Shown here: positions 1 through 64,000 of the stretch, piece by piece
Layout: the number at the start of each line of letters is the position of its first letter
Position numbering within the stretch: position 1 is the stretch's first letter
DNA from: a virus
Taxonomy: Duplodnaviria; Caudoviricetes
Reading direction: 5' to 3' (one strand)
IMG/VR virus record: IMGVR_UViG_3300046473_000190
Coordinates: 8,965 to 72,964 of that record
Length of the DNA stretch: 64,000 nucleotides
Position numbers and translations under genes: made by a program
Notes under the pieces: model-generated
Databases searched by the model: none
Told to the model about the DNA's origin: nothing
What the model saw: only the letters and a program-made list of their open reading frames with translations

Positions 1-131
1 TCGGTATTGTCGGCGGCCAGTTGGATATCGGTGGCGGTCTTACTCAAACCATCATGCTGTGGTTCAACTATCCGGGAACGACGAATACGTCGGCAACGAT
101 GATGTTTAACCTCTTGGGGTATCTGTTCTAA
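1..131 (+). CDS. 5'-truncated CDS, probable virion-associated protein (C-terminus GIVGGQLDIGG...LLGYLF)
   Basis: Open frame from position 3 to TAA 129-131, followed by AAAGGA RBS of next gene. Confidence 0.6.
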   Translation, partial: GIVGGQLDIGGGLTQTIMLWFNYPGTTNTSATMMFNLLGYLF

Positions 132-141
132 CCAGAAAGGA

Positions 142-474
142 ATGACAATGAGCTATTCGACAGCAACCCCCGAGCAACAGGCGATCGTCAAGAACTTCGT
201 CCTGCTCGAGCGCGCTGCTACCGTACAGATGTGGCAATTAAACAACACCATTGCTGCCTTGGTGCAAAACTGGAACGCTAGCGTGTTGGGCATTCTGGGG
301 TCGCCGCAGGGTATTTCAATCCCTGACGGGACGAGCTATGCCGGGGCGACGACGTTGACCGACACACAGGTGACGAACCTATTTGGCATTTTGCAGACCA
401 TGCAGACGACGAATTTTACGCCATCCAACGAGGCATTGTTTGTCTTGGCGACCGGCCCGAATAATATGCTGTGA
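142..474 (+). CDS. hypothetical protein, 110 aa
   Basis: RBS AAAGGA, co-oriented with tail operon. Confidence 0.7.
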   Translation: MTMSYSTATPEQQAIVKNFVLLERAATVQMWQLNNTIAALVQNWNASVLGILGSPQGISIPDGTSYAGATTLTDTQVTNLFGILQTMQTTNFTPSNEALFVLATGPNNML

Positions 475-498
475 TCATGATTGCGAAGGAGCGGGTAA

Positions 499-1785
499 TT
501 GGCAGCCAATGCAACAGCGATCTGGCGTGTTCGGCCGAGCGGGAGCGACAATAACGGCGGGGGCTATGATCCCGGCATTGCTAGCGCCGGCACGGACTTT
601 TCGCAACAGGACGCCGCGCAGGTTACGCAATCCGCTGGCGTCGTATCGACGGCCACGACGACACTGACGGATACCGGTGCGTCATTTACCTCCGCGCTGA
701 TCGGCAACGGCATCCGGGTGGCGGGTACCGGAATTACGACGACTTACACCTTTATTACCGCGGTGCCGAGCGGGACGACGTTGACGTTGCAGACCTCACC
801 GGGCACGACGGGAACTTCGGTAACCTACAATATCGGCGGCGGGTGGGCGACTTTTTGGACGAACACGGCACCACTGGTTCCGGGAAATATCGTTTATATT
901 CTGGGTTCCGGCACGCCGAACCCGGCCGCGTATACTTATGACTTCACGCTGCCGTCCGGCGGCATGCCGGCCGTCAATGGCAATACAACGGCAGGCAGGA
1001 TTTATTTTGTCAACGACCCGGCTACCCCCGGCTACAAGGCACCGCCAGACACGACGGGCGGCATGCCAGTCATCAAGATTGCAAACGGCAACGGTTTTAG
1101 CGCCGGCGGCGCATCATTTTATTCCGTATTCGGACTATATTTGGTTTCCTTGATTGCTGGCAGCGGTGTTTTCGCCAGCCAAACCAACATGACGCTGTTT
1201 GGAACGGTTATCGATTTTTTTGGCAATGATTCATGGGGTACGGTCAACTGTCCTTATCTTACCACGCTGGGCTGCGAATTCTTTTCGTCGCAGGGCGGCA
1301 CCGGAACGCGGTCCGCCATTCGGACTTATATCGACGCGACGATCATAAATTGCAATTTTCACGATCTGCCTGGACACGGCGTGCATATGACCGGAAACGC
1401 CACGATTAACGGAAGTGTGCTTGCAAAAAACGTCCTCAACGGGCTCTTGATGGATCAATCGCAGGGGACGGGAAACAACGACGCACAAAACAACACCATC
1501 GACGGCAATGCAGGTCATGGCATCGAGATTGTCGATCAGGGCAGTGTCGCCTATGCGGTCATTCTCAATAACATCATCAGTAATCAAGTCGGCGCCGGGA
1601 AATTCGGCCTGACGGCCGACGTCGGGACGGCCGCGGCCAATACGCAGGTTGCGAATTTCATCGACTATAATGTGTATTACAATAATACCGCGAACTACAA
1701 TGCAATCAACGCTAGTCCGCACGACACCGCGCTCGGTGTTGACCCATACGTAGCCTCGTCTACAGAAAACTATACGTTGAAGTAA
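499..1785 (+). CDS. tail-associated protein with right-handed parallel beta-helix (pectate-lyase-like) C-terminal region
   Basis: Thr/Gly-rich N-terminus; repeats such as NCNFHDLPGHGVHMTG, NNTIDGNAGHGIEI, ILNNIISN; TTG start after AAGGAG. Confidence 0.65.
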   Translation: MAANATAIWRVRPSGSDNNGGGYDPGIASAGTDFSQQDAAQVTQSAGVVSTATTTLTDTGASFTSALIGNGIRVAGTGITTTYTFITAVPSGTTLTLQTSPGTTGTSVTYNIGGGWATFWTNTAPLVPGNIVYILGSGTPNPAAYTYDFTLPSGGMPAVNGNTTAGRIYFVNDPATPGYKAPPDTTGGMPVIKIANGNGFSAGGASFYSVFGLYLVSLIAGSGVFASQTNMTLFGTVIDFFGNDSWGTVNCPYLTTLGCEFFSSQGGTGTRSAIRTYIDATIINCNFHDLPGHGVHMTGNATINGSVLAKNVLNGLLMDQSQGTGNNDAQNNTIDGNAGHGIEIVDQGSVAYAVILNNIISNQVGAGKFGLTADVGTAAANTQVANFIDYNVYYNNTANYNAINASPHDTALGVDPYVASSTENYTLK

Positions 1786-2483
1786 TGCCCAGCGTTCTCT
1801 CATACGCCAACGCCTTCCCGATGGACAACGTGCTGGCGCGAAATTTCAATGGCACAAGTGAATTCGCCTCTGCGGGAGCCACGGGCTCGGGTGCGCAAAC
1901 AGGATTGACTGTCGCTTGGTGGGTTTATTTGAATGCGCTTCCGGCATCCGCTTTCGCCGGATTGATTACACTTTCGAATCCAACTTGGCTGTTTTATGTA
2001 GAGAGCAACGGAACTATTGCTTTCCAGACTGGAACCGTTACCGCAATGAACCTTGTCACGTGCAATCCGTGGCCAAGTGCGTCAACGCTCGCGGTCGGCC
2101 AATGGTATCATATGGCGGTGACGGGTGACGGGGCGACAGTGACGCTTTATATAAATGGTGCGGTGAACGGGACGCCGCAGACCGTTACGAGTGCTTCTGG
2201 CACGAATTTCGGGGCGGCAATGTTTGCCGACGACCTCACGTCTACTACTCGATATGTACCTTGCCAGTTGGTTGATATCGCCATTTGGGATGTTTGCCTA
2301 AGCGCCGGTCAAGTGCTTTTGCTTGCGCACGGAGCGCGTGCAGCATCAATTGCAACGGGCCTGAAGAATAACTGGGTGATGACTGGAGCCTCGCCGGAAC
2401 CGGATTCGGTTGGCGGAGCCAACGCGACACTCACCGGAACATCAACTTTGAACGGCGGCCCCGCTACGTTGGGGTTGGTGTGA
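1785..2483 (+). CDS. LamG/concanavalin A-like lectin domain protein
   Basis: LTVAWWVY...GQWYHMAVTGDGATVTLYINGA...VDIAIWDVCLS motif typical of Laminin_G_3. Confidence 0.8.
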   Translation: MPSVLSYANAFPMDNVLARNFNGTSEFASAGATGSGAQTGLTVAWWVYLNALPASAFAGLITLSNPTWLFYVESNGTIAFQTGTVTAMNLVTCNPWPSASTLAVGQWYHMAVTGDGATVTLYINGAVNGTPQTVTSASGTNFGAAMFADDLTSTTRYVPCQLVDIAIWDVCLSAGQVLLLAHGARAASIATGLKNNWVMTGASPEPDSVGGANATLTGTSTLNGGPATLGLV

Positions 2484-2752
2484 TGGCCGGCGTTCCACTT
2501 CCTCAACATTTATCTGGGCAGAGCCTGGTCTACAACTATCTCTTTCCTGGCGGATTGCAGCCCTTGGCGACTGGGCTTTCTGTACTGTCCTATACGAAAG
2601 CCTTTCCGAACATTACGTTACCGCAGCATTTGTCTGGGCAAACAGCCGTGGAAAGCTATCTCTATCCAGGCGCATTGCAGCCGTTACAAATTGCTGCGCT
2701 TGCTGGATATCCTGTAACGTGGACTATCACCATCACCATAACAATGGATTAG
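2483..2752 (+). CDS. hypothetical protein with internal duplication
   Basis: Two copies of LPQHLSGQ-x3-(N/S)YL(F/Y)PG(G/A)LQPL. Confidence 0.6.
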   Translation: MAGVPLPQHLSGQSLVYNYLFPGGLQPLATGLSVLSYTKAFPNITLPQHLSGQTAVESYLYPGALQPLQIAALAGYPVTWTITITITMD

Positions 2753-2756
2753 ACAT

Positions 2757-4544
2757 ATGACTGCACAATACATGATCGTTCCTGCTGCTGGTGCCGAGCC
2801 CGCTGATGAATGGGTAAAGCTTGGCGTCGAGGCGCAGATGGGCAACCGCCCTGCTGATGCCGCCCGTCACTACCTCAAGGCCCTCGGCATTGATCCATCG
2901 CACGTCATTGCGACGCTCAACCACGGCATTACCCTAGCTACCCAGGGCGACCTTAACCAGGGAATGCTGACGCTGGAACGCGCCATGCTGTTCGATGATA
3001 AATCGGCCGCCGTGCGAATGAATTATGCTATGATGTGCCTTAACGCAGGCCGCATCGACGAGGCCATGAAATATGGCGAACTCGCCATCGAGATGGGGAA
3101 AACCGACGAAGGGAACCTTGGCAAGACGGCTCCCAAACTGGTGATGGCGCTGATCCTGGGGGCTGCGGGTCATTCGGACAGAGCGGTTCCGCTGTATAAT
3201 GAAATTCTCGATGACGAACCGGATCACCTTCAGGCCGGAATGAATTCCTGTTTTGCGCAAACTTTGACGTTTGCCACACCGGAAGATTTGTTGCGGCAGC
3301 GCAAGCGGTTTTATGACTCCGTCAAGTTCAAGGGTACCGTCCGCCGGGTTCGCCACGACGAGGCATGGCCTCGTCCCTTGCGTGTTGGATATGTCGGGGG
3401 CGATTTCAAGCAGCATTCAGCCGCGATGATCTTCGGTAACGTATTGCTTAATCACGACAAAACGAGAGTCCTGCCGTATTTCTATTCGTCATTAGCGGTA
3501 AACCCGGATGCCGATCCGTGGTCGAAAGAGTTCAAGGCGGCGGCGGAAGACCGCTGGCGCGATATCGAAGGCAAGAGCGATGACGATACCGCTGACATGA
3601 TCCGCGACGACAAGATCGATATTCTGGTTGACATCGCCGCCCATACCAGTGGCGGACGATTACCGATATTCGTGCGGAAACCGGCCCCTATCCAGGTCAC
3701 GGCGTGGGGCTTTGCCCACGGGACGGGCGTGCCGGAAATCGACTACTTCTTTGCCGATGAGGTGTCCGTGCCGCAGGAGGAACGGCAGTGGTTTGCGGAA
3801 AAAATCTGGGATCTGCCGTGCCTGGTAACGTTCCGGAAGCCGAAATACGTGTTTAAGGAAAATTCGCTACTGCCGTATGCGGGTAATGGCTACATCACTT
3901 TCGGGTCATCGGCGCGTTACGAAAAGCTGTCCGAGGCGTGCCTGCGGTGTTTTGCCAAGATCCTGCATAGAGTGCCGGATTCTGTCTTGCGGCTGAAGGA
4001 TAGCGCCTATGGCAGGCCCTATTCGATTCGTCGGGTTCTCGACATCATGAAGGGGTTCGACATTGGGCGGGAAAGAATTCAGTTCATCATCGGCTCGAGC
4101 CATGAGGAGCACTTGCAGGGTTATCGCAACAGCGACTTGCAGCTAGACCCGTTCCCTCACGGCGGCGGCATTGTCAGCCTGGAGCAGCTTTACATGGGGC
4201 TGCCGATTATTACGCTCTATGGAACCCAATGCTCTGGCCGGAATACCGCAAGCGTGCTGACATGCATGGGGCGAGGCGACTGGATTGCCCGCTCGGAGGA
4301 CGAATACGTCGAAAAGGCCGTCGCATTGGCTAACGACATCGAAATGCTCCGATCCGCCAGAAAGACGCTGCGGAGCGAATTGATGGATTCGCCGGTGGTG
4401 AAAGACTATTGCAAGGTCGTCGAGCGGGCCTACCAGGCCATGTGGTGCAAGTATTGCGGCTATAATGTTCCGGCCGAGGATGCTAGTATGGCCGAGGAGC
4501 ACACCGTCGTAAGGCTTAAGACGAAGAAGGAGATGGCGGGATGA
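2757..4544 (+). CDS. TPR-containing O-GlcNAc/O-fucosyl transferase-like protein (GT41, OGT/SPINDLY family)
   Basis: N-terminal TPR-like helices; LRVGYVGGDFKQHSAA, DKIDILVDIAAHTSGGRL..FVRKPAPIQVTAWG, DLQLDPFPHGGG..SLEQLYMGLPIITL. Confidence 0.9.
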   Translation: MTAQYMIVPAAGAEPADEWVKLGVEAQMGNRPADAARHYLKALGIDPSHVIATLNHGITLATQGDLNQGMLTLERAMLFDDKSAAVRMNYAMMCLNAGRIDEAMKYGELAIEMGKTDEGNLGKTAPKLVMALILGAAGHSDRAVPLYNEILDDEPDHLQAGMNSCFAQTLTFATPEDLLRQRKRFYDSVKFKGTVRRVRHDEAWPRPLRVGYVGGDFKQHSAAMIFGNVLLNHDKTRVLPYFYSSLAVNPDADPWSKEFKAAAEDRWRDIEGKSDDDTADMIRDDKIDILVDIAAHTSGGRLPIFVRKPAPIQVTAWGFAHGTGVPEIDYFFADEVSVPQEERQWFAEKIWDLPCLVTFRKPKYVFKENSLLPYAGNGYITFGSSARYEKLSEACLRCFAKILHRVPDSVLRLKDSAYGRPYSIRRVLDIMKGFDIGRERIQFIIGSSHEEHLQGYRNSDLQLDPFPHGGGIVSLEQLYMGLPIITLYGTQCSGRNTASVLTCMGRGDWIARSEDEYVEKAVALANDIEMLRSARKTLRSELMDSPVVKDYCKVVERAYQAMWCKYCGYNVPAEDASMAEEHTVVRLKTKKEMAG

Positions 4545-4861
4545 AACCTTGGCTGATTCTGGCGGGGGGTATCATTCTGGGCCTTTTGGCCCACAATGCT
4601 ATGCCCGTCTTTGTCGATTATGTGTTTGCGGCCGATGCGTCTGGCAGCAATACCCGGCCATTTGGGTCGTTTCCCGCTTTGACATTCGCCACCTTGCCGC
4701 CCGCGGTAACCGGGACGATGGCTTATATCAGTGACGGGGCGGCTGGAAACTGTGGCGACGGCACCTGCACGACGTTCGGCACCACTGTCACCGGCGGCGG
4801 AGGTTCGGTTAAAATACTGGCATGGTGGAATGGTAGCAACTGGACGCTGGTCGGTAAATGA
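4541..4861 (+). CDS. hypothetical protein with N-terminal hydrophobic segment
   Basis: ATGA overlaps with both neighbours. Confidence 0.6.
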   Translation: MKPWLILAGGIILGLLAHNAMPVFVDYVFAADASGSNTRPFGSFPALTFATLPPAVTGTMAYISDGAAGNCGDGTCTTFGTTVTGGGGSVKILAWWNGSNWTLVGK

Positions 4862-5553
4862 CATCGAGTGGCACATTTAACTTTGTCCCATCGAACGGCG
4901 AACTTGTCCTCGCCGCATTCGAGCGCATTCAGGTGCGTGCGCCGGAGATACGGCAGGAACATATGTTTTCCGCCCGCCGTGAGTTGAACTTCATGTTCGC
5001 GCAATGGTCGAACAAGCAACCCAACCTTTGGGAAGTTCTTCGTACCCAAACCGTGCTGACGGCTGGGACCGCTACCTATGCGATCTCGCCGCAAACGGTC
5101 ATGATCCTTGACGCCTCGATTGTGCTTAATATCGGCACGCCATCGGAATCCCGTCGCTACATCACTCCGATCTCCCGCACTGAATACCTGAGTTACGCCA
5201 ATCAGCAGACGCCGGGACCGCCGACTGTGTATTGGTTTGATCGCCTGATTTCGCCCACCATCACGTTTTATCCGGTGCCCGACAATGCTGGACCGTATAC
5301 CTTCGACTACTTCACCTGTCTCCAGATGCAAGACGCCAACATGGCGGGCGGAGAGACGCCTAATGTTCCTTATCGTTGGTTCGATGCTATTGTCGCTGGC
5401 ATGGCGCACCGTCTCGCGCGGATTTACGCGCCGCCGCTCGAGCAGATAAGGAAAGCGGACGCAGACGAGGCTTGGACGGTAGCGGCGACGCAGGATGTGG
5501 AATCGGTTCCTTTGGTATTAGCGCCCGGCTTGTCGGCCTATTACCGGAGATAG
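4858..5553 (+). CDS. head-tail adaptor / tail tubular protein A-like
   Basis: MTSSGTFNF...AAFERI...ARRELNFMFAQWSNKQPNLW resembles conserved podophage adaptor family (from memory). Confidence 0.7.
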   Translation: MTSSGTFNFVPSNGELVLAAFERIQVRAPEIRQEHMFSARRELNFMFAQWSNKQPNLWEVLRTQTVLTAGTATYAISPQTVMILDASIVLNIGTPSESRRYITPISRTEYLSYANQQTPGPPTVYWFDRLISPTITFYPVPDNAGPYTFDYFTCLQMQDANMAGGETPNVPYRWFDAIVAGMAHRLARIYAPPLEQIRKADADEAWTVAATQDVESVPLVLAPGLSAYYRR

Positions 5554-5556
5554 GGC

Positions 5557-6057
5557 ATGAGGCCGCATCCACGACGTGCCAGAACCGATGCCCGCAGTCC
5601 GCGGGCGTGGGGCACGTCTGACCGCAATGGTATGATCGGCAACCAGGAAAACCTTGTCTGGCAATACGAGTGGGCCGGAACCCAACTTGTCAACAAGCGC
5701 GTTCTCGTTCATCCGGATGAATACGACACGCCTAACCGCCAGCTTGGCACTATCATCCTGCCGCCCGATCCGGTGTCCATCCTCAATGCTCGGCCGGAAC
5801 CGTATTACGTCGAAGAACAGACTATGCGTCTGACCCAGAGCGGTCAGGTGCGCATCCAGATGGATGGCCAAATCCGCCTTGAGAGCAACTTGCAGAATAC
5901 ACCGGCCGGGGTTCCGTTGGTGTTCGTTCCAGTGGATCATTCAGGATTTGTGCCGCCCCCGCCCCCGCCACCCCCGCCGTCCATACCCGGGGAAGCGTTC
6001 CAGTCGCAGAACTACGGCAATCCGCCACAGTTTACCATCTTCGGATTCAGGGGCTGA
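5557..6057 (+). CDS. conserved phage protein with poly-proline C-terminal tract
   Basis: Position after adaptor; P9 run near 5953-5979. Confidence 0.6.
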   Translation: MRPHPRRARTDARSPRAWGTSDRNGMIGNQENLVWQYEWAGTQLVNKRVLVHPDEYDTPNRQLGTIILPPDPVSILNARPEPYYVEEQTMRLTQSGQVRIQMDGQIRLESNLQNTPAGVPLVFVPVDHSGFVPPPPPPPPPSIPGEAFQSQNYGNPPQFTIFGFRG

Positions 6058-6060
6058 CAA

Positions 6061-7908
6061 ATGCCAGGCTTCCGATGTTTCGGGGCGACTGGACAGGCAC
6101 CGACAACGACATTTTTCGGGCCAGTGGCCGATCGCCTGACGATGGCAATGCCGTATCACCCAGATTTTACTAATGGGGTGGTAATCCAAGCCTATTCGGC
6201 GATGGATTACGTTAACAAGTGGCCGATTTTCAACACCGACCAGATTAACACTGGCCTTGGCCCAGGGCCAAATCAGGACACGGTCAGTCTCGGTGGTTTC
6301 ACCGTTGCGCCGGATGGCACCAATACCATGCAGAAGATTGTCGAGTCTGCATCGGGTCCATCCCTGCACGGCCTGACGTCTGGGTGGAATTCGCAGATGT
6401 TCACCGGCGTTTATAAGCTTCGTAACGCCGTTATTGTCAAGGCAGCGGAGCGGACTCGTATCTGTCTAGGATTCAACTGCGCCACTTTCCAAAGTTTAGG
6501 CATCGGAACTGGCGTCAAGGCGGTCTTCGATCTTGCGGGCGGGCAGGTCGGAGTTGCACCGTTTGCGTTTGGCAATTTGAGTACCGACTCCGAAAAGACT
6601 TGGAATACCTCCGCGGCCAATTCCGTGGCTACGATAGCTCCGCTTGATGGTGGCGTTTATATCTGCATGCTCGACACGCCGATGGGCATCCAGCAGGGCG
6701 CACCCGGCGGCTTCATGTTTTCCACGTTTTACCTGGACAGCGGTTCTGGCACGGCGGCGGAAAGTACGAACTACACCGGCGATGGTGCGTCCGGTGTTTA
6801 TGCCTGGAAAAGCTGCCTGTTGCCGCCGGCGGCCTTTCGGCTCGGCAATCGAACTTTCTTTGACGACTTTACCGATCCGACGATGAGTAATATAGATCTC
6901 ACCGACAGCCGGGCGCCCGGCTTCGATTGGTACATTCATGCCGTCTGGCCCTGTGATGGATTCAACTTGGCGACACCGACTCCGGCCGGTTGTTTCTCGC
7001 AAACCGGTTCGCTTCTAAAGATCACCAATCAACCAACCGACGCCATCGGCATGATGGGCGCCTGCAACAAGGGCACTGATCCGGGCAATATCGGCGGTGT
7101 TGTCTGGCAGCGTCCATCGCCGGGACCGAATGTTGCAAACGCTTATACGGGAACGCGGGTGTTTCATCCTCCGATGCTCGTCGAGTCACGTCATGCCTGG
7201 AACTTCAACACGAACGCGACCGATCGCAACCATGTGTCATGGTGGACAACGTCCATTGAGCGTCTGTACAACCCGGCTGCCTACACTCCGGGAGGACAAA
7301 ATTTCTCCGTCGAGAACGATTGGGCGGAATTTCAGCCGATCGGGCTCGGCACGCTGCCATCGCATTCGAACTTCGATGCAGGCACCACGACCGGCCTGAA
7401 CGAATATATCCAGCAAGTCTTGGGCGGTTATGCTATTTGGTATAGCGATTATGCATATGGAACGAACGCGATAGTTGCGTACCTCGGCGTGCTTTACCAG
7501 GCCCAGCAAAACAGCACAAACCAAGTTCCGTTGTCCAACCCCACATTCTGGCTGGCGTTTACCCCTCCGGGGAGTTCTGTTGTGCCTCTGACGCCGCCGG
7601 TATGTGATCCGACGCAGTTGAATACCTACGGAGTTCTTTGGGTGCCGTCTTCGGACGACGACCTTGGTCAGATGATCAATTTCTTTAACGGTGTCTGCAC
7701 AGGCACTCTGACGGGGTTTTCAAATCTTTTCTGTCACATTGCCTGGGGATGGAATGCCGGTCTGAACGACAACATCCCCCCTGGTTTTGCTCCGGCAAAG
7801 GGTATCACTGGACTTACCGCGGGCGATAGCCAAACGTATGCAATCCAGTACGATGGCGGGCCAACCGCAACCTACTCCATCGACTGGGTGTCGGTTACGC
7901 AGGATTAA
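6061..7908 (+). CDS. putative tail/receptor-binding protein, 615 aa
   Basis: Beta-rich, Gly/Thr/aromatic composition; tail operon context; no family recognised. Confidence 0.55.
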   Translation: MPGFRCFGATGQAPTTTFFGPVADRLTMAMPYHPDFTNGVVIQAYSAMDYVNKWPIFNTDQINTGLGPGPNQDTVSLGGFTVAPDGTNTMQKIVESASGPSLHGLTSGWNSQMFTGVYKLRNAVIVKAAERTRICLGFNCATFQSLGIGTGVKAVFDLAGGQVGVAPFAFGNLSTDSEKTWNTSAANSVATIAPLDGGVYICMLDTPMGIQQGAPGGFMFSTFYLDSGSGTAAESTNYTGDGASGVYAWKSCLLPPAAFRLGNRTFFDDFTDPTMSNIDLTDSRAPGFDWYIHAVWPCDGFNLATPTPAGCFSQTGSLLKITNQPTDAIGMMGACNKGTDPGNIGGVVWQRPSPGPNVANAYTGTRVFHPPMLVESRHAWNFNTNATDRNHVSWWTTSIERLYNPAAYTPGGQNFSVENDWAEFQPIGLGTLPSHSNFDAGTTTGLNEYIQQVLGGYAIWYSDYAYGTNAIVAYLGVLYQAQQNSTNQVPLSNPTFWLAFTPPGSSVVPLTPPVCDPTQLNTYGVLWVPSSDDDLGQMINFFNGVCTGTLTGFSNLFCHIAWGWNAGLNDNIPPGFAPAKGITGLTAGDSQTYAIQYDGGPTATYSIDWVSVTQD

Positions 7909-7913
7909 CGCAG

Positions 7914-8510
7914 ATGAACCTCAAGCAATCAACGGCCTATACCCGCCTGTTCAATATGATCGCATCATCGGATCATCATTCGCCATTGACGGGGGCGGCG
8001 CCGGTCGTGAACCTTTCCAAGAGCGGAGTGGCATTTGCCGGCGCTGCCGGTGTGGTTAGCGAGGTTGGGGATGGCGTCTACAAGATCGTATTGACGGGGG
8101 TGGACACCAATACGGCTGGCGACTTGGCTTATTTCATCACTGCGGCGAGCGGCGACGACAATACGTTCGTTGATCAGGTAACCCCGACTGTCTTCAACGA
8201 CTTGAATATCGATGCCAGCGGCAACGTGTCGATCGCGTCCAGCATCAAGAAAAATGCGGCTCTGAATGGCTATATGTTCCTTATGACGAATTCGACGACG
8301 CACGTAGCGCAAACCGGATTGACGGTAACCGCGCAGCGCAGCCTTTCCGGTGCCGGTTTTGCGCCCTGCGCCAATGCCGTTACTGAACTCTCTCACGGGA
8401 TTTACGCCATCAACCTAGCGGCGACGGACACCAACGCCAACTCGATCATGTATCGATTTACCGCGACTAACGCGGACGACTTGAATATACTAATGTTGAC
8501 GCAGCCTTAA
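7914..8510 (+). CDS. virion protein with two tandem Ig-like repeats
   Basis: Halves align: VSEVGDGVYKIVLTGVDTNT / VTELSHGIYAINLAATDTNA. Confidence 0.55.
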   Translation: MNLKQSTAYTRLFNMIASSDHHSPLTGAAPVVNLSKSGVAFAGAAGVVSEVGDGVYKIVLTGVDTNTAGDLAYFITAASGDDNTFVDQVTPTVFNDLNIDASGNVSIASSIKKNAALNGYMFLMTNSTTHVAQTGLTVTAQRSLSGAGFAPCANAVTELSHGIYAINLAATDTNANSIMYRFTATNADDLNILMLTQP

Positions 8511-8521
8511 TGGAACCTTAG

Positions 8522-9880
8522 ATGCCCGCCGCTCCCGGCACCATACCGGCACTGCCGCGATACCAGCCCGATGCCCTGCCGTTGGCTGGGACGGAGGTGT
8601 TGGAAATTGCTTCCAATTACACCGCTTACACGGCCGCGGTCAGCGGTGCCATGCCCCTGCAGGACGTGGTAGGCAAAACGCCGTCCATCATGTCAACCGC
8701 GGTTCCGGTTGCCGGCGACATGGTGGCCTTCTATCAACTGTCGAGCGGCCTGCCGAGGGCCTGCTCGGTTGCCAACCTTGGCGTTCCAGCCGGGAACATT
8801 CCGTCTGGTGGCTCGACCCATCAAGTCTTGGCCAAGAATAGCGCGACGAACTTCGATACGGGTTGGTACAGCACCATCAGCCTCCTGGCGACGGCGTTCC
8901 AGACCACGACCTTGACGCAGAATGGTATTCTATACGGCAATGGCACGTCTTTGCTGGGAATAACCCCACAGGGAACATCGGGTTATTTCCTGGGCGGCAA
9001 TGGCGCGGCGGCGCCGACATTCCAACAGGTCAACTTGACCACGGGCGCTACCGGCGTGCTGACGCAGACTTTTGGCGGCTTGGGCACGGCGTCCTTGGCC
9101 TCGCATGCGGTGATTCTCGGCAGCACGGGGGCGGCGGTGGCCGCAGCGGCACCAGGCAATGTCGGCCTCGCGCTGATTTCCAACGGCTCAACCAGCGATC
9201 CATCGTTTCAGGCGGTTCCGCTGACAACCGGGGTTTCCGGTGTGCTTCCGGTCGCCAACGGTGGCATCGGCACGTCTGTGCTAGCCTCACACGGGATTGT
9301 TCTCGGCAGCACAGGGGCCTATGCGGTCGTGCCGTCGACGACGGCCAACCTGTTTCTTGTCAGTGGCGGACCTACAGCCGACCCGATTTATACCACGGGC
9401 GGCTTTGGGCCAGCCGCCACGGCTGCGCTGGGCAACATTCCAGGCGCGACGGCCAGCACGCCGGCCGCAGCTGGCAGCATTGGCGAATATACGACGGCCA
9501 ATTTAACGTCCGGCGGGGCATTGAGCCTTTCGACCGCGTCAGTGGCGACGACGCTCATCAGCCTTGCGCTTGGTTCCGGCGACTGGAATGTGTTCGGTTC
9601 GGTGACGTATTTTGCCACCAATACCACAACCAACGCCAAGATACTCGCTGCGGCCGTAAATAACCTGTCCAATGCCCTGCCGAACTTCACCTCGGGTGCC
9701 ATCCATCAATTGGGTCTTGGCAGCGCGGGCTTGACCGCCATCCAAACAACCATTCTGCCCATCGGACCCGTGCAGTTCATTTCCAGCGCGGTACAAACGG
9801 CCTACCTTATTGCTGCGGTGAACTTCACTAACGCCACCATGGGCGGCTTCGGCGTTATTGCGGCAAGGCGGGCACGCTGA
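8522..9880 (+). CDS. tail fibre-like protein
   Basis: Repeats LTTG(A/V)(T/S)GVL..(T/A)(F/N)GG.GT..LASH...LGSTG; Ser/Thr/Gly/Ala-rich. Confidence 0.7.
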   Translation: MPAAPGTIPALPRYQPDALPLAGTEVLEIASNYTAYTAAVSGAMPLQDVVGKTPSIMSTAVPVAGDMVAFYQLSSGLPRACSVANLGVPAGNIPSGGSTHQVLAKNSATNFDTGWYSTISLLATAFQTTTLTQNGILYGNGTSLLGITPQGTSGYFLGGNGAAAPTFQQVNLTTGATGVLTQTFGGLGTASLASHAVILGSTGAAVAAAAPGNVGLALISNGSTSDPSFQAVPLTTGVSGVLPVANGGIGTSVLASHGIVLGSTGAYAVVPSTTANLFLVSGGPTADPIYTTGGFGPAATAALGNIPGATASTPAAAGSIGEYTTANLTSGGALSLSTASVATTLISLALGSGDWNVFGSVTYFATNTTTNAKILAAAVNNLSNALPNFTSGAIHQLGLGSAGLTAIQTTILPIGPVQFISSAVQTAYLIAAVNFTNATMGGFGVIAARRAR

Positions 9881-10602
9881 TGGCGTATGATTACACGGGA
9901 TATATCACTTCGCTTGGCGGCCTCATGGTTGTCGCCACGACGGACGTCAATTTCGCGCAGATCGTGCCGAATATCATTGATGACGCCGAACAGCGAATCT
10001 ACCGTGAACTTGACTTGCTCAATACCGTGGTGCGGGACTCGTCATCCGGATTTGCGCCGGGAACGCGCACGTTCAACCTTCCGGCCACGCTCGGCACATT
10101 CTACGTTGTCGATAGCCTCTATGCCATTACGCCTGCGTTGCAGACTACGCCGGACGCGGGCACGCGAAATATGCTGTTGCCGGTCAGCCGGTCGTACCTG
10201 GATGCCGCATTTCCCAGCATCAATGGGTCCGGCATGCCGACCTACTTCGCCATGACGACGCAAACCTCGCTCATTGTTGGCCCGTGGCCAGACGCGCTCT
10301 ATCAGGCGGAAGTCGTTGGAACCATCCATCCAGCGTCGTTATCGCCGACGAATACGACCACCATCCTGACCCAGTATCTGCCCGACCTGTTCTTGGCTGC
10401 CTCGATGGTGTTTGGCGCGGCTTATTTGCAGAATTACGGTGCCGCCCAAGCCGTGGACAACCCTGGCATGGGCATTACGTGGGAATCTCACTATCAGGCG
10501 CTGAAGCAATCCGCTGCGGTTGAGGAGGCTCGAAAAAAGTTCAACGCCGAGGGGTGGTCATCAAAGCAGCCATCACAGATTGCCACGCCCCCAAGGACAT
10601 AA
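9880..10602 (+). CDS. tail/adaptor structural protein
   Basis: NFAQIVPNIIDDAEQRIYRELDL, G.PTYFAM...LIVGPWPD, YLPDLFLAASMV; conserved podophage family (from memory). Confidence 0.65.
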   Translation: MAYDYTGYITSLGGLMVVATTDVNFAQIVPNIIDDAEQRIYRELDLLNTVVRDSSSGFAPGTRTFNLPATLGTFYVVDSLYAITPALQTTPDAGTRNMLLPVSRSYLDAAFPSINGSGMPTYFAMTTQTSLIVGPWPDALYQAEVVGTIHPASLSPTNTTTILTQYLPDLFLAASMVFGAAYLQNYGAAQAVDNPGMGITWESHYQALKQSAAVEEARKKFNAEGWSSKQPSQIATPPRT

Positions 10603-10605
10603 GCC

Positions 10606-11304
10606 ATGTCGGAACCAACCACTCCAAATATTGGCCTTATCGTACCCAACACGGGAGATTTGCCGGGAGCTTGGGGCACCTCGGCCGTCAATCCGAACAT
10701 GTCGGCCATTGACGGGCTGTTCGGTGGAACGGTGACTCTCACGCTGTCTGGAGCAACCACGGTCACTTTGACATCGTCCACGGCAGTATTGACGCCCGCA
10801 GGCGGACCGTTCCAGCAGAACAATGCCTGTATTTTTATTACGGGCTCGCAGAGTGCCAATGCGGTTATCAAGTTCAGTCAGCCGGGACGGTATATCGTCA
10901 ACAACCAAATTTTTAATGCTCCGCCGAGCGACCTCTATGTGCAACTTTCCCCGGCTACAGGGACAGGCCGTTCCATTGGAGCGCCAGCCGGCCAGAAAAT
11001 AACTGTGTTTTTCGATGGCGCTCATATGGATTACGTGGACTCGTTCCCCATAGGGGGGTTGCTGCCGGTCTTTACGGGAAACCCGTCCGAGGAGCCGCCA
11101 TGGTGGGCGGCGTGCTCGACCTCCCCGTTCCTTTTTTGCAATGGGAGTGTTTACAATGTCGTTGATTATCCAGCGCTTGGTGCAATGCTAGGCAGCGCTT
11201 ATGGCGGCAATGGTGTGACAACGTTCGCCGTTCCGACAGCCAATAGCACGTTTATCACGCACGCCGCTCAAGGTCTCGATTCCTTCATTTATATCAAGAC
11301 ATGA
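10606..11304 (+). CDS. tail fibre protein with phage tail collar domain
   Basis: FPIGGLLPVF...FLFCNGSVYNVVDYPALGAMLGSAYGGNGVTTFAVP. Confidence 0.8.
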   Translation: MSEPTTPNIGLIVPNTGDLPGAWGTSAVNPNMSAIDGLFGGTVTLTLSGATTVTLTSSTAVLTPAGGPFQQNNACIFITGSQSANAVIKFSQPGRYIVNNQIFNAPPSDLYVQLSPATGTGRSIGAPAGQKITVFFDGAHMDYVDSFPIGGLLPVFTGNPSEEPPWWAACSTSPFLFCNGSVYNVVDYPALGAMLGSAYGGNGVTTFAVPTANSTFITHAAQGLDSFIYIKT

Positions 11305-11310
11305 CCGCAG

Positions 11311-13344
11311 ATGCCCTATGGAGCCGTTCAACTCGTGCCTGGCGTGGATGTGGAGAGGACCCCTACCACGTCGAAGGCTGGCATTAATGTAAGCCAACTG
11401 ATTCGTTTCAGGGCGGGTATGGTTCAAAAACTGGGTGGCTGGTCCGCTTTGTATCCGAATGCCATCTCCGGAGTGCCGCGCGAACTGCACGCTTGGCAAG
11501 ACCTGAACTCCGTCGATCATCTCGGCATTGGCGCGACAACCGGTCTGTATGTGCTGACAAACGGCCAGCCGATCACCATTACGCCGCTGTCCACCACGAC
11601 GAACCCGGCCGTGAACTTCTCGACGGTCATGAATACTTCTGTCGTGACTATCGTCGATGCGGGGGCCACGAACCTGTCGACGGACGACATGGTCGTCCTT
11701 AATACGCCGGTTTCGGTCGGCGGAATTGTGCTATCGGGGGCCTATCCGATCGCCAGCGTAGGTGCGGGTTCCTACACGATTACGTCGGCTACGCCAGCGA
11801 CGGGAACCGTCAACAACGGTGGTGCCGTTCCGCTATTCACGACAACGAGCGGGTCCGATATTGTTACGGTTACCCTGAACGACCACGGGGTGGTTGCCGG
11901 AAGCTTTGTTGTCTTTACGGCATCAACGACCGGTAACGGCGTTACGATCCAGGGGCTGTATACGGTTCAGGCCAAAGTCGACATTAACAATTTTACCATC
12001 TCGATTGACGGTCTTGCCACGGCATCGAGCGGGTTTTCGATGAACGGCGGCAATGCGCAGTTCGTCTATTATCTTACGGTTGGACCGGCGGGCGCCTCAA
12101 TGGGTTATGGCGCGGGCGGGTATGGCAGCGGCGGCTATGGTGTCGGCACGACGACGGCCCAGACGGGTACGCCTATTACGGCTACCGATTGGACGAGCGA
12201 CAATTGGGGTGAGATTTATCTAGCCTGCCCGTCCGGTGGGCCGGTCTTTTCGTGGGATCCAACGACAGGTCATCAAACGGCCGGTCCCGTAAATGGTGCG
12301 CCGCCTTACAATGGCGGTATCTTCGTGTCCCAGACCCAGCAGATCCTCGTCTGTTGGGGGTCGACGGTGCCGGAAGCCATCGGTAGCGTCCAGGATCCTC
12401 TAACGGTTTCGTGGTCGACGGTCGGGGACTTTAATAATTTTCAAGTGCTGACGACGGACCAGGCTGGCAGTTTCCGCATTCCTATCGGTTCCAAGTGCAT
12501 GGGCGGGATGGCGGTAGCCAACCAGGATCTCATCTGGACCGACGTCGACGTCTGGGCGATGAACTACCTCGGGCCGCCTTTGGTGTTTGGGTTCAATAAG
12601 ATAGGTGGCGGTGCAGGATTGATTTCCTCGCATGCGGCGCAGCAATTGCGCGGCAATGTCTACTGGATGGGACCGTCCAATTTCTACTCGCTGACGACGA
12701 ATGGCGTGGCCGTCACGCCGTGCCCGGTCTGGGACTTCGTGTTTCAGAACCTCAATACAGCCTTTCAGCGGAACATTCGGGCGATGGCGAACACACCGTT
12801 TAACGAGGCCGGATGGCTATTCCCTTCGGCTGCCAGTGAAAGCGGGGAATGCGATAGCTACGTTAAATACAACATTGTGGAACAATGCTGGGATTACGGA
12901 ACCCTGCCGCGATCGGCATGGACTGACGAAAACGTCTACGGCAATGGCAACCCGATCGGGGCGACGCCGTCCGGGATTATTTATCAGCATGAGACGACAA
13001 ACGATGCCGCTGGAGGTCCGCTGGCGGCGAGTTTCACCACCGGATATTTCTATATCTCCGAGGGTGAGGATTTCGCCTTTGTCGACCAGATCCTGCCGGA
13101 TTTCAAATGGGGGTTCCTCGATGATGGCGCTGGTGCGCAAATCCAGTTGTCATTCAATGTGGTTAACTACCCTGGCGACACGCCGCAGACGTTCGGGCCA
13201 TACACCGTGACACAACAGACACAGTATATTATGGTGCGGTGCCGGGGTAGGCAGATGTCGTTCACGGTGGCATCGAACGATGTCGGAACGTGGTGGCGGC
13301 TAGGATACATTCGCTACCGTTTTGCTGCTTCCGGCAGGAGATGA
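11311..13344 (+). CDS. tail tubular protein B / DNA stabilisation (P22 gp10-like) protein
   Basis: 677 aa, beta-propeller-like content, LIRFRAGMVQKLGGW N-terminus; position before ejection genes. Confidence 0.7.
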   Translation: MPYGAVQLVPGVDVERTPTTSKAGINVSQLIRFRAGMVQKLGGWSALYPNAISGVPRELHAWQDLNSVDHLGIGATTGLYVLTNGQPITITPLSTTTNPAVNFSTVMNTSVVTIVDAGATNLSTDDMVVLNTPVSVGGIVLSGAYPIASVGAGSYTITSATPATGTVNNGGAVPLFTTTSGSDIVTVTLNDHGVVAGSFVVFTASTTGNGVTIQGLYTVQAKVDINNFTISIDGLATASSGFSMNGGNAQFVYYLTVGPAGASMGYGAGGYGSGGYGVGTTTAQTGTPITATDWTSDNWGEIYLACPSGGPVFSWDPTTGHQTAGPVNGAPPYNGGIFVSQTQQILVCWGSTVPEAIGSVQDPLTVSWSTVGDFNNFQVLTTDQAGSFRIPIGSKCMGGMAVANQDLIWTDVDVWAMNYLGPPLVFGFNKIGGGAGLISSHAAQQLRGNVYWMGPSNFYSLTTNGVAVTPCPVWDFVFQNLNTAFQRNIRAMANTPFNEAGWLFPSAASESGECDSYVKYNIVEQCWDYGTLPRSAWTDENVYGNGNPIGATPSGIIYQHETTNDAAGGPLAASFTTGYFYISEGEDFAFVDQILPDFKWGFLDDGAGAQIQLSFNVVNYPGDTPQTFGPYTVTQQTQYIMVRCRGRQMSFTVASNDVGTWWRLGYIRYRFAASGRR

Positions 13345-13345
13345 C

Positions 13346-13720
13346 ATGGCATCGGCCGACGAAGTCAATTCGACGCTCAAGAATCTCGTCAGCAATGTCG
13401 GGTTGCTTGTCAACGGCACGGCTTTGATTAATGCGGTTAACGCCATATCCAGCACATTGGCGACGTCGTTGGCGACGGTGCATGGTTTTGGCGGATCGGC
13501 AGTCATGCCGGCGGCAGTTGCTTCCGTGGTTATTGGCAACGCGCAGTTGGCCAGCACAGGGGTTATAAGTTTTTCACCTGGGAACACCGGGGCGGCCACG
13601 ACGGTTTTTACGGCCGGCGTATATGTCGGGCCGATTACGGCCGGAAGCTTCTCGCTGGTTGTCAATACCGGATCGTCTGTATCGTCCGGCTTATTCTACT
13701 ATGTCGGCTATAACCCATAA
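13346..13720 (+). CDS. hypothetical virion protein
   Basis: ATG 13346 after GGAG; tail operon. Confidence 0.55.
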   Translation: MASADEVNSTLKNLVSNVGLLVNGTALINAVNAISSTLATSLATVHGFGGSAVMPAAVASVVIGNAQLASTGVISFSPGNTGAATTVFTAGVYVGPITAGSFSLVVNTGSSVSSGLFYYVGYNP

Positions 13721-13732
13721 GGAGCACGACAA

Positions 13733-14386
13733 GTGCCGCTAAATAAGTCGGGTTCGGAAGGCGCGTTCAAGCAGAACGTCAAGACGCTGATGGGCGAGGT
13801 CGGCAAGTCGCCACATGTCCAAAGCCGCTCTCAGGCCCTCGCGATCGCATATGCCACCAAGCGGCGCGGTCGAGCCATGGGCGGAATTGCTTCCAACCCT
13901 TTCACGCTGCGCAATGTGGTACGGCGCGAGATGCATACGGGGCCGATCATGTCGGCCGTACCGGGACGTACCGACAAGCACGCGATGAACGTGCCCTCCG
14001 GTTCCTACGTCGTTCCCGCCGACGTCGTTTCGCATCTCGGGCAGAACAATACGTCCGCGGGCATGCAGGTTTTGCACAAGGAGCTCCACGGTGGTCCCTA
14101 TGGCGGACCGGGGGCTAAGACACCGAAGATAAAAGGGCTCGGGCTACCGAAGCCGCCCAAGATGTCGATGGCCAATAAGGGAGGACGCAAGAACGACCAT
14201 CATATGGGGTCGCCGGTTCCAGTCATGACGGCAGGCGGGGAGTACGTCATTCCTCCCGAGATTGTCCTGCAGTTTGGCAATGGTGATCTCAAGCGTGGTC
14301 ATGCTGAATTGGACAAACGCATCATGAACCTGCGAAAGAAGCACATTCAAACCCTCCGGAAGCTTCCGCCCCCGGCCAAATCATGA
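13733..14386 (+). CDS. basic putative core protein with xxGG motifs
   Basis: RBS TAAGGAG; GRTDKHAMNVPSGSYVVPADVVS and AGGEYVIPPEIV motifs. Confidence 0.6.
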   Translation: MPLNKSGSEGAFKQNVKTLMGEVGKSPHVQSRSQALAIAYATKRRGRAMGGIASNPFTLRNVVRREMHTGPIMSAVPGRTDKHAMNVPSGSYVVPADVVSHLGQNNTSAGMQVLHKELHGGPYGGPGAKTPKIKGLGLPKPPKMSMANKGGRKNDHHMGSPVPVMTAGGEYVIPPEIVLQFGNGDLKRGHAELDKRIMNLRKKHIQTLRKLPPPAKS

Positions 14387-14937
14387 CGGCAGCGTTACCC
14401 CCAGTACGTGTCGGGACGCGCGCAGACGAAGCGGACATGATGGCTTTGTGTCATGAACTCCACGAGGACAATGGCCTGTTCGAGATGGAGGATTCTAAGG
14501 TGCTGGAAATGCTCGATCGCGCCTATAATCGGCAGGGCGGTGTGATCGGCATCATCGACGGCGACGGCGAAATCGCGGGAGCCATCTACATGACAATATC
14601 GTCAATGTGGTATCGGTCCGTGGAACATCTCGAGGAATTATTCAATTTTGTCAGGCCAAAGTATCGGAATACGAAGGCTGCAAAAGCCTTGGTGCAGTTT
14701 GCCAAGACATGCAGCGACAAGACCGGGTTGCCTTTGATGATCGGCGTCGTCACGAACAAGCGGCTTGAGGCCAAAGTGCGGCTTTACCGGCAGGAATTGG
14801 GAATGCCGACGGGGGCATTCTTCATCTACGGCGTCAAGCAATGGGCGAACGAGAGCGTGATGGACCAGCGCGATTTGTGGCGCGTGCATCGCGGTAAGAA
14901 ACGTGGCAACGGCCACGCTGAATCTGAGGCAAAATAA
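14383..14937 (+). CDS. GNAT-like acetyltransferase in tail/ejection module
   Basis: LEELFNFVRPKYRNTKAAKALVQFAK acetyl-CoA-binding-like motif. Confidence 0.7.
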   Translation: MTAALPPVRVGTRADEADMMALCHELHEDNGLFEMEDSKVLEMLDRAYNRQGGVIGIIDGDGEIAGAIYMTISSMWYRSVEHLEELFNFVRPKYRNTKAAKALVQFAKTCSDKTGLPLMIGVVTNKRLEAKVRLYRQELGMPTGAFFIYGVKQWANESVMDQRDLWRVHRGKKRGNGHAESEAK

Positions 14938-17900
14938 ATGGGTATACCCGCCAAAACTGGGAATTCGTCTACCGGCCCCAGCGCATCGGGGACTGCTGCG
15001 CTTAATTCTGTGCTGCCGCAGGTTCAGCAATACCTCAATCCGGCGACCAATCCCTACACCCCAGTTTTTCAGCAAAGCGCTCAACAGAATCCTGAGCAGT
15101 TGTCGGCGGTGGGAAATTACAATACCGCCTTCGGGGCGGCCAATACGGGACTTGGTACATACGGGGAGGCACAGTCGCTTGCCGAAGGCGCGGCACAGCC
15201 GCTTACGCAGGCCGAGATCGACCAGTATTTTAATCCGTATGTGAACGATGTCGTTAATGCGGCGCAACGACAATTTACTCTGCAAAATGCGCAGCAGCAG
15301 AACCAAGTGGTTGGCAACGAGACGGCGCAGGGAGCGCTGGGAGGAAATAGAACTGCGGTTGCGGGAGCCCTAACGGCCGGACAACAGGCGGCGGCAGAAG
15401 ATCCGATTATCGCCGGAATGCTGCAAGCGGGCTACACGCAGCAGGAAGCAATGGCCGCCCAGCAATACCAACAGATACCGTTAGCTGCCGCGTCGGCATT
15501 GCAAGGGATTGGTGCCGGTCAGGAAGGTGCGGCTGGCAATATAGCCAATTTGGGCATGGGCCAATACGGCCTTGGCACTCAACAGCAGCAATATTATACG
15601 CCGGGAGCGCCAACTACAGCCACGTTAAATGCGCTCTATGCCGAGCAACTGGCCAAGTATGGCTATCCGATCCAGCTTACGAATATGGCGGCCGGTGACA
15701 TTGGCGGTCTCGCCGCAGCCTATGGCTCTAATACCACGACGACGCCGCCCCCGCCCAGTCTTATCAGCGGTTTGGCTGGTGCTGGTACTTTCGGGTTGGG
15801 ATTGGGCGCATTGGGGCAGGCGGGTGCCTTTGCGCCACTTGCGGCTATGATTTCGACGGGCGGTCGTGTGCAGGGCAGGCGCGCGGGCGGCGCGGTTCTT
15901 CCGGAATCGCCTAGGACATTGCATGCTCAGCAACGGCAATTGCTTGAGGGACATCGCCGCGTGCAGATGTTCCCGCATGGCAGCAAGGAGTTGTCCTTGC
16001 CGTCCGGCATGCGTCGCGTCGAGGCACATAGCGGCGTGTTCCACTATAATCCGGATAAGGTTTCCGAGGCTGAAATACACAAGCATGCCAAGGCGGGAAC
16101 AGAGCATCATTTGCTGGATCTCGGCCCTTATTCCAAGCAGGACATCATGCACCGCGTTCGGGGCGGTGAAGCCCCTGTCGCTGTTGTCGAGCGGCATCCT
16201 GATGGGACCGAGGTGCGTGCTGCAGTTGGAACGCGTGTTACGGCGGCCGAACAGGCTGCGCATATGGAGCGCACGAAGTCGCCCGGACATCGCATTCACG
16301 TCGAGGATGTTCGCCATACACTAGCCAAGCGGGCAGACGGCGGCCGCGTGCAGGGGTTACTGACAGGCGGCGTTCCGGCAATGCCCTATGGCGCGAGCCC
16401 CATGAGTGGTCTTGGGCCGGTGCCTTATGCTGGCGGCGGCAGCTACGTTCCACAAGGCGCGGTAGTGAATATTCCAAGGCCGCAGGCTGCGCCGCCCATG
16501 CCGGAGCAGCAAGACGACGCCTCCAAGATGTTCACGCAGGCGCTGCAAATGTCTAAGCTGGGCAGCGGTAGCGGTAGCGGCCCAGGACTGGCGACAACGC
16601 TAGCCAACAAGTTTGATCCATTCAGTGAGGCCGATCTGAATTATGCGGCGGAGATGTCGTCCGCAGGCGGACGGGTGCCGCGCGCTTATGGCGGCTTGGC
16701 TACGCCATCGTCCAATCGCATCAATGTGCCGATGCGCGGCGGCTTCGGCATGCCGTCATTTATGTCGCGTGGCGGATTAGCAGAGGGTGGCACGCCGGAT
16801 GATGACATAGCGACGGCGGGCTTGGTAGCAGCAGCGGATACAGGCTTGGCGTCAGAGTTCGCTGGTCCGCCGCAGCAGGTTGCGGCATTAAATACTCCCG
16901 CCACCGCTCCCGCCGCGTCCGGTCCCACGCCTGGGCTGGTAGCGGCACCACCCGTGACTGCCGATGTTCCATTGCCACAGCCTCGGCCAAAAGAAGCTGA
17001 TGAACCACCTAAGCCCTGGCGGGTAGCCGCCAATGAATGGACGAAGGCTGGCATGTCGGAGAACGGCGTGGCTGGCGTGCTTGCCAACGTCAAGGACGAG
17101 AGCAATTTCGACTCGACGTTGCGTCACCCTGATCAGCCGCACTGGGGCGGTGAGGCCCATTTTGCGCACGGATTGTACCAAGAGGGTGGCCAGGAGTGGA
17201 ACAATTACGCCAACTGGCTGCGGAATACGCATCCAGGCGCGGATTGGCGAGATCCAAAGCTTCAGTCCGAGTTTACTGCACAAAACCTCAAGAACAACTA
17301 TCCCCAAGTCTGGGACAAGATGGCCAATGCCAAGACCAAGGAAGAAGCCGCCCAGGCTTTCGTTTCCGGTTATCTGAAACCTGCCGCTCACTTTGAGAAT
17401 GCCCGTCTGAGCAAGTATGCCGCCGGCGTTCCCGATTCTGAGGACTACGAAAAGATGGCATTCAACACCACGCCTGTTGGCCAACAGCGTGGGTTAATGA
17501 CTACGACGACCGACGCAGGCGGCATCCCCGGCGTAACGCCAATCAAAGCATCGGATATTTCCGGCAAGGCCAAGCCAGACAAGACCGACATTGCGTTGTC
17601 GCTGATGGCGGCGGGCCTTGGCATGATGGGGTCGCGTTCGCCGTATGCCGGTGTGGGTATCGGCCAAGGCGGATTGCAGGGCATCGGGACTTACGAGGCG
17701 TTGCATAAGCAGCGGGTGGGCGAGGCTGAACATCAAGCGCAGTTGGAGATGAATGCTGCCGCCCTCAATCAGCATCCGCAGATGCAGCAGCTACTTTTTG
17801 CGCAACAGAAAGCGCAGCAGGAACGGCTATTCGCGCAACAGCAGCAAATGGAAGAAAAGAAGGCTGCGGATGTACGCGCCTTAGAGGCAATGAAGGAATC

Positions 17901-19026
17901 GAAACAGCCTCGCACTATTGTCGACTCACAGACTGGCATGGTTCGCAATGTTGTTCCGCGAGGGGATGGTACGTTTGAAGATATTATGACCCATGATGTT
18001 ATAGGGACGCCAAGGGGGCAAACGCCGACCCCGACGCAGACGCCCCGGAATCCGACGCAACCAATGCCGTCTAATCCGCGCAATGCTTCGGTTACCGCGC
18101 CCACTCAATTGGTAAGCGCCGATCCTGGATTTAGGGTGAGAAATAGCCAATTCGTCGAATCCGGTCAAAGTTTTAACTATGCCAGCGGTGATACGCCTCA
18201 CATTGAAAAGGGTATGGTTGTTCCAGAACCGCAGGCGATTGGCGGCAATTCCGTCGATTCGCTAAAGACCGATGCAAAGACTTATCTGCAGACAGGTAAA
18301 TTGCCGCCGGTTAGCAGGGGCGCGAGCCCGGTAGCCGTTTCCCAGCAAGCTTATCAGCGAGCAGTCAAGAATTACGCCAATGCTGTGGCGTCGTCTCTTG
18401 GCATGACACATGATCAAGTTGCCGAGACAATGCGGCAAGGCGGGATGATGCCCCGGTTTATCTTGGGTCCGGCTGGGCAGGCCACGGTGTCTCTCGGCAC
18501 TGCGGTCCGGCATCTGGATACGCTTAGGGAATTCGCAAAGGCGTGGGATGCGAATGACGTTCAAACGGTTAATCGTCTGCGCACCACAATTTCCAGAGAA
18601 TTCGGTGATGATGCGGCGACGAATCTTGACACGGTCGGCAAGATTGTTGGACCGGAAATCATCAAGGCCATTGGTGTTGCCGGGGCAGGAACGGCAGAAG
18701 AGCGCGCAGGGGCGGCAGCGCAATTCAGCACTATAGCCAGCGGCAAGCAGATGCTAGGGGCCATTGACGTTACACAGAAACTGCTTAGTGGTCAGTTAGA
18801 AGGCAAGAAGCGACAGGCGGCGGCATCCGGGGTCTCCGAGGAGACATTCAAGAACCTTATCGGTGATCGGCCTTATGAAATCCTAACGGGTATCGATAAG
18901 GGAACGACGAAGGAAACAGAAGGCGCGCAAGCCGCCCCGAGTGCGCCAAAAGTTGGCGATGTTGTTAAAGGGTATAAATTCAAGGGGGGCAATCCGTCCG
19001 ACAAGAATAATTGGGAAAAACAGTAA
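14938..19026 (+). CDS. large internal virion/ejection protein with phage tail lysozyme-like domain
   Basis: Gln/Ala/Gly-rich pilot-like N-terminus; GMSENGVAGVLANVKDESNFD...HGLYQ...AAQAFVSGYLKP at about 17030-17390. Confidence 0.75.
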   Translation: MGIPAKTGNSSTGPSASGTAALNSVLPQVQQYLNPATNPYTPVFQQSAQQNPEQLSAVGNYNTAFGAANTGLGTYGEAQSLAEGAAQPLTQAEIDQYFNPYVNDVVNAAQRQFTLQNAQQQNQVVGNETAQGALGGNRTAVAGALTAGQQAAAEDPIIAGMLQAGYTQQEAMAAQQYQQIPLAAASALQGIGAGQEGAAGNIANLGMGQYGLGTQQQQYYTPGAPTTATLNALYAEQLAKYGYPIQLTNMAAGDIGGLAAAYGSNTTTTPPPPSLISGLAGAGTFGLGLGALGQAGAFAPLAAMISTGGRVQGRRAGGAVLPESPRTLHAQQRQLLEGHRRVQMFPHGSKELSLPSGMRRVEAHSGVFHYNPDKVSEAEIHKHAKAGTEHHLLDLGPYSKQDIMHRVRGGEAPVAVVERHPDGTEVRAAVGTRVTAAEQAAHMERTKSPGHRIHVEDVRHTLAKRADGGRVQGLLTGGVPAMPYGASPMSGLGPVPYAGGGSYVPQGAVVNIPRPQAAPPMPEQQDDASKMFTQALQMSKLGSGSGSGPGLATTLANKFDPFSEADLNYAAEMSSAGGRVPRAYGGLATPSSNRINVPMRGGFGMPSFMSRGGLAEGGTPDDDIATAGLVAAADTGLASEFAGPPQQVAALNTPATAPAASGPTPGLVAAPPVTADVPLPQPRPKEADEPPKPWRVAANEWTKAGMSENGVAGVLANVKDESNFDSTLRHPDQPHWGGEAHFAHGLYQEGGQEWNNYANWLRNTHPGADWRDPKLQSEFTAQNLKNNYPQVWDKMANAKTKEEAAQAFVSGYLKPAAHFENARLSKYAAGVPDSEDYEKMAFNTTPVGQQRGLMTTTTDAGGIPGVTPIKASDISGKAKPDKTDIALSLMAAGLGMMGSRSPYAGVGIGQGGLQGIGTYEALHKQRVGEAEHQAQLEMNAAALNQHPQMQQLLFAQQKAQQERLFAQQQQMEEKKAADVRALEAMKESKQPRTIVDSQTGMVRNVVPRGDGTFEDIMTHDVIGTPRGQTPTPTQTPRNPTQPMPSNPRNASVTAPTQLVSADPGFRVRNSQFVESGQSFNYASGDTPHIEKGMVVPEPQAIGGNSVDSLKTDAKTYLQTGKLPPVSRGASPVAVSQQAYQRAVKNYANAVASSLGMTHDQVAETMRQGGMMPRFILGPAGQATVSLGTAVRHLDTLREFAKAWDANDVQTVNRLRTTISREFGDDAATNLDTVGKIVGPEIIKAIGVAGAGTAEERAGAAAQFSTIASGKQMLGAIDVTQKLLSGQLEGKKRQAAASGVSEETFKNLIGDRPYEILTGIDKGTTKETEGAQAAPSAPKVGDVVKGYKFKGGNPSDKNNWEKQ

Positions 19027-21233
19027 TGGCCGAGGATGGGCCATGGAATGATTTTACGTCTGCGGCTGACGACGGGCCGTGGAAGGATTTTGCGTCGCCA
19101 AAATCCGCCCCGCATTTGATGCCGCATACAGTTGGCGAGGCCGTCAGTGGCGCGGCTGCGCCAATAATGGACATTCCCTCGACTTACCAGGAAACAATCA
19201 AGGGGTCTCTCGAACGGGCTGGGCATGGTGTCGAGCAGATTAAAACCGGACAGCCGTGGGAGGTTGCCAAAGGTGCCGGCAACATTGCATTAGGCGGTCT
19301 TGGCTATCTCACTGCCCCGATCAGTGCCCCGCTGCACAGCATTGTTAACAAGCCGATTGCAACAGCTACTAAGCCGGTTCTTGGTGAAGCCGGTAGCGAG
19401 TTTGCGGGCAACCTAGCCGAAGCTGGGGCAGGGTTTGCCTTACCGGTTCCCAAAGGTATTCCTCGCATGGCCAAGGCCTTGCCGGAAGAAGTCGGCTTTG
19501 GCGTTACCGGGAGCGAGGCGGATCTGACGGGTGTAGGCCGCCAGATCGAACAAAATGCCATTCGCAATAGAAAACCGCAGGCTACGGCGTGGGCGGAGCA
19601 ACGAGAGGATCAACTCGCGCGATCCAGGAATATTGTCGCCGAAGGGTTGCATCCTGAAGGCGAACAACTTGCCACGACACCGCAGGAAGCCGGGACGTCA
19701 GTTTCAAATATCGTTCAGCAGGCGGAGCAGAAAGCAAAATCCGGCGTTGATGCGCTCTACAAGACTGCCGCCGACCAGCCGGGAATGATCCATCGCCGTG
19801 TTTTTGAGGGCATTGGTGACGATATCAAAGCCGATCTGTATCAAGCCGAAAATCCAGTCGTTGTGTCAGAAATAACGACACCGCACGCCTCGCAAATGGT
19901 GGATTATCTTGACAATAAGATTTCCGCATTACTTGCACCCAGAAATAAGGCGATCCCGGCACCAACGGAAACTATTGCGGGCATTAACCTGAATGGTGTC
20001 GATCAATTGCGGAGAGAACTTGCGACGTTCCGTGACGCTTCTTTCCGTGGCGGAACGGGTGCGGACCAAACTGCGACGCAAGAGGTTTTGAAGGCGTTTG
20101 ACAAGCGAGTTGATCAAGCGGTCAATTCGCCGTTGTTTACGGGCGACGCAAAAGCGATTCAAGCGTGGAACGATGCACGGGCCGCGCATGCCGATTACCG
20201 TTCCACGTTCGGCGGCGGACGGTCGCGAGATCCGGTCGGCAAGGTCGTGCAGAACATTCTGGGTGACAACGTTAAGGAGCCGATGGAGCCAACCAAGGTT
20301 ATCGACCAACTGAGTAAGATTGCGGTAGCAAACCGTGTTAAGACTATTGTTGGGGGCGATGGTTCGCCCGGATGGACTGCCGTCAAGCAAGCGACATTCC
20401 GTGATCTTGTGGAAGCGGGCGAGGGTCAGACTGCTTTTGGCACGGCCAAATCGGCAGAACGACTCAGTAAATTCCTCAATAGCGATGCCGCAGCGGTAAT
20501 GTATTCACCGGCAGAGACGGCGACCCTGCGCGAATATGCGGCCATGCTGCGCCGGATTACGCCACGCCGGGGGGAATATCAACCATCAGCGCCTGGGATT
20601 ACCGATGCTATTGGTACGATCACAAAACGAATTGCAGCAGGGATTGGGGCGGCTATAGGCTACAAATTGACCGGGGGAGTCGGCGGGGAACTCGCTGGGG
20701 CAGCCGTCGGTCATGGGGTTGAAACCGCTCATCAGGCAATGCTAGCGCGGCTTTCTAGGCGCCTTCCATTGGTTGCCCCGCAGATGCAACAATGGTCGCG
20801 CGCTCAGTCGGCGTTAGCTGCGGCTAAGAATGCGCCAACCGCTCCTGACTTGGCTATCCGTGCCGCCCGCGCGTCGTCGGCGCTGGAAAAGACCTTGTCA
20901 GGGATTGAACAGGAATTTCGGATGCTGCAATCGCCGGCTCCGGCAGGCGCAGGCGAGCAGAACCAACAGAACGTTCCAGGGCCACCACCCCAAAAGAAAC
21001 ACGGCGGCCGCATAGGCGAAAAGCAAAACCCTGCCCATGGCGGTCATATAAGGGAAAAATTTAAACTATCCCACGCCTCAGTCGGCTACATGGCCCAGTC
21101 TACCCACTTGCCGCAAAAGTGCAGCGGATGTATCATGTTCCTGCCCCAGTCAGGGTGTACGCTTGTGCAATCGCCCATCAAAGCAGGTGGATGGTGTCGG
21201 CGGTTTGAGACGCGAAAAGGAGGGACGCGATGA
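19026..21233 (+). CDS. internal virion/ejection protein with C-terminal HiPIP-like 4Cys domain
   Basis: Helical body, N-terminal GPWNDF/GPWKDF repeat; C-terminal C-x2-C-x8-C-x12-C with GWC. Confidence 0.7.
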   Translation: MAEDGPWNDFTSAADDGPWKDFASPKSAPHLMPHTVGEAVSGAAAPIMDIPSTYQETIKGSLERAGHGVEQIKTGQPWEVAKGAGNIALGGLGYLTAPISAPLHSIVNKPIATATKPVLGEAGSEFAGNLAEAGAGFALPVPKGIPRMAKALPEEVGFGVTGSEADLTGVGRQIEQNAIRNRKPQATAWAEQREDQLARSRNIVAEGLHPEGEQLATTPQEAGTSVSNIVQQAEQKAKSGVDALYKTAADQPGMIHRRVFEGIGDDIKADLYQAENPVVVSEITTPHASQMVDYLDNKISALLAPRNKAIPAPTETIAGINLNGVDQLRRELATFRDASFRGGTGADQTATQEVLKAFDKRVDQAVNSPLFTGDAKAIQAWNDARAAHADYRSTFGGGRSRDPVGKVVQNILGDNVKEPMEPTKVIDQLSKIAVANRVKTIVGGDGSPGWTAVKQATFRDLVEAGEGQTAFGTAKSAERLSKFLNSDAAAVMYSPAETATLREYAAMLRRITPRRGEYQPSAPGITDAIGTITKRIAAGIGAAIGYKLTGGVGGELAGAAVGHGVETAHQAMLARLSRRLPLVAPQMQQWSRAQSALAAAKNAPTAPDLAIRAARASSALEKTLSGIEQEFRMLQSPAPAGAGEQNQQNVPGPPPQKKHGGRIGEKQNPAHGGHIREKFKLSHASVGYMAQSTHLPQKCSGCIMFLPQSGCTLVQSPIKAGGWCRRFETRKGGTR

Positions 21234-21313
21234 ATTGGGAACTTTTCTGGATAGCGTTTGGAATAACTAGCATTTTGCTGACGGTTTTCTCAATGGCTGA
21301 CCCGCGTTATTAA
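21230..21313 (+). CDS. small membrane peptide MNWELFWIAFGITSILLTVFSMADPRY
   Basis: ATGA overlap, RBS AAGGAGG, one hydrophobic helix. Confidence 0.45.
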   Translation: MNWELFWIAFGITSILLTVFSMADPRY

Positions 21314-21316
21314 AAA

Positions 21317-21496
21317 ATGACCCAGAATGAGGTGATGGATCAGTTGGATCGTCTTGCGACTCAAGCCAATCAAGAGAGTTTCGAATCGCGTTCGCACGAG
21401 ATAGCAGCTGGCGAACGCGCTTTATATTTAATCGGACTCATCAAAAAGCAATTCGATAAATTCGGTTTTGACGGATGGGATGAAGAAATAGAATGA
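21317..21496 (+). CDS. hypothetical protein, 59 aa
   Basis: Manual translation MTQNEVMDQLDRLA...GWDEEIE. Confidence 0.45.
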   Translation: MTQNEVMDQLDRLATQANQESFESRSHEIAAGERALYLIGLIKKQFDKFGFDGWDEEIE

Positions 21497-21550
21497 CCGT
21501 GCAGTCCATCAAGGCAGGTGGGTGGTGTCAGCGGTTTGATGAGGGGAACC

Positions 21551-21784
21551 ATGCCCCGGCTGAATGAAGGCGACCTGGCCCGCGTCAAGACACAGGAATT
21601 GGACGATTCGTGGCCGACCATGATTGAGATTGTGGCTTATTTCGGTGAGGGGCGGCGCAGGCGCCGTTCCGTCGAGATATCGGCTGCGCAGTTCTTCGGT
21701 ACGGACGGCTATGGCGCGCCAATGGGCGGGGACCAGCTTATTCATGTGGTCAACCAACTGCGGAGATTGGGGCCAAAAAGGTAA
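21551..21784 (+). CDS. hypothetical protein
   Basis: GAGGGG RBS before ATG 21551. Confidence 0.55.
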   Translation: MPRLNEGDLARVKTQELDDSWPTMIEIVAYFGEGRRRRRSVEISAAQFFGTDGYGAPMGGDQLIHVVNQLRRLGPKR

Positions 21785-21790
21785 GGGCCA

Positions 21791-22291
21791 ATGGGACGAT
21801 CTATCGGCATCCTGATTGTGTTCGGGATTGTACTCGTCATCATCGTATTCGTGGCGCTGGCCTTCGGGTCTGCTCTGCCGGGTGATGCCCGCGATCTCGG
21901 TCAATGGGAGGATAGCGACCCTGCGGTGAAGGCTTGGTTTCAGGCTCTAGTACAGCCCGATACAATTGTTCCCGGTAGTCCAGGCACATCGTGTTGTGGC
22001 GAGGCCGATGCATATTACGTCGATGTCAGCGTGCAGCGGGACCGGATTATAGCGACGATCAGCGATGACCGCGACGATAAAAAGTTACAGCGGTTTCATG
22101 AGAAAAATGGCACGCAGTACGTGGTGCCGCCAGCCAAGATTGTCGGTGCAGAGCAACGGGCGGGCAATCCGACTGGTCGCGCCGTGATATTTCTGGGATC
22201 GGTAAGTTTAGCTTTTCCCGGCGAGGCGGTGACGGGGGATCGGAGTAAGCAACGTCAAGTATTATGCTTTGTCGATAACAGCGCGTTTTAG
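21791..22291 (+). CDS. exported or membrane-anchored hypothetical protein
   Basis: N-terminal hydrophobic helix; SCCGEAD motif. Confidence 0.6.
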   Translation: MGRSIGILIVFGIVLVIIVFVALAFGSALPGDARDLGQWEDSDPAVKAWFQALVQPDTIVPGSPGTSCCGEADAYYVDVSVQRDRIIATISDDRDDKKLQRFHEKNGTQYVVPPAKIVGAEQRAGNPTGRAVIFLGSVSLAFPGEAVTGDRSKQRQVLCFVDNSAF

Positions 22292-22306
22292 CGGTCCGCC
22301 ATATCA

Positions 22307-22690
22307 TTGTCACCTCGGAATGCTTATATGTGGCCCATGGACTGGTGGATCTCAGACACTGACCAAATCCTGGTCGCGATTGCCAGATTACAGTCTGCCG
22401 TGAGTGCTCTGCAAAGAAGCGTAAACTCAGTCCTTCAAAAGGAGAATCAAATGGCTATCGACCTTACTAGCATGACCGCAGAGGTGGCAAATAATACCAG
22501 TGTTACCGGTTCGGTTGTGACGCTTTTGAACAACCTGACCGCGATTATCAAGGCCATTCCGCCATCGACGGACCCGGTCACGCAGGCGGCTCTTGACGAG
22601 TTGTCCACGACGCTTGCCGCAAACGACACGGCCGCGGCCGCAGCTGTTGTGCAAAATACGCCCAGCGCGTCGGCAAAGGCCCCTCGGTAA
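22307..22690 (+). CDS. hypothetical coiled-coil protein (start uncertain, internal AAGGAG-ATG at 22451)
   Basis: ORF track; helical heptads. Confidence 0.5.
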   Translation: MSPRNAYMWPMDWWISDTDQILVAIARLQSAVSALQRSVNSVLQKENQMAIDLTSMTAEVANNTSVTGSVVTLLNNLTAIIKAIPPSTDPVTQAALDELSTTLAANDTAAAAAVVQNTPSASAKAPR

Positions 22691-22691
22691 C

Positions 22692-23171
22692 GTGCATACC
22701 AGCGACGCGGGCAGGAAGTTCATCGAAGGGTGGGAAGGTTTATACCTTCACACCTACGATGACGGCACTGGGGTTCTAACCATCGGCTATGGTCACACCT
22801 CGGCGGCTGGTCCGCCGCACGTCTACCATGGCATGACGATTACGGCAGCGCAGGCTGACCAGATTCTCGCGTCCGATTTGGCCGCTGTGGAACTTGACGT
22901 TAATCATTTCGTCAAGGTGCCAATCAATCAGAACCAATATGATGCTCTTGTCAGCTTTGACTTCAACACGGGGGCGCTCGGGCGATCCAATGTGCTGCGT
23001 TCGGTCAATTCCAATAGATTCACGGAAGTTCCCGCCGACCTGATGATGTGGGTCCGTGGCGGCGGCCGTGTTATGCAAGGACTTGTCAACCGCCGGAGGG
23101 CCGAGTCAATACTGTTCATGAAGCTAATGGCACCTGCCTTGGGAGGCAAAACAGCTCGTCGTGAACGATGA
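22692..23171 (+). CDS. GH24 lysozyme (endolysin)
   Basis: FIEGWEG..L..YDDGTGVLTIGYGHT, NQNQYDALVSFDFNTG, GLVNRRRAE; GTG start inferred. Confidence 0.92.
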   Translation: MHTSDAGRKFIEGWEGLYLHTYDDGTGVLTIGYGHTSAAGPPHVYHGMTITAAQADQILASDLAAVELDVNHFVKVPINQNQYDALVSFDFNTGALGRSNVLRSVNSNRFTEVPADLMMWVRGGGRVMQGLVNRRRAESILFMKLMAPALGGKTARRER

Positions 23172-23701
23172 GCGAATTGTTGCTTCAATTTTCAACAAGC
23201 CCTGCTTTTGCTTCAAGCATCATTCGACGACTTACCCATTCTCCCTTTTCGCACGTGGATATAATCCTTCCGGGAGAGGGATTGCTGGGCGTAAGTGGCC
23301 CAGACAACGATATTGGTGATCCAGGCGGCGTGATGATACGGTCGTTTAATGCGTGGCCCTATCTCACGCTGCCCAAAGTAGCCAAATTGCGAGGGCCGGA
23401 AGATAAAATACGCACGGCTATTGACTGGACGCGTTCTCAAATCGGCAAGCCGTTCGACCATGCAGCCTTATGGCATTTTCTCGATGATTTGGCTGAGAAG
23501 CCTAAACGAAATTGGCGGGATGAGAACAGTTGGATTTGCAGTGAAATTAGCTGTAGAGCCATTGAAATCAGTGGCTTACTCTCATACAGTCTTTTAGCGA
23601 TAAAGGAACGTATTAGCCCCGGCGATCTTTTGTTGATCGTCAACCCACTTATGAGCGAGGGGAACATCAATGAATTTCTCGGCATTGGATTGGACAAATA
23701 G
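23168..23701 (+). CDS. permuted papain-like NlpC/P60 (YiiX/YebB-type) amidase
   Basis: SPFSHVDI (His) precedes QIGKPFD and WICSEI (Cys). Confidence 0.8.
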   Translation: MSELLLQFSTSPAFASSIIRRLTHSPFSHVDIILPGEGLLGVSGPDNDIGDPGGVMIRSFNAWPYLTLPKVAKLRGPEDKIRTAIDWTRSQIGKPFDHAALWHFLDDLAEKPKRNWRDENSWICSEISCRAIEISGLLSYSLLAIKERISPGDLLLIVNPLMSEGNINEFLGIGLDK

Positions 23702-24164
23702 TGCTGTGTACCAATACCTTATCGAGCATATGCACGATGGTTGCTGCACGTCTTGGCCGTTTGGAAGAACGCGCGGCAATTACGGAATCATTCGGGTTCC
23801 TCGAATGGGAGGCAGGTTTAACGGCATGGTAAGGACCGGCCGTCTGGTTTGTGAGTTGATGCACGGGTCTGCGCCGGAAGACAAGCCATTCGCCCGACAT
23901 CTATGTGGCAAAGGGCATCTTGGTTGTTTTAATGCTGAATGCTTGGTATGGGGTTCAAAGCAGGAAAATGAAGATGATAAGCGTATCCATGGTACTGTTT
24001 TGACTGGCGAAAGGCATAATATGGCAAAACTGAATTGGGAAAAAGTTCATGCGATTCGCGCTGCTAAGGGAAAAATAACGCAGAGAGAACTTGCCGAAAA
24101 ATTTGAAGTGTGTCTTGGTACTATAGCGGTAATCCATCAGAATAAAAATTGGATTGAAGCATAA
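23670..24164 (+). CDS. HNH homing endonuclease with C-terminal HTH
   Basis: CTSWPF..YG..., RHLCG.G..GCFNAECLVWGSKQEN, C-terminal TQRELAEKFEV; visibly AT-richer. Confidence 0.8.
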   Translation: MNFSALDWTNSAVYQYLIEHMHDGCCTSWPFGRTRGNYGIIRVPRMGGRFNGMVRTGRLVCELMHGSAPEDKPFARHLCGKGHLGCFNAECLVWGSKQENEDDKRIHGTVLTGERHNMAKLNWEKVHAIRAAKGKITQRELAEKFEVCLGTIAVIHQNKNWIEA

Positions 24165-24389
24165 ATGCGCATCAAGCTTACCACGGCTTCTCCTGGCGAG
24201 CAGCAAGCGGCGTTTAATGCCGTTTATTGGGATTTGGTGGCGCTCGTCAAAGAGTTGCCGGGAATTGCACAGATTCCAGCCTCCAATAAACTCAATAGTG
24301 TAGAGGGCCGTGCGCAACTCATGAAGATCATTGACGATGGCTTGGCCGCCGCCGAGAAGTATCGGGCGGCTTCACTACAAAAATCATAG
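24165..24389 (+). CDS. hypothetical protein
   Basis: Abuts HNH stop codon. Confidence 0.55.
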   Translation: MRIKLTTASPGEQQAAFNAVYWDLVALVKELPGIAQIPASNKLNSVEGRAQLMKIIDDGLAAAEKYRAASLQKS

Positions 24390-24396
24390 GTTGGTC

Positions 24397-24711
24397 ATGC
24401 CCACAGTCGATCCACAGGTACGGTTTTGGGTTGGCATTGTCATCACCATTGCGGTTGGTATCTCGCAAGGCACTGTTAGCCTGACGAATGCGATTCCGGC
24501 CGGCTTAATTCCCAGTGTGACGGCATGGGCAGGGATTTTAGCCTTTATCGGCTCTGCCCTCCTGACTGGACTCAATGCTCTTGCCTCGACAACCAAGAGC
24601 CGTTTGGCAAGTGCGGTGGCTGTTCCGGAAGTAGTGAGAATCGAGACGACATCGGCACATCAGGCTGACGCTGGCGGCGACAAGGTGGTAGAAGTTCCAA
24701 AGCAAACCTAG
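24397..24711 (+). CDS. holin-like two-TM membrane protein
   Basis: Two hydrophobic helices, polar C-tail, lysis module context. Confidence 0.55.
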   Translation: MPTVDPQVRFWVGIVITIAVGISQGTVSLTNAIPAGLIPSVTAWAGILAFIGSALLTGLNALASTTKSRLASAVAVPEVVRIETTSAHQADAGGDKVVEVPKQT

Positions 24712-24720
24712 GAGATTGTC

Positions 24721-25122
24721 ATGCTACAGACATTGAATACGCGCCGCGGGGCGCTTTCCAAGATCGCAGTCGTCGGGGCGGCCATAACCGCGGGCACCGG
24801 CATGGGCAGCGTCGCTACCTGCAGTTCTACGGGCGGCGTTGTCATCAATCCGGATGTGATTGACGCAATCCAGAAAGCGGTCGCGACGGCCTGCGGGTTT
24901 GTGCCTGCGGTTTCGACACTGGTCGCCATCGTAGCGGCGTCGTTTCCGGCTGTAGCCGGTGTAGCCACGATTGCGGATACGGTGCTGGAACAGATCGCCG
25001 CCCTGCTTTGCACGGCTTATACGTCGGCCCAGGTGTCTGGCCAACTCAAGGGTGTTCCCATGGCGGGAACAGTGCCGATCCACGGCTTGCACGTCGTTAA
25101 CGGCAAGATCGTTGCGTTCTGA
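24721..25122 (+). CDS. exported/lipoprotein-like protein with twin-arginine-like N-terminus
   Basis: RBS TAGGAG; NTRRGALSKIAVVGAA...VATCSS. Confidence 0.55.
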   Translation: MLQTLNTRRGALSKIAVVGAAITAGTGMGSVATCSSTGGVVINPDVIDAIQKAVATACGFVPAVSTLVAIVAASFPAVAGVATIADTVLEQIAALLCTAYTSAQVSGQLKGVPMAGTVPIHGLHVVNGKIVAF

Positions 25123-25322
25123 TGAGCAATTGGGCGTTTGAACTGTTCCTCAATGCGGAAGGGCTGTCCGCCGAGGAAAAGGCGCAGGTCGAAGCGGCAT
25201 TACCGGCGTTGAACGAGATGATCACGCTCGTTAACGCCAATAGGCCGTTTCTGGAAAAAATGCTGCAATTGTGGGCCATTGTCGGGCCGGCAGCGCAAAC
25301 TGTGTCCAGCCACCTCAAATAG
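25122..25322 (+). CDS. hypothetical protein
   Basis: TGATG overlap. Confidence 0.55.
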   Translation: MSNWAFELFLNAEGLSAEEKAQVEAALPALNEMITLVNANRPFLEKMLQLWAIVGPAAQTVSSHLK

Positions 25323-25329
25323 GTGACCC

Positions 25330-26127
25330 ATGCCGTTGATGTTCGGCAAGACCCCCGCCGTACCTGACGCGGTTAAACTCAAGTTCGCCACCTATTTCGA
25401 TGCCACGGAATTGCCGAAGCCGCCGCCGGTCTATGGCGTGGCAAATCATAGCCTAGTCAACACCTGGCCGATGTTCGGTAATACGACCTATGGCGACTGC
25501 GTATGGGCAGGGGCGGCCCACGAAACGATGCTCTGGGTGCGGGAGGGCGGCAGCAGGGTGTTATTCACCGATAGCACTGTCCTATCCGATTATTCGGCCG
25601 CAACCGGCTTTATCCCCTCGCAGCCAGCCACCGACCAGGGCACTAACATGGCGGAGGCCGCGGCCTACCGCCAGAAAACCGGCATCGTGGATGCAAGCGG
25701 ATTACGGCACAAAGTCGGGCCGTATGTTGCGCTCGAGGCCGGTAACCTGCAGCAAGTGACCTTGGCCTCGTACCTGTTCTCCGTGGCCGCGATCGGGGTT
25801 CTGGTTCCGCAAAGCGCGGTGAAACAGTTCGAATCGGCCCAGCCGTGGAGTGTTGTCAGCACCAATACCAAGATCGTAGGCGGCCATTACGTGCCGGTCG
25901 TCGGCCGCAACAGCAGTGGGCATTACATCGTGGTGACGTGGGGCCGCCTGCAGGCGGCGGAACCAGCGTGGATCGAGAGATATATGGACGAGGGATTGGC
26001 CTATCTGTCCCTTGAACGGCTACGGAATGGCATATCCCCGTTGGGGTTCGATGAGGGAAGGTTGGAACAGGACTTGAACAACATCCACCTAGCCTTGAAC
26101 GACAATGGTTCGGTGGTTGCAGCATAG
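25330..26127 (+). CDS. papain-like (C1-type) cysteine peptidase
   Basis: GNTTYGDCVWAG (Cys), GGHYVPVVG (His), VTWG. Confidence 0.75.
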   Translation: MPLMFGKTPAVPDAVKLKFATYFDATELPKPPPVYGVANHSLVNTWPMFGNTTYGDCVWAGAAHETMLWVREGGSRVLFTDSTVLSDYSAATGFIPSQPATDQGTNMAEAAAYRQKTGIVDASGLRHKVGPYVALEAGNLQQVTLASYLFSVAAIGVLVPQSAVKQFESAQPWSVVSTNTKIVGGHYVPVVGRNSSGHYIVVTWGRLQAAEPAWIERYMDEGLAYLSLERLRNGISPLGFDEGRLEQDLNNIHLALNDNGSVVAA

Positions 26128-26136
26128 GAGGGAAAG

Positions 26137-26424
26137 ATGGGTTGGTTTTTTCTGTTGGCGTTGATCGCAACCAGCGGCGGTGGTACGGGAAAATTACCGG
26201 AGCCGCTTAGTAAAATACCGCTCAGCTGCATTGGCGCGTTGCAAATAAGCGACGACGCTTTCGTTGATTGTCGTGTTCTTTCAATGGAAAGAGAGTTGTA
26301 TAATCGTGGTTGCTATAACGCCGATCATTCCAATCAATGCAACGCACGCTATCAGGCACGATTGGAGGTATTGGCTCTTAGGGCAATTAACGATGCAGGT
26401 GAGGCTAAAAGCAAAATAAAATGA
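26137..26424 (+). CDS. secreted Cys-containing hypothetical protein
   Basis: GGAGG RBS, signal-like N-terminus, four Cys. Confidence 0.5.
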   Translation: MGWFFLLALIATSGGGTGKLPEPLSKIPLSCIGALQISDDAFVDCRVLSMERELYNRGCYNADHSNQCNARYQARLEVLALRAINDAGEAKSKIK

Positions 26425-26927
26425 CGGTTTCGGTATTCATTCTGCGCGGCGGCATCCTCCCCGGTGGGGCGGACGGTGTAGTCTCCTCGGCCGGAATGGA
26501 TGCGCTAGGCAGGCAACTGGCGGCGATCCATGGCGTAATCGTCAAGGTGTATAACTGGGGGCAGTGGCAGACTGTCGCATGGGATTTGTGGCGGGCGCAG
26601 GCAGCAAGCAATAAGATTATTCTTATCGGATATTCAGGGGGCGGGTGGTGTGCGACGCTCCTCGCGGATTTGCCTAATAAGCCAGCGATAGACCTGATGG
26701 TCGTCTATGACCCGTCGCCGGCCAGGCAGATGAAGCCCATTGGCCCAAACGTCAAACGGGCCATTTGCTACCATAATCAGCATCCCCTCATGTTTGGCTT
26801 GGGCGGCGGCGTCCTGACCGGAACCACGGCGATCGAAACGATCGATATCGCCGAACAGCACTTGGCCGTACAGTACGACCAAAAGCTGCATAATCATACC
26901 ATAGACGCGGTTCGCAGTCTGTTCTAA
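26421..26927 (+). CDS. alpha/beta hydrolase
   Basis: IILIGYSGGG nucleophile elbow, MVVYDP, EQHLAV. Confidence 0.7.
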   Translation: MTVSVFILRGGILPGGADGVVSSAGMDALGRQLAAIHGVIVKVYNWGQWQTVAWDLWRAQAASNKIILIGYSGGGWCATLLADLPNKPAIDLMVVYDPSPARQMKPIGPNVKRAICYHNQHPLMFGLGGGVLTGTTAIETIDIAEQHLAVQYDQKLHNHTIDAVRSLF

Positions 26928-26936
26928 AACACCATT

Positions 26937-27350
26937 ATGGTTGAGGATTGCGGTAGCCTGACCGCGCGGATTACCGCGCTGGAAAAGATGCTTGACGAAC
27001 GCGAGGATCGCACGAAAGAGCGGTTTATCGCGTTGGACAAGAATATTACCGTTGCGATGATGGCCGCGGATAAGGCCGTCGGCAAGGCTGAGATGGCGAC
27101 CGAAAAAAGGTTCGAGGGGGTCAATGAGTTCCGTTCAACCTTGGCCGACCAAGCGGCGACACTCCTGCCACGGGCAGAGTTTCAGGTACAGCACAAGTCG
27201 CTGTTGGATAAAATCGATGGGCTGGACGCGAGACTAGCGGCAATGGAAAACTCTGCAGCCAATATCCAGGGTCGCATATGGGCCATAGGAGCGATCTGGT
27301 CGATTTTTGTCGTGGCCGTATCCATCGGCGTGCGGTTTATAGGGCATTGA
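26937..27350 (+). CDS. coiled-coil protein with C-terminal TM anchor
   Basis: Heptads plus terminal hydrophobic helix. Confidence 0.6.
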   Translation: MVEDCGSLTARITALEKMLDEREDRTKERFIALDKNITVAMMAADKAVGKAEMATEKRFEGVNEFRSTLADQAATLLPRAEFQVQHKSLLDKIDGLDARLAAMENSAANIQGRIWAIGAIWSIFVVAVSIGVRFIGH

Positions 27351-27351
27351 T

Positions 27352-27561
27352 ATGAACCCCATAGTCATCACCCTCGTCCTCACGATCGGGATGCCGCCGA
27401 ATGTCCCGGACATTCAACTGAGACTGAAAGAACCCTCGATTGAGATATGCCTGAGCGACGCCAAGGAGTTTCTTATGCGTGGCGTGCCCAAGACGGCCAA
27501 GGACGCGATTGGCGTAGCCGCCGCATGTCTTGTGCCGAAAGACGTAAACACCGAGTTATGA
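27352..27561 (+). CDS. hypothetical protein
   Basis: ORF track. Confidence 0.5.
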   Translation: MNPIVITLVLTIGMPPNVPDIQLRLKEPSIEICLSDAKEFLMRGVPKTAKDAIGVAAACLVPKDVNTEL

Positions 27562-27563
27562 GA

Positions 27564-27998
27564 CTAGAATCGCGGCCGGTAAGCAAGTGCGTGGTGGTGG
27601 GCGCAATAGGGGCGGTTCTCGAGTAGATCCGCCGTCGGGTCGCCGCAGTAAGCAGCTTCTGCCGTCATCCAGCGACAGGTGTGGTTTTCAAGTTCCATGA
27701 TTCCGATGGCGCGCCATCCCATGCGCTCGGACGGCGGCAATGGGGCGGGTGGCTTGGCTTTGGGTTTATACGGCCCCCGTGGCCCCCGCACATGCAGTGA
27801 AGGAGGTTTGGGCGGCTTTGAGGGTCGCGCTGGGGCTCTGATACCCAACCGAAAGGCTTTTCCTACGACAGAGTTGCGAGAAAGCGGCGCACTAAAAGCC
27901 TCGCTGAGAGCCAAGGCGGCCTCGCCGCGGCTTTGGCCCATATCCAACATCGCCCGTAGGGCGGCTATAGCGTCGTCAGTCCACACGAAGTCGGTCAT
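27564..27998 (-). CDS. gcrA: GcrA cell-cycle regulator homolog
   Basis: WTDDAIAALRAML..GQS....., SRNSVVGKAFRLG, IMELENHTCRW...YCG...PYCAHH..LAY. Confidence 0.9.
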   Translation of the reverse strand: MTDFVWTDDAIAALRAMLDMGQSRGEAALALSEAFSAPLSRNSVVGKAFRLGIRAPARPSKPPKPPSLHVRGPRGPYKPKAKPPAPLPPSERMGWRAIGIMELENHTCRWMTAEAAYCGDPTADLLENRPYCAHHHALAYRPRF

Positions 27999-28157
27999 GG
28001 GGCCCTCTAGATTAAACCAATGGGTGGGCGTCTCTGGGCGATTGGAAGGCATTGCGGGGAAAAGCGAGCCATCGGCCGATCCACGGACACGGGGGTCAAG
28101 GGGGGCTAGACGGAAAATGCCCAAGGTGACCGATGGCTCAGTTTCAACGTACCACGC

Positions 28158-28361
28158 TTACGCTACGCACACAACCTGCCAGACCGGCCATTTTGGCTGA
28201 CAGGCATTGGCCTGTATCCGGCCACTCTTGTCCCAATCGCCGAATCGCTCGGAGAATGGGGCGTAATGCTTCAAACGGTCTTGCTTCGCGTGAGGTGACG
28301 GACCGGCTGTGATGACGGTAGCCGCTAGCAGAGACGCGGCAATGGCGATGAGTGTTTTCAT
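28158..28361 (-). CDS. small exported protein
   Basis: Signal peptide MKTLIAIAASLLAA; GGAGG RBS. Confidence 0.55.
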   Translation of the reverse strand: MKTLIAIAASLLAATVITAGPSPHAKQDRLKHYAPFSERFGDWDKSGRIQANACQPKWPVWQVVCVA

Positions 28362-28591
28362 GTTCCCCTCCTGAGTAACCGTGGCTTGTCGTATCGCCTT
28401 TCGATTTTATAGCCGTATGGCTTCAAGGTTTTTGGCGTCTCGTTTTCAAGGCCCAAATCAGCCAGTAATTCTTGTAAGGATTGGTAGGGCCCTGCAGAGA
28501 GTTCTTGCCAATTCCAAAACCAGCCTAATTTATTTTTCAATGTTCCCTCCACCATTTTTGGATAAGCATATACAGCGTGGCGGCTAGCCAC
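28358..28591 (-). CDS. hypothetical protein (true start probably downstream TTG)
   Basis: ORF track; GGAGG precedes TTG AAA AAT. Confidence 0.4.
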   Translation of the reverse strand: MASRHAVYAYPKMVEGTLKNKLGWFWNWQELSAGPYQSLQELLADLGLENETPKTLKPYGYKIERRYDKPRLLRRGT

Positions 28592-28647
28592 CCCGCGAAG
28601 AAGGCCACGAACGCGATGTTCAAGGCAATGCTGGCGTTAAGGGTCAT
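28537..28647 (-). CDS. small single-TM peptide, 36 aa
   Basis: GGAGG RBS directly downstream of duplicated promoter element. Confidence 0.45.
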   Translation of the reverse strand: MTLNASIALNIAFVAFFAGWLAATLYMLIQKWWREH

Positions 28648-28654
28648 TTCTAGC

Positions 28655-28705
28655 CTCCGTTGACGCCCCACACAAAAGCATATATTCTATTAAGGGTCAA
28701 GCGCG
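28655..28705. promoter_or_regulatory. bidirectional promoter-like element, copy Y
   Basis: + strand TTGACG-N17-TATTCT; 38/45 identical (reverse complement) to 33517-33561. Confidence 0.6.
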
Positions 28706-28707
28706 AA

Positions 28708-29148
28708 TTACAAATCCACGTCCCAATCATCATCTCGCATTAAGCTTTCGTCCGCCTTGTATTTCGTAGCTGTCTTTTCGGATTGATTCTCTCGCTGGAA
28801 ATGGGTCTTGGCGTATTCGACATTTTGCTTTCTGAGCCACCACATGATTTCCGGCGACGGATTGGCAGGCTCGGGGGCATTGTCAGGCGGCCATTCATTG
28901 TAAATCGCGCGATACTTATGGGCTACCCACCCCGCCTTATAGCCACGTTCTCGAGCGATTGACAGCAACCCGGCGTATGTCAGGATTCTGGCCTCGTCCG
29001 GCGGTGTGACGCCACCATTCAACATGGCGTGCTTTATAACGCGGACGGATCGGGCTACCCGGCTGCCGCAGGCGTTGCAGCGCAGTTGCTTTCCTTTTGG
29101 GACGGTGATTTCTGCGTGGTGATGGCAGGAGACACAGATTATAAACAT
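28708..29148 (-). CDS. Zn-ribbon protein resembling the C-terminal part of phage SF2 helicases
   Basis: CVSC...CNAC and ERGYKAGWVAHKYRAIYNEWP. Confidence 0.55.
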   Translation of the reverse strand: MFIICVSCHHHAEITVPKGKQLRCNACGSRVARSVRVIKHAMLNGGVTPPDEARILTYAGLLSIARERGYKAGWVAHKYRAIYNEWPPDNAPEPANPSPEIMWWLRKQNVEYAKTHFQRENQSEKTATKYKADESLMRDDDWDVDL

Positions 29149-30071
29149 TGACGTGGAACCAATATTTGCCCCGTAGACCGCCAAATTTCACAGAACCGAG
29201 CTGCATCAGCACCAAAATAGCTGATGACTATTCCTTTTGTTGGGGAGGTTGCCGCCGACTGTCCGGTTGGAGGGTAAAAGTTTGGCCGACCATTTACAAT
29301 GCAATGTGCTTGAACCAATTGAGGAATTTGGGTGTAAAACCATTTTGACGACATGCTGGCAACATTCAAGCAGGTAACTGCATTAGTCACGTTGCCTTGT
29401 CTCAGTTCACTACAGAGGCGCAAGATGAATTGGCCGGCACTGCCCTCACCTCGTCCATAAGGCGGATTGAGCCAAACAGACCCCCGCCAAGGAAGAGTCA
29501 AATCCAATCCATTCGTTTGCCGTGTATAGAATAGCTTAGCTTTAATGAATTTTCCGTTAACTGCAACAGATGTGGCCGGGTCAGTGTAAATTTCCCCGCC
29601 TAAAGACAAACGACCTAACTCTACTAAATCTTCCGGCGTGTACCATTCGTCCGTCAAGGAACTGTTTTGCAGTTGTTTGGCCGTTATTTCCAGTCGGTTC
29701 TTAATCGGAAGACGAGATAACAGCGAAATTTGGCCGTTAACCTCGACCGCATGAGGACTAAGATTTTCCGGACCCCAAACTGAATACGGAATTTCAGGCA
29801 ATTCTGTCGCAATATCCACCTGAGGATGAGAAAATCCCCTTTCCATCAGTAAGATTATATATTCCAAAATTTCGTCATTAGCGTTATAAAATTCTTTCCC
29901 TCTGATGAGGTGCCGCTCAAAATATCGGTGCAACCGTACCTCATCGTCGATTGTTCCCGGCATAGCGCAAATGCTTTCGAAGCCGTATTGAGCATGCTGC
30001 TTTAAGCGTTTGCCCGCATCTTGCGCATAACCTATTTTGAGTTCTTCATTCCGTTGCGCAAAGTATAGCAT
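29139..30071 (-). CDS. N-terminal T5orf172/GIY-YIG-like domain fused to phage DNA N6-adenine methyltransferase
   Basis: LYFAQ...LKIGYA....RL...E..LH..F....EFY; DEWYTP, TDPA, WLNPPYG; GGAGG RBS. Confidence 0.8.
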   Translation of the reverse strand: MLYFAQRNEELKIGYAQDAGKRLKQHAQYGFESICAMPGTIDDEVRLHRYFERHLIRGKEFYNANDEILEYIILLMERGFSHPQVDIATELPEIPYSVWGPENLSPHAVEVNGQISLLSRLPIKNRLEITAKQLQNSSLTDEWYTPEDLVELGRLSLGGEIYTDPATSVAVNGKFIKAKLFYTRQTNGLDLTLPWRGSVWLNPPYGRGEGSAGQFILRLCSELRQGNVTNAVTCLNVASMSSKWFYTQIPQLVQAHCIVNGRPNFYPPTGQSAATSPTKGIVISYFGADAARFCEIWRSTGQILVPRQCL

Positions 30072-30072
30072 T

Positions 30073-30243
30073 TTAATCCCTCCTACTGTTCCTTTCGAGC
30101 GCCGCCAAAGCACGGCAAATCATGTTGTCTTTGCTGAGTGGGCCCAACTCGTAAACGCCAAGAGCGATGTCGTCTAAAGCCTCGCGCAGGCGGGTTATTT
30201 CCTTCTTGAGGGCGAGGCGTTCTAAGTAGCGTTCTTTGTCCAT
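30073..30243 (-). CDS. hypothetical protein, 56 aa
   Basis: Manual translation MDKERYLERLALKKEITRLREALDDI; AAGGT RBS-like. Confidence 0.45.
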   Translation of the reverse strand: MDKERYLERLALKKEITRLREALDDIALGVYELGPLSKDNMICRALAALERNSRRD

Positions 30244-30708
30244 TAGCGCACCTTAAATGTCTTACCTTCCCCCTTGCTTTCTCGCCCAACAAAGCCTCCC
30301 CGCACTCTAGCCTTTAAGGCTAGAACGCGCCGGTTTTTAATTGACGTCCCGGCCGTCCCTTTCGGTCCACTCGACGCCTGCCGCTAAACGGCATTCCAAT
30401 ATCCTTTCTTCCGCCTTGGTCTGAGTCCCAAGGACGTTCCCCTTAATAACAGGGGCTGCGCTTATGATTGCCGGTGACCCGCTTTCAATGACTGCCGTGC
30501 AAGACGAGCAGCCGAGGAGCTGTCTCAGTCAGACGGCAGATAGTCGATAAGCGCCTATATTCCCGTTGCGCTTTGCGGAATTTAATTGTATATGGGGATA
30601 TTCATCCATATCGATCCGCCGCAACGGGTTGATAACTAGCGGCCCGGCGATGGAAGACGTCGGGCCGTTTTCTTTCTTACGCCTGTCATGGCGCGTTGTA
30701 AAGAACGA

Positions 30709-31173
30709 TCACTCCGCACGGTCGACGACTTCGTCCCATGCGGATATTCGCTTCTTGGTTCGTTCGTCGAGAATCCATCTTTGTCTTGCCATTCGCCGCG
30801 TTCGTTCAAGTACGCTGTCAGGTTCCATCCCCGCCATATCACAGACTTTTCTGAGGTCCACGCTGTCGGTAGTCAGCCACTTACGTGCCTCATCCCGGAT
30901 GCGAATCGAGTCGGAAAGTGCGCGTTCTCTGGCGTGCGCGAGGACTTCGTTGGGAAAGTCCCGTTTGAAAACATTCGCTAAATCAGCAAGGTTTTTCGGC
31001 TTTTCCCCTTTCTTTAAACACTTGGCGAGTATCAAGCTTCGCGCGGCAAGGGTAAGAGCCTTGTCGGTGAACGGACGGATTGTTTTGGGACGCATTGTGG
31101 CGTCGTTGATGGCTTGGTTGATGACAGAACACCATAAAGCCCTACAACGCTCGGCTTCCATATCTGCACTCAT
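30709..31173 (-). CDS. hypothetical phage protein
   Basis: TAGGAG RBS; LWCSVINQAINDA...EARKWL motif. Confidence 0.6.
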   Translation of the reverse strand: MSADMEAERCRALWCSVINQAINDATMRPKTIRPFTDKALTLAARSLILAKCLKKGEKPKNLADLANVFKRDFPNEVLAHARERALSDSIRIRDEARKWLTTDSVDLRKVCDMAGMEPDSVLERTRRMARQRWILDERTKKRISAWDEVVDRAE

Positions 31174-31295
31174 TTAATTTCTCCTATGGGTTATCGTGGC
31201 TATCAGAAACTATGATGGCCAAGATGTAAAATCACTTGTTTGTGAGATTGTTTGCTGCTAGAAAGACGACAGCGCAACAAACGTGACGAACGTTT

Positions 31296-32447
31296 TTGAG
31301 CAAACAGCAAGAGTTCGCCGAGGCTCGACAGCAATTTGAAGGGCGCATTCTCGCCCTGCAAGAATATATTCTTGTTCTTGAACGCCAAGCCCGCGAGATG
31401 CAGCGAGCCCTGCACAAGTCGGGGACTATCCGCCAATCGGTATTGGGCCTGTCCGAAGCAATGCCCGAGCCGCCCAAGTTCATCCCTACCGCCCGTCACG
31501 AATCCGCATCGGAAGCCATTGTCCTTATGGCCACGGATTGGCAATGGGGCGAGGTGGTGGACCTCGAGGCGATGGACGGGGTGAATTGCTACAACGTTGA
31601 AATCGCACGCAAAAGGGCGGAGCGGTTCTTCAAGACTGCATTGGAACTGAGCACGGAATACTGGTCGGGCCCGCCGCCGCAGCGGCTGATCCTCGTTCTT
31701 GGCGGCGACCTGATATCGGGCGAGATCCATGAGGAACTGGCAAAAACCAACGAGCTGCTGAGTCTACCGGCACTCAAGGATGTTACGGGTTACATCATCG
31801 CCGGAATCAATCTGCTGCTGGACAAGCTCGGTTGCCCTATCGATGTTATCGTTATTCCCGGCAATCATGGCCGAACGACGCGCCGGCCGGAAAGCAAGCA
31901 AAATGCCCTTACAAGCTATGATAACTTGGTCGGAGACTTTGTGGAGTTGTACTATCAATCCAGCAAGCGGAAGCGGTGTCCCAAGTTCTATACTCCCGCT
32001 TCAGGCGATGCCCTGTTATCATTATTTGGCTGGAACTTCCTCATTACCCACGGCGACCGTATGGGTTCGCGTGGCGGTACCGGATTTGGCGGGGCCATCT
32101 ACACCATCGCGCGCGGGTTCAAGCGATTGACGCAGGATTATGCGGCTCGGCGTATTCAGCTGGATTACATTCTTTGCGGCCATTTTCATTCGAGTTATAA
32201 GCTGGACGAGGGGTACAGTTCGGCAAGCCTCGTCGGTCCTTCCGAGTTCAGCCGCGATTGGCGCATGGTGCCCCAACCCGCAAGTCAACTATTCCTTGCC
32301 GTGCATCCCAAGCGCGGCGTGACCCTCGTTAGGGATATCCACGTCGGACACCCCAGCGAGGGTACGATTTACCAAGGGCCCAAGGACGTTACCACGCGAA
32401 TGCCCTCGTCCAGCATTCCGAAAGTCAGCCCCAGGAGGTTAACGTGA
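31296..32447 (+). CDS. calcineurin-like metallophosphoesterase/nuclease
   Basis: TDWQWGE, GGDLISG, PGNHG, THGD, GHFHS; TTG start with weak RBS. Confidence 0.8.
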   Translation: MSKQQEFAEARQQFEGRILALQEYILVLERQAREMQRALHKSGTIRQSVLGLSEAMPEPPKFIPTARHESASEAIVLMATDWQWGEVVDLEAMDGVNCYNVEIARKRAERFFKTALELSTEYWSGPPPQRLILVLGGDLISGEIHEELAKTNELLSLPALKDVTGYIIAGINLLLDKLGCPIDVIVIPGNHGRTTRRPESKQNALTSYDNLVGDFVELYYQSSKRKRCPKFYTPASGDALLSLFGWNFLITHGDRMGSRGGTGFGGAIYTIARGFKRLTQDYAARRIQLDYILCGHFHSSYKLDEGYSSASLVGPSEFSRDWRMVPQPASQLFLAVHPKRGVTLVRDIHVGHPSEGTIYQGPKDVTTRMPSSSIPKVSPRRLT

Positions 32448-32617
32448 TCGAGATAAAGTATGATGATGTTTCTGAGGCCATGCTAGTGATAGATAAAGAA
32501 AAGGACTTAGGTTTCTGCGTTACGAAGCTATTCTTTACGGATCATGAGTTTAGGGAGTTTGTCGAAATGTTGGCCGATAGCTTTAACGCCCTGCAAATCC
32601 AGGAAGGCACCACATGA
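32444..32617 (+). CDS. hypothetical protein, 57 aa
   Basis: AGGAGG RBS plus GTG; overlaps both neighbours. Confidence 0.55.
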   Translation: MIEIKYDDVSEAMLVIDKEKDLGFCVTKLFFTDHEFREFVEMLADSFNALQIQEGTT

Positions 32618-33036
32618 AACTTGAAGGCTTACCCGTCATTGACGCCAAGGAACCGATATTGTTCACGGTGACCAAGCGGGATGTCAAAATAGGCGGTCTT
32701 AAGGAACCGGACAGTTGCGCGATGGCGCTGGCGTGCAAGCGCGAACATCACTCTAAGGATGTCCGAATCCACCTAAACTACTCATATGTCTTGGAAAAAG
32801 ACCACTGGGTACGCTATCGCACGCCCGCCTGCGTCACGAGGGAGATTGTGGCGTTCGACCGGGGTGGCGCTTTCGACCCTGGCGAATATATGCTGCTGGT
32901 TCCGTACAAGTCTGACCGGCTTTTGGTGAGAAGCCCCCGTAAACGCCCAATCAAACGGGTGTCATCGAAGCGGTATATGCATATCACGGCGAATGTCCGA
33001 ACCCGGCCGGCCCTTACGACGCGGGTAATCGACTAG
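32614..33036 (+). CDS. hypothetical protein
   Basis: ORF track, ATGA overlap. Confidence 0.6.
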   Translation: MKLEGLPVIDAKEPILFTVTKRDVKIGGLKEPDSCAMALACKREHHSKDVRIHLNYSYVLEKDHWVRYRTPACVTREIVAFDRGGAFDPGEYMLLVPYKSDRLLVRSPRKRPIKRVSSKRYMHITANVRTRPALTTRVID

Positions 33037-33046
33037 ATGGCAAGTC

Positions 33047-33241
33047 ATGGACAAGGACGGTCAGCCCAGTGAGAAAAAGCCCGGTTCCAGCTATACGCCG
33101 GACCCGCCATGGGCAGATCGTGATGTCGGGGATGATGACGAACAGCGAACGAGAAAGCGAAAGCCGAAGGCGGCACCGAAGCAATGCCGCATCCGAAAAC
33201 GGAACTCACCCCCTCGTGTGCTTGCTGACGACGGCCCTTAA
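33047..33241 (+). CDS. hypothetical basic protein
   Basis: ORF track. Confidence 0.4.
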   Translation: MDKDGQPSEKKPGSSYTPDPPWADRDVGDDDEQRTRKRKPKAAPKQCRIRKRNSPPRVLADDGP

Positions 33242-33252
33242 GCCGTAAACGC

Positions 33253-33504
33253 TTAACGTTTGGCGAGGCCTCTCAGTGCTTTTTCAAGATGTGGCGGGTT
33301 TAATTCAGCCTGTGATAGCCGTTGATTACGAGAGTCCTCATAAAAGCGCGTTGCCGCCTCATACAAGCCGATTTCGTTCTCGATGGCCTGCCTGATGAAG
33401 GCACCACGGGACATGCGCTTGGGCATTACGCGGTTGATTCGCGCAATGGTTCCGGCCTCGAGGCCGACTAATACCTTGTCCTCAACGAATCCCCGGCGGC
33501 CCAT
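33253..33504 (-). CDS. ribbon-helix-helix (CopG-like) regulator
   Basis: KVLVGLEAGTIARINRVM...MSRGAFIRQAIENEI; divergent from recombination operon. Confidence 0.6.
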   Translation of the reverse strand: MGRRGFVEDKVLVGLEAGTIARINRVMPKRMSRGAFIRQAIENEIGLYEAATRFYEDSRNQRLSQAELNPPHLEKALRGLAKR

Positions 33505-33516
33505 TTATTTTCCTTT

Positions 33517-33561
33517 CGCGCTTGACAGTAAATAGCCTATATGCTTTTATGTGGGGCTTCA
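33517..33561. promoter_or_regulatory. bidirectional promoter-like element, copy X
   Basis: TTGACA at 33522; - strand TTGAAG-N17-TAGGCT; lies between divergent genes. Confidence 0.6.
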
Positions 33562-33576
33562 AGGGGAGCAAATCAA

Positions 33577-33768
33577 ATGGCATATCCGAAGCGCTTTTGT
33601 GTGAAATACGAGTCCAAAACTTGGTTTGTTTGGGACCGCAGACTAAAAGAAGAAGCTGGCCCGCCGGTGAGAACTCGAGCGGAAGCTAGACAAAAAGCTT
33701 GGCGATACAACGCCATATCGTACTTGGAAGGAACGCTCCTGTCATCTAATACTGGCAAAGCGTCATGA
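33577..33768 (+). CDS. hypothetical protein
   Basis: GGGGAG RBS. Confidence 0.5.
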   Translation: MAYPKRFCVKYESKTWFVWDRRLKEEAGPPVRTRAEARQKAWRYNAISYLEGTLLSSNTGKAS

Positions 33769-34115
33769 CAGCCAAAATCCGCACATTTCGCTACGTCCGC
33801 CTTGACGACGTGTCGGCCTATCTAGAGCTTGGGTGGATATCGCCCGAAGTTCGCCCGCACCCGCATATGGACAGGTATCGCGTCATTATGGAATGGCCGC
33901 ATGATCGGGAGGCCATCGAGCCGATGGGCCAGTTTGAGGCTGGCGCGTTCCTGCGCGACCAGCGATGGGATCGGGGCGAGATCGCCCCGTTTCGTTCGAT
34001 TGCCGATATTGCCAATCGGATAGCGGACAAGATGGTTGCCGACATGGAATACGAACGGGCGGCCGAGGATGCGCAGCGCCGACAAGATGCGGCGGATGGT
34101 TTCGATGACGAATGA
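33765..34115 (+). CDS. hypothetical protein
   Basis: ORF track. Confidence 0.55.
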   Translation: MTAKIRTFRYVRLDDVSAYLELGWISPEVRPHPHMDRYRVIMEWPHDREAIEPMGQFEAGAFLRDQRWDRGEIAPFRSIADIANRIADKMVADMEYERAAEDAQRRQDAADGFDDE

Positions 34116-34125
34116 GGAGGGGACA

Positions 34126-34758
34126 ATGAATCCTATGAATTCAGGAGAAACCGCTGAACTCGTGACTGCATTGGCAAAAGCGCAAGCTGTTATGCCGCCG
34201 GTGCCCTTCAATAAGAAGGTGGATTTTGTTTCCAAGAACGGAAGCCGCCGAAAATACAGCTATGCCGATTTGACGGCGATATTTTCTGTTACCAAAAAGC
34301 CCTTGGGCGATAATGGTCTTTCGGTGACACAAACGACTGCGATACAAGACGAAAGAATTATTCTTACGACCACGCTTTGGCATACTTCAGGTCAATGGAT
34401 TGCCAGCGAATTTCCCTTGCGGGCCGGGTTGGAACCGCAGGAGTTTGCGTCTTTACTGACCTATAACAAGCGGTACCAATATTGCGCACTTTTAGGTGTT
34501 AGCGCCGATGAGGACGACGACGGCGAGGCCACGCGCAAGAGCAATGGTGCTGCGGTCGTGCCGACCGGCGAGGTTCTGAGCGAGGAACAGTGTCAAACGC
34601 TTGTGGCTGCGCTTGAGGCTCGCAAAATGCCGGTTAAGCGGCTGATGAAATACGTTTCCACCGTCTTTGGCGATGAACTGACGGAGGTGGCCGACATTCC
34701 TGCGGAACTTTACGAACAATGCCTGAAGAAAATTCAGAAGCAGGAGACGGCCGAGTGA
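34126..34758 (+). CDS. erf: ERF-family single-strand annealing protein
   Basis: ALAKAQ..., YSYADL..I, TTLWHTSGQW, ASLLTYNKRYQYCALLGVSADEDDDG. Confidence 0.9.
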   Translation: MNPMNSGETAELVTALAKAQAVMPPVPFNKKVDFVSKNGSRRKYSYADLTAIFSVTKKPLGDNGLSVTQTTAIQDERIILTTTLWHTSGQWIASEFPLRAGLEPQEFASLLTYNKRYQYCALLGVSADEDDDGEATRKSNGAAVVPTGEVLSEEQCQTLVAALEARKMPVKRLMKYVSTVFGDELTEVADIPAELYEQCLKKIQKQETAE

Positions 34759-35447
34759 TTGAGCAACGCACGCCGGAATGGCACGCGCTTAGGCTCGGCA
34801 AGCTAACTGCGAGCCGTATCGCCGACGCGACGGCCCGCACCAAAACTGGCTGGGGCGCCAGTCGCGCCAATTACATGGCTGAATTATTGACTGAGCGCCT
34901 GACAGGGCAACCCTATCCACAATATCGCAATGCCGCCATGGATTGGGGCACCCAGACGGAGCCTGAGGCTCGCACGGTCTATGAGTTCGAGCGCAACGTG
35001 ACGGTCGAGGAGGTTGGGTTTGTTCCGCACTCGCGTATTGCGATGTCGGGCGCATCTCCTGATGGGTTGGTAGGCAAGGGGCTTGACCAAGAGTGGGGGC
35101 TGGTCGAATTCAAGTGTCCGAATACGAGCACTCACATTGCCGTCTTGCTGGGCGAGGGAGGGATGGACCCGGCCTATACCAAGCAGGTCCAATGGCAGAT
35201 GGCTTGCTGTCCCGGTAGGAAGTGGTGCGATTGGGTGAGTTATGATCCACGGCTGCCAGCAGCAATGCGGATAGTGATCGTTCGTGTGCCGCGTGATGAC
35301 AAGATGATTGCCAAGCTCGAGGCTGAAGTTACTGAGTTCCTTGCTGAATTGGCCACCAAGCAAATCCAATTATTGGAACGGTATGCCAACCGCCGGTCCC
35401 CTGACAGCCTGATGGAACAATTGCGGCAATCGGCGGCTGTCGCATGA
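34755..35447 (+). CDS. YqaJ/lambda-exonuclease-like recombinase partner
   Basis: EQRTPEWHALRLGKLTAS, AMDWGTQTEPEAR, GASPDGLV, EFKCP, QVQWQM. Confidence 0.9.
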   Translation: MIEQRTPEWHALRLGKLTASRIADATARTKTGWGASRANYMAELLTERLTGQPYPQYRNAAMDWGTQTEPEARTVYEFERNVTVEEVGFVPHSRIAMSGASPDGLVGKGLDQEWGLVEFKCPNTSTHIAVLLGEGGMDPAYTKQVQWQMACCPGRKWCDWVSYDPRLPAAMRIVIVRVPRDDKMIAKLEAEVTEFLAELATKQIQLLERYANRRSPDSLMEQLRQSAAVA

Positions 35448-35605
35448 CTATTGAGCAGTGGGCGGCCGAAGAAAAACGCAAAATAAATCAATTTGTCTAC
35501 GATTGGCAAGAGTTTAGCAAGGTGTATGTAGGGCCAAAGGCAAGGTCGCGGTCTTATTCGGAGTGGCTTCAAATCTATCGAGATCGTTTCATTTGGAAGA
35601 TATGA
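35444..35605 (+). CDS. hypothetical protein, 53 aa
   Basis: Manual translation; ATGA overlaps at both ends. Confidence 0.5.
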   Translation: MTIEQWAAEEKRKINQFVYDWQEFSKVYVGPKARSRSYSEWLQIYRDRFIWKI

Positions 35606-35931
35606 TGCGGAATATCAGCGACCAGGATGTAGAGACGGCTTTCGACTGGCTGCGCGAGAATGCATCTGCGGCGGCCAAGGCCAGGGCGGAGCGGGTCTAT
35701 TTAGAGGCTTTTTCTAAGTCGCTTAAGGCCTTGTTGATGCAGAATAGCGATAAGAAGTCGATTTCCGAACAAGAGCGCGATGCTTATGCGGCTCCAACAT
35801 ACCTTAAACACTTGCAGGCGCTCAAGGAAGCGGTGTTCGAAGACGAGAAAATAAGGTTTTTGCGCGAGGCCGCGCTGGCTAAAGTCGACGCTTGGAGAAG
35901 TGCCTCGGCTAATGAACGGGTGCGGGTATGA
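35602..35931 (+). CDS. conserved phage helical protein
   Basis: ISEQERDAYA...AKVDAWRSASANER. Confidence 0.6.
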   Translation: MMRNISDQDVETAFDWLRENASAAAKARAERVYLEAFSKSLKALLMQNSDKKSISEQERDAYAAPTYLKHLQALKEAVFEDEKIRFLREAALAKVDAWRSASANERVRV

Positions 35932-36281
35932 GGTCGGTTCCCCAATGGCACGGTCGCACTGACGACTCGCCCATACCTTTACGGGTACGTTTACGGGTAT
36001 GGGAACGCTGCGAAGGGTGTTGCACGTCCTGTTCTCGCAAGATTCATGTTGGGCAAAAATGGGAACTTGACCACGGCATGCCTCTCATTCTCGGTGGGGC
36101 GCACGCTGAGAACAACCTGCGCGTCATATGCGATTGGTGCCACAAGGCCAAAACGCGCACCGAGCAGGCTCGCAAGGCCAAGGCGGACCATGTAGCGAAA
36201 CGGCATGCAGGGATTAGGAAACGGCGGTCTTTTCGGGCTTGGCGCAAATTTGACGGTACGATTGTCCATGCTGACGACTAA
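35928..36281 (+). CDS. HNH endonuclease
   Basis: CTSC...WELDHGMPLILGGAHAENNLRVICDWCHKAKT. Confidence 0.88.
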   Translation: MRSVPQWHGRTDDSPIPLRVRLRVWERCEGCCTSCSRKIHVGQKWELDHGMPLILGGAHAENNLRVICDWCHKAKTRTEQARKAKADHVAKRHAGIRKRRSFRAWRKFDGTIVHADD

Positions 36282-36412
36282 TTCCCCGACGTGGCGGGGC
36301 CCCAATGCTCCGGGGGTAGCCACGACAGAGTCCAGCGGGCGGTGACTCTGTTTCGGAAACAACACCCGCAGCGGCGGCGCTTATCTCCTGTGAGTGGCCG
36401 CCGCAACTCAAT

Positions 36413-36512
36413 TGTGATGTCGTCACAAAATGTATGATTGTTCGATAATGGCTGTTGACAGTAGAGGGTTTATTGCCCTATAGTGGTTTCATCAGAACGG
36501 GAGATGGACATG
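36413..36512 (+). promoter_or_regulatory. sigma70 promoter/operator/RBS module, copy 1
   Basis: TGTGA-N5-TCACA, TTGACA 36455, N18, TATAGT 36479, GGAGATGGACATG. Confidence 0.85.
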
Positions 36513-36644
36513 AGCAAAGCAAAACCCTGCAAACCCTGCAAACTCTGTAAACTCTGTAAGCGCCCCACTCTAGCTAAGGATCAAATCTGCGACCGGCATT
36601 ATATGGATAAGCCTCGCAGTCTCCCGCTGCCGTCACGCAAATGA
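36510..36644 (+). CDS. Cys/Lys-rich 44 aa peptide (KPCKPCKLCKLCK)
   Basis: First ORF after promoter copy 1; four tandem 9-mers 36522-36557. Confidence 0.55.
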   Translation: MSKAKPCKPCKLCKLCKRPTLAKDQICDRHYMDKPRSLPLPSRK

Positions 36645-36668
36645 ACCCCCACCCAACAGGAGACGGAC

Positions 36669-36779
36669 ATGACAGACAACCTATTCGACCTAGTCCTTCA
36701 GATGCGCGCCGAACAAGCCAAAAAAGACCAAGAAGCCAAGGACGCCATCGAGCAGGAAAAGAAGGCACGGGCGCGCTAA
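36669..36779 (+). CDS. 36 aa helical peptide ending RAR-stop
   Basis: AACAGGAGACGGACATG leader. Confidence 0.6.
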   Translation: MTDNLFDLVLQMRAEQAKKDQEAKDAIEQEKKARAR

Positions 36780-36808
36780 TGCGCCCCAACCAACAGGAGA
36801 TGGACATG
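36768..36808 (+). repeat. junction repeat CGGGCGCGCTAATGCGCCCC-N-CCAACAGGAGA(T/C)GGACATG, copy 1
   Basis: Also at 37371-37411 and 38270-38314. Confidence 0.9.
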
Positions 36809-36877
36809 TTGGCCTTGGGCGACATGGTATCTTATGGTTCCCCAAAGTATCTTAGTGGCGCCTTATGGCTCCGATGA
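36806..36877 (+). CDS. 23 aa peptide (may be non-coding remnant)
   Basis: Consensus RBS leader but very short. Confidence 0.3.
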   Translation: MLALGDMVSYGSPKYLSGALWLR

Positions 36878-36899
36878 ATGCCATAAAACACGCCGCAAA

Positions 36900-36998
36900 T
36901 GTGATGTCATCACAAAATGTATGATTGTTTGGATATGGCTGTTGACATAGAGGGTCTATCGCCCTATAGTGGTTTCATCAGAACAGGAGATGGACATG
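36900..36998 (+). promoter_or_regulatory. sigma70 promoter/operator/RBS module, copy 2
   Basis: TGTGATGTCATCACA, TTGACA 36942, N17, TATAGT 36965. Confidence 0.9.
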
Positions 36999-37190
36999 AC
37001 CAAGATTGAAAAGCAAGTCTGGAACAAGACCCACCGCGATTACCGCTCAATTATCAATGGCGAGCGCTACGTGATGCAATACAACTCACAAAGTGGCGGC
37101 AGCGAATTGGTTCCCTTGTCCTCTTGCCGCAAAGTCACCGAAGCTTACGAGGAATTGAGCCACCGTGCCGGTATTGTGGCCGCCGACTAA
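36996..37190 (+). CDS. hypothetical protein, 64 aa
   Basis: Follows promoter copy 2. Confidence 0.65.
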   Translation: MTKIEKQVWNKTHRDYRSIINGERYVMQYNSQSGGSELVPLSSCRKVTEAYEELSHRAGIVAAD

Positions 37191-37202
37191 CAGGAGAGGG
37201 AC

Positions 37203-37382
37203 ATGACCAATCAGGAAATCATCGACAACCTCTACGAAGCCCTTAATGGCCTGAGCATCGGCTGGCAAATGACTAATCTGAAGGACGAGGCCAAACGCCA
37301 ACACCTGCAGGCTCCGGTAAATGCGGCTATCGCAGCAGTTTCACAGGTTATCGCCGAGTTCGAGAATGGTCGGGCGCGCTAA
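37203..37382 (+). CDS. 59 aa helical protein ending RAR-stop
   Basis: AACAGGAGAGGGACATG leader. Confidence 0.6.
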   Translation: MTNQEIIDNLYEALNGLSIGWQMTNLKDEAKRQHLQAPVNAAIAAVSQVIAEFENGRAR

Positions 37383-37411
37383 TGCGCCCCATCCAACAGG
37401 AGACGGACATG
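37371..37411 (+). repeat. junction repeat, copy 2
   Basis: CGGGCGCGCTAATGCGCCCCATCCAACAGGAGACGGACATG. Confidence 0.9.
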
Positions 37412-37576
37412 ACCGCAACAGATGATCGCCGCAACCTTGTTGAGTTGTTTGATCTTGCCCGCAATATCGCCGGTTTGGATGAACGCTCAATTATGGCAAT
37501 GGACCTGCATACTCTCCGAGCCACATTGCGAGAATACCGCGATCTGGCTCGCGTCATGCTGGAAACAGTTACATAA
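37409..37576 (+). CDS. hypothetical protein, 55 aa
   Basis: Consensus leader. Confidence 0.6.
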   Translation: MTATDDRRNLVELFDLARNIAGLDERSIMAMDLHTLRATLREYRDLARVMLETVT

Positions 37577-37577
37577 A

Positions 37578-37805
37578 ATGACCCCCACCGAATTCCGCTC
37601 CGCTCTAGCCGCCCTTAACCTCTCTCAGGTAGGGGCGGCTAGAGCATGGGGAGTCAACCCGCGCACTGTTCGCGATTGGGCAGACATGAGAGGGAAGGGT
37701 CCACCACCACCTATTCCAGCACTGCTCTCGGAGGTAGTTTGGCTGCGGAATAATGTTCCAGACTATGCTGAGCGGTTTGTTCTCAGCAGAGCGATAAAAA
37801 TGTGA
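37578..37805 (+). CDS. XRE-type helix-turn-helix regulator
   Basis: MTPTEFRSALAALNLSQVGAARAWGVNPRTVRDWA. Confidence 0.8.
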   Translation: MTPTEFRSALAALNLSQVGAARAWGVNPRTVRDWADMRGKGPPPPIPALLSEVVWLRNNVPDYAERFVLSRAIKM

Positions 37806-37898
37806 TGCCGTCACAAAATGTATGATTGTTGGATATGGCTGTTGACATAGAGGGTCTATCGCCCTATAGTGGTTTTATCAGAACGGGAGATGGACATG
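37801..37898 (+). promoter_or_regulatory. sigma70 promoter/operator/RBS module, copy 3
   Basis: TGTGA-N5-TCACA, TTGACA 37842, N17, TATAGT 37865. Confidence 0.9.
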
Positions 37899-38075
37899 AC
37901 CGAACTAGACCTCGACCAAGTATTACTCCCGCAAGTCGCACAGCTTGCAGAAGCGGGTGGCGGGTGGGCAAACTGGAATGATCTTCCCGGCGGCGACGAA
38001 TGGGTACAAGGCGCAATAGACCGTGGCTTGCTGCGCTACGAAGACGGCTTCGTGCAACTGGCAGCCAAATCATGA
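37896..38075 (+). CDS. acidic hypothetical protein, 59 aa
   Basis: Follows promoter copy 3. Confidence 0.65.
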   Translation: MTELDLDQVLLPQVAQLAEAGGGWANWNDLPGGDEWVQGAIDRGLLRYEDGFVQLAAKS

Positions 38076-38140
38076 CTTCACATCTCGGATTAACGGGATG
38101 GCAACTTGGATCAGCAGGACCAACAGAACAGGAGATGGAC

Positions 38141-38281
38141 ATGACCCGCTACCAAGTCACCGAAGGCAAAAACAGGAATTGGGCAGTTCTCGACACCACC
38201 ACCAATGCCCTCGTATTTGAAAGCGACTCTCGGCTGCTCACTTACGACAAACAAGAAGAGTTAACCCAGCGGGCGCGCTAA
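38141..38281 (+). CDS. 46 aa protein ending RAR-stop
   Basis: AACAGGAGATGGACATG leader. Confidence 0.6.
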   Translation: MTRYQVTEGKNRNWAVLDTTTNALVFESDSRLLTYDKQEELTQRAR

Positions 38282-38314
38282 TGCGCCCCTCTAAACCAAC
38301 AGGAGACGGACATG
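38270..38314 (+). repeat. junction repeat, copy 3
   Basis: CGGGCGCGCTAATGCGCCCCTCTAAACCAACAGGAGACGGACATG. Confidence 0.9.
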
Positions 38315-38461
38315 AATGACGAACGCAAAATAATCAAATATCTCGGTTACACCATCGAGCCAGAGAATAGCGGGAACCTATCAATCTACCGCTTTGGCTA
38401 CCTGACTAGCTTTCGCAGCATTGATGAATGCATGCGCTACATCGAATGGAAGGAGGCATAG
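38312..38461 (+). CDS. hypothetical protein, 49 aa
   Basis: Consensus leader; MNDERKIIKYLGYTI. Confidence 0.6.
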   Translation: MNDERKIIKYLGYTIEPENSGNLSIYRFGYLTSFRSIDECMRYIEWKEA

Positions 38462-38463
38462 CC

Positions 38464-38583
38464 ATGAAGGATAACGCCAAGCTCGTGATCCGTGCCGCGC
38501 TCTACGCTGCCTTAGGCTGGGGCGTGATTGCCTTAGTCATTCTCAGTACGGGCGCACATTACGACATTTGGCATGCGAGGTGA
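38464..38583 (+). CDS. small single-TM protein, 39 aa
   Basis: AAGGAGG RBS; hydrophobic helix. Confidence 0.55.
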   Translation: MKDNAKLVIRAALYAALGWGVIALVILSTGAHYDIWHAR

Positions 38584-38682
38584 GACGCTGGTAGCATCAA
38601 AGGGATGAGGTGTTGCTTAACCGCAACACTTTCCTAATATTGTTGCGTAGATAGCCGTCAAGGTGGTAAAGTTTAAGGCGCC

Positions 38683-39153
38683 ATGACAGACACGCTCGAT
38701 ATCAATCGCCCAAAACAAAACACCAAGACGCAAGTACGCCGTGCTGGTAAGGCTAAGCTAGCCCTCATGCTAGAGGCCACAAGAGGCCTAGATATCAGCA
38801 AGTTAGCCGTAGACCATTTGGTCGATGTGCTAGAGTTCTATGCCCGAATGTGTAACGCCGATCCGTCAAATATGGCCTCATGGATGGATAAGCGAGCTGC
38901 AGTAGCCGCTAGGTTAGCACCGTATCAATCGCCCACATTTCAGGCTATTTCCGTAACGGGAAATCAGCAGGATCAGGCCAAACTCGCGCAAATGAGCGAT
39001 GCGGAGTTAGCTATGGCGCTGAAAGCACGGGCTGAAGACCTCGGGATGGAAGTTAAGATACGGTCAAAGCTGGAGTATCGGGCGAAACACTTCGCGCGGA
39101 CGATAGACGAAGAGATCCTCAATGGCCCGCAGCGGGAAGAGAACGAAGGTTGA
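38683..39153 (+). CDS. putative terminase small subunit
   Basis: AAVAARLAPYQSPTFQAISVTG and LAQMSDAEL motifs; upstream of TerL. Confidence 0.5.
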   Translation: MTDTLDINRPKQNTKTQVRRAGKAKLALMLEATRGLDISKLAVDHLVDVLEFYARMCNADPSNMASWMDKRAAVAARLAPYQSPTFQAISVTGNQQDQAKLAQMSDAELAMALKARAEDLGMEVKIRSKLEYRAKHFARTIDEEILNGPQREENEG

Positions 39154-39175
39154 CACCGTGCCAATAACGGTGTCA
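39150..39175. promoter_or_regulatory. palindromic operator overlapping a TTGACA box
   Basis: TGACACCGT-N7-ACGGTGTCA, 9 bp arms. Confidence 0.65.
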
Positions 39176-39186
39176 TAAATAGTGCC

Positions 39187-39483
39187 ATGACTAAGATAGG
39201 TCCATACGAGGCGCAGCTTCGTTCCCAACGAGAGACGGCATGGCAGGATCAGAGCCAGACAGAACGGCGCTCAGGGCGGTTGCGGTCTGCGCCAAGTGCG
39301 GTGTCTACGCCTTCACAATCCGCATCGATGTCTGTGGCGGCGATCGAGCCCATTGCATCGGCTGCGGTCAAGCGTGGGAGGCCCCGGATTGGCTCGCCCA
39401 AAACAATCCACCCCCAGCCTTGGAAGGCAATGGGCATGTCTCGCCGCACTTGGTATCGCCGGAAGCGAGAAGGCGCATGTTAG
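39187..39483 (+). CDS. small DNA-binding protein with C-terminal HTH
   Basis: KRGRPR AT-hook-like; PWKAMGMSRRTWYRRKRE. Confidence 0.65.
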   Translation: MTKIGPYEAQLRSQRETAWQDQSQTERRSGRLRSAPSAVSTPSQSASMSVAAIEPIASAAVKRGRPRIGSPKTIHPQPWKAMGMSRRTWYRRKREGAC

Positions 39484-39649
39484 CGTCAGAGCGACAAGCG
39501 CGCTGGCGGGCGGCGCGGAAGGCAAAGGCCAAGGGGGAAGCGTGACGGTTGAAATACCCATAGGCTACCCGGTTTCGGTGAAACGCCATAAAATACAACA
39601 GGGTCAATAGCTTTCTCATGATGACATATCACCAACGGCAGTTTCGGCA

Positions 39650-39751
39650 ATGACGGTCCAGCTAATGATAAATAGCCTTCTCATAGGCTTTGCCATAGGC
39701 GTCGTATTAGCCTTGGCATTTTTTTGGATACAAAATAATGGATATCTTTGA
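39650..39751 (+). CDS. 33 aa single-TM peptide
   Basis: MTVQLMINSLLIGFAIGVVLALAFFWIQNNGYL; shares start sequence with downstream MTase. Confidence 0.4.
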   Translation: MTVQLMINSLLIGFAIGVVLALAFFWIQNNGYL

Positions 39752-39787
39752 GATGCATAATCCCATACACATCTGGCGGTTCCGGCA

Positions 39788-41101
39788 ATGACGGTTGAGC
39801 TGCTGGCGGGCGACTGCCTCGAGCTATTGCCGGCATTGGCCGGGAACAGCGTGGATTCGTGCGTGACCGATCCGCCGTATCATTTGACCAGCATTGTTAA
39901 GAGATACAGTGCTCCCGATGCCGCTCCTTCAAGAGATAAGCGCGGAATTAGCGGACCATTTGTGGGAGTTTCATCCGGCTTCATGGGCAAGCAATGGGAT
40001 GGCGGGGACATAGCGTTTCGGCCCGATGTCTGGCGCGAGGTGTATCGTGTCCTCAGGCCTGGCGCGCACCTCTTAGCCTTCGGCGGCACGCGCACCTATC
40101 ACCGCCTGGCCTGCGCGATCGAGGATGCGGGGTTCGAGATACGCGATACGATCATGTGGGTTTACGGGAGCGGATTTCCCAAAAGTCATTCCGTCAGCGT
40201 TGCGATAGACAAATCAAACGGCGTTGCTCCGCGTAGTAAAGCTTTCAACATGAAGGGACGCGGCGACCGCGCCGAAGAAATGGACACTAATGGGCGCGAG
40301 TTTCTGCCACCATATGAAGCAACAACAGAGGCCGCCCGCCAATGGCAAGGCTGGGGCACTGCGCTTAAGCCCGCATGCGAGCCAGTCGTGCTCGCCCGCA
40401 AGCCGCTCTCGGAAAAGACGGTGGCGGCCAATGTGCTGCGGTGGGGAACCGGGGCGATAAATGTGGACGGGTGTCGAATTGAGACGAACGGCGAAGACAG
40501 ATCAGCGCGATATAACAATAAGCCGCCGTTAGGTGAAGGCGACAACGTTAAATTTGGCAAGAGAGACGAAGTGTGGATCGCTCCAGAAGGCCGTTGGCCT
40601 GCCAATCTCATCCATGACGGCAGCGAGGAAGTGCTGGCGGGGTTTCCTGAGAGCGACGGAGGGGCCGTCTCCGACTATAATTGGAACGAAAGCAATAACG
40701 ACAATCCTACACACGTAACCCGTAACATTAAGAGCGGAATTCATTTTGGCGACTCCGGCTCTGCCGCCCGCTTCTTTTATACGTCAAAAGCGGATCAAGA
40801 CGATAGGTTGGGCAGTTGTCATCCAACGGTGAAACCGCTGGACTTGATGCAATACCTTGTCCGGCTGGTGACACCGCCCAAGGGCCTCGTCCTTGATCCG
40901 TTTGCCGGTACTGGCACAACCGGCGAGGCGGCGTTTCGGGAGGGGATGCGTGCGGTGCTGATCGAGCGCGAGGCGGAGTATCAAGCGGACATCAAGCGGC
41001 GCATAGCGATGCTGCTGGGCGGGCCGGAGGAGCGGGCGCGCGAGGCCATCAAGGAGCGCATGAAGGACAAGCCGCGGGATGATGGGCCGTTATTCGCATG
41101 A
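39788..41101 (+). CDS. beta-class DNA methyltransferase (N4-C/N6-A)
   Basis: VTDPPY before HPTVKP and VLDPFAGTGTT. Confidence 0.92.
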   Translation: MTVELLAGDCLELLPALAGNSVDSCVTDPPYHLTSIVKRYSAPDAAPSRDKRGISGPFVGVSSGFMGKQWDGGDIAFRPDVWREVYRVLRPGAHLLAFGGTRTYHRLACAIEDAGFEIRDTIMWVYGSGFPKSHSVSVAIDKSNGVAPRSKAFNMKGRGDRAEEMDTNGREFLPPYEATTEAARQWQGWGTALKPACEPVVLARKPLSEKTVAANVLRWGTGAINVDGCRIETNGEDRSARYNNKPPLGEGDNVKFGKRDEVWIAPEGRWPANLIHDGSEEVLAGFPESDGGAVSDYNWNESNNDNPTHVTRNIKSGIHFGDSGSAARFFYTSKADQDDRLGSCHPTVKPLDLMQYLVRLVTPPKGLVLDPFAGTGTTGEAAFREGMRAVLIEREAEYQADIKRRIAMLLGGPEERAREAIKERMKDKPRDDGPLFA

Positions 41102-41334
41102 AAGCCGATGACCAAATCTTTACCACTCCCGGCGTTGTTTTAAATCGCATTGCGTCGGTGTTCCACTGTCCGAAGGATCGGATTGAGGAGGTATTGGAGG
41201 AACTTATGGAGCGGCCGATAGAGAGGGCGGCGGGGTCCGAGGCCAGGCTAGCGGTTATTCGGCGGGCTTTGAACACGCCGGAGGCAGCGAGTGTGATTGA
41301 GATGGCGCAGGTGTTTTGGGATGGGGCGAAGTGA
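41098..41334 (+). CDS. hypothetical protein
   Basis: Overlaps both neighbours. Confidence 0.55.
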   Translation: MKADDQIFTTPGVVLNRIASVFHCPKDRIEEVLEELMERPIERAAGSEARLAVIRRALNTPEAASVIEMAQVFWDGAK

Positions 41335-43061
41335 ATATTCAGATTGATACTCAAGCTCTGATTGACGAATGCGATCGCCGCAAGGCCATCGAGGCGCAGT
41401 CGCAGTATGGTTACTACGACAGTGTAGGAATACGACAGTGTGGGTTAATAGCGTTCGTGCGGTATTTCTGGCCGGTGCTCGAGCCCGATGCGCCGTTCAT
41501 CGATGGCTGGCCGCTCTGGGCGATGTGCGAGCATTTGGAGGCCATCACGCGGGGCGACATCATTCGGCTACTGATTAATGTGCCGCCTGGTTTTATGAAG
41601 TCCATGCTGACGAACATATTCTGGCCGGCGTGGGAGTGGGGGGCGATGGGGCATTCGAGCTATCGCTATGTGTGTTTTAGTTATTCGGCCTCGCTGACGG
41701 AGCGCGACAACGACAAGTTCCGGGTGTTGGTGGCGTCGGAGAGGTATCAGGCGCTATATGGGCCGGTTCGCATTGAGGCGGAACGTGCCATCACGCTGGA
41801 GAACAAGACGATAACGAAGGTGAAGAATGTCAGGACGGGATGGAAGCTCGCTTCATCGGTCGGTGGTGTGGGTACCGGCGAGCGCGGGGACAGGGTCATC
41901 ATCGATGACCCTCACAACGTTGTGGAATCGGAGTCGGAAATCGTTAGAGGTGAGACTATCCGATGGTTCCGGGAGTCTGTCAGTTCCCGACTCAATAATC
42001 TTGACACTGGGGCCATTGTCGTCATCGGACAGCGTGTTCACCAGTATGACGTATCTGGCATTATCCAGTCTCAGGATTTCGACTACGAGCATTTGATGAT
42101 TCCGTGGGAGTTGGATCGGGATCGGGTGGTGGACGAGGACGGCAAGCCGTTTGAGACAGCGATAGGCTGGTATGATCCGCGGTTGGACGACGAGGACGGG
42201 GAAGAGGAACCGGCATGGCTGGACAGGTTCAGCGAAAGGGCGATGGATCGGACGCGGCTGGAGATCGGGCCGTATGCGTGGGCGGCGCAGTACCAGCAAT
42301 CGCCTGCGCCGCGTGGTGGCGGATTATTCAAGCGTCATTGGTGGAGGCCGTGGGAAACGAGCGACGGGCGGTATCCCCTTTTCAGCTATGTGATTGCGAG
42401 CCTGGACGTTGCTGTAACCGAAAAAGCGGAGAATAATCCCAGCGGATTTACGGTATGGGGGATATTTCAGCCGGATGACAGCGAGAACCCGGCCATTATG
42501 CTGATTGACGCCTGGCGCAAGCGATTGAACATGCATGGCGATCCGTCGCCGCGGATTATCACGGAAATCCCGCAGATCGGCGACGACCGGCAGACAGTGA
42601 TTAATCGCAACGTAGCCTGGAAGCGGCGGACGAGCGAGGGCTGGGGACTGGTTGAATGGGTAGCTTATACGTGCCGGGTGAGGTGCGCGGATTTGCTGTT
42701 GATTGAATGCGAGAAGGGCGGCATTGTTGCGGCGCAGGAGATGCAGCGGCTTTACGGCGGGGAGAATTGGTCGGTGCATTTGCAGCCTGTGAAGGGGGAC
42801 AAGCATGCGCGGGCGATGGCCGTTGTTCCGACATTTTCGCAGGGCAAGGTATATGCGCCGACCAAGGACTGGGCCGAGATGGTGATTGACGAGATGGAAG
42901 CGTTTCCGAAGCATCGCTATGACGACTTGACGGACTCGACCACGCAGGCCATTCGGTATTTCCGGGATGCCGGATTGGCGCGGACGGACGAGGAAATCCA
43001 AGCGGAGGTCTACGAGCGCGTGCGGCACAAGCCGCAACCGAAGGCTCTTTATCCGGTGTAA
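41331..43061 (+). CDS. terL: terminase large subunit
   Basis: Walker A NVPPGFMKS, Walker B VIIDDPH, YQQSP, C-terminal YDDLTDSTTQA. Confidence 0.92.
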   Translation: MNIQIDTQALIDECDRRKAIEAQSQYGYYDSVGIRQCGLIAFVRYFWPVLEPDAPFIDGWPLWAMCEHLEAITRGDIIRLLINVPPGFMKSMLTNIFWPAWEWGAMGHSSYRYVCFSYSASLTERDNDKFRVLVASERYQALYGPVRIEAERAITLENKTITKVKNVRTGWKLASSVGGVGTGERGDRVIIDDPHNVVESESEIVRGETIRWFRESVSSRLNNLDTGAIVVIGQRVHQYDVSGIIQSQDFDYEHLMIPWELDRDRVVDEDGKPFETAIGWYDPRLDDEDGEEEPAWLDRFSERAMDRTRLEIGPYAWAAQYQQSPAPRGGGLFKRHWWRPWETSDGRYPLFSYVIASLDVAVTEKAENNPSGFTVWGIFQPDDSENPAIMLIDAWRKRLNMHGDPSPRIITEIPQIGDDRQTVINRNVAWKRRTSEGWGLVEWVAYTCRVRCADLLLIECEKGGIVAAQEMQRLYGGENWSVHLQPVKGDKHARAMAVVPTFSQGKVYAPTKDWAEMVIDEMEAFPKHRYDDLTDSTTQAIRYFRDAGLARTDEEIQAEVYERVRHKPQPKALYPV

Positions 43062-43214
43062 TCATGCTGGAATACACATCGAGCGGTTATACGTCTGAGG
43101 TCGAGTGGTGTTTGAGTGCATGGAAGCCGATGCTCTATGAGTTCCCCGTTCCGTGGCCGGAGGGTACGGGGGCGTGTGTATGGTCGAGCTATGTTGTTTT
43201 GCCACGGTGATTGA

Positions 43215-43724
43215 ATGGGCCCCTACGAGGCATCGCTGCGTCAGGCGACGATAGAGCGGCGGCGGCGGCTGACGTTTCCGCAGCGGAAGGAAACGGAATG
43301 CCGGACAATCTTGTCTTGTACTTTCTCACCGCGGTCATGTTCAGTTTTGCCGTCGTTGCCACCATCGGTCATTTCGTCCGGTAAGCCTCGATTGACCATT
43401 CATGCCGTCAAGGCGCGGGTGGCGGCGGCTTTCGGGATATCCACGAAGAACAAGCGGATTTGGTTGCAAAGGCGCAGTGAGCGGATGTATAGCTCCCGGA
43501 ATGTCGCGATGGCGTTGGCGAGGGAATTGGTTCCTGACGCATCGTTTACGAAAATAGCACGGGCTTTTGGCGAGAGGTCTCATTGCACGGTTTTGCGGGC
43601 GTGCCGGTCGGTGGAAAGCCGGTGCAAAACGGATGATGAATTCAGTTCGATGGTGTGGGGGTTACGGACGATATTGCGGGAGAATTTCGAGAGTGGAGAG
43701 GGGAATGGTCAAGAGACGGACTAG
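43215..43724 (+). CDS. DnaA C-terminal (domain IV) HTH protein
   Basis: VAAAFGIS...RRSERMYSSRNVAMALARELVPDASFTKIARAFGERSHCTVLRA. Confidence 0.75.
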   Translation: MGPYEASLRQATIERRRRLTFPQRKETECRTILSCTFSPRSCSVLPSLPPSVISSGKPRLTIHAVKARVAAAFGISTKNKRIWLQRRSERMYSSRNVAMALARELVPDASFTKIARAFGERSHCTVLRACRSVESRCKTDDEFSSMVWGLRTILRENFESGEGNGQETD

Positions 43725-43974
43725 CAAGCGGCGGCCCGGCGGCGGCCGCCGGTCGGTGGGGCCGTATCGAGGGGTTCGGGAAACCATTACGCTTCGCATT
43801 ACGGCGGACGTTGACGGGGGAATAAGGCAACATGCGAAGGCAAGGGGGTGGTCGATGGCGCAATCGGCCGAGCATTTGTTGCGGGAAGCGTTGGGGCTGG
43901 ATGTTTACGAACTCGTTCACCGGGAGGTAAAAGATGGCATCACCGATTATATTGAGCGCGAAGCCGCTGAGTGA
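43705..43974 (+). CDS. Arc/Mnt-like ribbon-helix-helix protein
   Basis: TITLRITADVDGGIRQHAKARGWSMAQSAEHLLREAL. Confidence 0.7.
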   Translation: MVKRRTSKRRPGGGRRSVGPYRGVRETITLRITADVDGGIRQHAKARGWSMAQSAEHLLREALGLDVYELVHREVKDGITDYIEREAAE

Positions 43975-44182
43975 AGCGCAGCGGGCTTGCGTGGACTTGC
44001 TCGAGGAGGCGCTGGGGGAGGCGCGCGCGGGAGTAATCTATAGCATTGGCATTATTGCCTGCATGAAGACGGGCTATGCTACTGTCGTGGCGGGTCCGCA
44101 TGCAGCGGACTTGAATCTGGGCTGCGACAGCCTGAAGAAGAAGATTCTGGCGGCTGTCGAGGAGGGGAACCGCAAGCTTTAG
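43934..44182 (+). CDS. hypothetical protein
   Basis: GGAGG RBS. Confidence 0.55.
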   Translation: MASPIILSAKPLSEAQRACVDLLEEALGEARAGVIYSIGIIACMKTGYATVVAGPHAADLNLGCDSLKKKILAAVEEGNRKL

Positions 44183-44278
44183 GGGGTTGCCGTGGCGGCC
44201 TATTACAACGAGAATGTCCCGCAAGTCGCGGCAGAATTCATAATGGCGGCAATGCCGTGAACATGCTAGGAGGAGAGA

Positions 44279-44506
44279 ATGAAAGACATTGTTGAGGAAC
44301 TGCGGACGGCGGCCCATGCACGAGCACTGGCCAATGTTGGCGAGCCGGTTCCCTATGATCCGGCATTAGGGGCGCTGCTTTACAATGCAGCGGCCGAAAT
44401 CGAACGGCTGCGCGGGGGCCTGAATGTGCCGCAGCAAATTGCGGTCTCGTATTCCGAATTGGTCAAAGACCTGAAACACCACTTGCGCGGCGAAATCGAT
44501 GGCTGA
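44279..44506 (+). CDS. hypothetical protein
   Basis: AGGAGGAG RBS; AAAEIERLR motif. Confidence 0.6.
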   Translation: MKDIVEELRTAAHARALANVGEPVPYDPALGALLYNAAAEIERLRGGLNVPQQIAVSYSELVKDLKHHLRGEIDG

Positions 44507-44696
44507 CCGACCCACTAGGGATGAGATTGTCAAGGTGTTGCGCGATCTTGGCAACCTGCCTGCAGGCAAGTCCTATTGGGGGCCGGGAGATGGTCCAGAC
44601 AATGACGGAATGTGGTGTATCGATTGGGTAGGATGGCCGATTTCTGATTATTTACTAGCGGCGGCTGACGAGATCGAGAAAGCGAAAGATGGCTGA
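44499..44696 (+). CDS. hypothetical protein
   Basis: AAADEIE motif shared with preceding ORF. Confidence 0.5.
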   Translation: MADRPTRDEIVKVLRDLGNLPAGKSYWGPGDGPDNDGMWCIDWVGWPISDYLLAAADEIEKAKDG

Positions 44697-46917
44697 CCCG
44701 GCCCAAGGAATTAGCGTTGTCATCGGCGATGATGAAGCCGATCCGGTCCGGATTGATCCGGTTACCGGCACGGTGGAGCACGATCAGGCCGACGGCAGCG
44801 TTATTGTCGAACTGGACAAGGTACGGAAGAATCGGGAAGGGCAGGCCTTCGACGCTAATCTGGCCGAGAGGATGGACGATAACGAGCTTTCCCGCATTGG
44901 CAACGAATTGCACCAGGCTATTTCGGACGATAACGATTCCCGCGGGAACTGGCTCGAGATAAGGGCGCGGATTATTGATTTCTGTGGCCTGCAGATCAAG
45001 GAGCCGCGGGCCAATGTGGGCGATACGTCAGCGGCCGTCGAGGGGATGTCCACGGTAACCAATCCCTTGTTGCTCGAAGGCATATTGAAGGGATGGGCTA
45101 ATGCCCAAGCGGAACTTCTCCCGAGCGAAGGTCCAGCCAAGATCGACGAACAAGACCACGAAACGCCGCAAAGCGATGAACTCGCGGAGGCATTGGAACG
45201 CGATTTTAATTACTACCTCACGGTCACGGCCACGGAATATTATCCGGATACCAGTCACATGCTCTTGTGGGGTGTCTATCTTGGAGGGTCTGGATTTAAG
45301 AAGATTTATCGTTGCCCTATGCGACGACGTCCCGTCTCCGAAAGCGTTAGCCCTGAAAATCTCATAGTTTCTGATACCATGAAGGACATGCGATCGTGTG
45401 CGCGCATTACGCACCAGATCGAAATGCGCCAGTCCATCATGCAGCGCATGAAGCTTTTGGGGGCCTATCGAGATACGCCGGCCACGACGCCGTCGCCGCC
45501 GACATCGACTGCGGTGGCGCAAGCGGTTGCGGGTGTTCAGGGAACCAGTCCGTCGCCGAGCGGGAAGCGGGAAGCGGATCGGCCATACATGCTTTGGGAA
45601 TGCCAATGCGAACTTGATTTGCCGGATTATGCGCCCAGCGGGTTCAAGGGCGAGGGCATTCCGTTGCCGTATCTGGTGACGCTGGACAAGGACAGCCGGG
45701 AGGTCTTGGCAATTCGCCGGGATTGGAACGAGGACGATGAGGACGCGCAGAGAAAGAGGCTCTACGTCAAGTATCCTTATGTTCCGGGCCCTGGTTTTTA
45801 CGGCACTGGTCTTGGGCATATTCTTGGTAATTGCTCTGCTGCAATGACGGCGGCCTGGCGTGAGGCGCTGGATGCGGGGATGTTTGCGAATTTCCCGGCG
45901 TTTCTGTTGGCAAAGCTCGGTGGCCGGCAAAATACGTCCGATTATCGTCTGGCGGCCGGGACCGGCACCGCCATCGAAACCAATGGCATGCCGATCGGCA
46001 ACGTAGTGACCAACCTGCCGTATCGCGATGTCACGTCCGGATTATTGACCCTGATCGACAAGATTACCGCGCAGGCGAAGGAACTTGGCGGCACGGCCGA
46101 CATTCCGGCCTCGGAGGGTGTGGCCAATGTGCCGGTAGGAACCATGCTGGCGTCGATCGAGCAGGCGACGAAGGTCATGAGTGCCGCCCACAAGGGCATG
46201 CATCAGGCGCAGGCCGAAGAATTGCAGATGCTGGTGGACTTGTTTCGCGATCATCCGGAAGATTTTTGGCAACAGAACAAGAAATGCAAAGGATTTTGGG
46301 ATGAAGCCAAGTTCAGGGCCGCCCTGGAGAATTGCTCCTTGGTGCCGCGAAGCGATCCGAACACTCCCTCGCACATCCATCGTGTTGCCAAGGCACTCGC
46401 CTTGGTTCAGATGCTCAACTCACCGGCCTTGGCTCAAGTCATGTCGGCCAAAGAGGTTGCTTTACGGGCGCTGGCCGTGTTGCGGGAGGATCCGACGAAC
46501 CTGATTGTCGACCCGATGCCGCAGCCTGCGGGCGGGCAGGGAGCCGCGGCCGACCCGTTGGTCGGGCAGGCGCGCATGCTGTCGGCGCAAGCGCAGATTG
46601 CCAAAGTGCAGCAGGAGGGCCAGCAGGGTCAGATCAAGACGCAATTGGATCAGCAAAAACTGCAGGTCCAGAAGGATATCGCCACATCGCAATTGGCGCG
46701 CGAGTTCGTCATTCATCGCGGCGATCAGGTTAAGGAAGAGGCGGCGCAGCAGCATGTGCAGCATGAGGCCGATCGCGAACATGGGCTGGGAACGGCGCAA
46801 TACGGACTCGATGTTGCCCGGCTGGGGTACGAACGGCAACAGGCCGACAGGGAACACGCCCTGAATGTTCACGAGGCATTGAATCCGCCGGAACCCGCCA
46901 AGCCGAAAAGCAAATGA
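44689..46917 (+). CDS. portal protein
   Basis: 742 aa after TerL; HPLL-like NPLLLEG, GSGFKKIY, FVKY-like YVKYPYVPGPGFYGTGL, Gln-rich barrel tail. Confidence 0.85.
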   Translation: MADPAQGISVVIGDDEADPVRIDPVTGTVEHDQADGSVIVELDKVRKNREGQAFDANLAERMDDNELSRIGNELHQAISDDNDSRGNWLEIRARIIDFCGLQIKEPRANVGDTSAAVEGMSTVTNPLLLEGILKGWANAQAELLPSEGPAKIDEQDHETPQSDELAEALERDFNYYLTVTATEYYPDTSHMLLWGVYLGGSGFKKIYRCPMRRRPVSESVSPENLIVSDTMKDMRSCARITHQIEMRQSIMQRMKLLGAYRDTPATTPSPPTSTAVAQAVAGVQGTSPSPSGKREADRPYMLWECQCELDLPDYAPSGFKGEGIPLPYLVTLDKDSREVLAIRRDWNEDDEDAQRKRLYVKYPYVPGPGFYGTGLGHILGNCSAAMTAAWREALDAGMFANFPAFLLAKLGGRQNTSDYRLAAGTGTAIETNGMPIGNVVTNLPYRDVTSGLLTLIDKITAQAKELGGTADIPASEGVANVPVGTMLASIEQATKVMSAAHKGMHQAQAEELQMLVDLFRDHPEDFWQQNKKCKGFWDEAKFRAALENCSLVPRSDPNTPSHIHRVAKALALVQMLNSPALAQVMSAKEVALRALAVLREDPTNLIVDPMPQPAGGQGAAADPLVGQARMLSAQAQIAKVQQEGQQGQIKTQLDQQKLQVQKDIATSQLAREFVIHRGDQVKEEAAQQHVQHEADREHGLGTAQYGLDVARLGYERQQADREHALNVHEALNPPEPAKPKSK

Positions 46918-47393
46918 CAAAACTATGCAATACGGGCTGGGAGGCCGATCGGCTTTACAAGAATTCGGTCACGGCAACATTTACGACACCGAGTCATCCG
47001 ATCAATCTCCAGGGCTACCGCTTCAAGCTGGCGATGATCCCGAGCGACGCCCCGTTCATCGGTACCTATGCCAGCGCGCAAGTATTGTTCTGGTGCGCCG
47101 TATTCGGGATTCAGAACACCGACGATTGGGGTTCGGTTGTGTTGGCGGACGCGACCGGCGCCAAGCAGAACCTCCACGGTGGGGCGACTGCCAACACCAA
47201 CATCATAGCGGTATCGATTCTCAAGGCATCGCCCTGGACAAGCGCCGTGAATGATTACATTGCCGAGTCCGGCTGGTCGATCACGGTGCCGCCAAAATCT
47301 ACGGTGCAGATGTTTGCGGCACACGCGGGGCAGGGGCCGGTGGATTTTGAGGTCCAGGGCGGATTGATCTATGGCGCAGTGGGAGGTACGTGA
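46914..47393 (+). CDS. hypothetical protein
   Basis: ORF track. Confidence 0.55.
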   Translation: MTKLCNTGWEADRLYKNSVTATFTTPSHPINLQGYRFKLAMIPSDAPFIGTYASAQVLFWCAVFGIQNTDDWGSVVLADATGAKQNLHGGATANTNIIAVSILKASPWTSAVNDYIAESGWSITVPPKSTVQMFAAHAGQGPVDFEVQGGLIYGAVGGT

Positions 47394-47692
47394 TGGGCAT
47401 TCTGGCTGATATCAAAGCATTTTTTCATTCCCTGTTCGGTCGCTTGCCGCTGACGGACCAGGAAAAGGCCGCCGCGCTTCAGAAGAAGGCGATGGAATTC
47501 GGCGAAGAACTGGACTGGCGGCATTCCATTGTGGATCTAATGAAATTGACGGGGCAGGACAGTAGCCTGGCCGCAAGGGCAAGATTGGCCAAGGAGGTGG
47601 GGTTCGTCGGTCAGTTCACCGGCACCGCCGACGAAAACGAATGGCTTTATGAGGAGGTCTGGTCTCGGTTGGGGTTAAAGGATTTTCCGTGA
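47390..47692 (+). CDS. DUF3597-like protein
   Basis: LDWRHSIVDLMKLTGQDSSLAARARLAKEVG...ENEWL. Confidence 0.75.
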   Translation: MMGILADIKAFFHSLFGRLPLTDQEKAAALQKKAMEFGEELDWRHSIVDLMKLTGQDSSLAARARLAKEVGFVGQFTGTADENEWLYEEVWSRLGLKDFP

Positions 47693-47716
47693 ATCGGCTG
47701 GAAATCGTGTTGGTGT

Positions 47717-47959
47717 GTGTCTTATTTATCTGGGGCGCAGCATTTTTGGTTTTTGCAGTTGGCCCTTATTTCTTTTAAGGACGGTCAGGTGATGACGCCG
47801 TTATGGTTCTGGGCGGACGAGTATTGCGAAGCCGTGGCACGAAGTTATGTCAGAATTTGCAATGCTGGCGGGTCGTGCGGGAACGGTATCGAATGGTCTG
47901 TGCCCAAGAAATGGATGAGACCCTTTGAAAAAGACGAATGGCTGTGGCAATGGCTTTGA
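47717..47959 (+). CDS. hypothetical protein
   Basis: ORF track. Confidence 0.35.
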   Translation: MSYLSGAQHFWFLQLALISFKDGQVMTPLWFWADEYCEAVARSYVRICNAGGSCGNGIEWSVPKKWMRPFEKDEWLWQWL

Positions 47960-48798
47960 AAACCAAGCAATGCAAGCACGGCAAATTCACCTACTACGAC
48001 AACGATCGTTATATCGGCAAGCAATTGGACGTTCTTGGCTATTACAGCGAGAATGAAGTGCAGCTTCTGCTGAAGTTGGGGGGAGTTAATTTTGGTGTGG
48101 TTATTGATGTTGGGGCTAATATCGGCGCGCTGACGGTTCCGTTGGCCAAGGTCATCGACAAGGTTTATGCGTTCGAGCCGCAGCCGGCAATTTATGACTT
48201 GCTGTGCGCCAATATCATGCAGAACAACCTGACGAACGTAATTGCGAAAAAGGCGGCGGTTGGGTCCAAAAGCGGAGTAGCGGAAGTGCCGCGGTATGAC
48301 ATGGATGCTCCCGATATGAACACGGGAGCGGTTGCCGTCGTGCCAATTCCGAAGGGAATAGAGATACCGGACGAGGCCGTTGTGGTGCCGATGGAAAAAC
48401 TGGACAATCTGGTTCGTACCCGATGGCCCGTCAGGCTGATAAAAATCGACGTCGAGGGCATGGAAAGCGATGTTCTCAAAGGCGCGAAACGAATTATTAC
48501 GAATGACAGGCCCGTGCTTTATCTCGAAAATAATACGCCTGGGACGCCGGAATCGAAGGCGCTCATCCAGCAGATCATGGATATGGGTTATCAGTTGGAA
48601 TGGCATTTGCCGGTTCTGGAATGTTTGACGAACGCCACGCACCGGACGCTGACATTGTCCTCGAACATGGTCTGCGTAACGCCGCGGCACGTGGTGAGTA
48701 GTGCTCACGGGCCGGATTTCCATCCGATCACTAGCCCGGACGACAATTGGCACAATATTCCAAGTTATGCGCAGGCCATTGCGGCATGTGCGGGGTAG
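47938..48798 (+). CDS. FkbM-family methyltransferase
   Basis: VIDVGANIG...VYAFEPQP, LIKIDVEGMESDVLKGA...RPVLYLE. Confidence 0.9.
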   Translation: MAVAMALKTKQCKHGKFTYYDNDRYIGKQLDVLGYYSENEVQLLLKLGGVNFGVVIDVGANIGALTVPLAKVIDKVYAFEPQPAIYDLLCANIMQNNLTNVIAKKAAVGSKSGVAEVPRYDMDAPDMNTGAVAVVPIPKGIEIPDEAVVVPMEKLDNLVRTRWPVRLIKIDVEGMESDVLKGAKRIITNDRPVLYLENNTPGTPESKALIQQIMDMGYQLEWHLPVLECLTNATHRTLTLSSNMVCVTPRHVVSSAHGPDFHPITSPDDNWHNIPSYAQAIAACAG

Positions 48799-48843
48799 TG
48801 GTAAATATGAAATTCACCTTGCAAGGCTTGAAGGACACGCTAG

Positions 48844-49719
48844 ATGGCCCATCCGTATAACGAGCACAGAGCGCATAAGGTCGAACACCGCCGCATGCAT
48901 CTTTTTCGGGCGGCTGGCGGCGGCATTGACGAGCACGCCGAGCGGCACGAAAAGGACGACGAGCTTGGTGAGGCCGTCAAGCGCGAGTCCAAGAAAGAGC
49001 GTGCCCAAAAGGCTCATGGCGGGGCCGTCAAGGTCCGCTTGGACAAGCGGGCTCGTGGTGGCGGCACCGGCAAGCTGGAACCGCAGAACCAACGCAAGAT
49101 TAAAAAGATTTCCCCCGGAAAGCCGACCCCGCAGATGCGAGCGGCCGGCGGCCGAGCCAAGCACAAAGGAAAAGGCAAGGGGCATACTACGGTCAATGTG
49201 GTTATGCCGCCTCATGCTGGCGGTGGCGCGCCCCCGATGATGCCGCCCGGCGGCATGCCGCCGCCGCGGCCCCCTGTTCCTGCGGCCCCGATGGGCGCTG
49301 GGGCCCTCCCCCCTGGCGTAGCGCCTCCACCGGGTGTTCTACCGGGCGCCGCAGGTCCGCCCATGATGCCGCCCCGTCCCGGCATGCCTCCCATGATGCC
49401 TCCTCGCGGCATTGGCGGGCGCACCTATGCCAAGGGCGGGAAGATCGAGGCCGACGAGGGCGGCAAGCACAAGACGGGCGCCAAGGACGGTCCCGCTTGG
49501 AAAACCGGCATTCGGGCCGGTACGCAGCCGCATCCTCATTCCCCCGGCAAGAACGATCAGAACGACATTCGCAACACCAAGCCGATCACCTATGCCACGG
49601 GCGGTCCGGTCGAGCATCCGCTTAAGGGCGGCATGGCGCCGTTCCCCGGCGCAGGCGGCGGCTTGGGCCGCTTGAGGAAGGAACATCGGGCGGAGAAGAA
49701 TTACGCTAGGCCCAAATGA
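48844..49719 (+). CDS. basic, Pro/Gly-rich putative core protein with multiple xxGG motifs
   Basis: His/Lys/Arg-rich ends, central poly-Pro/Met. Confidence 0.6.
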   Translation: MAHPYNEHRAHKVEHRRMHLFRAAGGGIDEHAERHEKDDELGEAVKRESKKERAQKAHGGAVKVRLDKRARGGGTGKLEPQNQRKIKKISPGKPTPQMRAAGGRAKHKGKGKGHTTVNVVMPPHAGGGAPPMMPPGGMPPPRPPVPAAPMGAGALPPGVAPPPGVLPGAAGPPMMPPRPGMPPMMPPRGIGGRTYAKGGKIEADEGGKHKTGAKDGPAWKTGIRAGTQPHPHSPGKNDQNDIRNTKPITYATGGPVEHPLKGGMAPFPGAGGGLGRLRKEHRAEKNYARPK

Positions 49720-49946
49720 TGTCCGAGTATCGGGAGACCAGGTCTGCCGTTGAATTTTTCCGTCCCGACCATCCGATGATGCCGATTACGGTGCGGCAGC
49801 GGTTGGAAGAAAGACGCACGAAATACCTGTCCGATCTTGAATATGCGATGGATTGGAACGATTTCCAGAAAAGAATCGGCGTCATCAACGGGTTGGGCGA
49901 GGCCATTTCGGTGTGTGTCGAGGCCGAGGATGCGTTGCGAGGATAA
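49716..49946 (+). CDS. conserved phage protein
   Basis: DWNDFQKRIGVINGL, typical of the gene preceding GroES in such phages. Confidence 0.6.
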   Translation: MMSEYRETRSAVEFFRPDHPMMPITVRQRLEERRTKYLSDLEYAMDWNDFQKRIGVINGLGEAISVCVEAEDALRG

Positions 49947-50387
49947 ATGAGCGTCACATCACATCGTAAGCTGCGCGACATAGCAGAAGCGCAGGTGGAG
50001 GGGGGCGATGTCAAGCAAGCCACACTCGCCGCGGTTGGCGATTATTCTGGCATCCGGGTCGGTCCATATCGAGTGCTGGTTGCCGTTGCCATCCGTCCCG
50101 CTAAACAAGGACTCCTATGGTTGCCCGACAAAGCGCAGGTCGAGGATCGCTTCCAGGGCAAATCCGGGTTGGTTCTCAAGGTTGGGCCGGGGGCTTTTAC
50201 CGATACGGCAGCGCATAAGTTCCATGGTTTTATCGTCAAGGAAGGCGATTGGGTTGGCTTTACGGCCAGTGACGGGCGGGAAGTATTCAAAACCGACCCG
50301 GATAGTCCTTCGGATGGGACGCCGTGCCGATTGTTCTGGGATCAGGATATCAGCATGTGGCTTGAGCATCCGTTCCTGATTTATTGA
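49947..50387 (+). CDS. groES: GroES-like co-chaperonin
   Basis: RVLV...GLLWLPD...GLVLKVGPGAF...VKEGDWV. Confidence 0.75.
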   Translation: MSVTSHRKLRDIAEAQVEGGDVKQATLAAVGDYSGIRVGPYRVLVAVAIRPAKQGLLWLPDKAQVEDRFQGKSGLVLKVGPGAFTDTAAHKFHGFIVKEGDWVGFTASDGREVFKTDPDSPSDGTPCRLFWDQDISMWLEHPFLIY

Positions 50388-50395
50388 GGTTGTCA

Positions 50396-51436
50396 ATGGC
50401 TGACGAACCGGAAATCGAAGTTCAGATTGAGGACAATCCACCGCCGACGTCTCAGGTGGAAGTCCCCCCTGAGAAGGCCGCAGCGGCACCAAAGACCGAC
50501 CCCGTTGCCGAACTCAAGGCACAGGTCGAAACGGCCCAAGCCGAGCGGGAACGTGAACGCCAGGGACGGCAGGAAGCCGATCGCCAAGCACAGGCCGACC
50601 GTGCTGCTCGCGCTGCGGCGGAACGGGATGCCGAGACAGTCCGCAGCGAGATTTCCGAAACGCGGTTATCGTCGGTGGATGCCGGAATTGCGGCGGCCAA
50701 TGCCGAAATCGCTGCAGCGGAAAATGATTCGATCTCCGCGCAGGAAGCCGGCGACTGGAAACGGAATACAGAAGCCGTAAAGCGGCTTGCTCGTGCCGAA
50801 GCCACGCGAATGCGGCTCGAGGAGGCCAAGAGTGATCTTGAATCCCAACGCACGTCGCTTGAGGAACGCCCGCAACGCACGCAACGGCAGGACGCTCCGG
50901 CTGCTTCATCTGATCCTGTCGAGGTATTTATTTCGGGGCGCGCATCGGAAACGCAACGATGGTTGCGTGCCCATCCAGAACACGCTCGAGCATTGGCGAT
51001 GACGATAGCCGGACAGGCGTCGGTCGAGGAGCAACGGCGCAGCGCCAAGGTCAATGCGGCTCATAATGATGCCATGGGTGAGGGATTTGCGCCGGACACG
51101 CCGGAGTATTTCGCCCACGTTGAGGAGTTTCTGGGCATGAATAAGAAGGAACCGGAGCCTGCCAAGACTGCGGCAGTTCCCAAGAAAGCGGCCGCGCTTG
51201 TCGCGCCGGTCTCATCGGCCGACGGTGGCGCGATGAACGGCAATTCGTCCGTGGTGAAACTCAGTCAGCGGGAGGCTATGGCGGCGCAGGATGGAACGCT
51301 GATTTGGAACTATCCGGATCCCACAGGACAGAATCGCTGGAAAAAGGGCGAACCGATTGGCATTCAGGAAATGGCCCGTCGTAAGCGTGAAGGCATGAAA
51401 CAGGGCCTTTATGACAAGACGTGGCTCGAGCAATGA
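50396..51436 (+). CDS. scaffolding protein (putative)
   Basis: Acidic coiled-coil, C-terminal VKLSQRE..A; between GroES and capsid genes. Confidence 0.65.
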   Translation: MADEPEIEVQIEDNPPPTSQVEVPPEKAAAAPKTDPVAELKAQVETAQAERERERQGRQEADRQAQADRAARAAAERDAETVRSEISETRLSSVDAGIAAANAEIAAAENDSISAQEAGDWKRNTEAVKRLARAEATRMRLEEAKSDLESQRTSLEERPQRTQRQDAPAASSDPVEVFISGRASETQRWLRAHPEHARALAMTIAGQASVEEQRRSAKVNAAHNDAMGEGFAPDTPEYFAHVEEFLGMNKKEPEPAKTAAVPKKAAALVAPVSSADGGAMNGNSSVVKLSQREAMAAQDGTLIWNYPDPTGQNRWKKGEPIGIQEMARRKREGMKQGLYDKTWLEQ

Positions 51437-51510
51437 GCGGCAAACGCGATATATCGTGGGATGATCCTGTGTCGGCTGTCGCACCGACCCCTATGGGAAT
51501 GGAGTTAATT

Positions 51511-52098
51511 ATGTCTGAAGAACAAGACACACCTGAACGTCGTCCGAGAGGCCGTCCGCGCAATCAGACGCGAGAGACAACGCGCGGCGAAGGGGCGTTT
51601 ATCGGACGCGGCGGCGAGACACTGACGCGGTCCCGCAAGGGTGGCATCGATCCATACCATGTTCCGTCCGAAATCGTCCCAGAGGGATGGTCGTACCAGT
51701 GGAATGCGGTGACGATTTACAACAATCCCGATTTGCTGGTCGGGCAGCAAATGCAGATGTCGGAAAACGGTTGGCGTCCTGTGCCCGCCGAACGGCATCC
51801 CGGCCGCTATGTGCCGTTCAACAAGACGGGCGATATCGTTCGCGACGGCATGCGGCTTGAGGAACGCCCCATCGGCATGACGGAACAGGCAAGAGCCGAA
51901 GAAGTCGCGGCGGCCATGCAGCAAATGCGCGATCGGGACGAAAGCCTGATGGGCAGCAAGGCCAATGTCCGCGGTGCCATGAAAAACGGATTTGAGATGA
52001 ACCCCGGACGCTATCGCGGCACAGGCGGTAGTTTGCGGATGAGTATTGATCCTGGCGTGGACATTCCGGCTCCAAGCCATAAAACTGTCGACAAATAA
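51511..52098 (+). CDS. conserved head-module protein
   Basis: PEGWSYQW...MSENGWRPV...IVRDGMRLEERP; GGAG RBS. Confidence 0.6.
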   Translation: MSEEQDTPERRPRGRPRNQTRETTRGEGAFIGRGGETLTRSRKGGIDPYHVPSEIVPEGWSYQWNAVTIYNNPDLLVGQQMQMSENGWRPVPAERHPGRYVPFNKTGDIVRDGMRLEERPIGMTEQARAEEVAAAMQQMRDRDESLMGSKANVRGAMKNGFEMNPGRYRGTGGSLRMSIDPGVDIPAPSHKTVDK

Positions 52099-52107
52099 GA
52101 GGTTGTC

Positions 52108-53037
52108 ATGAAACTGGTTATTTCGCTGGCGACGCGCGGTCGCCCGCAGCAATTGATTGACACCCTCACCAAGGACATCGCAACGATCAGCCAGGAAAAT
52201 ACGGTCCTGATGGTTCAAGTCGATGCCGACGACGCGCAAACCATCATGATGCTGCGGAACATGGCGCTTGATAAGCGTGTGCAAGTCAGCGTGAAGGAGC
52301 GCGAGGACACCATTGCGGCCAAATGGAATCGGGCGCTTGAGGAACCGGCCGATCTTTATATGATCAAAGGAGATGATGATCCGCTGACGGGCAAGGATGT
52401 CGACAGCAAGCTGTTGGAGGCCGCCAAAGCTTTCCCGGACGGCCTTGGCATGGTTTATGGGCACTATGCCAACCTGTCGTTTCCCGGTGTGATGTGTGTG
52501 ACGGCGGGCGTCACGGAACGGCTTCAGTGCATCATGCCGGAACATTTCCCGTATTGGTTCTGCGATCATTGGATGGACGATCTGGCGCGCATGATTGGGC
52601 GCATTGCCTTTGCCGATGTGCGGACGGATCAAAGCCAAGCCAAGCCGACACAGGAATGCCGGGAGCCGTTCTGGTGGGCGACTTGGTTTGATGCTGCGGC
52701 TGAACTTCGTCACGTTATCGCTGACGATCTTATCGCCAATCTCAAGGACGAGCCGTGGCGCAAGAAGATGTACAAGGCCAATTACCCTTGGATCGACATG
52801 CGGTCTCGTATGATTAATGACGGGGTACGCATGAACGCACGCCAACTGGAGTGGATGAACGGCCAACCGCTGTCACTCAAGGACGAGCGGTATCAGCGAG
52901 TGAAGGAAAAGGCCATTGCGCGGGTGCCGGAAATGCTAGCGATGATGGATAAGAAGGACGAGGCGGCCAAATTCGCCGAAATCCTCTATCCGTCGCCTAC
53001 CATTGCGGCCTTGCCGCGTGCCATCGGGGCCGTTTGA
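52108..53037 (+). CDS. GT-A fold (GT2-like) glycosyltransferase
   Basis: LATRGRP, VDADD, KWNRAL, KGDDD, YWFCDHW. Confidence 0.7.
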   Translation: MKLVISLATRGRPQQLIDTLTKDIATISQENTVLMVQVDADDAQTIMMLRNMALDKRVQVSVKEREDTIAAKWNRALEEPADLYMIKGDDDPLTGKDVDSKLLEAAKAFPDGLGMVYGHYANLSFPGVMCVTAGVTERLQCIMPEHFPYWFCDHWMDDLARMIGRIAFADVRTDQSQAKPTQECREPFWWATWFDAAAELRHVIADDLIANLKDEPWRKKMYKANYPWIDMRSRMINDGVRMNARQLEWMNGQPLSLKDERYQRVKEKAIARVPEMLAMMDKKDEAAKFAEILYPSPTIAALPRAIGAV

Positions 53038-53201
53038 TGAATTGGCGTTCGGCTGAGAGCGATCCCCCTCCGCGGTATGCCGTTGTCGAGGTCAGTCGCG
53101 ACAGGATAAAGACTTTGGACACGCTAATTTACAATCCACAGACCGAAAACTGGAACTTAAAGGGTCTTTATTGGCGATATCCAGATGCACGGGCCGCTTA
53201 A
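53037..53201 (+). CDS. hypothetical protein, 54 aa
   Basis: Manual translation MNWRSAESDPPPRY. Confidence 0.4.
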   Translation: MNWRSAESDPPPRYAVVEVSRDRIKTLDTLIYNPQTENWNLKGLYWRYPDARAA

Positions 53202-54558
53202 GGATAGGCTTGTACTTTGCCATGGGTGCTTTGACCTATTGCATTTGGGTCATATACGCCATTTGCAGGAGGCAAGAGCCCTTGGTGATCGTCTGATTGT
53301 CAGCGTGACGGCGGATCGGCACGTTCAAAAGGGCCTAGGACGCCCGCATTTCAGCGAAAATGAGCGTGTCGAGGCGCTAAAGGCGCTGGATTGCGTGGAC
53401 GATGCCTTTGTGTGCCAGTTTGGGACGGGCGCGGAGGTGATCGAGGCCATTCGGCCTGCCGTTTACTGCAAGGGCATTGATTACGCCGATCAGGTGGCTA
53501 CGAATCCCTATACGCAGGCTGAAATTGCTACGGTAACCGCTTATGGCGGCGAGTTTCACGTCACCAAGGCGCAGAAGTACTCGTCGTCGCGGCTGTTGAA
53601 CGCGCAACGGCTGTCATCCGAGGCGGCGGAATATCTAGCGGGCGTTCGCAGTAGGGGGTTTCTCTCCGAAATCAAGGATGCGATGGCAAAAGCCGACGAA
53701 TTGACCATCGGCTTTGTCGGGGAACAGATCATCGACGAATATCGCTATGTCAGAGCCCTTGGGAAGCCTTCCAAGGAGTTTATTCTGGCTACGGTGGCGG
53801 ACCACACCGAGCAATACAACGGCGGCGTAGAGGCCGCAGCGGCCCAATGTGAGTGGCGCGGGGCAAAAATCGTAACGGCGGGGGAACCGCTGACCAAGGT
53901 TCGGTATGTCGATGCGGATTTCAACAAGAAGCTGTTCGAGGTTTATTCGGGTCATAGTGTCGGTCTCGAGGGCGCTGCTCGTGATACCTTTCGCAGTCTG
54001 TTATGGGATGCTGTTCGTACTTGTGATTTACTGGTGGTCTTTGATTTCGGCCATGGCTTGTTTGGGGCAATTGAACGGGCGCAAATCAACGAAGCGCGGT
54101 GCGTTGCCGTCAACGTACAGACGAACGCCGGGAACGTAGGATTCAATCCCGTGGTCAAGTATCAGCAGGCTAACTTGGTCTGCATTGACGAACCGGAAGC
54201 ACGGTTTGCGACGCGGCGGCAGTGGGAACCGATGATTGACGTGCTTGGGGGTTTGTCGAGGCACTTCATGGGTGCTAAAATCATGGTGACACATGGACGA
54301 CAAGGCGCAGTCGTTTGGAATGACTTGGCGCAATGCATCACACAAATCCCAGCTTTTGCTACTCAAAACGCTGATACAATTGGTGCCGGAGACGCCTTTC
54401 TTTCGGCCGCTGCACCGCTGGTTGCTGTGGGCCTTGACTCGGAGATTGCTGCGTTCGTTGGCAATGTGGCAGGTGCGCTCAAAACACAAATTATCGGACA
54501 TCGACGGCATGTTACGCGAACCGAACTGATGACGAATGTGGAGGCGTTGTTGGCATGA
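53185..54558 (+). CDS. bifunctional nucleotidyltransferase plus PfkB sugar kinase (HldE/RfaE-like, reversed domain order)
   Basis: HGCFDLLHLGHIRHLQEARALGDRLIVSVTAD, KGIDY, YSSSRL; DFGHG, VTHGRQG, DTIGAGDAFLS. Confidence 0.88.
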   Translation: MHGPLKDRLVLCHGCFDLLHLGHIRHLQEARALGDRLIVSVTADRHVQKGLGRPHFSENERVEALKALDCVDDAFVCQFGTGAEVIEAIRPAVYCKGIDYADQVATNPYTQAEIATVTAYGGEFHVTKAQKYSSSRLLNAQRLSSEAAEYLAGVRSRGFLSEIKDAMAKADELTIGFVGEQIIDEYRYVRALGKPSKEFILATVADHTEQYNGGVEAAAAQCEWRGAKIVTAGEPLTKVRYVDADFNKKLFEVYSGHSVGLEGAARDTFRSLLWDAVRTCDLLVVFDFGHGLFGAIERAQINEARCVAVNVQTNAGNVGFNPVVKYQQANLVCIDEPEARFATRRQWEPMIDVLGGLSRHFMGAKIMVTHGRQGAVVWNDLAQCITQIPAFATQNADTIGAGDAFLSAAAPLVAVGLDSEIAAFVGNVAGALKTQIIGHRRHVTRTELMTNVEALLA

Positions 54559-54932
54559 CACTGATAGCAAAACGTTCCCTCTTGGCCGGGATGATGTCGC
54601 TATTGGGTGCTCCGGCCATTGTCCATGCCCAAAACATCATGCCGGTGAAGAAGCCGTCGTTGGCTTTGCCGTTGGATTATGAGTTGTTAGCTGCGGATTT
54701 TATATTGCCCTATGATGTGGTTTTGCGCCTTGGTGGTGGGGATGGTGCCGCAGGGCGTCGGTTGCTTGACCGCTGGATTGCTGGCGTACAAAGCGTTATT
54801 GAGGCGGAGCGTCGGCAGCAGGCGGACTTGCGCGAAGTGCTTGACATGGTCAACGGCACCGCCGGATACGGGAAGGCAGTGGGCGGGTGGAATATGGCAG
54901 GGACGGTGAAGGTGTATGACATGAAGACTTGA
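54555..54932 (+). CDS. hypothetical protein with Tat-like signal
   Basis: KRSLLAGMMSLLGAPAIVHAQNIMPV. Confidence 0.55.
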   Translation: MTLIAKRSLLAGMMSLLGAPAIVHAQNIMPVKKPSLALPLDYELLAADFILPYDVVLRLGGGDGAAGRRLLDRWIAGVQSVIEAERRQQADLREVLDMVNGTAGYGKAVGGWNMAGTVKVYDMKT

Positions 54933-55017
54933 ACGAGGCGTCTATGTGGTCCCCTCCAGATGAAGCCTCGTCCAGCAGGGGCGGGCGGCAGCGCCGAACA
55001 ACGCAGCCGTCCGCCAC

Positions 55018-55046
55018 TTGACACCGGATAAAGGATATGCTATACT
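55018..55046 (+). promoter_or_regulatory. near-consensus sigma70 promoter
   Basis: TTGACA-N17-TATACT. Confidence 0.85.
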
Positions 55047-55076
55047 GTTTTTGTTTAGTCAGAGAGGGGACTTACA

Positions 55077-55283
55077 ATGTTGGATGTTCTGAAGGACGGC
55101 CCGTTCCGCTATCTACACTGCCAAGCAACCGGCCAATTAATCTTGACGCTCTCTAAAGCACGCAATGCTAACGGCCGAGAAACCGGACGCTTTGTGGAGT
55201 ATGAAGGTGAGGACGCTCCGGTTGAAAAAACATTGCGACAATGGAAAGCCATCGCTCGCAAGCGTGTAGGGTATCGGGTCTAG
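55077..55283 (+). CDS. moron-like hypothetical protein
   Basis: Own promoter and GAGGGG RBS. Confidence 0.6.
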   Translation: MLDVLKDGPFRYLHCQATGQLILTLSKARNANGRETGRFVEYEGEDAPVEKTLRQWKAIARKRVGYRV

Positions 55284-55293
55284 AGGGGACGTT

Positions 55294-55815
55294 ATGCTCA
55301 CACTTTCCTCGTTTTCCACCGAACTGGCGCGAGTACTTGCGACTGTCGATGAGGCGGATTTTGAATGGGCAGTGGAAATTGCGCGTGAGAGGAGAAGTGT
55401 CTATTTTATTGGCAATGGCGGGTCGGCAGCGATCGCAAGCCATATGGCAATCGACTGGATGAACAAGGGCGGGTTCAGTACGCGCGCCCTGAATGACCCT
55501 GCGGCCCTGACGTGCTTGGCCAATGATTACGGCTATGAGGACGTATTCAGACGGCAATTGCGAGATATTTCGGGGAAGGATTTGCTGGTGGCAATTTCTA
55601 GTTCGGGCAAGTCGCCCAGTATCTTAACGGCCGCCAAATATGCTTGGGAGGAACGTGGTTCTGGTTTATTGACGCTTTCGGGGTTTAACGTCACCAACCC
55701 ATTGAACAGCTATAAGGGCGGGGTGGGTATGCACATCCCCTCTGACAACTACGCCATCGTCGAAAATGCGCATATGGCGATTCTGCATGCGATGCTAGAG
55801 GCGTTGAAGGCATGA
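55294..55815 (+). CDS. gmhA: phosphoheptose isomerase-like SIS protein
   Basis: IGNGGSAAIASH, LTCLANDYGYEDVF.RQ, AISSSGKSPSI, ENAH. Confidence 0.85.
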   Translation: MLTLSSFSTELARVLATVDEADFEWAVEIARERRSVYFIGNGGSAAIASHMAIDWMNKGGFSTRALNDPAALTCLANDYGYEDVFRRQLRDISGKDLLVAISSSGKSPSILTAAKYAWEERGSGLLTLSGFNVTNPLNSYKGGVGMHIPSDNYAIVENAHMAILHAMLEALKA

Positions 55816-56399
55816 CGCCCGCAGAGCTTATCGCCTTCGAAGACGATATCGCCGCCGAATTTGCGGCTGGCAACATCAAGGCCCCGGTCCACCTGTCAGG
55901 TGGTAATGAGGTGGAATTAATCGAGATATTCAAGAGCGTGGCGCCAGAGGACTACCTGTACAGCACTTGGCGCTCTCACTATCATTGTCTGCTCAAGGGT
56001 GTGCCGCCCGCCGAAGTCAAGGCGGCAATCATGGCGGGACGGTCGATTGCGCTGTGCTTCCCCGAGTATCGTATTCAGTCGTCGGCTATTGTTGGCGGCA
56101 TTTGTCCCTGGGCTGTGGGGACTGCCTTGTCGATCAAGGAGCGCGGCGGCGAGGAGGAGGTTTGGGCCTTTGTTGGCGATATGGCTGCAGAGACCGGAGC
56201 CTTCCATGTCAGTCAGAAATATGCCCAGAACTTCAATTTGCCGGTCAATTGGGTGGTCGAGGACAACGATATCGGCGGGGCGCATGTGGTGACGAGTCGG
56301 GTGTGGAAAAGCGACAGTTTGTGGGATCGGGCTGGATTGTTCTATGACTACAAGTTGACGCGACCGTTCGTGGGTATTGGAAAGCACATACCGCTGTGA
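55812..56399 (+). CDS. TPP-dependent enzyme, E1 alpha-like subunit (short)
   Basis: PVHLSGGNE, STWRSHYH, SAIVGG, FVGDMAAETG...VEDND. Confidence 0.85.
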   Translation: MTPAELIAFEDDIAAEFAAGNIKAPVHLSGGNEVELIEIFKSVAPEDYLYSTWRSHYHCLLKGVPPAEVKAAIMAGRSIALCFPEYRIQSSAIVGGICPWAVGTALSIKERGGEEEVWAFVGDMAAETGAFHVSQKYAQNFNLPVNWVVEDNDIGGAHVVTSRVWKSDSLWDRAGLFYDYKLTRPFVGIGKHIPL

Positions 56400-56926
56400 G
56401 TTACTTTTCCGAGCTCCAGCGGGCTATGGAAATGCTGGCGGCGCAGCCCCGTGTCGTGTTCATGGGGCAGGGGGTGTTGTACCCGTCTACCGCGATGTCC
56501 TCGACGTTCGACACGGTGCCGGAGCGTTTGCGGCTTGAGATGCCGGTCATGGAGGATGAACAATTGGGGATGGCGGGCGGAATGGCTCGCGACGGCATGC
56601 TGCCGGTCTGCGTATTCCCCAGATGGAACTTCCTGATCTGTGCGGCAAATCAATTGCTTAACCATCTAGATCGGCTACCGCTTTATTCCGGCTACAAGCC
56701 GAAGGTTATCATCCGGACGGCTATTCCCTCGACGGAACCATTTTATCCGGGGCCGCAGCATGACGATGATTTCACCCTGCCCTTTGCGGATATGGCGCGA
56801 ACCATTAAGTTTGTCCGGCTAGGATCGGAGGAGATGATCGTGCCGGCCTATACGGTGGCGATGCAGTCCGATGTGAGCACGGTTTTGGTGGAATATTCGG
56901 CGAAATACAGGGACGAGAGGAAATGA
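56396..56926 (+). CDS. TPP-dependent enzyme, E1 beta pyrimidine-binding domain only
   Basis: VFMGQGV, EMPVMEDEQLGMAGGMA, NQLLNHLD, GPQH; no C-terminal domain. Confidence 0.85.
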   Translation: MSYFSELQRAMEMLAAQPRVVFMGQGVLYPSTAMSSTFDTVPERLRLEMPVMEDEQLGMAGGMARDGMLPVCVFPRWNFLICAANQLLNHLDRLPLYSGYKPKVIIRTAIPSTEPFYPGPQHDDDFTLPFADMARTIKFVRLGSEEMIVPAYTVAMQSDVSTVLVEYSAKYRDERK

Positions 56927-57066
56927 ACATCGCCTCGGAATTCTATTTATCGCCGTTGAACCCGTTGATTTATGGTTGGCCTGGCGATTGGCGTTCCCGT
57001 GAGAACATGCGTTGGCCGTTATGGCGTTCGTACGTTGTTTTGCCGATAGGTGAGAGGGGCTAGGAA

Positions 57067-57270
57067 ATGACTTATGTGCTGTTCTGGTTCGTTGCGGGGA
57101 TATTATTTTTTGTGTTGATACTTTACACAAATCCAAAGACGGTTATGGGTGACTTTCGTGCTAGGCCGTTATTTTGCGTGTTGGTTACAACGCACTTGGT
57201 TATACTGTGGCCTTACTTTGCCCTTGTCCATGTAAAACTGCTTCTAGCGGAGAAAAAGCATGGCAGATGA
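57067..57270 (+). CDS. two-TM membrane protein
   Basis: Hydrophobic helices. Confidence 0.5.
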   Translation: MTYVLFWFVAGILFFVLILYTNPKTVMGDFRARPLFCVLVTTHLVILWPYFALVHVKLLLAEKKHGR

Positions 57271-57460
57271 CATTTCCCCGCTTCATGTTATTGTACGGTT
57301 TGGGTCCGCCATTCCGGACGCGGCGCAGGGCGAAGTCATGTTATTCATGGAAAAGCACCTGCGTCGCTCCGGGATACAAGCCGAGGTGTTCAAGGAAACC
57401 ATGGTGGATGACAGCAAGTTACGGCGCCTGATGAGTCCGGCGCAAAGGGCAAAGCTTTGA
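57260..57460 (+). CDS. hypothetical protein
   Basis: DDSKLRRLM motif. Confidence 0.55.
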   Translation: MADDISPLHVIVRFGSAIPDAAQGEVMLFMEKHLRRSGIQAEVFKETMVDDSKLRRLMSPAQRAKL

Positions 57461-57657
57461 CCAAGATCGCAGCCGTTCTCGCTGTACTCGTTCTCGCCCC
57501 GTTGCTTGGCGGGTGTGCCATGTTCCTAGCGGGGGCCGCTGGCGCGATTGTCTATCATGAGTGGGAAAGGCATGCCCCGCCCCGCGGCTATCACTGGTGC
57601 TACCAAGCGGGCGGCGGTTCGCCGGTTATATGCAGAAACAGGTATCGCGGAAGATGA
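57457..57657 (+). CDS. small lipoprotein
   Basis: Lipobox LGGC. Confidence 0.55.
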   Translation: MTKIAAVLAVLVLAPLLGGCAMFLAGAAGAIVYHEWERHAPPRGYHWCYQAGGGSPVICRNRYRGR

Positions 57658-58268
57658 AGTGGCCGACTATTATCCTCGTCGCACTATCTACCTTGGTGAC
57701 AGCATGCTCGCAAAGCAACCCGCCGCCGCCCGTCGTTGCTGGTTGGCAAGTCGGGTACTCGGAAGGTACTACACTGTCGTATCCGACTTCCTCGCTATGG
57801 AGTTTCACGTTTCCGCAGTATCCCGGTCATGTCAACATGGTCACCAAGACGGTCGCGGGCCTGAAAGGATCGCAGATCACTGCGGTGTTCCAGGAGACGG
57901 AATCTAACCCGCAATGGTTCTGGGCGTTTGATGCTGGCAATACGTGCAATCCGGGCTCGCTGCCGCAGATCCATTTATATTTCCAGCGCGTTGGTGATGA
58001 CTTCTCCGGCGTCGGCGACAAGCAGTATTATCGCTGGTGGTCAAGGGGCTTCAATATTGAGGCCGGGACAATAGACGTCTCGTTTACATTTGATCCGTCC
58101 CTTTGGATCAGCGTCTACGGGCTGCAAAACCCGACCATGTTTGCTGCAGCGCTCGCCAACGCCAGCAGCGTCGGCATGGTATTCGGCGGCGGCTGCTTTG
58201 CTGGGCACGGCGTTGCGCTCAAGGGCGGCAACGCTGCAATGACATTGAGGAGCTTCGTGGTGCAATGA
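57654..58268 (+). CDS. lipoprotein
   Basis: MKWPTIILVALSTLVTAC lipobox. Confidence 0.65.
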   Translation: MKWPTIILVALSTLVTACSQSNPPPPVVAGWQVGYSEGTTLSYPTSSLWSFTFPQYPGHVNMVTKTVAGLKGSQITAVFQETESNPQWFWAFDAGNTCNPGSLPQIHLYFQRVGDDFSGVGDKQYYRWWSRGFNIEAGTIDVSFTFDPSLWISVYGLQNPTMFAAALANASSVGMVFGGGCFAGHGVALKGGNAAMTLRSFVVQ

Positions 58269-59422
58269 CATCTCCCCTGCCTGAATTCTTCGACCACGTC
58301 ATTACTGGCTCACCGGTCGGTAACATCAACGATTATGTCCTAGATGGGACCAAAATAGGATTCTGGTCTGAGCGGGTGAAGGCTTGGGAACGGGGCGAGC
58401 GTATTGCGCCAGTCACCATGGACGTGGCTTGGACACGGCAGTGTAATGCGGCCTGCTCGTTCTGTTTCGCTCAGATGCAGGCTTCGCACGGACAGGTCAT
58501 CACGCTCAAACACGCGAAGGACTTCCTCGATGACGCGGCGGAAATCGGTGTCAAAGGCATCTCGCTCATCTCGGACGGCGAAAGCACCGTCGTCCCGTGG
58601 TACGAAGAAAGCATCGAACACGCTGCGAACCTTGGAATCAAGATTGGTGTGGGCACAAATGGAGTTCGACTCAAAAGGAAAGTTCTCGAACGGATTCTAC
58701 CGCATATTTCGTATCTCCGATACAATTTTAGTGCTGGAGAAATGCAGCGATACAAAGAAATAATGGGGCTGAAGGAGCGAGATTATTGGCAGGTGATCCA
58801 GAACGTCCGGGACACGATGGAGATCGTGCGGCGGGATAATTTGGCCTGTACGGTCAACCTGCAGATGGTCACCATGCCGGAATTCCATGACCAGATCATG
58901 CCGCTGACGCGGCTGGCGCAGGAATTGCGGCCGCACTACCTTATTTTCAAGCATTGTAGCGATAATGATGACGGGTTTTTGGGTGTTGACTACAAGAAGT
59001 ACGATGCGCTTTACGACACGTTTAAGCACGTTGAGACTATGGGCGATAAGGACTTCCGGATTATCGTCAAGTGGGCGAGGTTGGCTGACGAAGGGAAACG
59101 GCACTATAGTCGTTGCTTGGGACCCCCCTTCCAACTTCAAATGTCCGGTAATGGTCTCATATCCACGTGCGGATTCCACTTCAACGAGAAGTTCAAGAAG
59201 TTCCACATGGGTAATATCGTGGACACCCGATTCAGGGATATCTTTCGTTCGGAGCGATATTGGGACGTGATCGGGTATCTCGCCAGCCCGGAGTTCGATC
59301 CGCGATCTCGATGCGGAACCCAGTGTTTGCAAACGCACACGAATCAGTGGCTATTCGACTACACTGAGGGGAAGGTGGATTTCCCGGCTTCGCTCCCGCC
59401 ACCGCATTTGGAGTTTCTATGA
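58265..59422 (+). CDS. radical SAM enzyme with SPASM/twitch domain
   Basis: CNAACSFC (CxxxCxxC), SDGES, RCLGP...GNG..STCG...MGNI...CGTQC. Confidence 0.9.
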   Translation: MTSPLPEFFDHVITGSPVGNINDYVLDGTKIGFWSERVKAWERGERIAPVTMDVAWTRQCNAACSFCFAQMQASHGQVITLKHAKDFLDDAAEIGVKGISLISDGESTVVPWYEESIEHAANLGIKIGVGTNGVRLKRKVLERILPHISYLRYNFSAGEMQRYKEIMGLKERDYWQVIQNVRDTMEIVRRDNLACTVNLQMVTMPEFHDQIMPLTRLAQELRPHYLIFKHCSDNDDGFLGVDYKKYDALYDTFKHVETMGDKDFRIIVKWARLADEGKRHYSRCLGPPFQLQMSGNGLISTCGFHFNEKFKKFHMGNIVDTRFRDIFRSERYWDVIGYLASPEFDPRSRCGTQCLQTHTNQWLFDYTEGKVDFPASLPPPHLEFL

Positions 59423-59772
59423 GAGTAACGAAACGCAGGTTTATGGGAGGTGTCGCGGCTATTGCCGCAATGATAGGGGTGTTGCGGCCACAATCCGTTA
59501 GTTCCGCTCCTGGTTGGCAAGCGGTGTATGCGCATGCCGGGGAGACAGTGACCTGTGAAAATGGACACCCGATCTGTGATTTTGTCGAGACCGTTTATCT
59601 CGGCCAAAGTCAGGATTTGGGACGTCAATTAGGGAAATGGCGACAGAAGGCTCCCAAAACGGGGGACGGCTTGCCGCAGCGGTGTGTGCAGTGTGATGCG
59701 CGCTGGGCGGAGCGTGTTGGAGTTTTTCATTTTGAAGATGGGTGGCGCGATCCGCACCGCTACATCTCCTAA
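59419..59772 (+). CDS. Tat-signal protein with Cys/His metal-binding motif
   Basis: TKRRFMGGVAA; CENGHPIC and CVQC. Confidence 0.55.
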   Translation: MRVTKRRFMGGVAAIAAMIGVLRPQSVSSAPGWQAVYAHAGETVTCENGHPICDFVETVYLGQSQDLGRQLGKWRQKAPKTGDGLPQRCVQCDARWAERVGVFHFEDGWRDPHRYIS

Positions 59773-59790
59773 CCACGAAAGGGACGTCCC

Positions 59791-60039
59791 ATGGGTTGCT
59801 TTAGCTTGGAATGGCTGGAACAGATTCTGGTCTGGTGCGTCATTATTGGCGCTATCATCGCTATCGTGCGATTGCTGATTCCGATGGCGACGGATTGGAT
59901 CAGCCCGATTATCAGTCAGGTGCTCAATATCGTTCTGTGGGCTGTCGTCTGCATTATCATAATCTGGATTGTCTTTGCCCTGCTCAGTTGCCTGATTGGC
60001 ATGGGCGGTGGCGGCTTACTGCTGCCGCATCACCATTAA
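59791..60039 (+). CDS. small multi-TM membrane protein
   Basis: Almost fully hydrophobic. Confidence 0.6.
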   Translation: MGCFSLEWLEQILVWCVIIGAIIAIVRLLIPMATDWISPIISQVLNIVLWAVVCIIIIWIVFALLSCLIGMGGGGLLLPHHH

Positions 60040-60139
60040 TGCGCAGACGGCCCTTCGGGTGGTATATTGGCATTGCTTGCGCGATGCTGCTGTCGGCGTG
60101 GTTCTTGACTGAAATTAGCATGCGGATTTGGCCGGTGCC

Positions 60140-61252
60140 GTGAAGTTTGTTCTTTCCTACAAGAACAGTCACCACCGGCGATATTTCATCGGGTTGGGAG
60201 CTGAACTCATCTTGGCCGGGCACGATGTCAATATCGTGCATCAGGAAACGCCCGGCGAGGCGTTTGCCGGTGCGGATGTGGTGATGGAAGTCAACCGTGG
60301 CCGCACAGATAGAATACCGCGCACGGCCGTCCATATCCCGTGGATTCAGGACCATATTCTTTGGGAGGCCCCGGGCTACGATGAATGCGCTCATCCGAGA
60401 GACATGATTTATACGTACGGACATGGGCCGATTATCGGCGTTCCGTGTCAGGACTGGCCGAATTATCGCGGATCGTTATTGGTTGCCGTCGACGCTAAGT
60501 TATTGGCGTATCCGCCCGCAGCGCAGAATCTGGACCTCTCGATTGTCGGCTACATTTCGGATCCGGAGCAGAGGTGGAAGGCTCGTTCATTGGAGTCTGT
60601 GTCTGTCTCGGAGATTGCTCGCTGTATTGCGGAGACGATGGAAGCTGTCTATACGCCGCTGCGCGGCGAATTAGACCAGCAACTAACGGCGTATCAGCTT
60701 TGGGCTGGAATGGAACGCAAGTTTCCCGATATCTGGGACGTCCTCTATAAAGAGTATGCGGGATACATAGTTCATGAACTGGCGAGGATGCGGGATCGTG
60801 TGGCCATTGCGCGTTTAATATTGTCTGTATCGGAGAACGTGGAGTTCCGCGGGTTTAATTGGGAGCTGTGGCCCGAGTTTGCAAAATGGGGAAAGCCGTT
60901 TTATGAAGACAGGGAACAGGTGCTGAATCTCTATCAACGGTCCCGCATTAACGTGCATAACAATATTTTCGGGTTTGCGCTTCATGACAGGGTTTTGGAG
61001 GCCATGGCGGTTGGCGGGTTCGTTATGGCTAATGAATCACCGCATTTAGGCAAGGCGGGGCAAATGACGGAATGTTTTGCGCCGGGGTTCCATTATGGCG
61101 AGTATAACGCAGATACGTTTTGCGAACAGGCTAGGAAATGGCTGGGAAACCCGCAAATGCGCCAGCGCGGCATTGTTGAGTCGCGTAAGATCATCAAGGA
61201 TCGGCATTTGTGGGCGCATCGGGCCAAGCAGCTATTGAGGGATCTGGCGTGA
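60140..61252 (+). CDS. GT-B glycosyltransferase (CgeB/Glyco_trans_1_2-like)
   Basis: LYQRSRINVHN..., DRVLEAMAVGGFVM, HLWAHRAKQLL. Confidence 0.8.
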   Translation: MKFVLSYKNSHHRRYFIGLGAELILAGHDVNIVHQETPGEAFAGADVVMEVNRGRTDRIPRTAVHIPWIQDHILWEAPGYDECAHPRDMIYTYGHGPIIGVPCQDWPNYRGSLLVAVDAKLLAYPPAAQNLDLSIVGYISDPEQRWKARSLESVSVSEIARCIAETMEAVYTPLRGELDQQLTAYQLWAGMERKFPDIWDVLYKEYAGYIVHELARMRDRVAIARLILSVSENVEFRGFNWELWPEFAKWGKPFYEDREQVLNLYQRSRINVHNNIFGFALHDRVLEAMAVGGFVMANESPHLGKAGQMTECFAPGFHYGEYNADTFCEQARKWLGNPQMRQRGIVESRKIIKDRHLWAHRAKQLLRDLA

Positions 61253-61995
61253 CCGGCCTGCCGTATATTTCCGAGAGCGACTACAAAAGTTGGACCCAGT
61301 CGCAAATCGTGTTGGACTGGCTGCTGGCCAAGAAGATCAAGCCGCATCACAAGGTATTGGAAATCGGGCCCGGTCGTGGGCCCTGGGATCGTGCCGATGC
61401 CTTTATTGACTTCGATGTGAAATTTGTGCCGAAAGGAAAGGGAATTAAGGCCGATTTGGCCGAGGATTTGATACCCTTTCCGAACAAGACGTTTGATTTT
61501 GTTTATTGTCGTCATACGCTAGAGGATATGTTCAACCCGTTTCATGCCTGTCGGGAAATGTCTCGCGTAGGAAAGGCCGGATATATCGAAACGCCATCCC
61601 CGGCAGCGGAAATGGCTAAGGGGGTGGACGCCAACCCTAATCCGGGCGAGGGGTATCGTGGCTATCATCATCACCGCTATATTGTCTGGCCAGAAGGCAA
61701 CACATTGCATTTTGTGCCCAAATATCCCTTGATAGAGTTTATCCGGTGTGAGGATGTTGCTTTGTGCAATGTGTTGCGGGAGGGTGCAGCCGCTTGGAAT
61801 TCCTATTATTTGTGGAAAAACGAGGTAAGATTTAAGCGATACGAATACCCATTTGACTTTAGTCTTGGGGAATACGGTGAGGTTCTGAGTCGCGCTATTA
61901 ATGAAAACCAAAAGTCCAGCCATGAATTTTCCAAGATTATAGCGGAATTTGAATGGCAACGAGACGTTAATAAGCAGAGGAAAGCTGTGTCATGA
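61249..61995 (+). CDS. class I SAM-dependent methyltransferase
   Basis: VLEIGPGRGP, IPFPNKTFDFVYCRHTLED, GYIETP. Confidence 0.8.
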   Translation: MTGLPYISESDYKSWTQSQIVLDWLLAKKIKPHHKVLEIGPGRGPWDRADAFIDFDVKFVPKGKGIKADLAEDLIPFPNKTFDFVYCRHTLEDMFNPFHACREMSRVGKAGYIETPSPAAEMAKGVDANPNPGEGYRGYHHHRYIVWPEGNTLHFVPKYPLIEFIRCEDVALCNVLREGAAAWNSYYLWKNEVRFKRYEYPFDFSLGEYGEVLSRAINENQKSSHEFSKIIAEFEWQRDVNKQRKAVS

Positions 61996-63008
61996 AGAAG
62001 GTGTTTATTTTCGTTCCCGCTTTCGGCAATACCCTGACGGCCACGACTTTTCTGTCCACCCATCAGATCAGCCAGATGTTAACGTCGAAGTCGGTGGGGG
62101 CGTCGGTTTCCACGCTATCGTTCCCCGATATAGCGGAACTGCGGTCGATGGTTGCCACCATTTGGCACGATACCATGCCGGACATTGACTACCTCTTGTT
62201 TATCGATGCCGATATGGGGATCGATCCGAATATGGTTCTCGACATGCTGGTGTTTGATGAGCCGATCGTGGGGACGATTTATCCGCAACGCAAATTGCCG
62301 GTGTCGTGGGCCGGGTCCGGCGAGGGATCGCCGCAAAGCGAACGCCGCGGCAATTTCATGAAGGTTGAGGGGGTGGGAATGGGCTGTACTTTAATACACA
62401 AGAGCGTGGTAAAAACCATATTGGAGAAGTTTCCGGAGCTTGCGGACTACCGCATTGATCTGCATCCGGCGGCAGGCATTTTGCGGCAGGCGGGGGCCAA
62501 TCGAATTATTCGATGTTTTGAGAAGTTGGATATTCCGGAACGCGGCGTCGTCAGCGAAGACCTGTCGTTTTGCATCCGGTATCGGCGCTGTGGCGGCCAG
62601 GTATGGGCAGCGATTGGTTATGACGTGTCTCATGTCGGCCAATTCGACTATCGTGGGAACTACCTGCAGCACATCACGCAAGGTCAGCAGATGGCGGAAA
62701 TGCAGCAGAAAGTGGCGGAGGCTGGGCAGCAACCAGCGCCTCCGCCTCCGGGATGGATGCCGCAACCCAGCCAGCCGCCTGTTATGGCCCCAATGTTGCC
62801 AGCACAGCAGGTGCAGTTCCAGCAACCAATGATCGCGCAGGTTTCCGTCAATGGCGGCGATGCCTCTATTGATGCGCGATCATTGCAGAAAGATTACGAA
62901 AAGGCGCGGCAGGCGATGAATGAGACCGCCTTTGGCGATCCTCCGAAACGCAAGCGTGGCCGTCCGAGGAAGCAAAAGCCGCTTGCCGCGTCGGAGCAAT
63001 CGGCGTAG
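61992..63008 (+). CDS. GT-A fold glycosyltransferase with Gln/Pro-rich tail
   Basis: YLLFIDADMG (DxD), GMGCTLI, SEDLSFC.R....GGQVW...VSHVG. Confidence 0.8.
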   Translation: MKKVFIFVPAFGNTLTATTFLSTHQISQMLTSKSVGASVSTLSFPDIAELRSMVATIWHDTMPDIDYLLFIDADMGIDPNMVLDMLVFDEPIVGTIYPQRKLPVSWAGSGEGSPQSERRGNFMKVEGVGMGCTLIHKSVVKTILEKFPELADYRIDLHPAAGILRQAGANRIIRCFEKLDIPERGVVSEDLSFCIRYRRCGGQVWAAIGYDVSHVGQFDYRGNYLQHITQGQQMAEMQQKVAEAGQQPAPPPPGWMPQPSQPPVMAPMLPAQQVQFQQPMIAQVSVNGGDASIDARSLQKDYEKARQAMNETAFGDPPKRKRGRPRKQKPLAASEQSA

Positions 63009-63039
63009 GCTGTCAGGAAATCAGCGATAGGAGGCTGCC

Positions 63040-63462
63040 ATCTGCGATTATTCGCTCCAAGCCGTCGCTTCGCGTCCTGCCGAAGTCGGCGAGCACCTCG
63101 TCACCAAGAATTTCGTTTCCGGCACAGCCGGCTTTGCCCCCGCCAGTGGCGAGGATGTTGCGGTTTGCGTTCTTCCCGGTACTGAAATCGCGTTCGAGGA
63201 AGACATCATGTCCGCCGGAAAGCTGGACGGCCTGTATCGTGGGATGGTCTTCACCACACGATCAACCAAGGTTGGCCGGTTCTGTCAGGTCAAGAAAGAC
63301 GAGAAGTTTACGCATCACGATGCGCTGGAACTCCCGAATGGCGACATCGTCTTGCTGAATTGGCTAAAATCCGGTCAGAAAGCCAATGTCCTTCAGCTTC
63401 CTGCGGCGCCAAAGACCGCCGAAGAAGCAAAAGAGCAGCAACGGCTCGAGTACGTTGAGTGA
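63040..63462 (+). CDS. conserved alphaproteobacterial hypothetical protein (CDYSL family), ATC start
   Basis: GGAGG-N5-ATC TGC GAT TAT TCG; in-frame TAG at 63028; ORF track only starts at 63208. Confidence 0.7.
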   Translation: MCDYSLQAVASRPAEVGEHLVTKNFVSGTAGFAPASGEDVAVCVLPGTEIAFEEDIMSAGKLDGLYRGMVFTTRSTKVGRFCQVKKDEKFTHHDALELPNGDIVLLNWLKSGQKANVLQLPAAPKTAEEAKEQQRLEYVE

Positions 63463-63469
63463 TTGTGGG

Positions 63470-63510
63470 AACGGGCGGCGCTTGACATGCCGTCCGTTCT
63501 TGCCCTATAC
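63470..63510 (+). promoter_or_regulatory. promoter with -35 box inside an inverted repeat
   Basis: GAACGGGCGGCG-CTTGACA-TGCCGTCCGTTC; TTGACA-N18-TATACG. Confidence 0.6.
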
Positions 63511-63524
63511 GGCATGGAACTACA

Positions 63525-63660
63525 TTTCCTGCGCGCCGCAGGAAAGACGATGATCGGACGAGCAGCGCCTGCAGTCTTGATCCCCTGATCGTCACGCGCC
63601 GTGACGGTTTAACCGCCCCACTAACCATGGCAGCGCCTGCCGGGTACGGGCTGATAGCCC
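63525..63660 (+). other. structured leader with four G-CGC-C triloop hairpins
   Basis: Stems of 9, 4 (extendable), 7 and 5 bp, all with a CGC loop. Confidence 0.65.
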
Positions 63661-63679
63661 TAGCTCGGAGCCTAACGCC

Positions 63680-64000
63680 GTGGCTAACACACAGTCGCAG
63701 TACGGATTCGCCCATTTCGGCTATTTGCCTGGGTATGCCGTCGACTATCAATTGACGCAGGTTCCCATCCGTCCGGCCTACTCGACGCAAATCGGGTTTG
63801 GCGATCCGGTCGTCAAAGAAGCAACCAACTCGGCTTTTATCGCCTTGGCGACGCCGACAACCGTCACATCCAACGTCCTGATGGGCATTTTTCAGGGTTG
63901 TTGGTATACGCCAAGCGGTGGTGGCGCACCGATTTACTCGCCATTCTGGCCTGGAGCACAGGGCGGCACGGTCGCAACCGCGTACATCATCAACAGTCCG
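63680..64000 (+). CDS. capsid decoration/stabilising protein preceding major capsid (3'-truncated)
   Basis: GGAG plus GTG; MANTQSQYGF...IGFGDPV...GIFQGCWY...SPFWP, family seen before MCP in such podophages (from memory). Confidence 0.65.
   Translation, partial: MANTQSQYGFAHFGYLPGYAVDYQLTQVPIRPAYSTQIGFGDPVVKEATNSAFIALATPTTVTSNVLMGIFQGCWYTPSGGGAPIYSPFWPGAQGGTVATAYIINSP

Follow-up and report, generated by a model that had tools for sequence, protein, structure and literature searches.

A putative nucleotide-sugar pathway with glycosyltransferases, conserved in the head operon of an uncultured phage and its relatives

Introduction

Nucleotide-activated heptoses are products of the ADP-/NDP-heptose pathway of Gram-negative bacteria (GmhA, HldE or HldA plus HldC, GmhB and HldD), and ThDP-dependent two-carbon branching of nucleotide sugars is known from YerE, in yersiniose, and from E1 alpha/beta pairs such as AviB1/AviB2. 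In cyanomyoviruses, gene sets similar to the one described here have long been annotated as 'LPS/cell-wall' sugar clusters (S-SM2 genes 191-216; P-SSM2). Cyanophage-type sugar genes are usually read as modifiers of the host surface (PMC12801897), and virion glycosylation is reported for mycobacteriophages by Freeman et al. 2023, as cited in PMC12619734. TarP-related phage GT-A enzymes glycosylate DNA, and a set of kinase, cytidylyltransferase and glycosyltransferase yields heptosyl-5hmC (bioRxiv 10.1101/2023.12.21.572611).

Here we analyse a window of 64,000 nt (positions 8,965 to 72,964 of IMGVR_UViG_3300046473_000190) from the complete, 73-kb genome of an uncultured phage. A block of sugar genes, all on the + strand, occupies positions 52108-63008 of this window, between scaffold and capsid genes.

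Results

Position of the block in the head module

The first-pass annotation, made from the window by itself, had placed the block between a scaffold-adjacent gene and the capsid operon, and the positions of the terminase, portal, c203 and capsid genes agree with this. The first 435 nt of the contig repeat its last 435 nt; since the contig ends repeat, the gene that opens at 63680 runs on into a cement-like protein, with the major capsid protein coming next.

41316-43061, large terminase
44689-46917, portal
47938..48798, +, FkbM-family methyltransferase (Pfam Methyltransf_21, E 3.6e-16; TIGR01444, E 1e-30)
50384..51436, +, p350, charged, Ala/Glu/Arg-rich, with homologs in 47 of 82 related loci
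51421..52098, +, p225, conserved head-module protein with an RGRP (AT-hook-like) motif, from sequence and relatives' loci
63680..64000, +, start of c203, cement/decoration-like head protein, continued at the contig start

By its composition p350 appears scaffold-like, and the upstream context around it is kept across the clade. The p225 gene always lies directly 5' of the sugar block, and c203 forms the downstream edge; the likeness of c203 to phage cement proteins is a lead only. The FkbM-family methyltransferase, which lies outside the block and is shared with none of the relatives but the closest, L006, is a possible extra sugar O-methyltransferase.

Enzymes of the block

All the gene classes that had been listed in the first-pass annotation were recovered on the + strand by profile searches, AlphaFold and inspection of the sequence.

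52108..53037, +, GT_A309, GT-A (GT2-like) glycosyltransferase that opens the conserved core (weak PHROG glycosyltransferase match, phrog_14945, E 1e-5)
53185..54558, +, nucleotidyltransferase-kinase fusion (CTP_transf_like, residues 12-135; PfkB, residues 327-437)
55294..55815, +, GmhA-like SIS phosphosugar isomerase (profile searches)
55812..56399, +, minimal ThDP E1 alpha-like subunit, 195 aa, pyrophosphate-binding domain only (Pfam E1_dh, E 1e-11; TIGR03182, E 4e-20)
56396..56926, +, minimal ThDP E1 beta-like subunit, 176 aa, pyrimidine-binding domain only (phrog_34187, E 2e-20; weak Transket_pyr)
57260..57460, +, p66, small conserved protein with an invariant DDSKLR motif, accompanying the radical SAM gene throughout the clade
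58265..59422, +, radical SAM enzyme, CxxxCxxC, reduced SPASM/twitch-type C-terminal domain (motifs, profile searches)
60128..61252, +, GT374, CgeB-type (Glyco_trans_1_2) GT-B-like C-terminal domain (Pfam PF13524, E 3e-15)
61210..61995, +, class I SAM methyltransferase of the conserved core (profile searches, relatives)
61992..63008, +, GT338, GT-A glycosyltransferase (residues 1-235) with a Gln/Pro-rich tail ending KRKRGRPRK (sequence, AlphaFold)

The nucleotidyltransferase-kinase combines an N-terminal HxGH nucleotidyltransferase, like HldE domain II, with a C-terminal PfkB sugar kinase, like HldE domain I; NCBIfam accordingly assigns rfaE domain II to the N-terminal and rfaE domain I to the C-terminal part, the reverse of HldE. 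Its HxGH and GAGD motifs are invariant across relatives. The SIS isomerase profile matches every solved GmhA (E 1e-29 to 1e-24), and its metal-site residues are Asp and Glu, at positions where solved GmhA structures have Glu and Gln. The NCBIfam scores of both proteins are far under the equivalog cut-offs, so that the product may be a sugar other than heptose. The first-pass annotation had taken as established that GmhA plus HldE make NDP-heptose; a canonical GmhB phosphatase was not found anywhere in the phage genome.

The E1 alpha-like sequence retains the ThDP motif GD..N, and the fused phrog_34187 aligns with both E1 subunits, one to each half (positions 7-198 and 241-404). The radical SAM reading frame opens at 58103, with the true start probably at 58265; its product, the most conserved in the block, has five conserved C-terminal Cys besides CxxxCxxC. 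No membrane segments were found in the core enzymes.

AlphaFold models of GT_A309 (pLDDT 88) and GT338 (pLDDT 92) both have a GT-A fold. GT_A309 conserves DxDD and DDDP motifs, and its best Foldseek matches are TarS/TarP/PcManGT. For GT338 the closest solved folds are STIV A197, collagen hydroxylysine glycosyltransferases and Mimivirus R699, with PBCV-1 A64R further down the list, and its relatives in BFVD are fused to FkbM methyltransferases. The family with collagen glycosyltransferase-like folds also includes LOS glycosyltransferases, and a GT-A fold does not reveal the acceptor, given that GT_A309 resembles the teichoic-acid enzymes TarS/TarP. The real start of the class I methyltransferase probably lies 3' of 61210.

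Accessory genes specific to this phage

We additionally identified small secreted and membrane genes, and a promoter, interspersed among the enzymes.

54555..54932, +, sec125, small, N-terminal signal peptide, without homolog in relatives
55018..55046, +, near-consensus sigma-70 promoter, TTGACA-17-TATACT with TG (sequence scan)
55077..55283, +, p68, small moron-like gene behind the promoter, phage-specific
57067..57270, +, tm67, two-segment membrane protein, phage-specific
57457..57657, +, small lipoprotein, lipobox LLGGC, read from sequence, phage-specific
57654..58268, +, lipoprotein of ~204 aa, lipobox LVTAC after the start MKWPTI, read from sequence, phage-specific
59419..59772, +, tat117, small, Cys-rich, twin-arginine-type signal (KRRF), phage-specific
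59791..60039, +, tm82, small membrane protein, phage-specific

Compared with its relatives, the accessory set (lipoproteins, secreted and membrane proteins, GT374 and the sigma-70 promoter) is confined to this phage. The lipoproteins named in the first-pass annotation do carry lipoboxes, but they are not conserved in relatives, and neither are the signal-peptide proteins or GT374, for which no homologs were found in the relatives examined. The promoter is one of only four such sites genome-wide and absent from relatives; with this strong host-type element at 55018, expression in this phage could start early.

Conservation in related phages

Related phages conserve the core as an integral part of the head operon. 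Four near-complete relatives share the order p350-p225-GT_A309-NT/kinase-SIS-E1a-E1b-p66-rSAM-MT-GT338-c203-MCP (NT, nucleotidyltransferase; rSAM, radical SAM; MT, methyltransferase; MCP, major capsid protein), in which nine core genes, joined by stop/start overlaps, stand between the scaffold-region and the cement-like/capsid genes. The block starts in the same way in 13 further related loci. The synteny search that the first-pass annotation had proposed thus returned a conserved block in the head operon. No sugar genes were found in the portal-to-capsid interval (3.6-6.2 kb) of 24 more basal relatives. GT338 is kept without the rest of the block in some relatives; two carry it alone, directly 5' of c203.

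Pathway genes in unrelated phages and bacteria

The pathway genes are also linked to one another outside the clade. In 28 loci of unrelated phages, the radical SAM gene lies within 10 kb of the nucleotidyltransferase-kinase in 14, of E1 alpha in 13 and of the SIS isomerase in 12. Megaphage LR756501 has the order E1b-rSAM-E1a amid sugar C-methyltransferases and glycosyltransferases, and in contigs L004 and L005 the E1 pair stands amid RmlC-, DegT- and 4,6-dehydratase-type genes and glycosyltransferases. Alphaproteobacterial loci hold the radical SAM gene (49-52% identity), the same reversed nucleotidyltransferase-kinase and E1 alpha, with SIS and E1 beta in most. The sugar-making core moves without this phage's glycosyltransferases in these other phages and bacteria. 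Near-identical host copies, which the first-pass annotation had named as contrary evidence, were not found, the bacterial counterparts being 27-52% identical.

Distant radical SAM relatives, only 20-26% identical to the phage enzyme where they bear fusions, are fused to an ALS/YerE-type ThDP enzyme, a cytidylyltransferase, a methyltransferase or a DegT aminotransferase. Given their recurrence together and the fusions to a ThDP enzyme or cytidylyltransferase, the nucleotidyltransferase-kinase, isomerase, E1 pair and radical SAM enzyme appear to form one nucleotide-sugar pathway. The earlier reading of a heptose-type sugar to which the ThDP enzyme adds a C2 branch gains support twice over, from E1 pairs inside nucleotide-sugar clusters of unrelated phages and from the adjacency and fusion that tie the radical SAM family to ThDP enzymes and nucleotidyltransferases.

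Discussion

From these enzyme families we infer a scheme of substrate, step order, product and acceptor. The GmhA-like isomerase would convert sedoheptulose 7-phosphate, or a similar ketose phosphate, into an aldoheptose phosphate, which the PfkB domain would phosphorylate and the HxGH domain turn into an NDP-sugar; the 7-phosphatase step may be host-supplied or skipped. A sugar carbon would be oxidised or otherwise activated by the radical SAM enzyme, which has a single auxiliary-cluster domain and would be aided by p66; this role is conjecture because the block holds no keto-sugar-forming dehydratase. The minimal E1 alpha/beta enzyme would then attach a two-carbon unit, probably from pyruvate, and the methyltransferase would methylate the branched sugar. 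Sugars would pass to a cytoplasmic acceptor by way of the soluble GT-A pair GT_A309 and GT338, joined here by GT374; the likeliest acceptor is a head surface protein (c203, which is cement-like, or the capsid protein) that is glycosylated as the head assembles. The product of the block is probably an unusual branched, methylated seven-carbon sugar attached to something made during infection, perhaps the phage's own head.

In our tentative reading, a nucleotide-sugar pathway that is still uncharacterised has a phage copy in this block, where it has been combined with phage-specific glycosyltransferases; it would be expressed alongside the head genes and directed at the virion. Hints of a protein target come from the solved folds nearest to GT338 and, as a lead, from the cement-like character of c203. 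The first-pass annotation had likewise preferred virion decoration to conversion of host LPS, and head-operon conservation and the lack of an integrase favour that preference, but a virion acceptor was not identified: the Ser/Thr content of c203 is equal in phages with and without the block, and for c203 residues found only in phages that bear the block, phylogeny is a confounder. Gene position by itself leaves room for other targets, since in L004 the cluster of the E1 pair adjoins DNA helicase and DNA-metabolism genes.

During lytic infection the sugar might instead go, at the cytoplasmic face, onto an envelope polymer of the host, whether LPS core, O-antigen, capsule or another lipid-linked glycan. 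There it could block superinfection or keep progeny from adsorbing to cell debris; the LPS-like cyanomyovirus clusters have prompted the same speculation. The likeness of GT_A309 to TarS/TarP, which glycosylate wall teichoic acid, would suit such a target, as would the chromosomal counterparts of the pathway in bacteria, the similar set that S-SM2 carries outside its head module, and the lipoprotein, Tat-signal and membrane genes inserted here together with a sigma-70 promoter. Those envelope-directed genes are not kept in relatives, however, whereas overlapping genes weld the core into the head operon; the core enzymes are without membrane segments, and Pfam scans of the block gave no flippase, polymerase, ligase or polyprenyl-phosphate glycosyltransferase family. 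No integrase or resolvase was found in the complete genome, so lasting conversion is not expected and lysogenic LPS conversion is unlikely. On this evidence we regard an envelope target as unlikely. A soluble product, such as a modified nucleotide-sugar or glycoside that interferes with the host's metabolism or defences, seems to us quite improbable, as does a non-structural protein of host or phage as the glycosylated target: the core does travel without these glycosyltransferases, and the best NCBIfam match of the radical SAM enzyme is the viperin family of nucleotide-analogue makers (just 51 bits against a cut-off of 180), but the two conserved glycosyltransferases, with a third in this phage, argue for a macromolecular acceptor, and the fixed head-operon position would be hard to account for.

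Sugar hypermodification of phage DNA against restriction, as with 5hmC-linked hexose, heptose and Kdo (Pyle et al.), would fit the AT-hook-like end of GT338, and hypermodification clusters do sometimes lie near structural genes (bioRxiv 10.1101/2023.12.21.572611). That tail, however, occurs in just 11 of 120 GT338 homologs, and the complete genome lacks a thymidylate-synthase-like hydroxymethylase, a TET/JBP dioxygenase and a C5-cytosine methyltransferase, hence any known route to a hydroxymethyl acceptor base; we consider this very unlikely. Judged by gene content, both lysogenic conversion and the known routes of DNA glycosylation are disfavoured. It is extremely unlikely that the radical SAM enzyme and p66 are a peptide-modifying (RiPP-like) pair separate from the sugar genes. 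SPASM-type radical SAM enzymes often modify peptides, and the p66 reading frame stands 5' of the radical SAM gene in every clade member with coverage, but p66 contains neither Cys nor a typical core motif, is missing beside the radical SAM gene in megaphage LR756501 and in 27 of the 28 unrelated-phage loci, and members of the enzyme family are joined to, or lie beside, ThDP, nucleotidyltransferase, methyltransferase and DegT enzymes.

Comparison with known systems

The proposed pathway resembles several described ones in part. As in the ADP-/NDP-heptose pathway, the motifs GNGGS, NDYGYE..VFS.Q and ISSSG.S mark the SIS protein, and one protein unites a PfkB kinase with an HxGH nucleotidyltransferase; the phage pathway differs in its reversed domain order, its sub-equivalog scores, the lack of an encoded GmhB-type phosphatase and the added radical SAM, ThDP and methyltransferase tailoring. 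With YerE and AviB1/AviB2 it shares an E1 alpha/beta-type ThDP enzyme, found in nucleotide-sugar clusters of several phages, and a relative of the partner radical SAM enzyme is fused to a YerE/ALS-type enzyme. In contrast, the phage subunits are about half size, no 4,6-dehydratase supplies a keto acceptor, and the constant partner is the radical SAM enzyme.

The remark in the first-pass annotation that phages are known to carry such genes singly proved too weak, as cyanomyovirus S-SM2 has a comparable set: its fused E1 alpha-beta protein is 38% identical to the E1 of this phage, and the run holds a nucleotidyltransferase, a carbohydrate kinase, two phosphoheptose isomerases and several glycosyltransferases. 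In cyanophage the cluster is instead part of a variable island by tRNA and nrd genes, not of the head operon, and is without this radical SAM enzyme. DNA hypermodification clusters likewise contain GT-A/TarP-like glycosyltransferases, and one makes heptose via a kinase-type enzyme and a cytidylyltransferase (bioRxiv 10.1101/2023.12.21.572611); the genome analysed here lacks the 5mYOX or ThyS-like enzyme that defines the clusters of Pyle et al., and the C5-methyltransferase as well.

Finally, virus-encoded soluble GT-A enzymes and methyltransferases are shared with virion-glycosylating viruses (mycobacteriophages, chloroviruses, mimiviruses and STIV), and the GT338 fold is near those of PBCV-1 A64R, Mimivirus R699 and STIV A197. 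Mycobacteriophages reportedly depend on host sugar nucleotides; this phage, in contrast, carries a sugar pathway of its own.

Genome setting of the head operon

The source record, 72,964 bp long with the window at bases 8965-72964, is rated complete by CheckV. Its first 435 nt (positions 1-435 of L002, the contig start) repeat its last 435 nt (window 63566-64000) with 14 mismatches, most of them separated by three bases or a multiple thereof. In spite of its IMG/VR label "linear", the record is therefore a circular or terminally redundant assembly, with the gene at 63680 resuming at the contig start, in which two population variants were joined. The landmarks used here are as follows.

22593-23171, endolysin, away from the block
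41316-43061, large terminase
44689-46917, portal
52108-63008, + strand, sugar and glycosyltransferase block

The portal is followed by an FkbM methyltransferase, a GroES-like protein, the charged scaffold-like p350, p225, the block, c203 and the major capsid protein. Relatives of the protein after c203 are annotated as capsid in GenBank phages, and the likeness of c203 to phage cement proteins is an ESM Atlas lead only (scores 0.82-0.84). Two very basic, low-complexity proteins rich in Gly, Pro, Lys and His, p291 (window 48844-49719) and c125 (L002 2964-3341), flank the head genes and may be internal head or DNA-binding proteins.

Enzymes encoded in the block

All the gene classes named in the first-pass annotation were recovered in the block, and both lipoboxes proved genuine when read from the sequence. 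A search for near DNA matches to the block returned none among 50,697 phage records.

The NT-kinase carries its nucleotidyltransferase domain at the N-terminus and its PfkB kinase at the C-terminus, the reverse of the HldE order, and retains the HxGH and GAGD motifs; it scores 111 bits against the HldE equivalog, below the cut-off of 521, and the nearest solved relatives of its nucleotidyltransferase domain are cytidylyltransferases. A profile of eight phage sequences of the isomerase SIS matches every solved GmhA (E 1e-29 to 1e-24) with the signature motifs kept, while the 69 bits obtained with NCBIfam gmhA (cut-off 209) permit a family-level assignment only. Two positions that we take to be the GmhA metal-site Glu and Gln are Asp and Glu here. 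A search of the complete genome for the heptose bisphosphate 7-phosphatase GmhB (HAD-IIIA; TIGR01656) gave no match at E ≤ 0.1, and a host enzyme could take over this step. Pfam scans of the block ORFs likewise gave no SDR-type match for the epimerase HldD, and no dehydratase or SDR that would form a 4-keto sugar as acceptor for the E1 pair.

The thiamine diphosphate (ThDP) enzyme E1a/E1b is half-size, and matches both halves of a fused 405-position PHROG profile. E1a carries VGDMAAETGAF...VVEDN and E1b carries MPVMEDEQLGMAGGMA, which, compared with the consensus, hold the ThDP-binding GDG..N motif and the activating Glu motif, respectively.

For the radical SAM enzyme (rSAM), the start is probably at 58265, and the three cysteines of the CxxxCxxC motif (C60, C64, C67) are invariant. 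Only five further cysteines are conserved towards the C-terminus (C231, C284, C302, C350 and C354; Pfam SPASM, E 1.6e-4), and the full seven-cysteine SPASM motif of two auxiliary clusters was not found in this protein. Judged by sequence, the five cysteines fit a single auxiliary cluster, making the enzyme twitch-like, not a full SPASM protein. Three rSAM homologs (P0243, P0267 and P0277) are interrupted by inteins with Hint and LAGLIDADG domains. The small conserved protein p66 matched nothing in Pfam or the Atlas.

Stepwise insertion in one subclade of related phages

A portal search identified 352 related viral stretches, and 80 of these were retrieved. Four near-complete relatives share a nine-gene core in the order GT_A309, NT-kinase, SIS, E1a, E1b, p66, rSAM, methyltransferase and GT338, in each case inside the portal-to-capsid interval, and in one of them (L090) the core genes are linked to each other and to head genes through overlapping stops and starts. 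The capsid proteins of these four are 87-90% identical to ours, the portals about 51% and the rSAMs 70-80%. Several relatives lack the E1 pair and retain p66 and rSAM, two have a lone GT338 immediately upstream of c203, and in 24 more basal relatives the interval spans 3.6-6.2 kb and holds no sugar genes. This graded distribution indicates that, in one subclade, the block was inserted into the head operon step by step.

The block-bearing subclade is large. At E 0.001 or better, we identified 432 homologs of GT338, the best 120 being 62-72% identical beyond its own near-identical cluster, and 2167 homologs of rSAM, the best 120 at least 62% identical; the longest contigs carrying them are phage-sized, at most about 73 kb with a sole exception of 124 kb. 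The portal-to-capsid interval is an insertion hot spot. The relative G004 (stretch L092) holds in the same interval a Ro60/TROVE-vWA protein (2662-3966) and an HNH endonuclease (6295-6822).

Genes and a promoter peculiar to this phage

Counterparts of the signal-peptide protein, p68, the two membrane proteins, both lipoproteins, the Tat-signal protein and the glycosyltransferase GT374 were not found in the relatives. A sigma-70 promoter close to consensus, with a TG extension, lies at window 55018, a place where the relatives have none; it is one of four such promoters genome-wide, the other three of which drive early mini-gene arrays. Together with a 68-aa gene (window 55018-55283) it separates the NT-kinase from the isomerase, an insertion that looks like a moron and may drive the downstream sugar genes early. 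A run of small envelope-directed genes (window 57457-58268 and 59419-60039), encoding the two lipoproteins, a Cys-rich Tat-signal protein and a small membrane protein, is likewise seen in this phage alone, a long way from the endolysin at 22593; it may serve superinfection exclusion or a spanin-like role.

A sugar pathway recurring in other phages and bacteria

Several independent lines indicate that the sugar enzymes of the block form one pathway. In the megaphage LR756501 the genes stand in the order E1b, rSAM, E1a, beside two sugar C-methyltransferases, an FkbM methyltransferase, a Fringe-like glycosyltransferase and a GT2, and cyanophage S-SM2 has a fused E1 protein with a carbohydrate kinase, a nucleotidyltransferase, two phosphoheptose isomerases and glycosyltransferases. 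The E1 pair of two other viral stretches, L004 and L005, neighbours GT2, GT11, RmlC-, DegT- and 4,6-dehydratase-type genes. The L004 cluster is flanked by a DNA helicase and endonuclease VII, with no structural genes seen there, and we therefore rejected head-operon position as a general rule for the E1 cluster. Of 28 loci of unrelated phages (rSAM 36-61% identical), 14 have the NT-kinase within 10 kb of rSAM, 13 have E1a and 12 have SIS; none has the glycosyltransferases or methyltransferase of the block, or structural genes.

The rSAM profile, run with narrow patterns against 185,579 species genomes, gave a single match, on a 67-kb contig (G007 contig C73; L096/L125) in a Rhizobiales metagenome-assembled genome (MAG). 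This was rejected as a host copy, since the contig is itself the genome of a phage in this clade, with a capsid protein 90% and an rSAM 70% identical to ours. Host labels conflict between Korobacteraceae and Rhizobiales MAG bins. A later class-level search found rSAM relatives in 11 of 401 sampled alphaproteobacterial genomes, including the MAG with the binned phage contig. All four alphaproteobacterial loci that were fetched encode rSAM (49-52% identical), a full-length reversed NT-kinase and E1a, with SIS in two and E1b, by the query used, in one; in one case the bacterial E1 beta is a full-length, PDH-like protein. An exhaustive rSAM search gave 140 clusters at E < 1e-30, in which distant members (20-26% identical) occur as fusions with an ALS/YerE-type ThDP enzyme, a cytidylyltransferase (twice), a class I methyltransferase or a DegT aminotransferase. 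Together, these neighbourhoods and fusions mark rSAM as a nucleotide-sugar tailoring enzyme that probably acts with the ThDP enzyme. On the same evidence, the sugar-making core is mobile and the glycosyltransferases lineage-specific.

Glycosyltransferase folds

Sequence support for GT338 and GT_A309 is weak; GT374 carries a CgeB-type domain. PDB profile searches with GT_A309 and GT338, and single-sequence searches with GT374 and the methyltransferase, gave no usable match, and structure prediction was therefore used for GT_A309 and GT338. The AlphaFold model of GT338 (pLDDT 92) has a GT-A fold nearest to STIV A197, collagen hydroxylysine glycosyltransferases and Mimivirus R699, and that of GT_A309 (pLDDT 88) a GT-A fold nearest to TarS/TarP. 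GT338 tails (window 62700-63008; homologs P0002-P0120) are variable and rich in Gln, Ala and Pro, ending in an AAE peptide or a basic stretch. Among the best 120 homologs, most have a Gln/Ala-rich linker followed by a conserved terminal AAE peptide, and 11 have an AT-hook-like tail such as the KRKRGRPRK of this phage. An RGRP motif also occurs in p225. These tails could be docking or packaging signals.

Destination of the sugar

The first-pass annotation had favoured decoration of the virion from the position of the genes in the operon. The fixed place of the core in the head operon is in keeping with this, and the lone GT338 directly preceding the cement-like and capsid genes in some relatives points the same way, as does the resemblance of the modelled GT338 structure to protein and capsid glycosyltransferases. 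GT338 and GT_A309 are predicted to have GT-A folds, and co-expression with structural genes is predicted from gene overlaps in relatives. This phage has a second protein-glycosyltransferase system, GT41, whose gene neighbours encode Ser/Thr-rich virion proteins, which also argues for a virion target; GT41 was rejected as part of the block system, being independent of it and present in only one of the four block-bearing relatives. The search for an acceptor in the sequences failed: c203 has the same Ser/Thr content in phages that carry the block as in those that lack it, and capsid residues specific to block-bearing phages, such as S159/K163/S164, are confounded by phylogeny. Weighing these together, we put the chance that the sugar goes to the virion at slightly below even.

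Against machinery for envelope assembly, Pfam scans found no flippase, polymerase or ligase family in the block and the core enzymes have no membrane segment; we consider the host envelope an unlikely destination. The same lack of membrane segments, with the absence of any tyrosine or serine recombinase from the complete genome, speaks against lysogenic conversion through O-antigen modification of the Gtr/Oac type. A soluble product or another protein target seems less probable still. Transfer to DNA would recall the hexose, heptose and Kdo on 5hmC described by Pyle et al., in clusters defined by a 5-hydroxymethylpyrimidine-forming enzyme (ThyS-like or 5mYOX/TET) and a C5-methyltransferase (bioRxiv 10.1101/2023.12.21.572611). 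Thymidylate-synthase-like (PF00303), TET/JBP (PF12851) and C5-methyltransferase (PF00145) genes are all absent from the complete genome and the AT-hook-like tail is a minority feature of GT338 homologs, so that we regard DNA as a very improbable target.

There are seven N-x-S/T sequons in the 209 aa of c209 (L002 3589-4218) and five in the capsid protein (L002 740-1654), and with a GT41 (HMW1C/OGT-type) encoded in this genome both are candidates for cytoplasmic N- or O-glycosylation.

Proposed chemistry and comparison with known systems

By analogy with BtrN and the anaerobic sulfatase maturases, rSAM would convert a sugar alcohol to the ketone needed in ThDP carboligation. This role fits the lack of a 4,6-dehydratase here, and L004, which has a 4,6-dehydratase but no rSAM. 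The twitch-type rSAM would thus ready an NDP-heptose, to which the minimal E1-type ThDP enzyme would then add carbon. In its fullest form the proposal is that the heads of a large clade of uncultured soil phages bear, on the cement-like protein or the capsid, a coat of C-branched methylated heptose made by the rSAM/E1 route, which would be new to description; we advance this tentatively and think it rather doubtful as a whole. If true, no earlier tailed phage would be known to encode the whole of a rare-sugar pathway for glycosylating its virion, and a cassette shared with bacteria would gain its first assigned chemistry.

To our knowledge, glycosylation of phage virions has been demonstrated only recently, and solely with sugars that the host supplies. 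If an abundant clade of soil phages has a self-contained rare-sugar pathway fixed in its head operon, virion glycosylation would extend to phages of Gram-negative-type hosts, and a glycan coat that varies among relatives as O-antigens do would be suggested. According to work cited in PMC12619734, virion glycosylation is established in mycobacteriophages. Whatever the target, rSAM is constantly paired, in phages and bacteria alike, with a ThDP enzyme and a reversed HldE-like enzyme, which points to a nucleotide-sugar tailoring reaction that has yet to be described and is open to direct in vitro testing. The block also cautions against automatically labelling such genes as LPS or auxiliary metabolic genes.

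Annotations of cyanomyoviruses have for many years included similar gene sets. The block enzymes resemble those of the ADP-heptose pathway, but membership in it fails because of the reversed domain order, the low equivalog scores and the missing GmhB. The carboligation step resembles branching of the YerE or AviB type, from which the block differs by its miniature subunits and its radical SAM partner.
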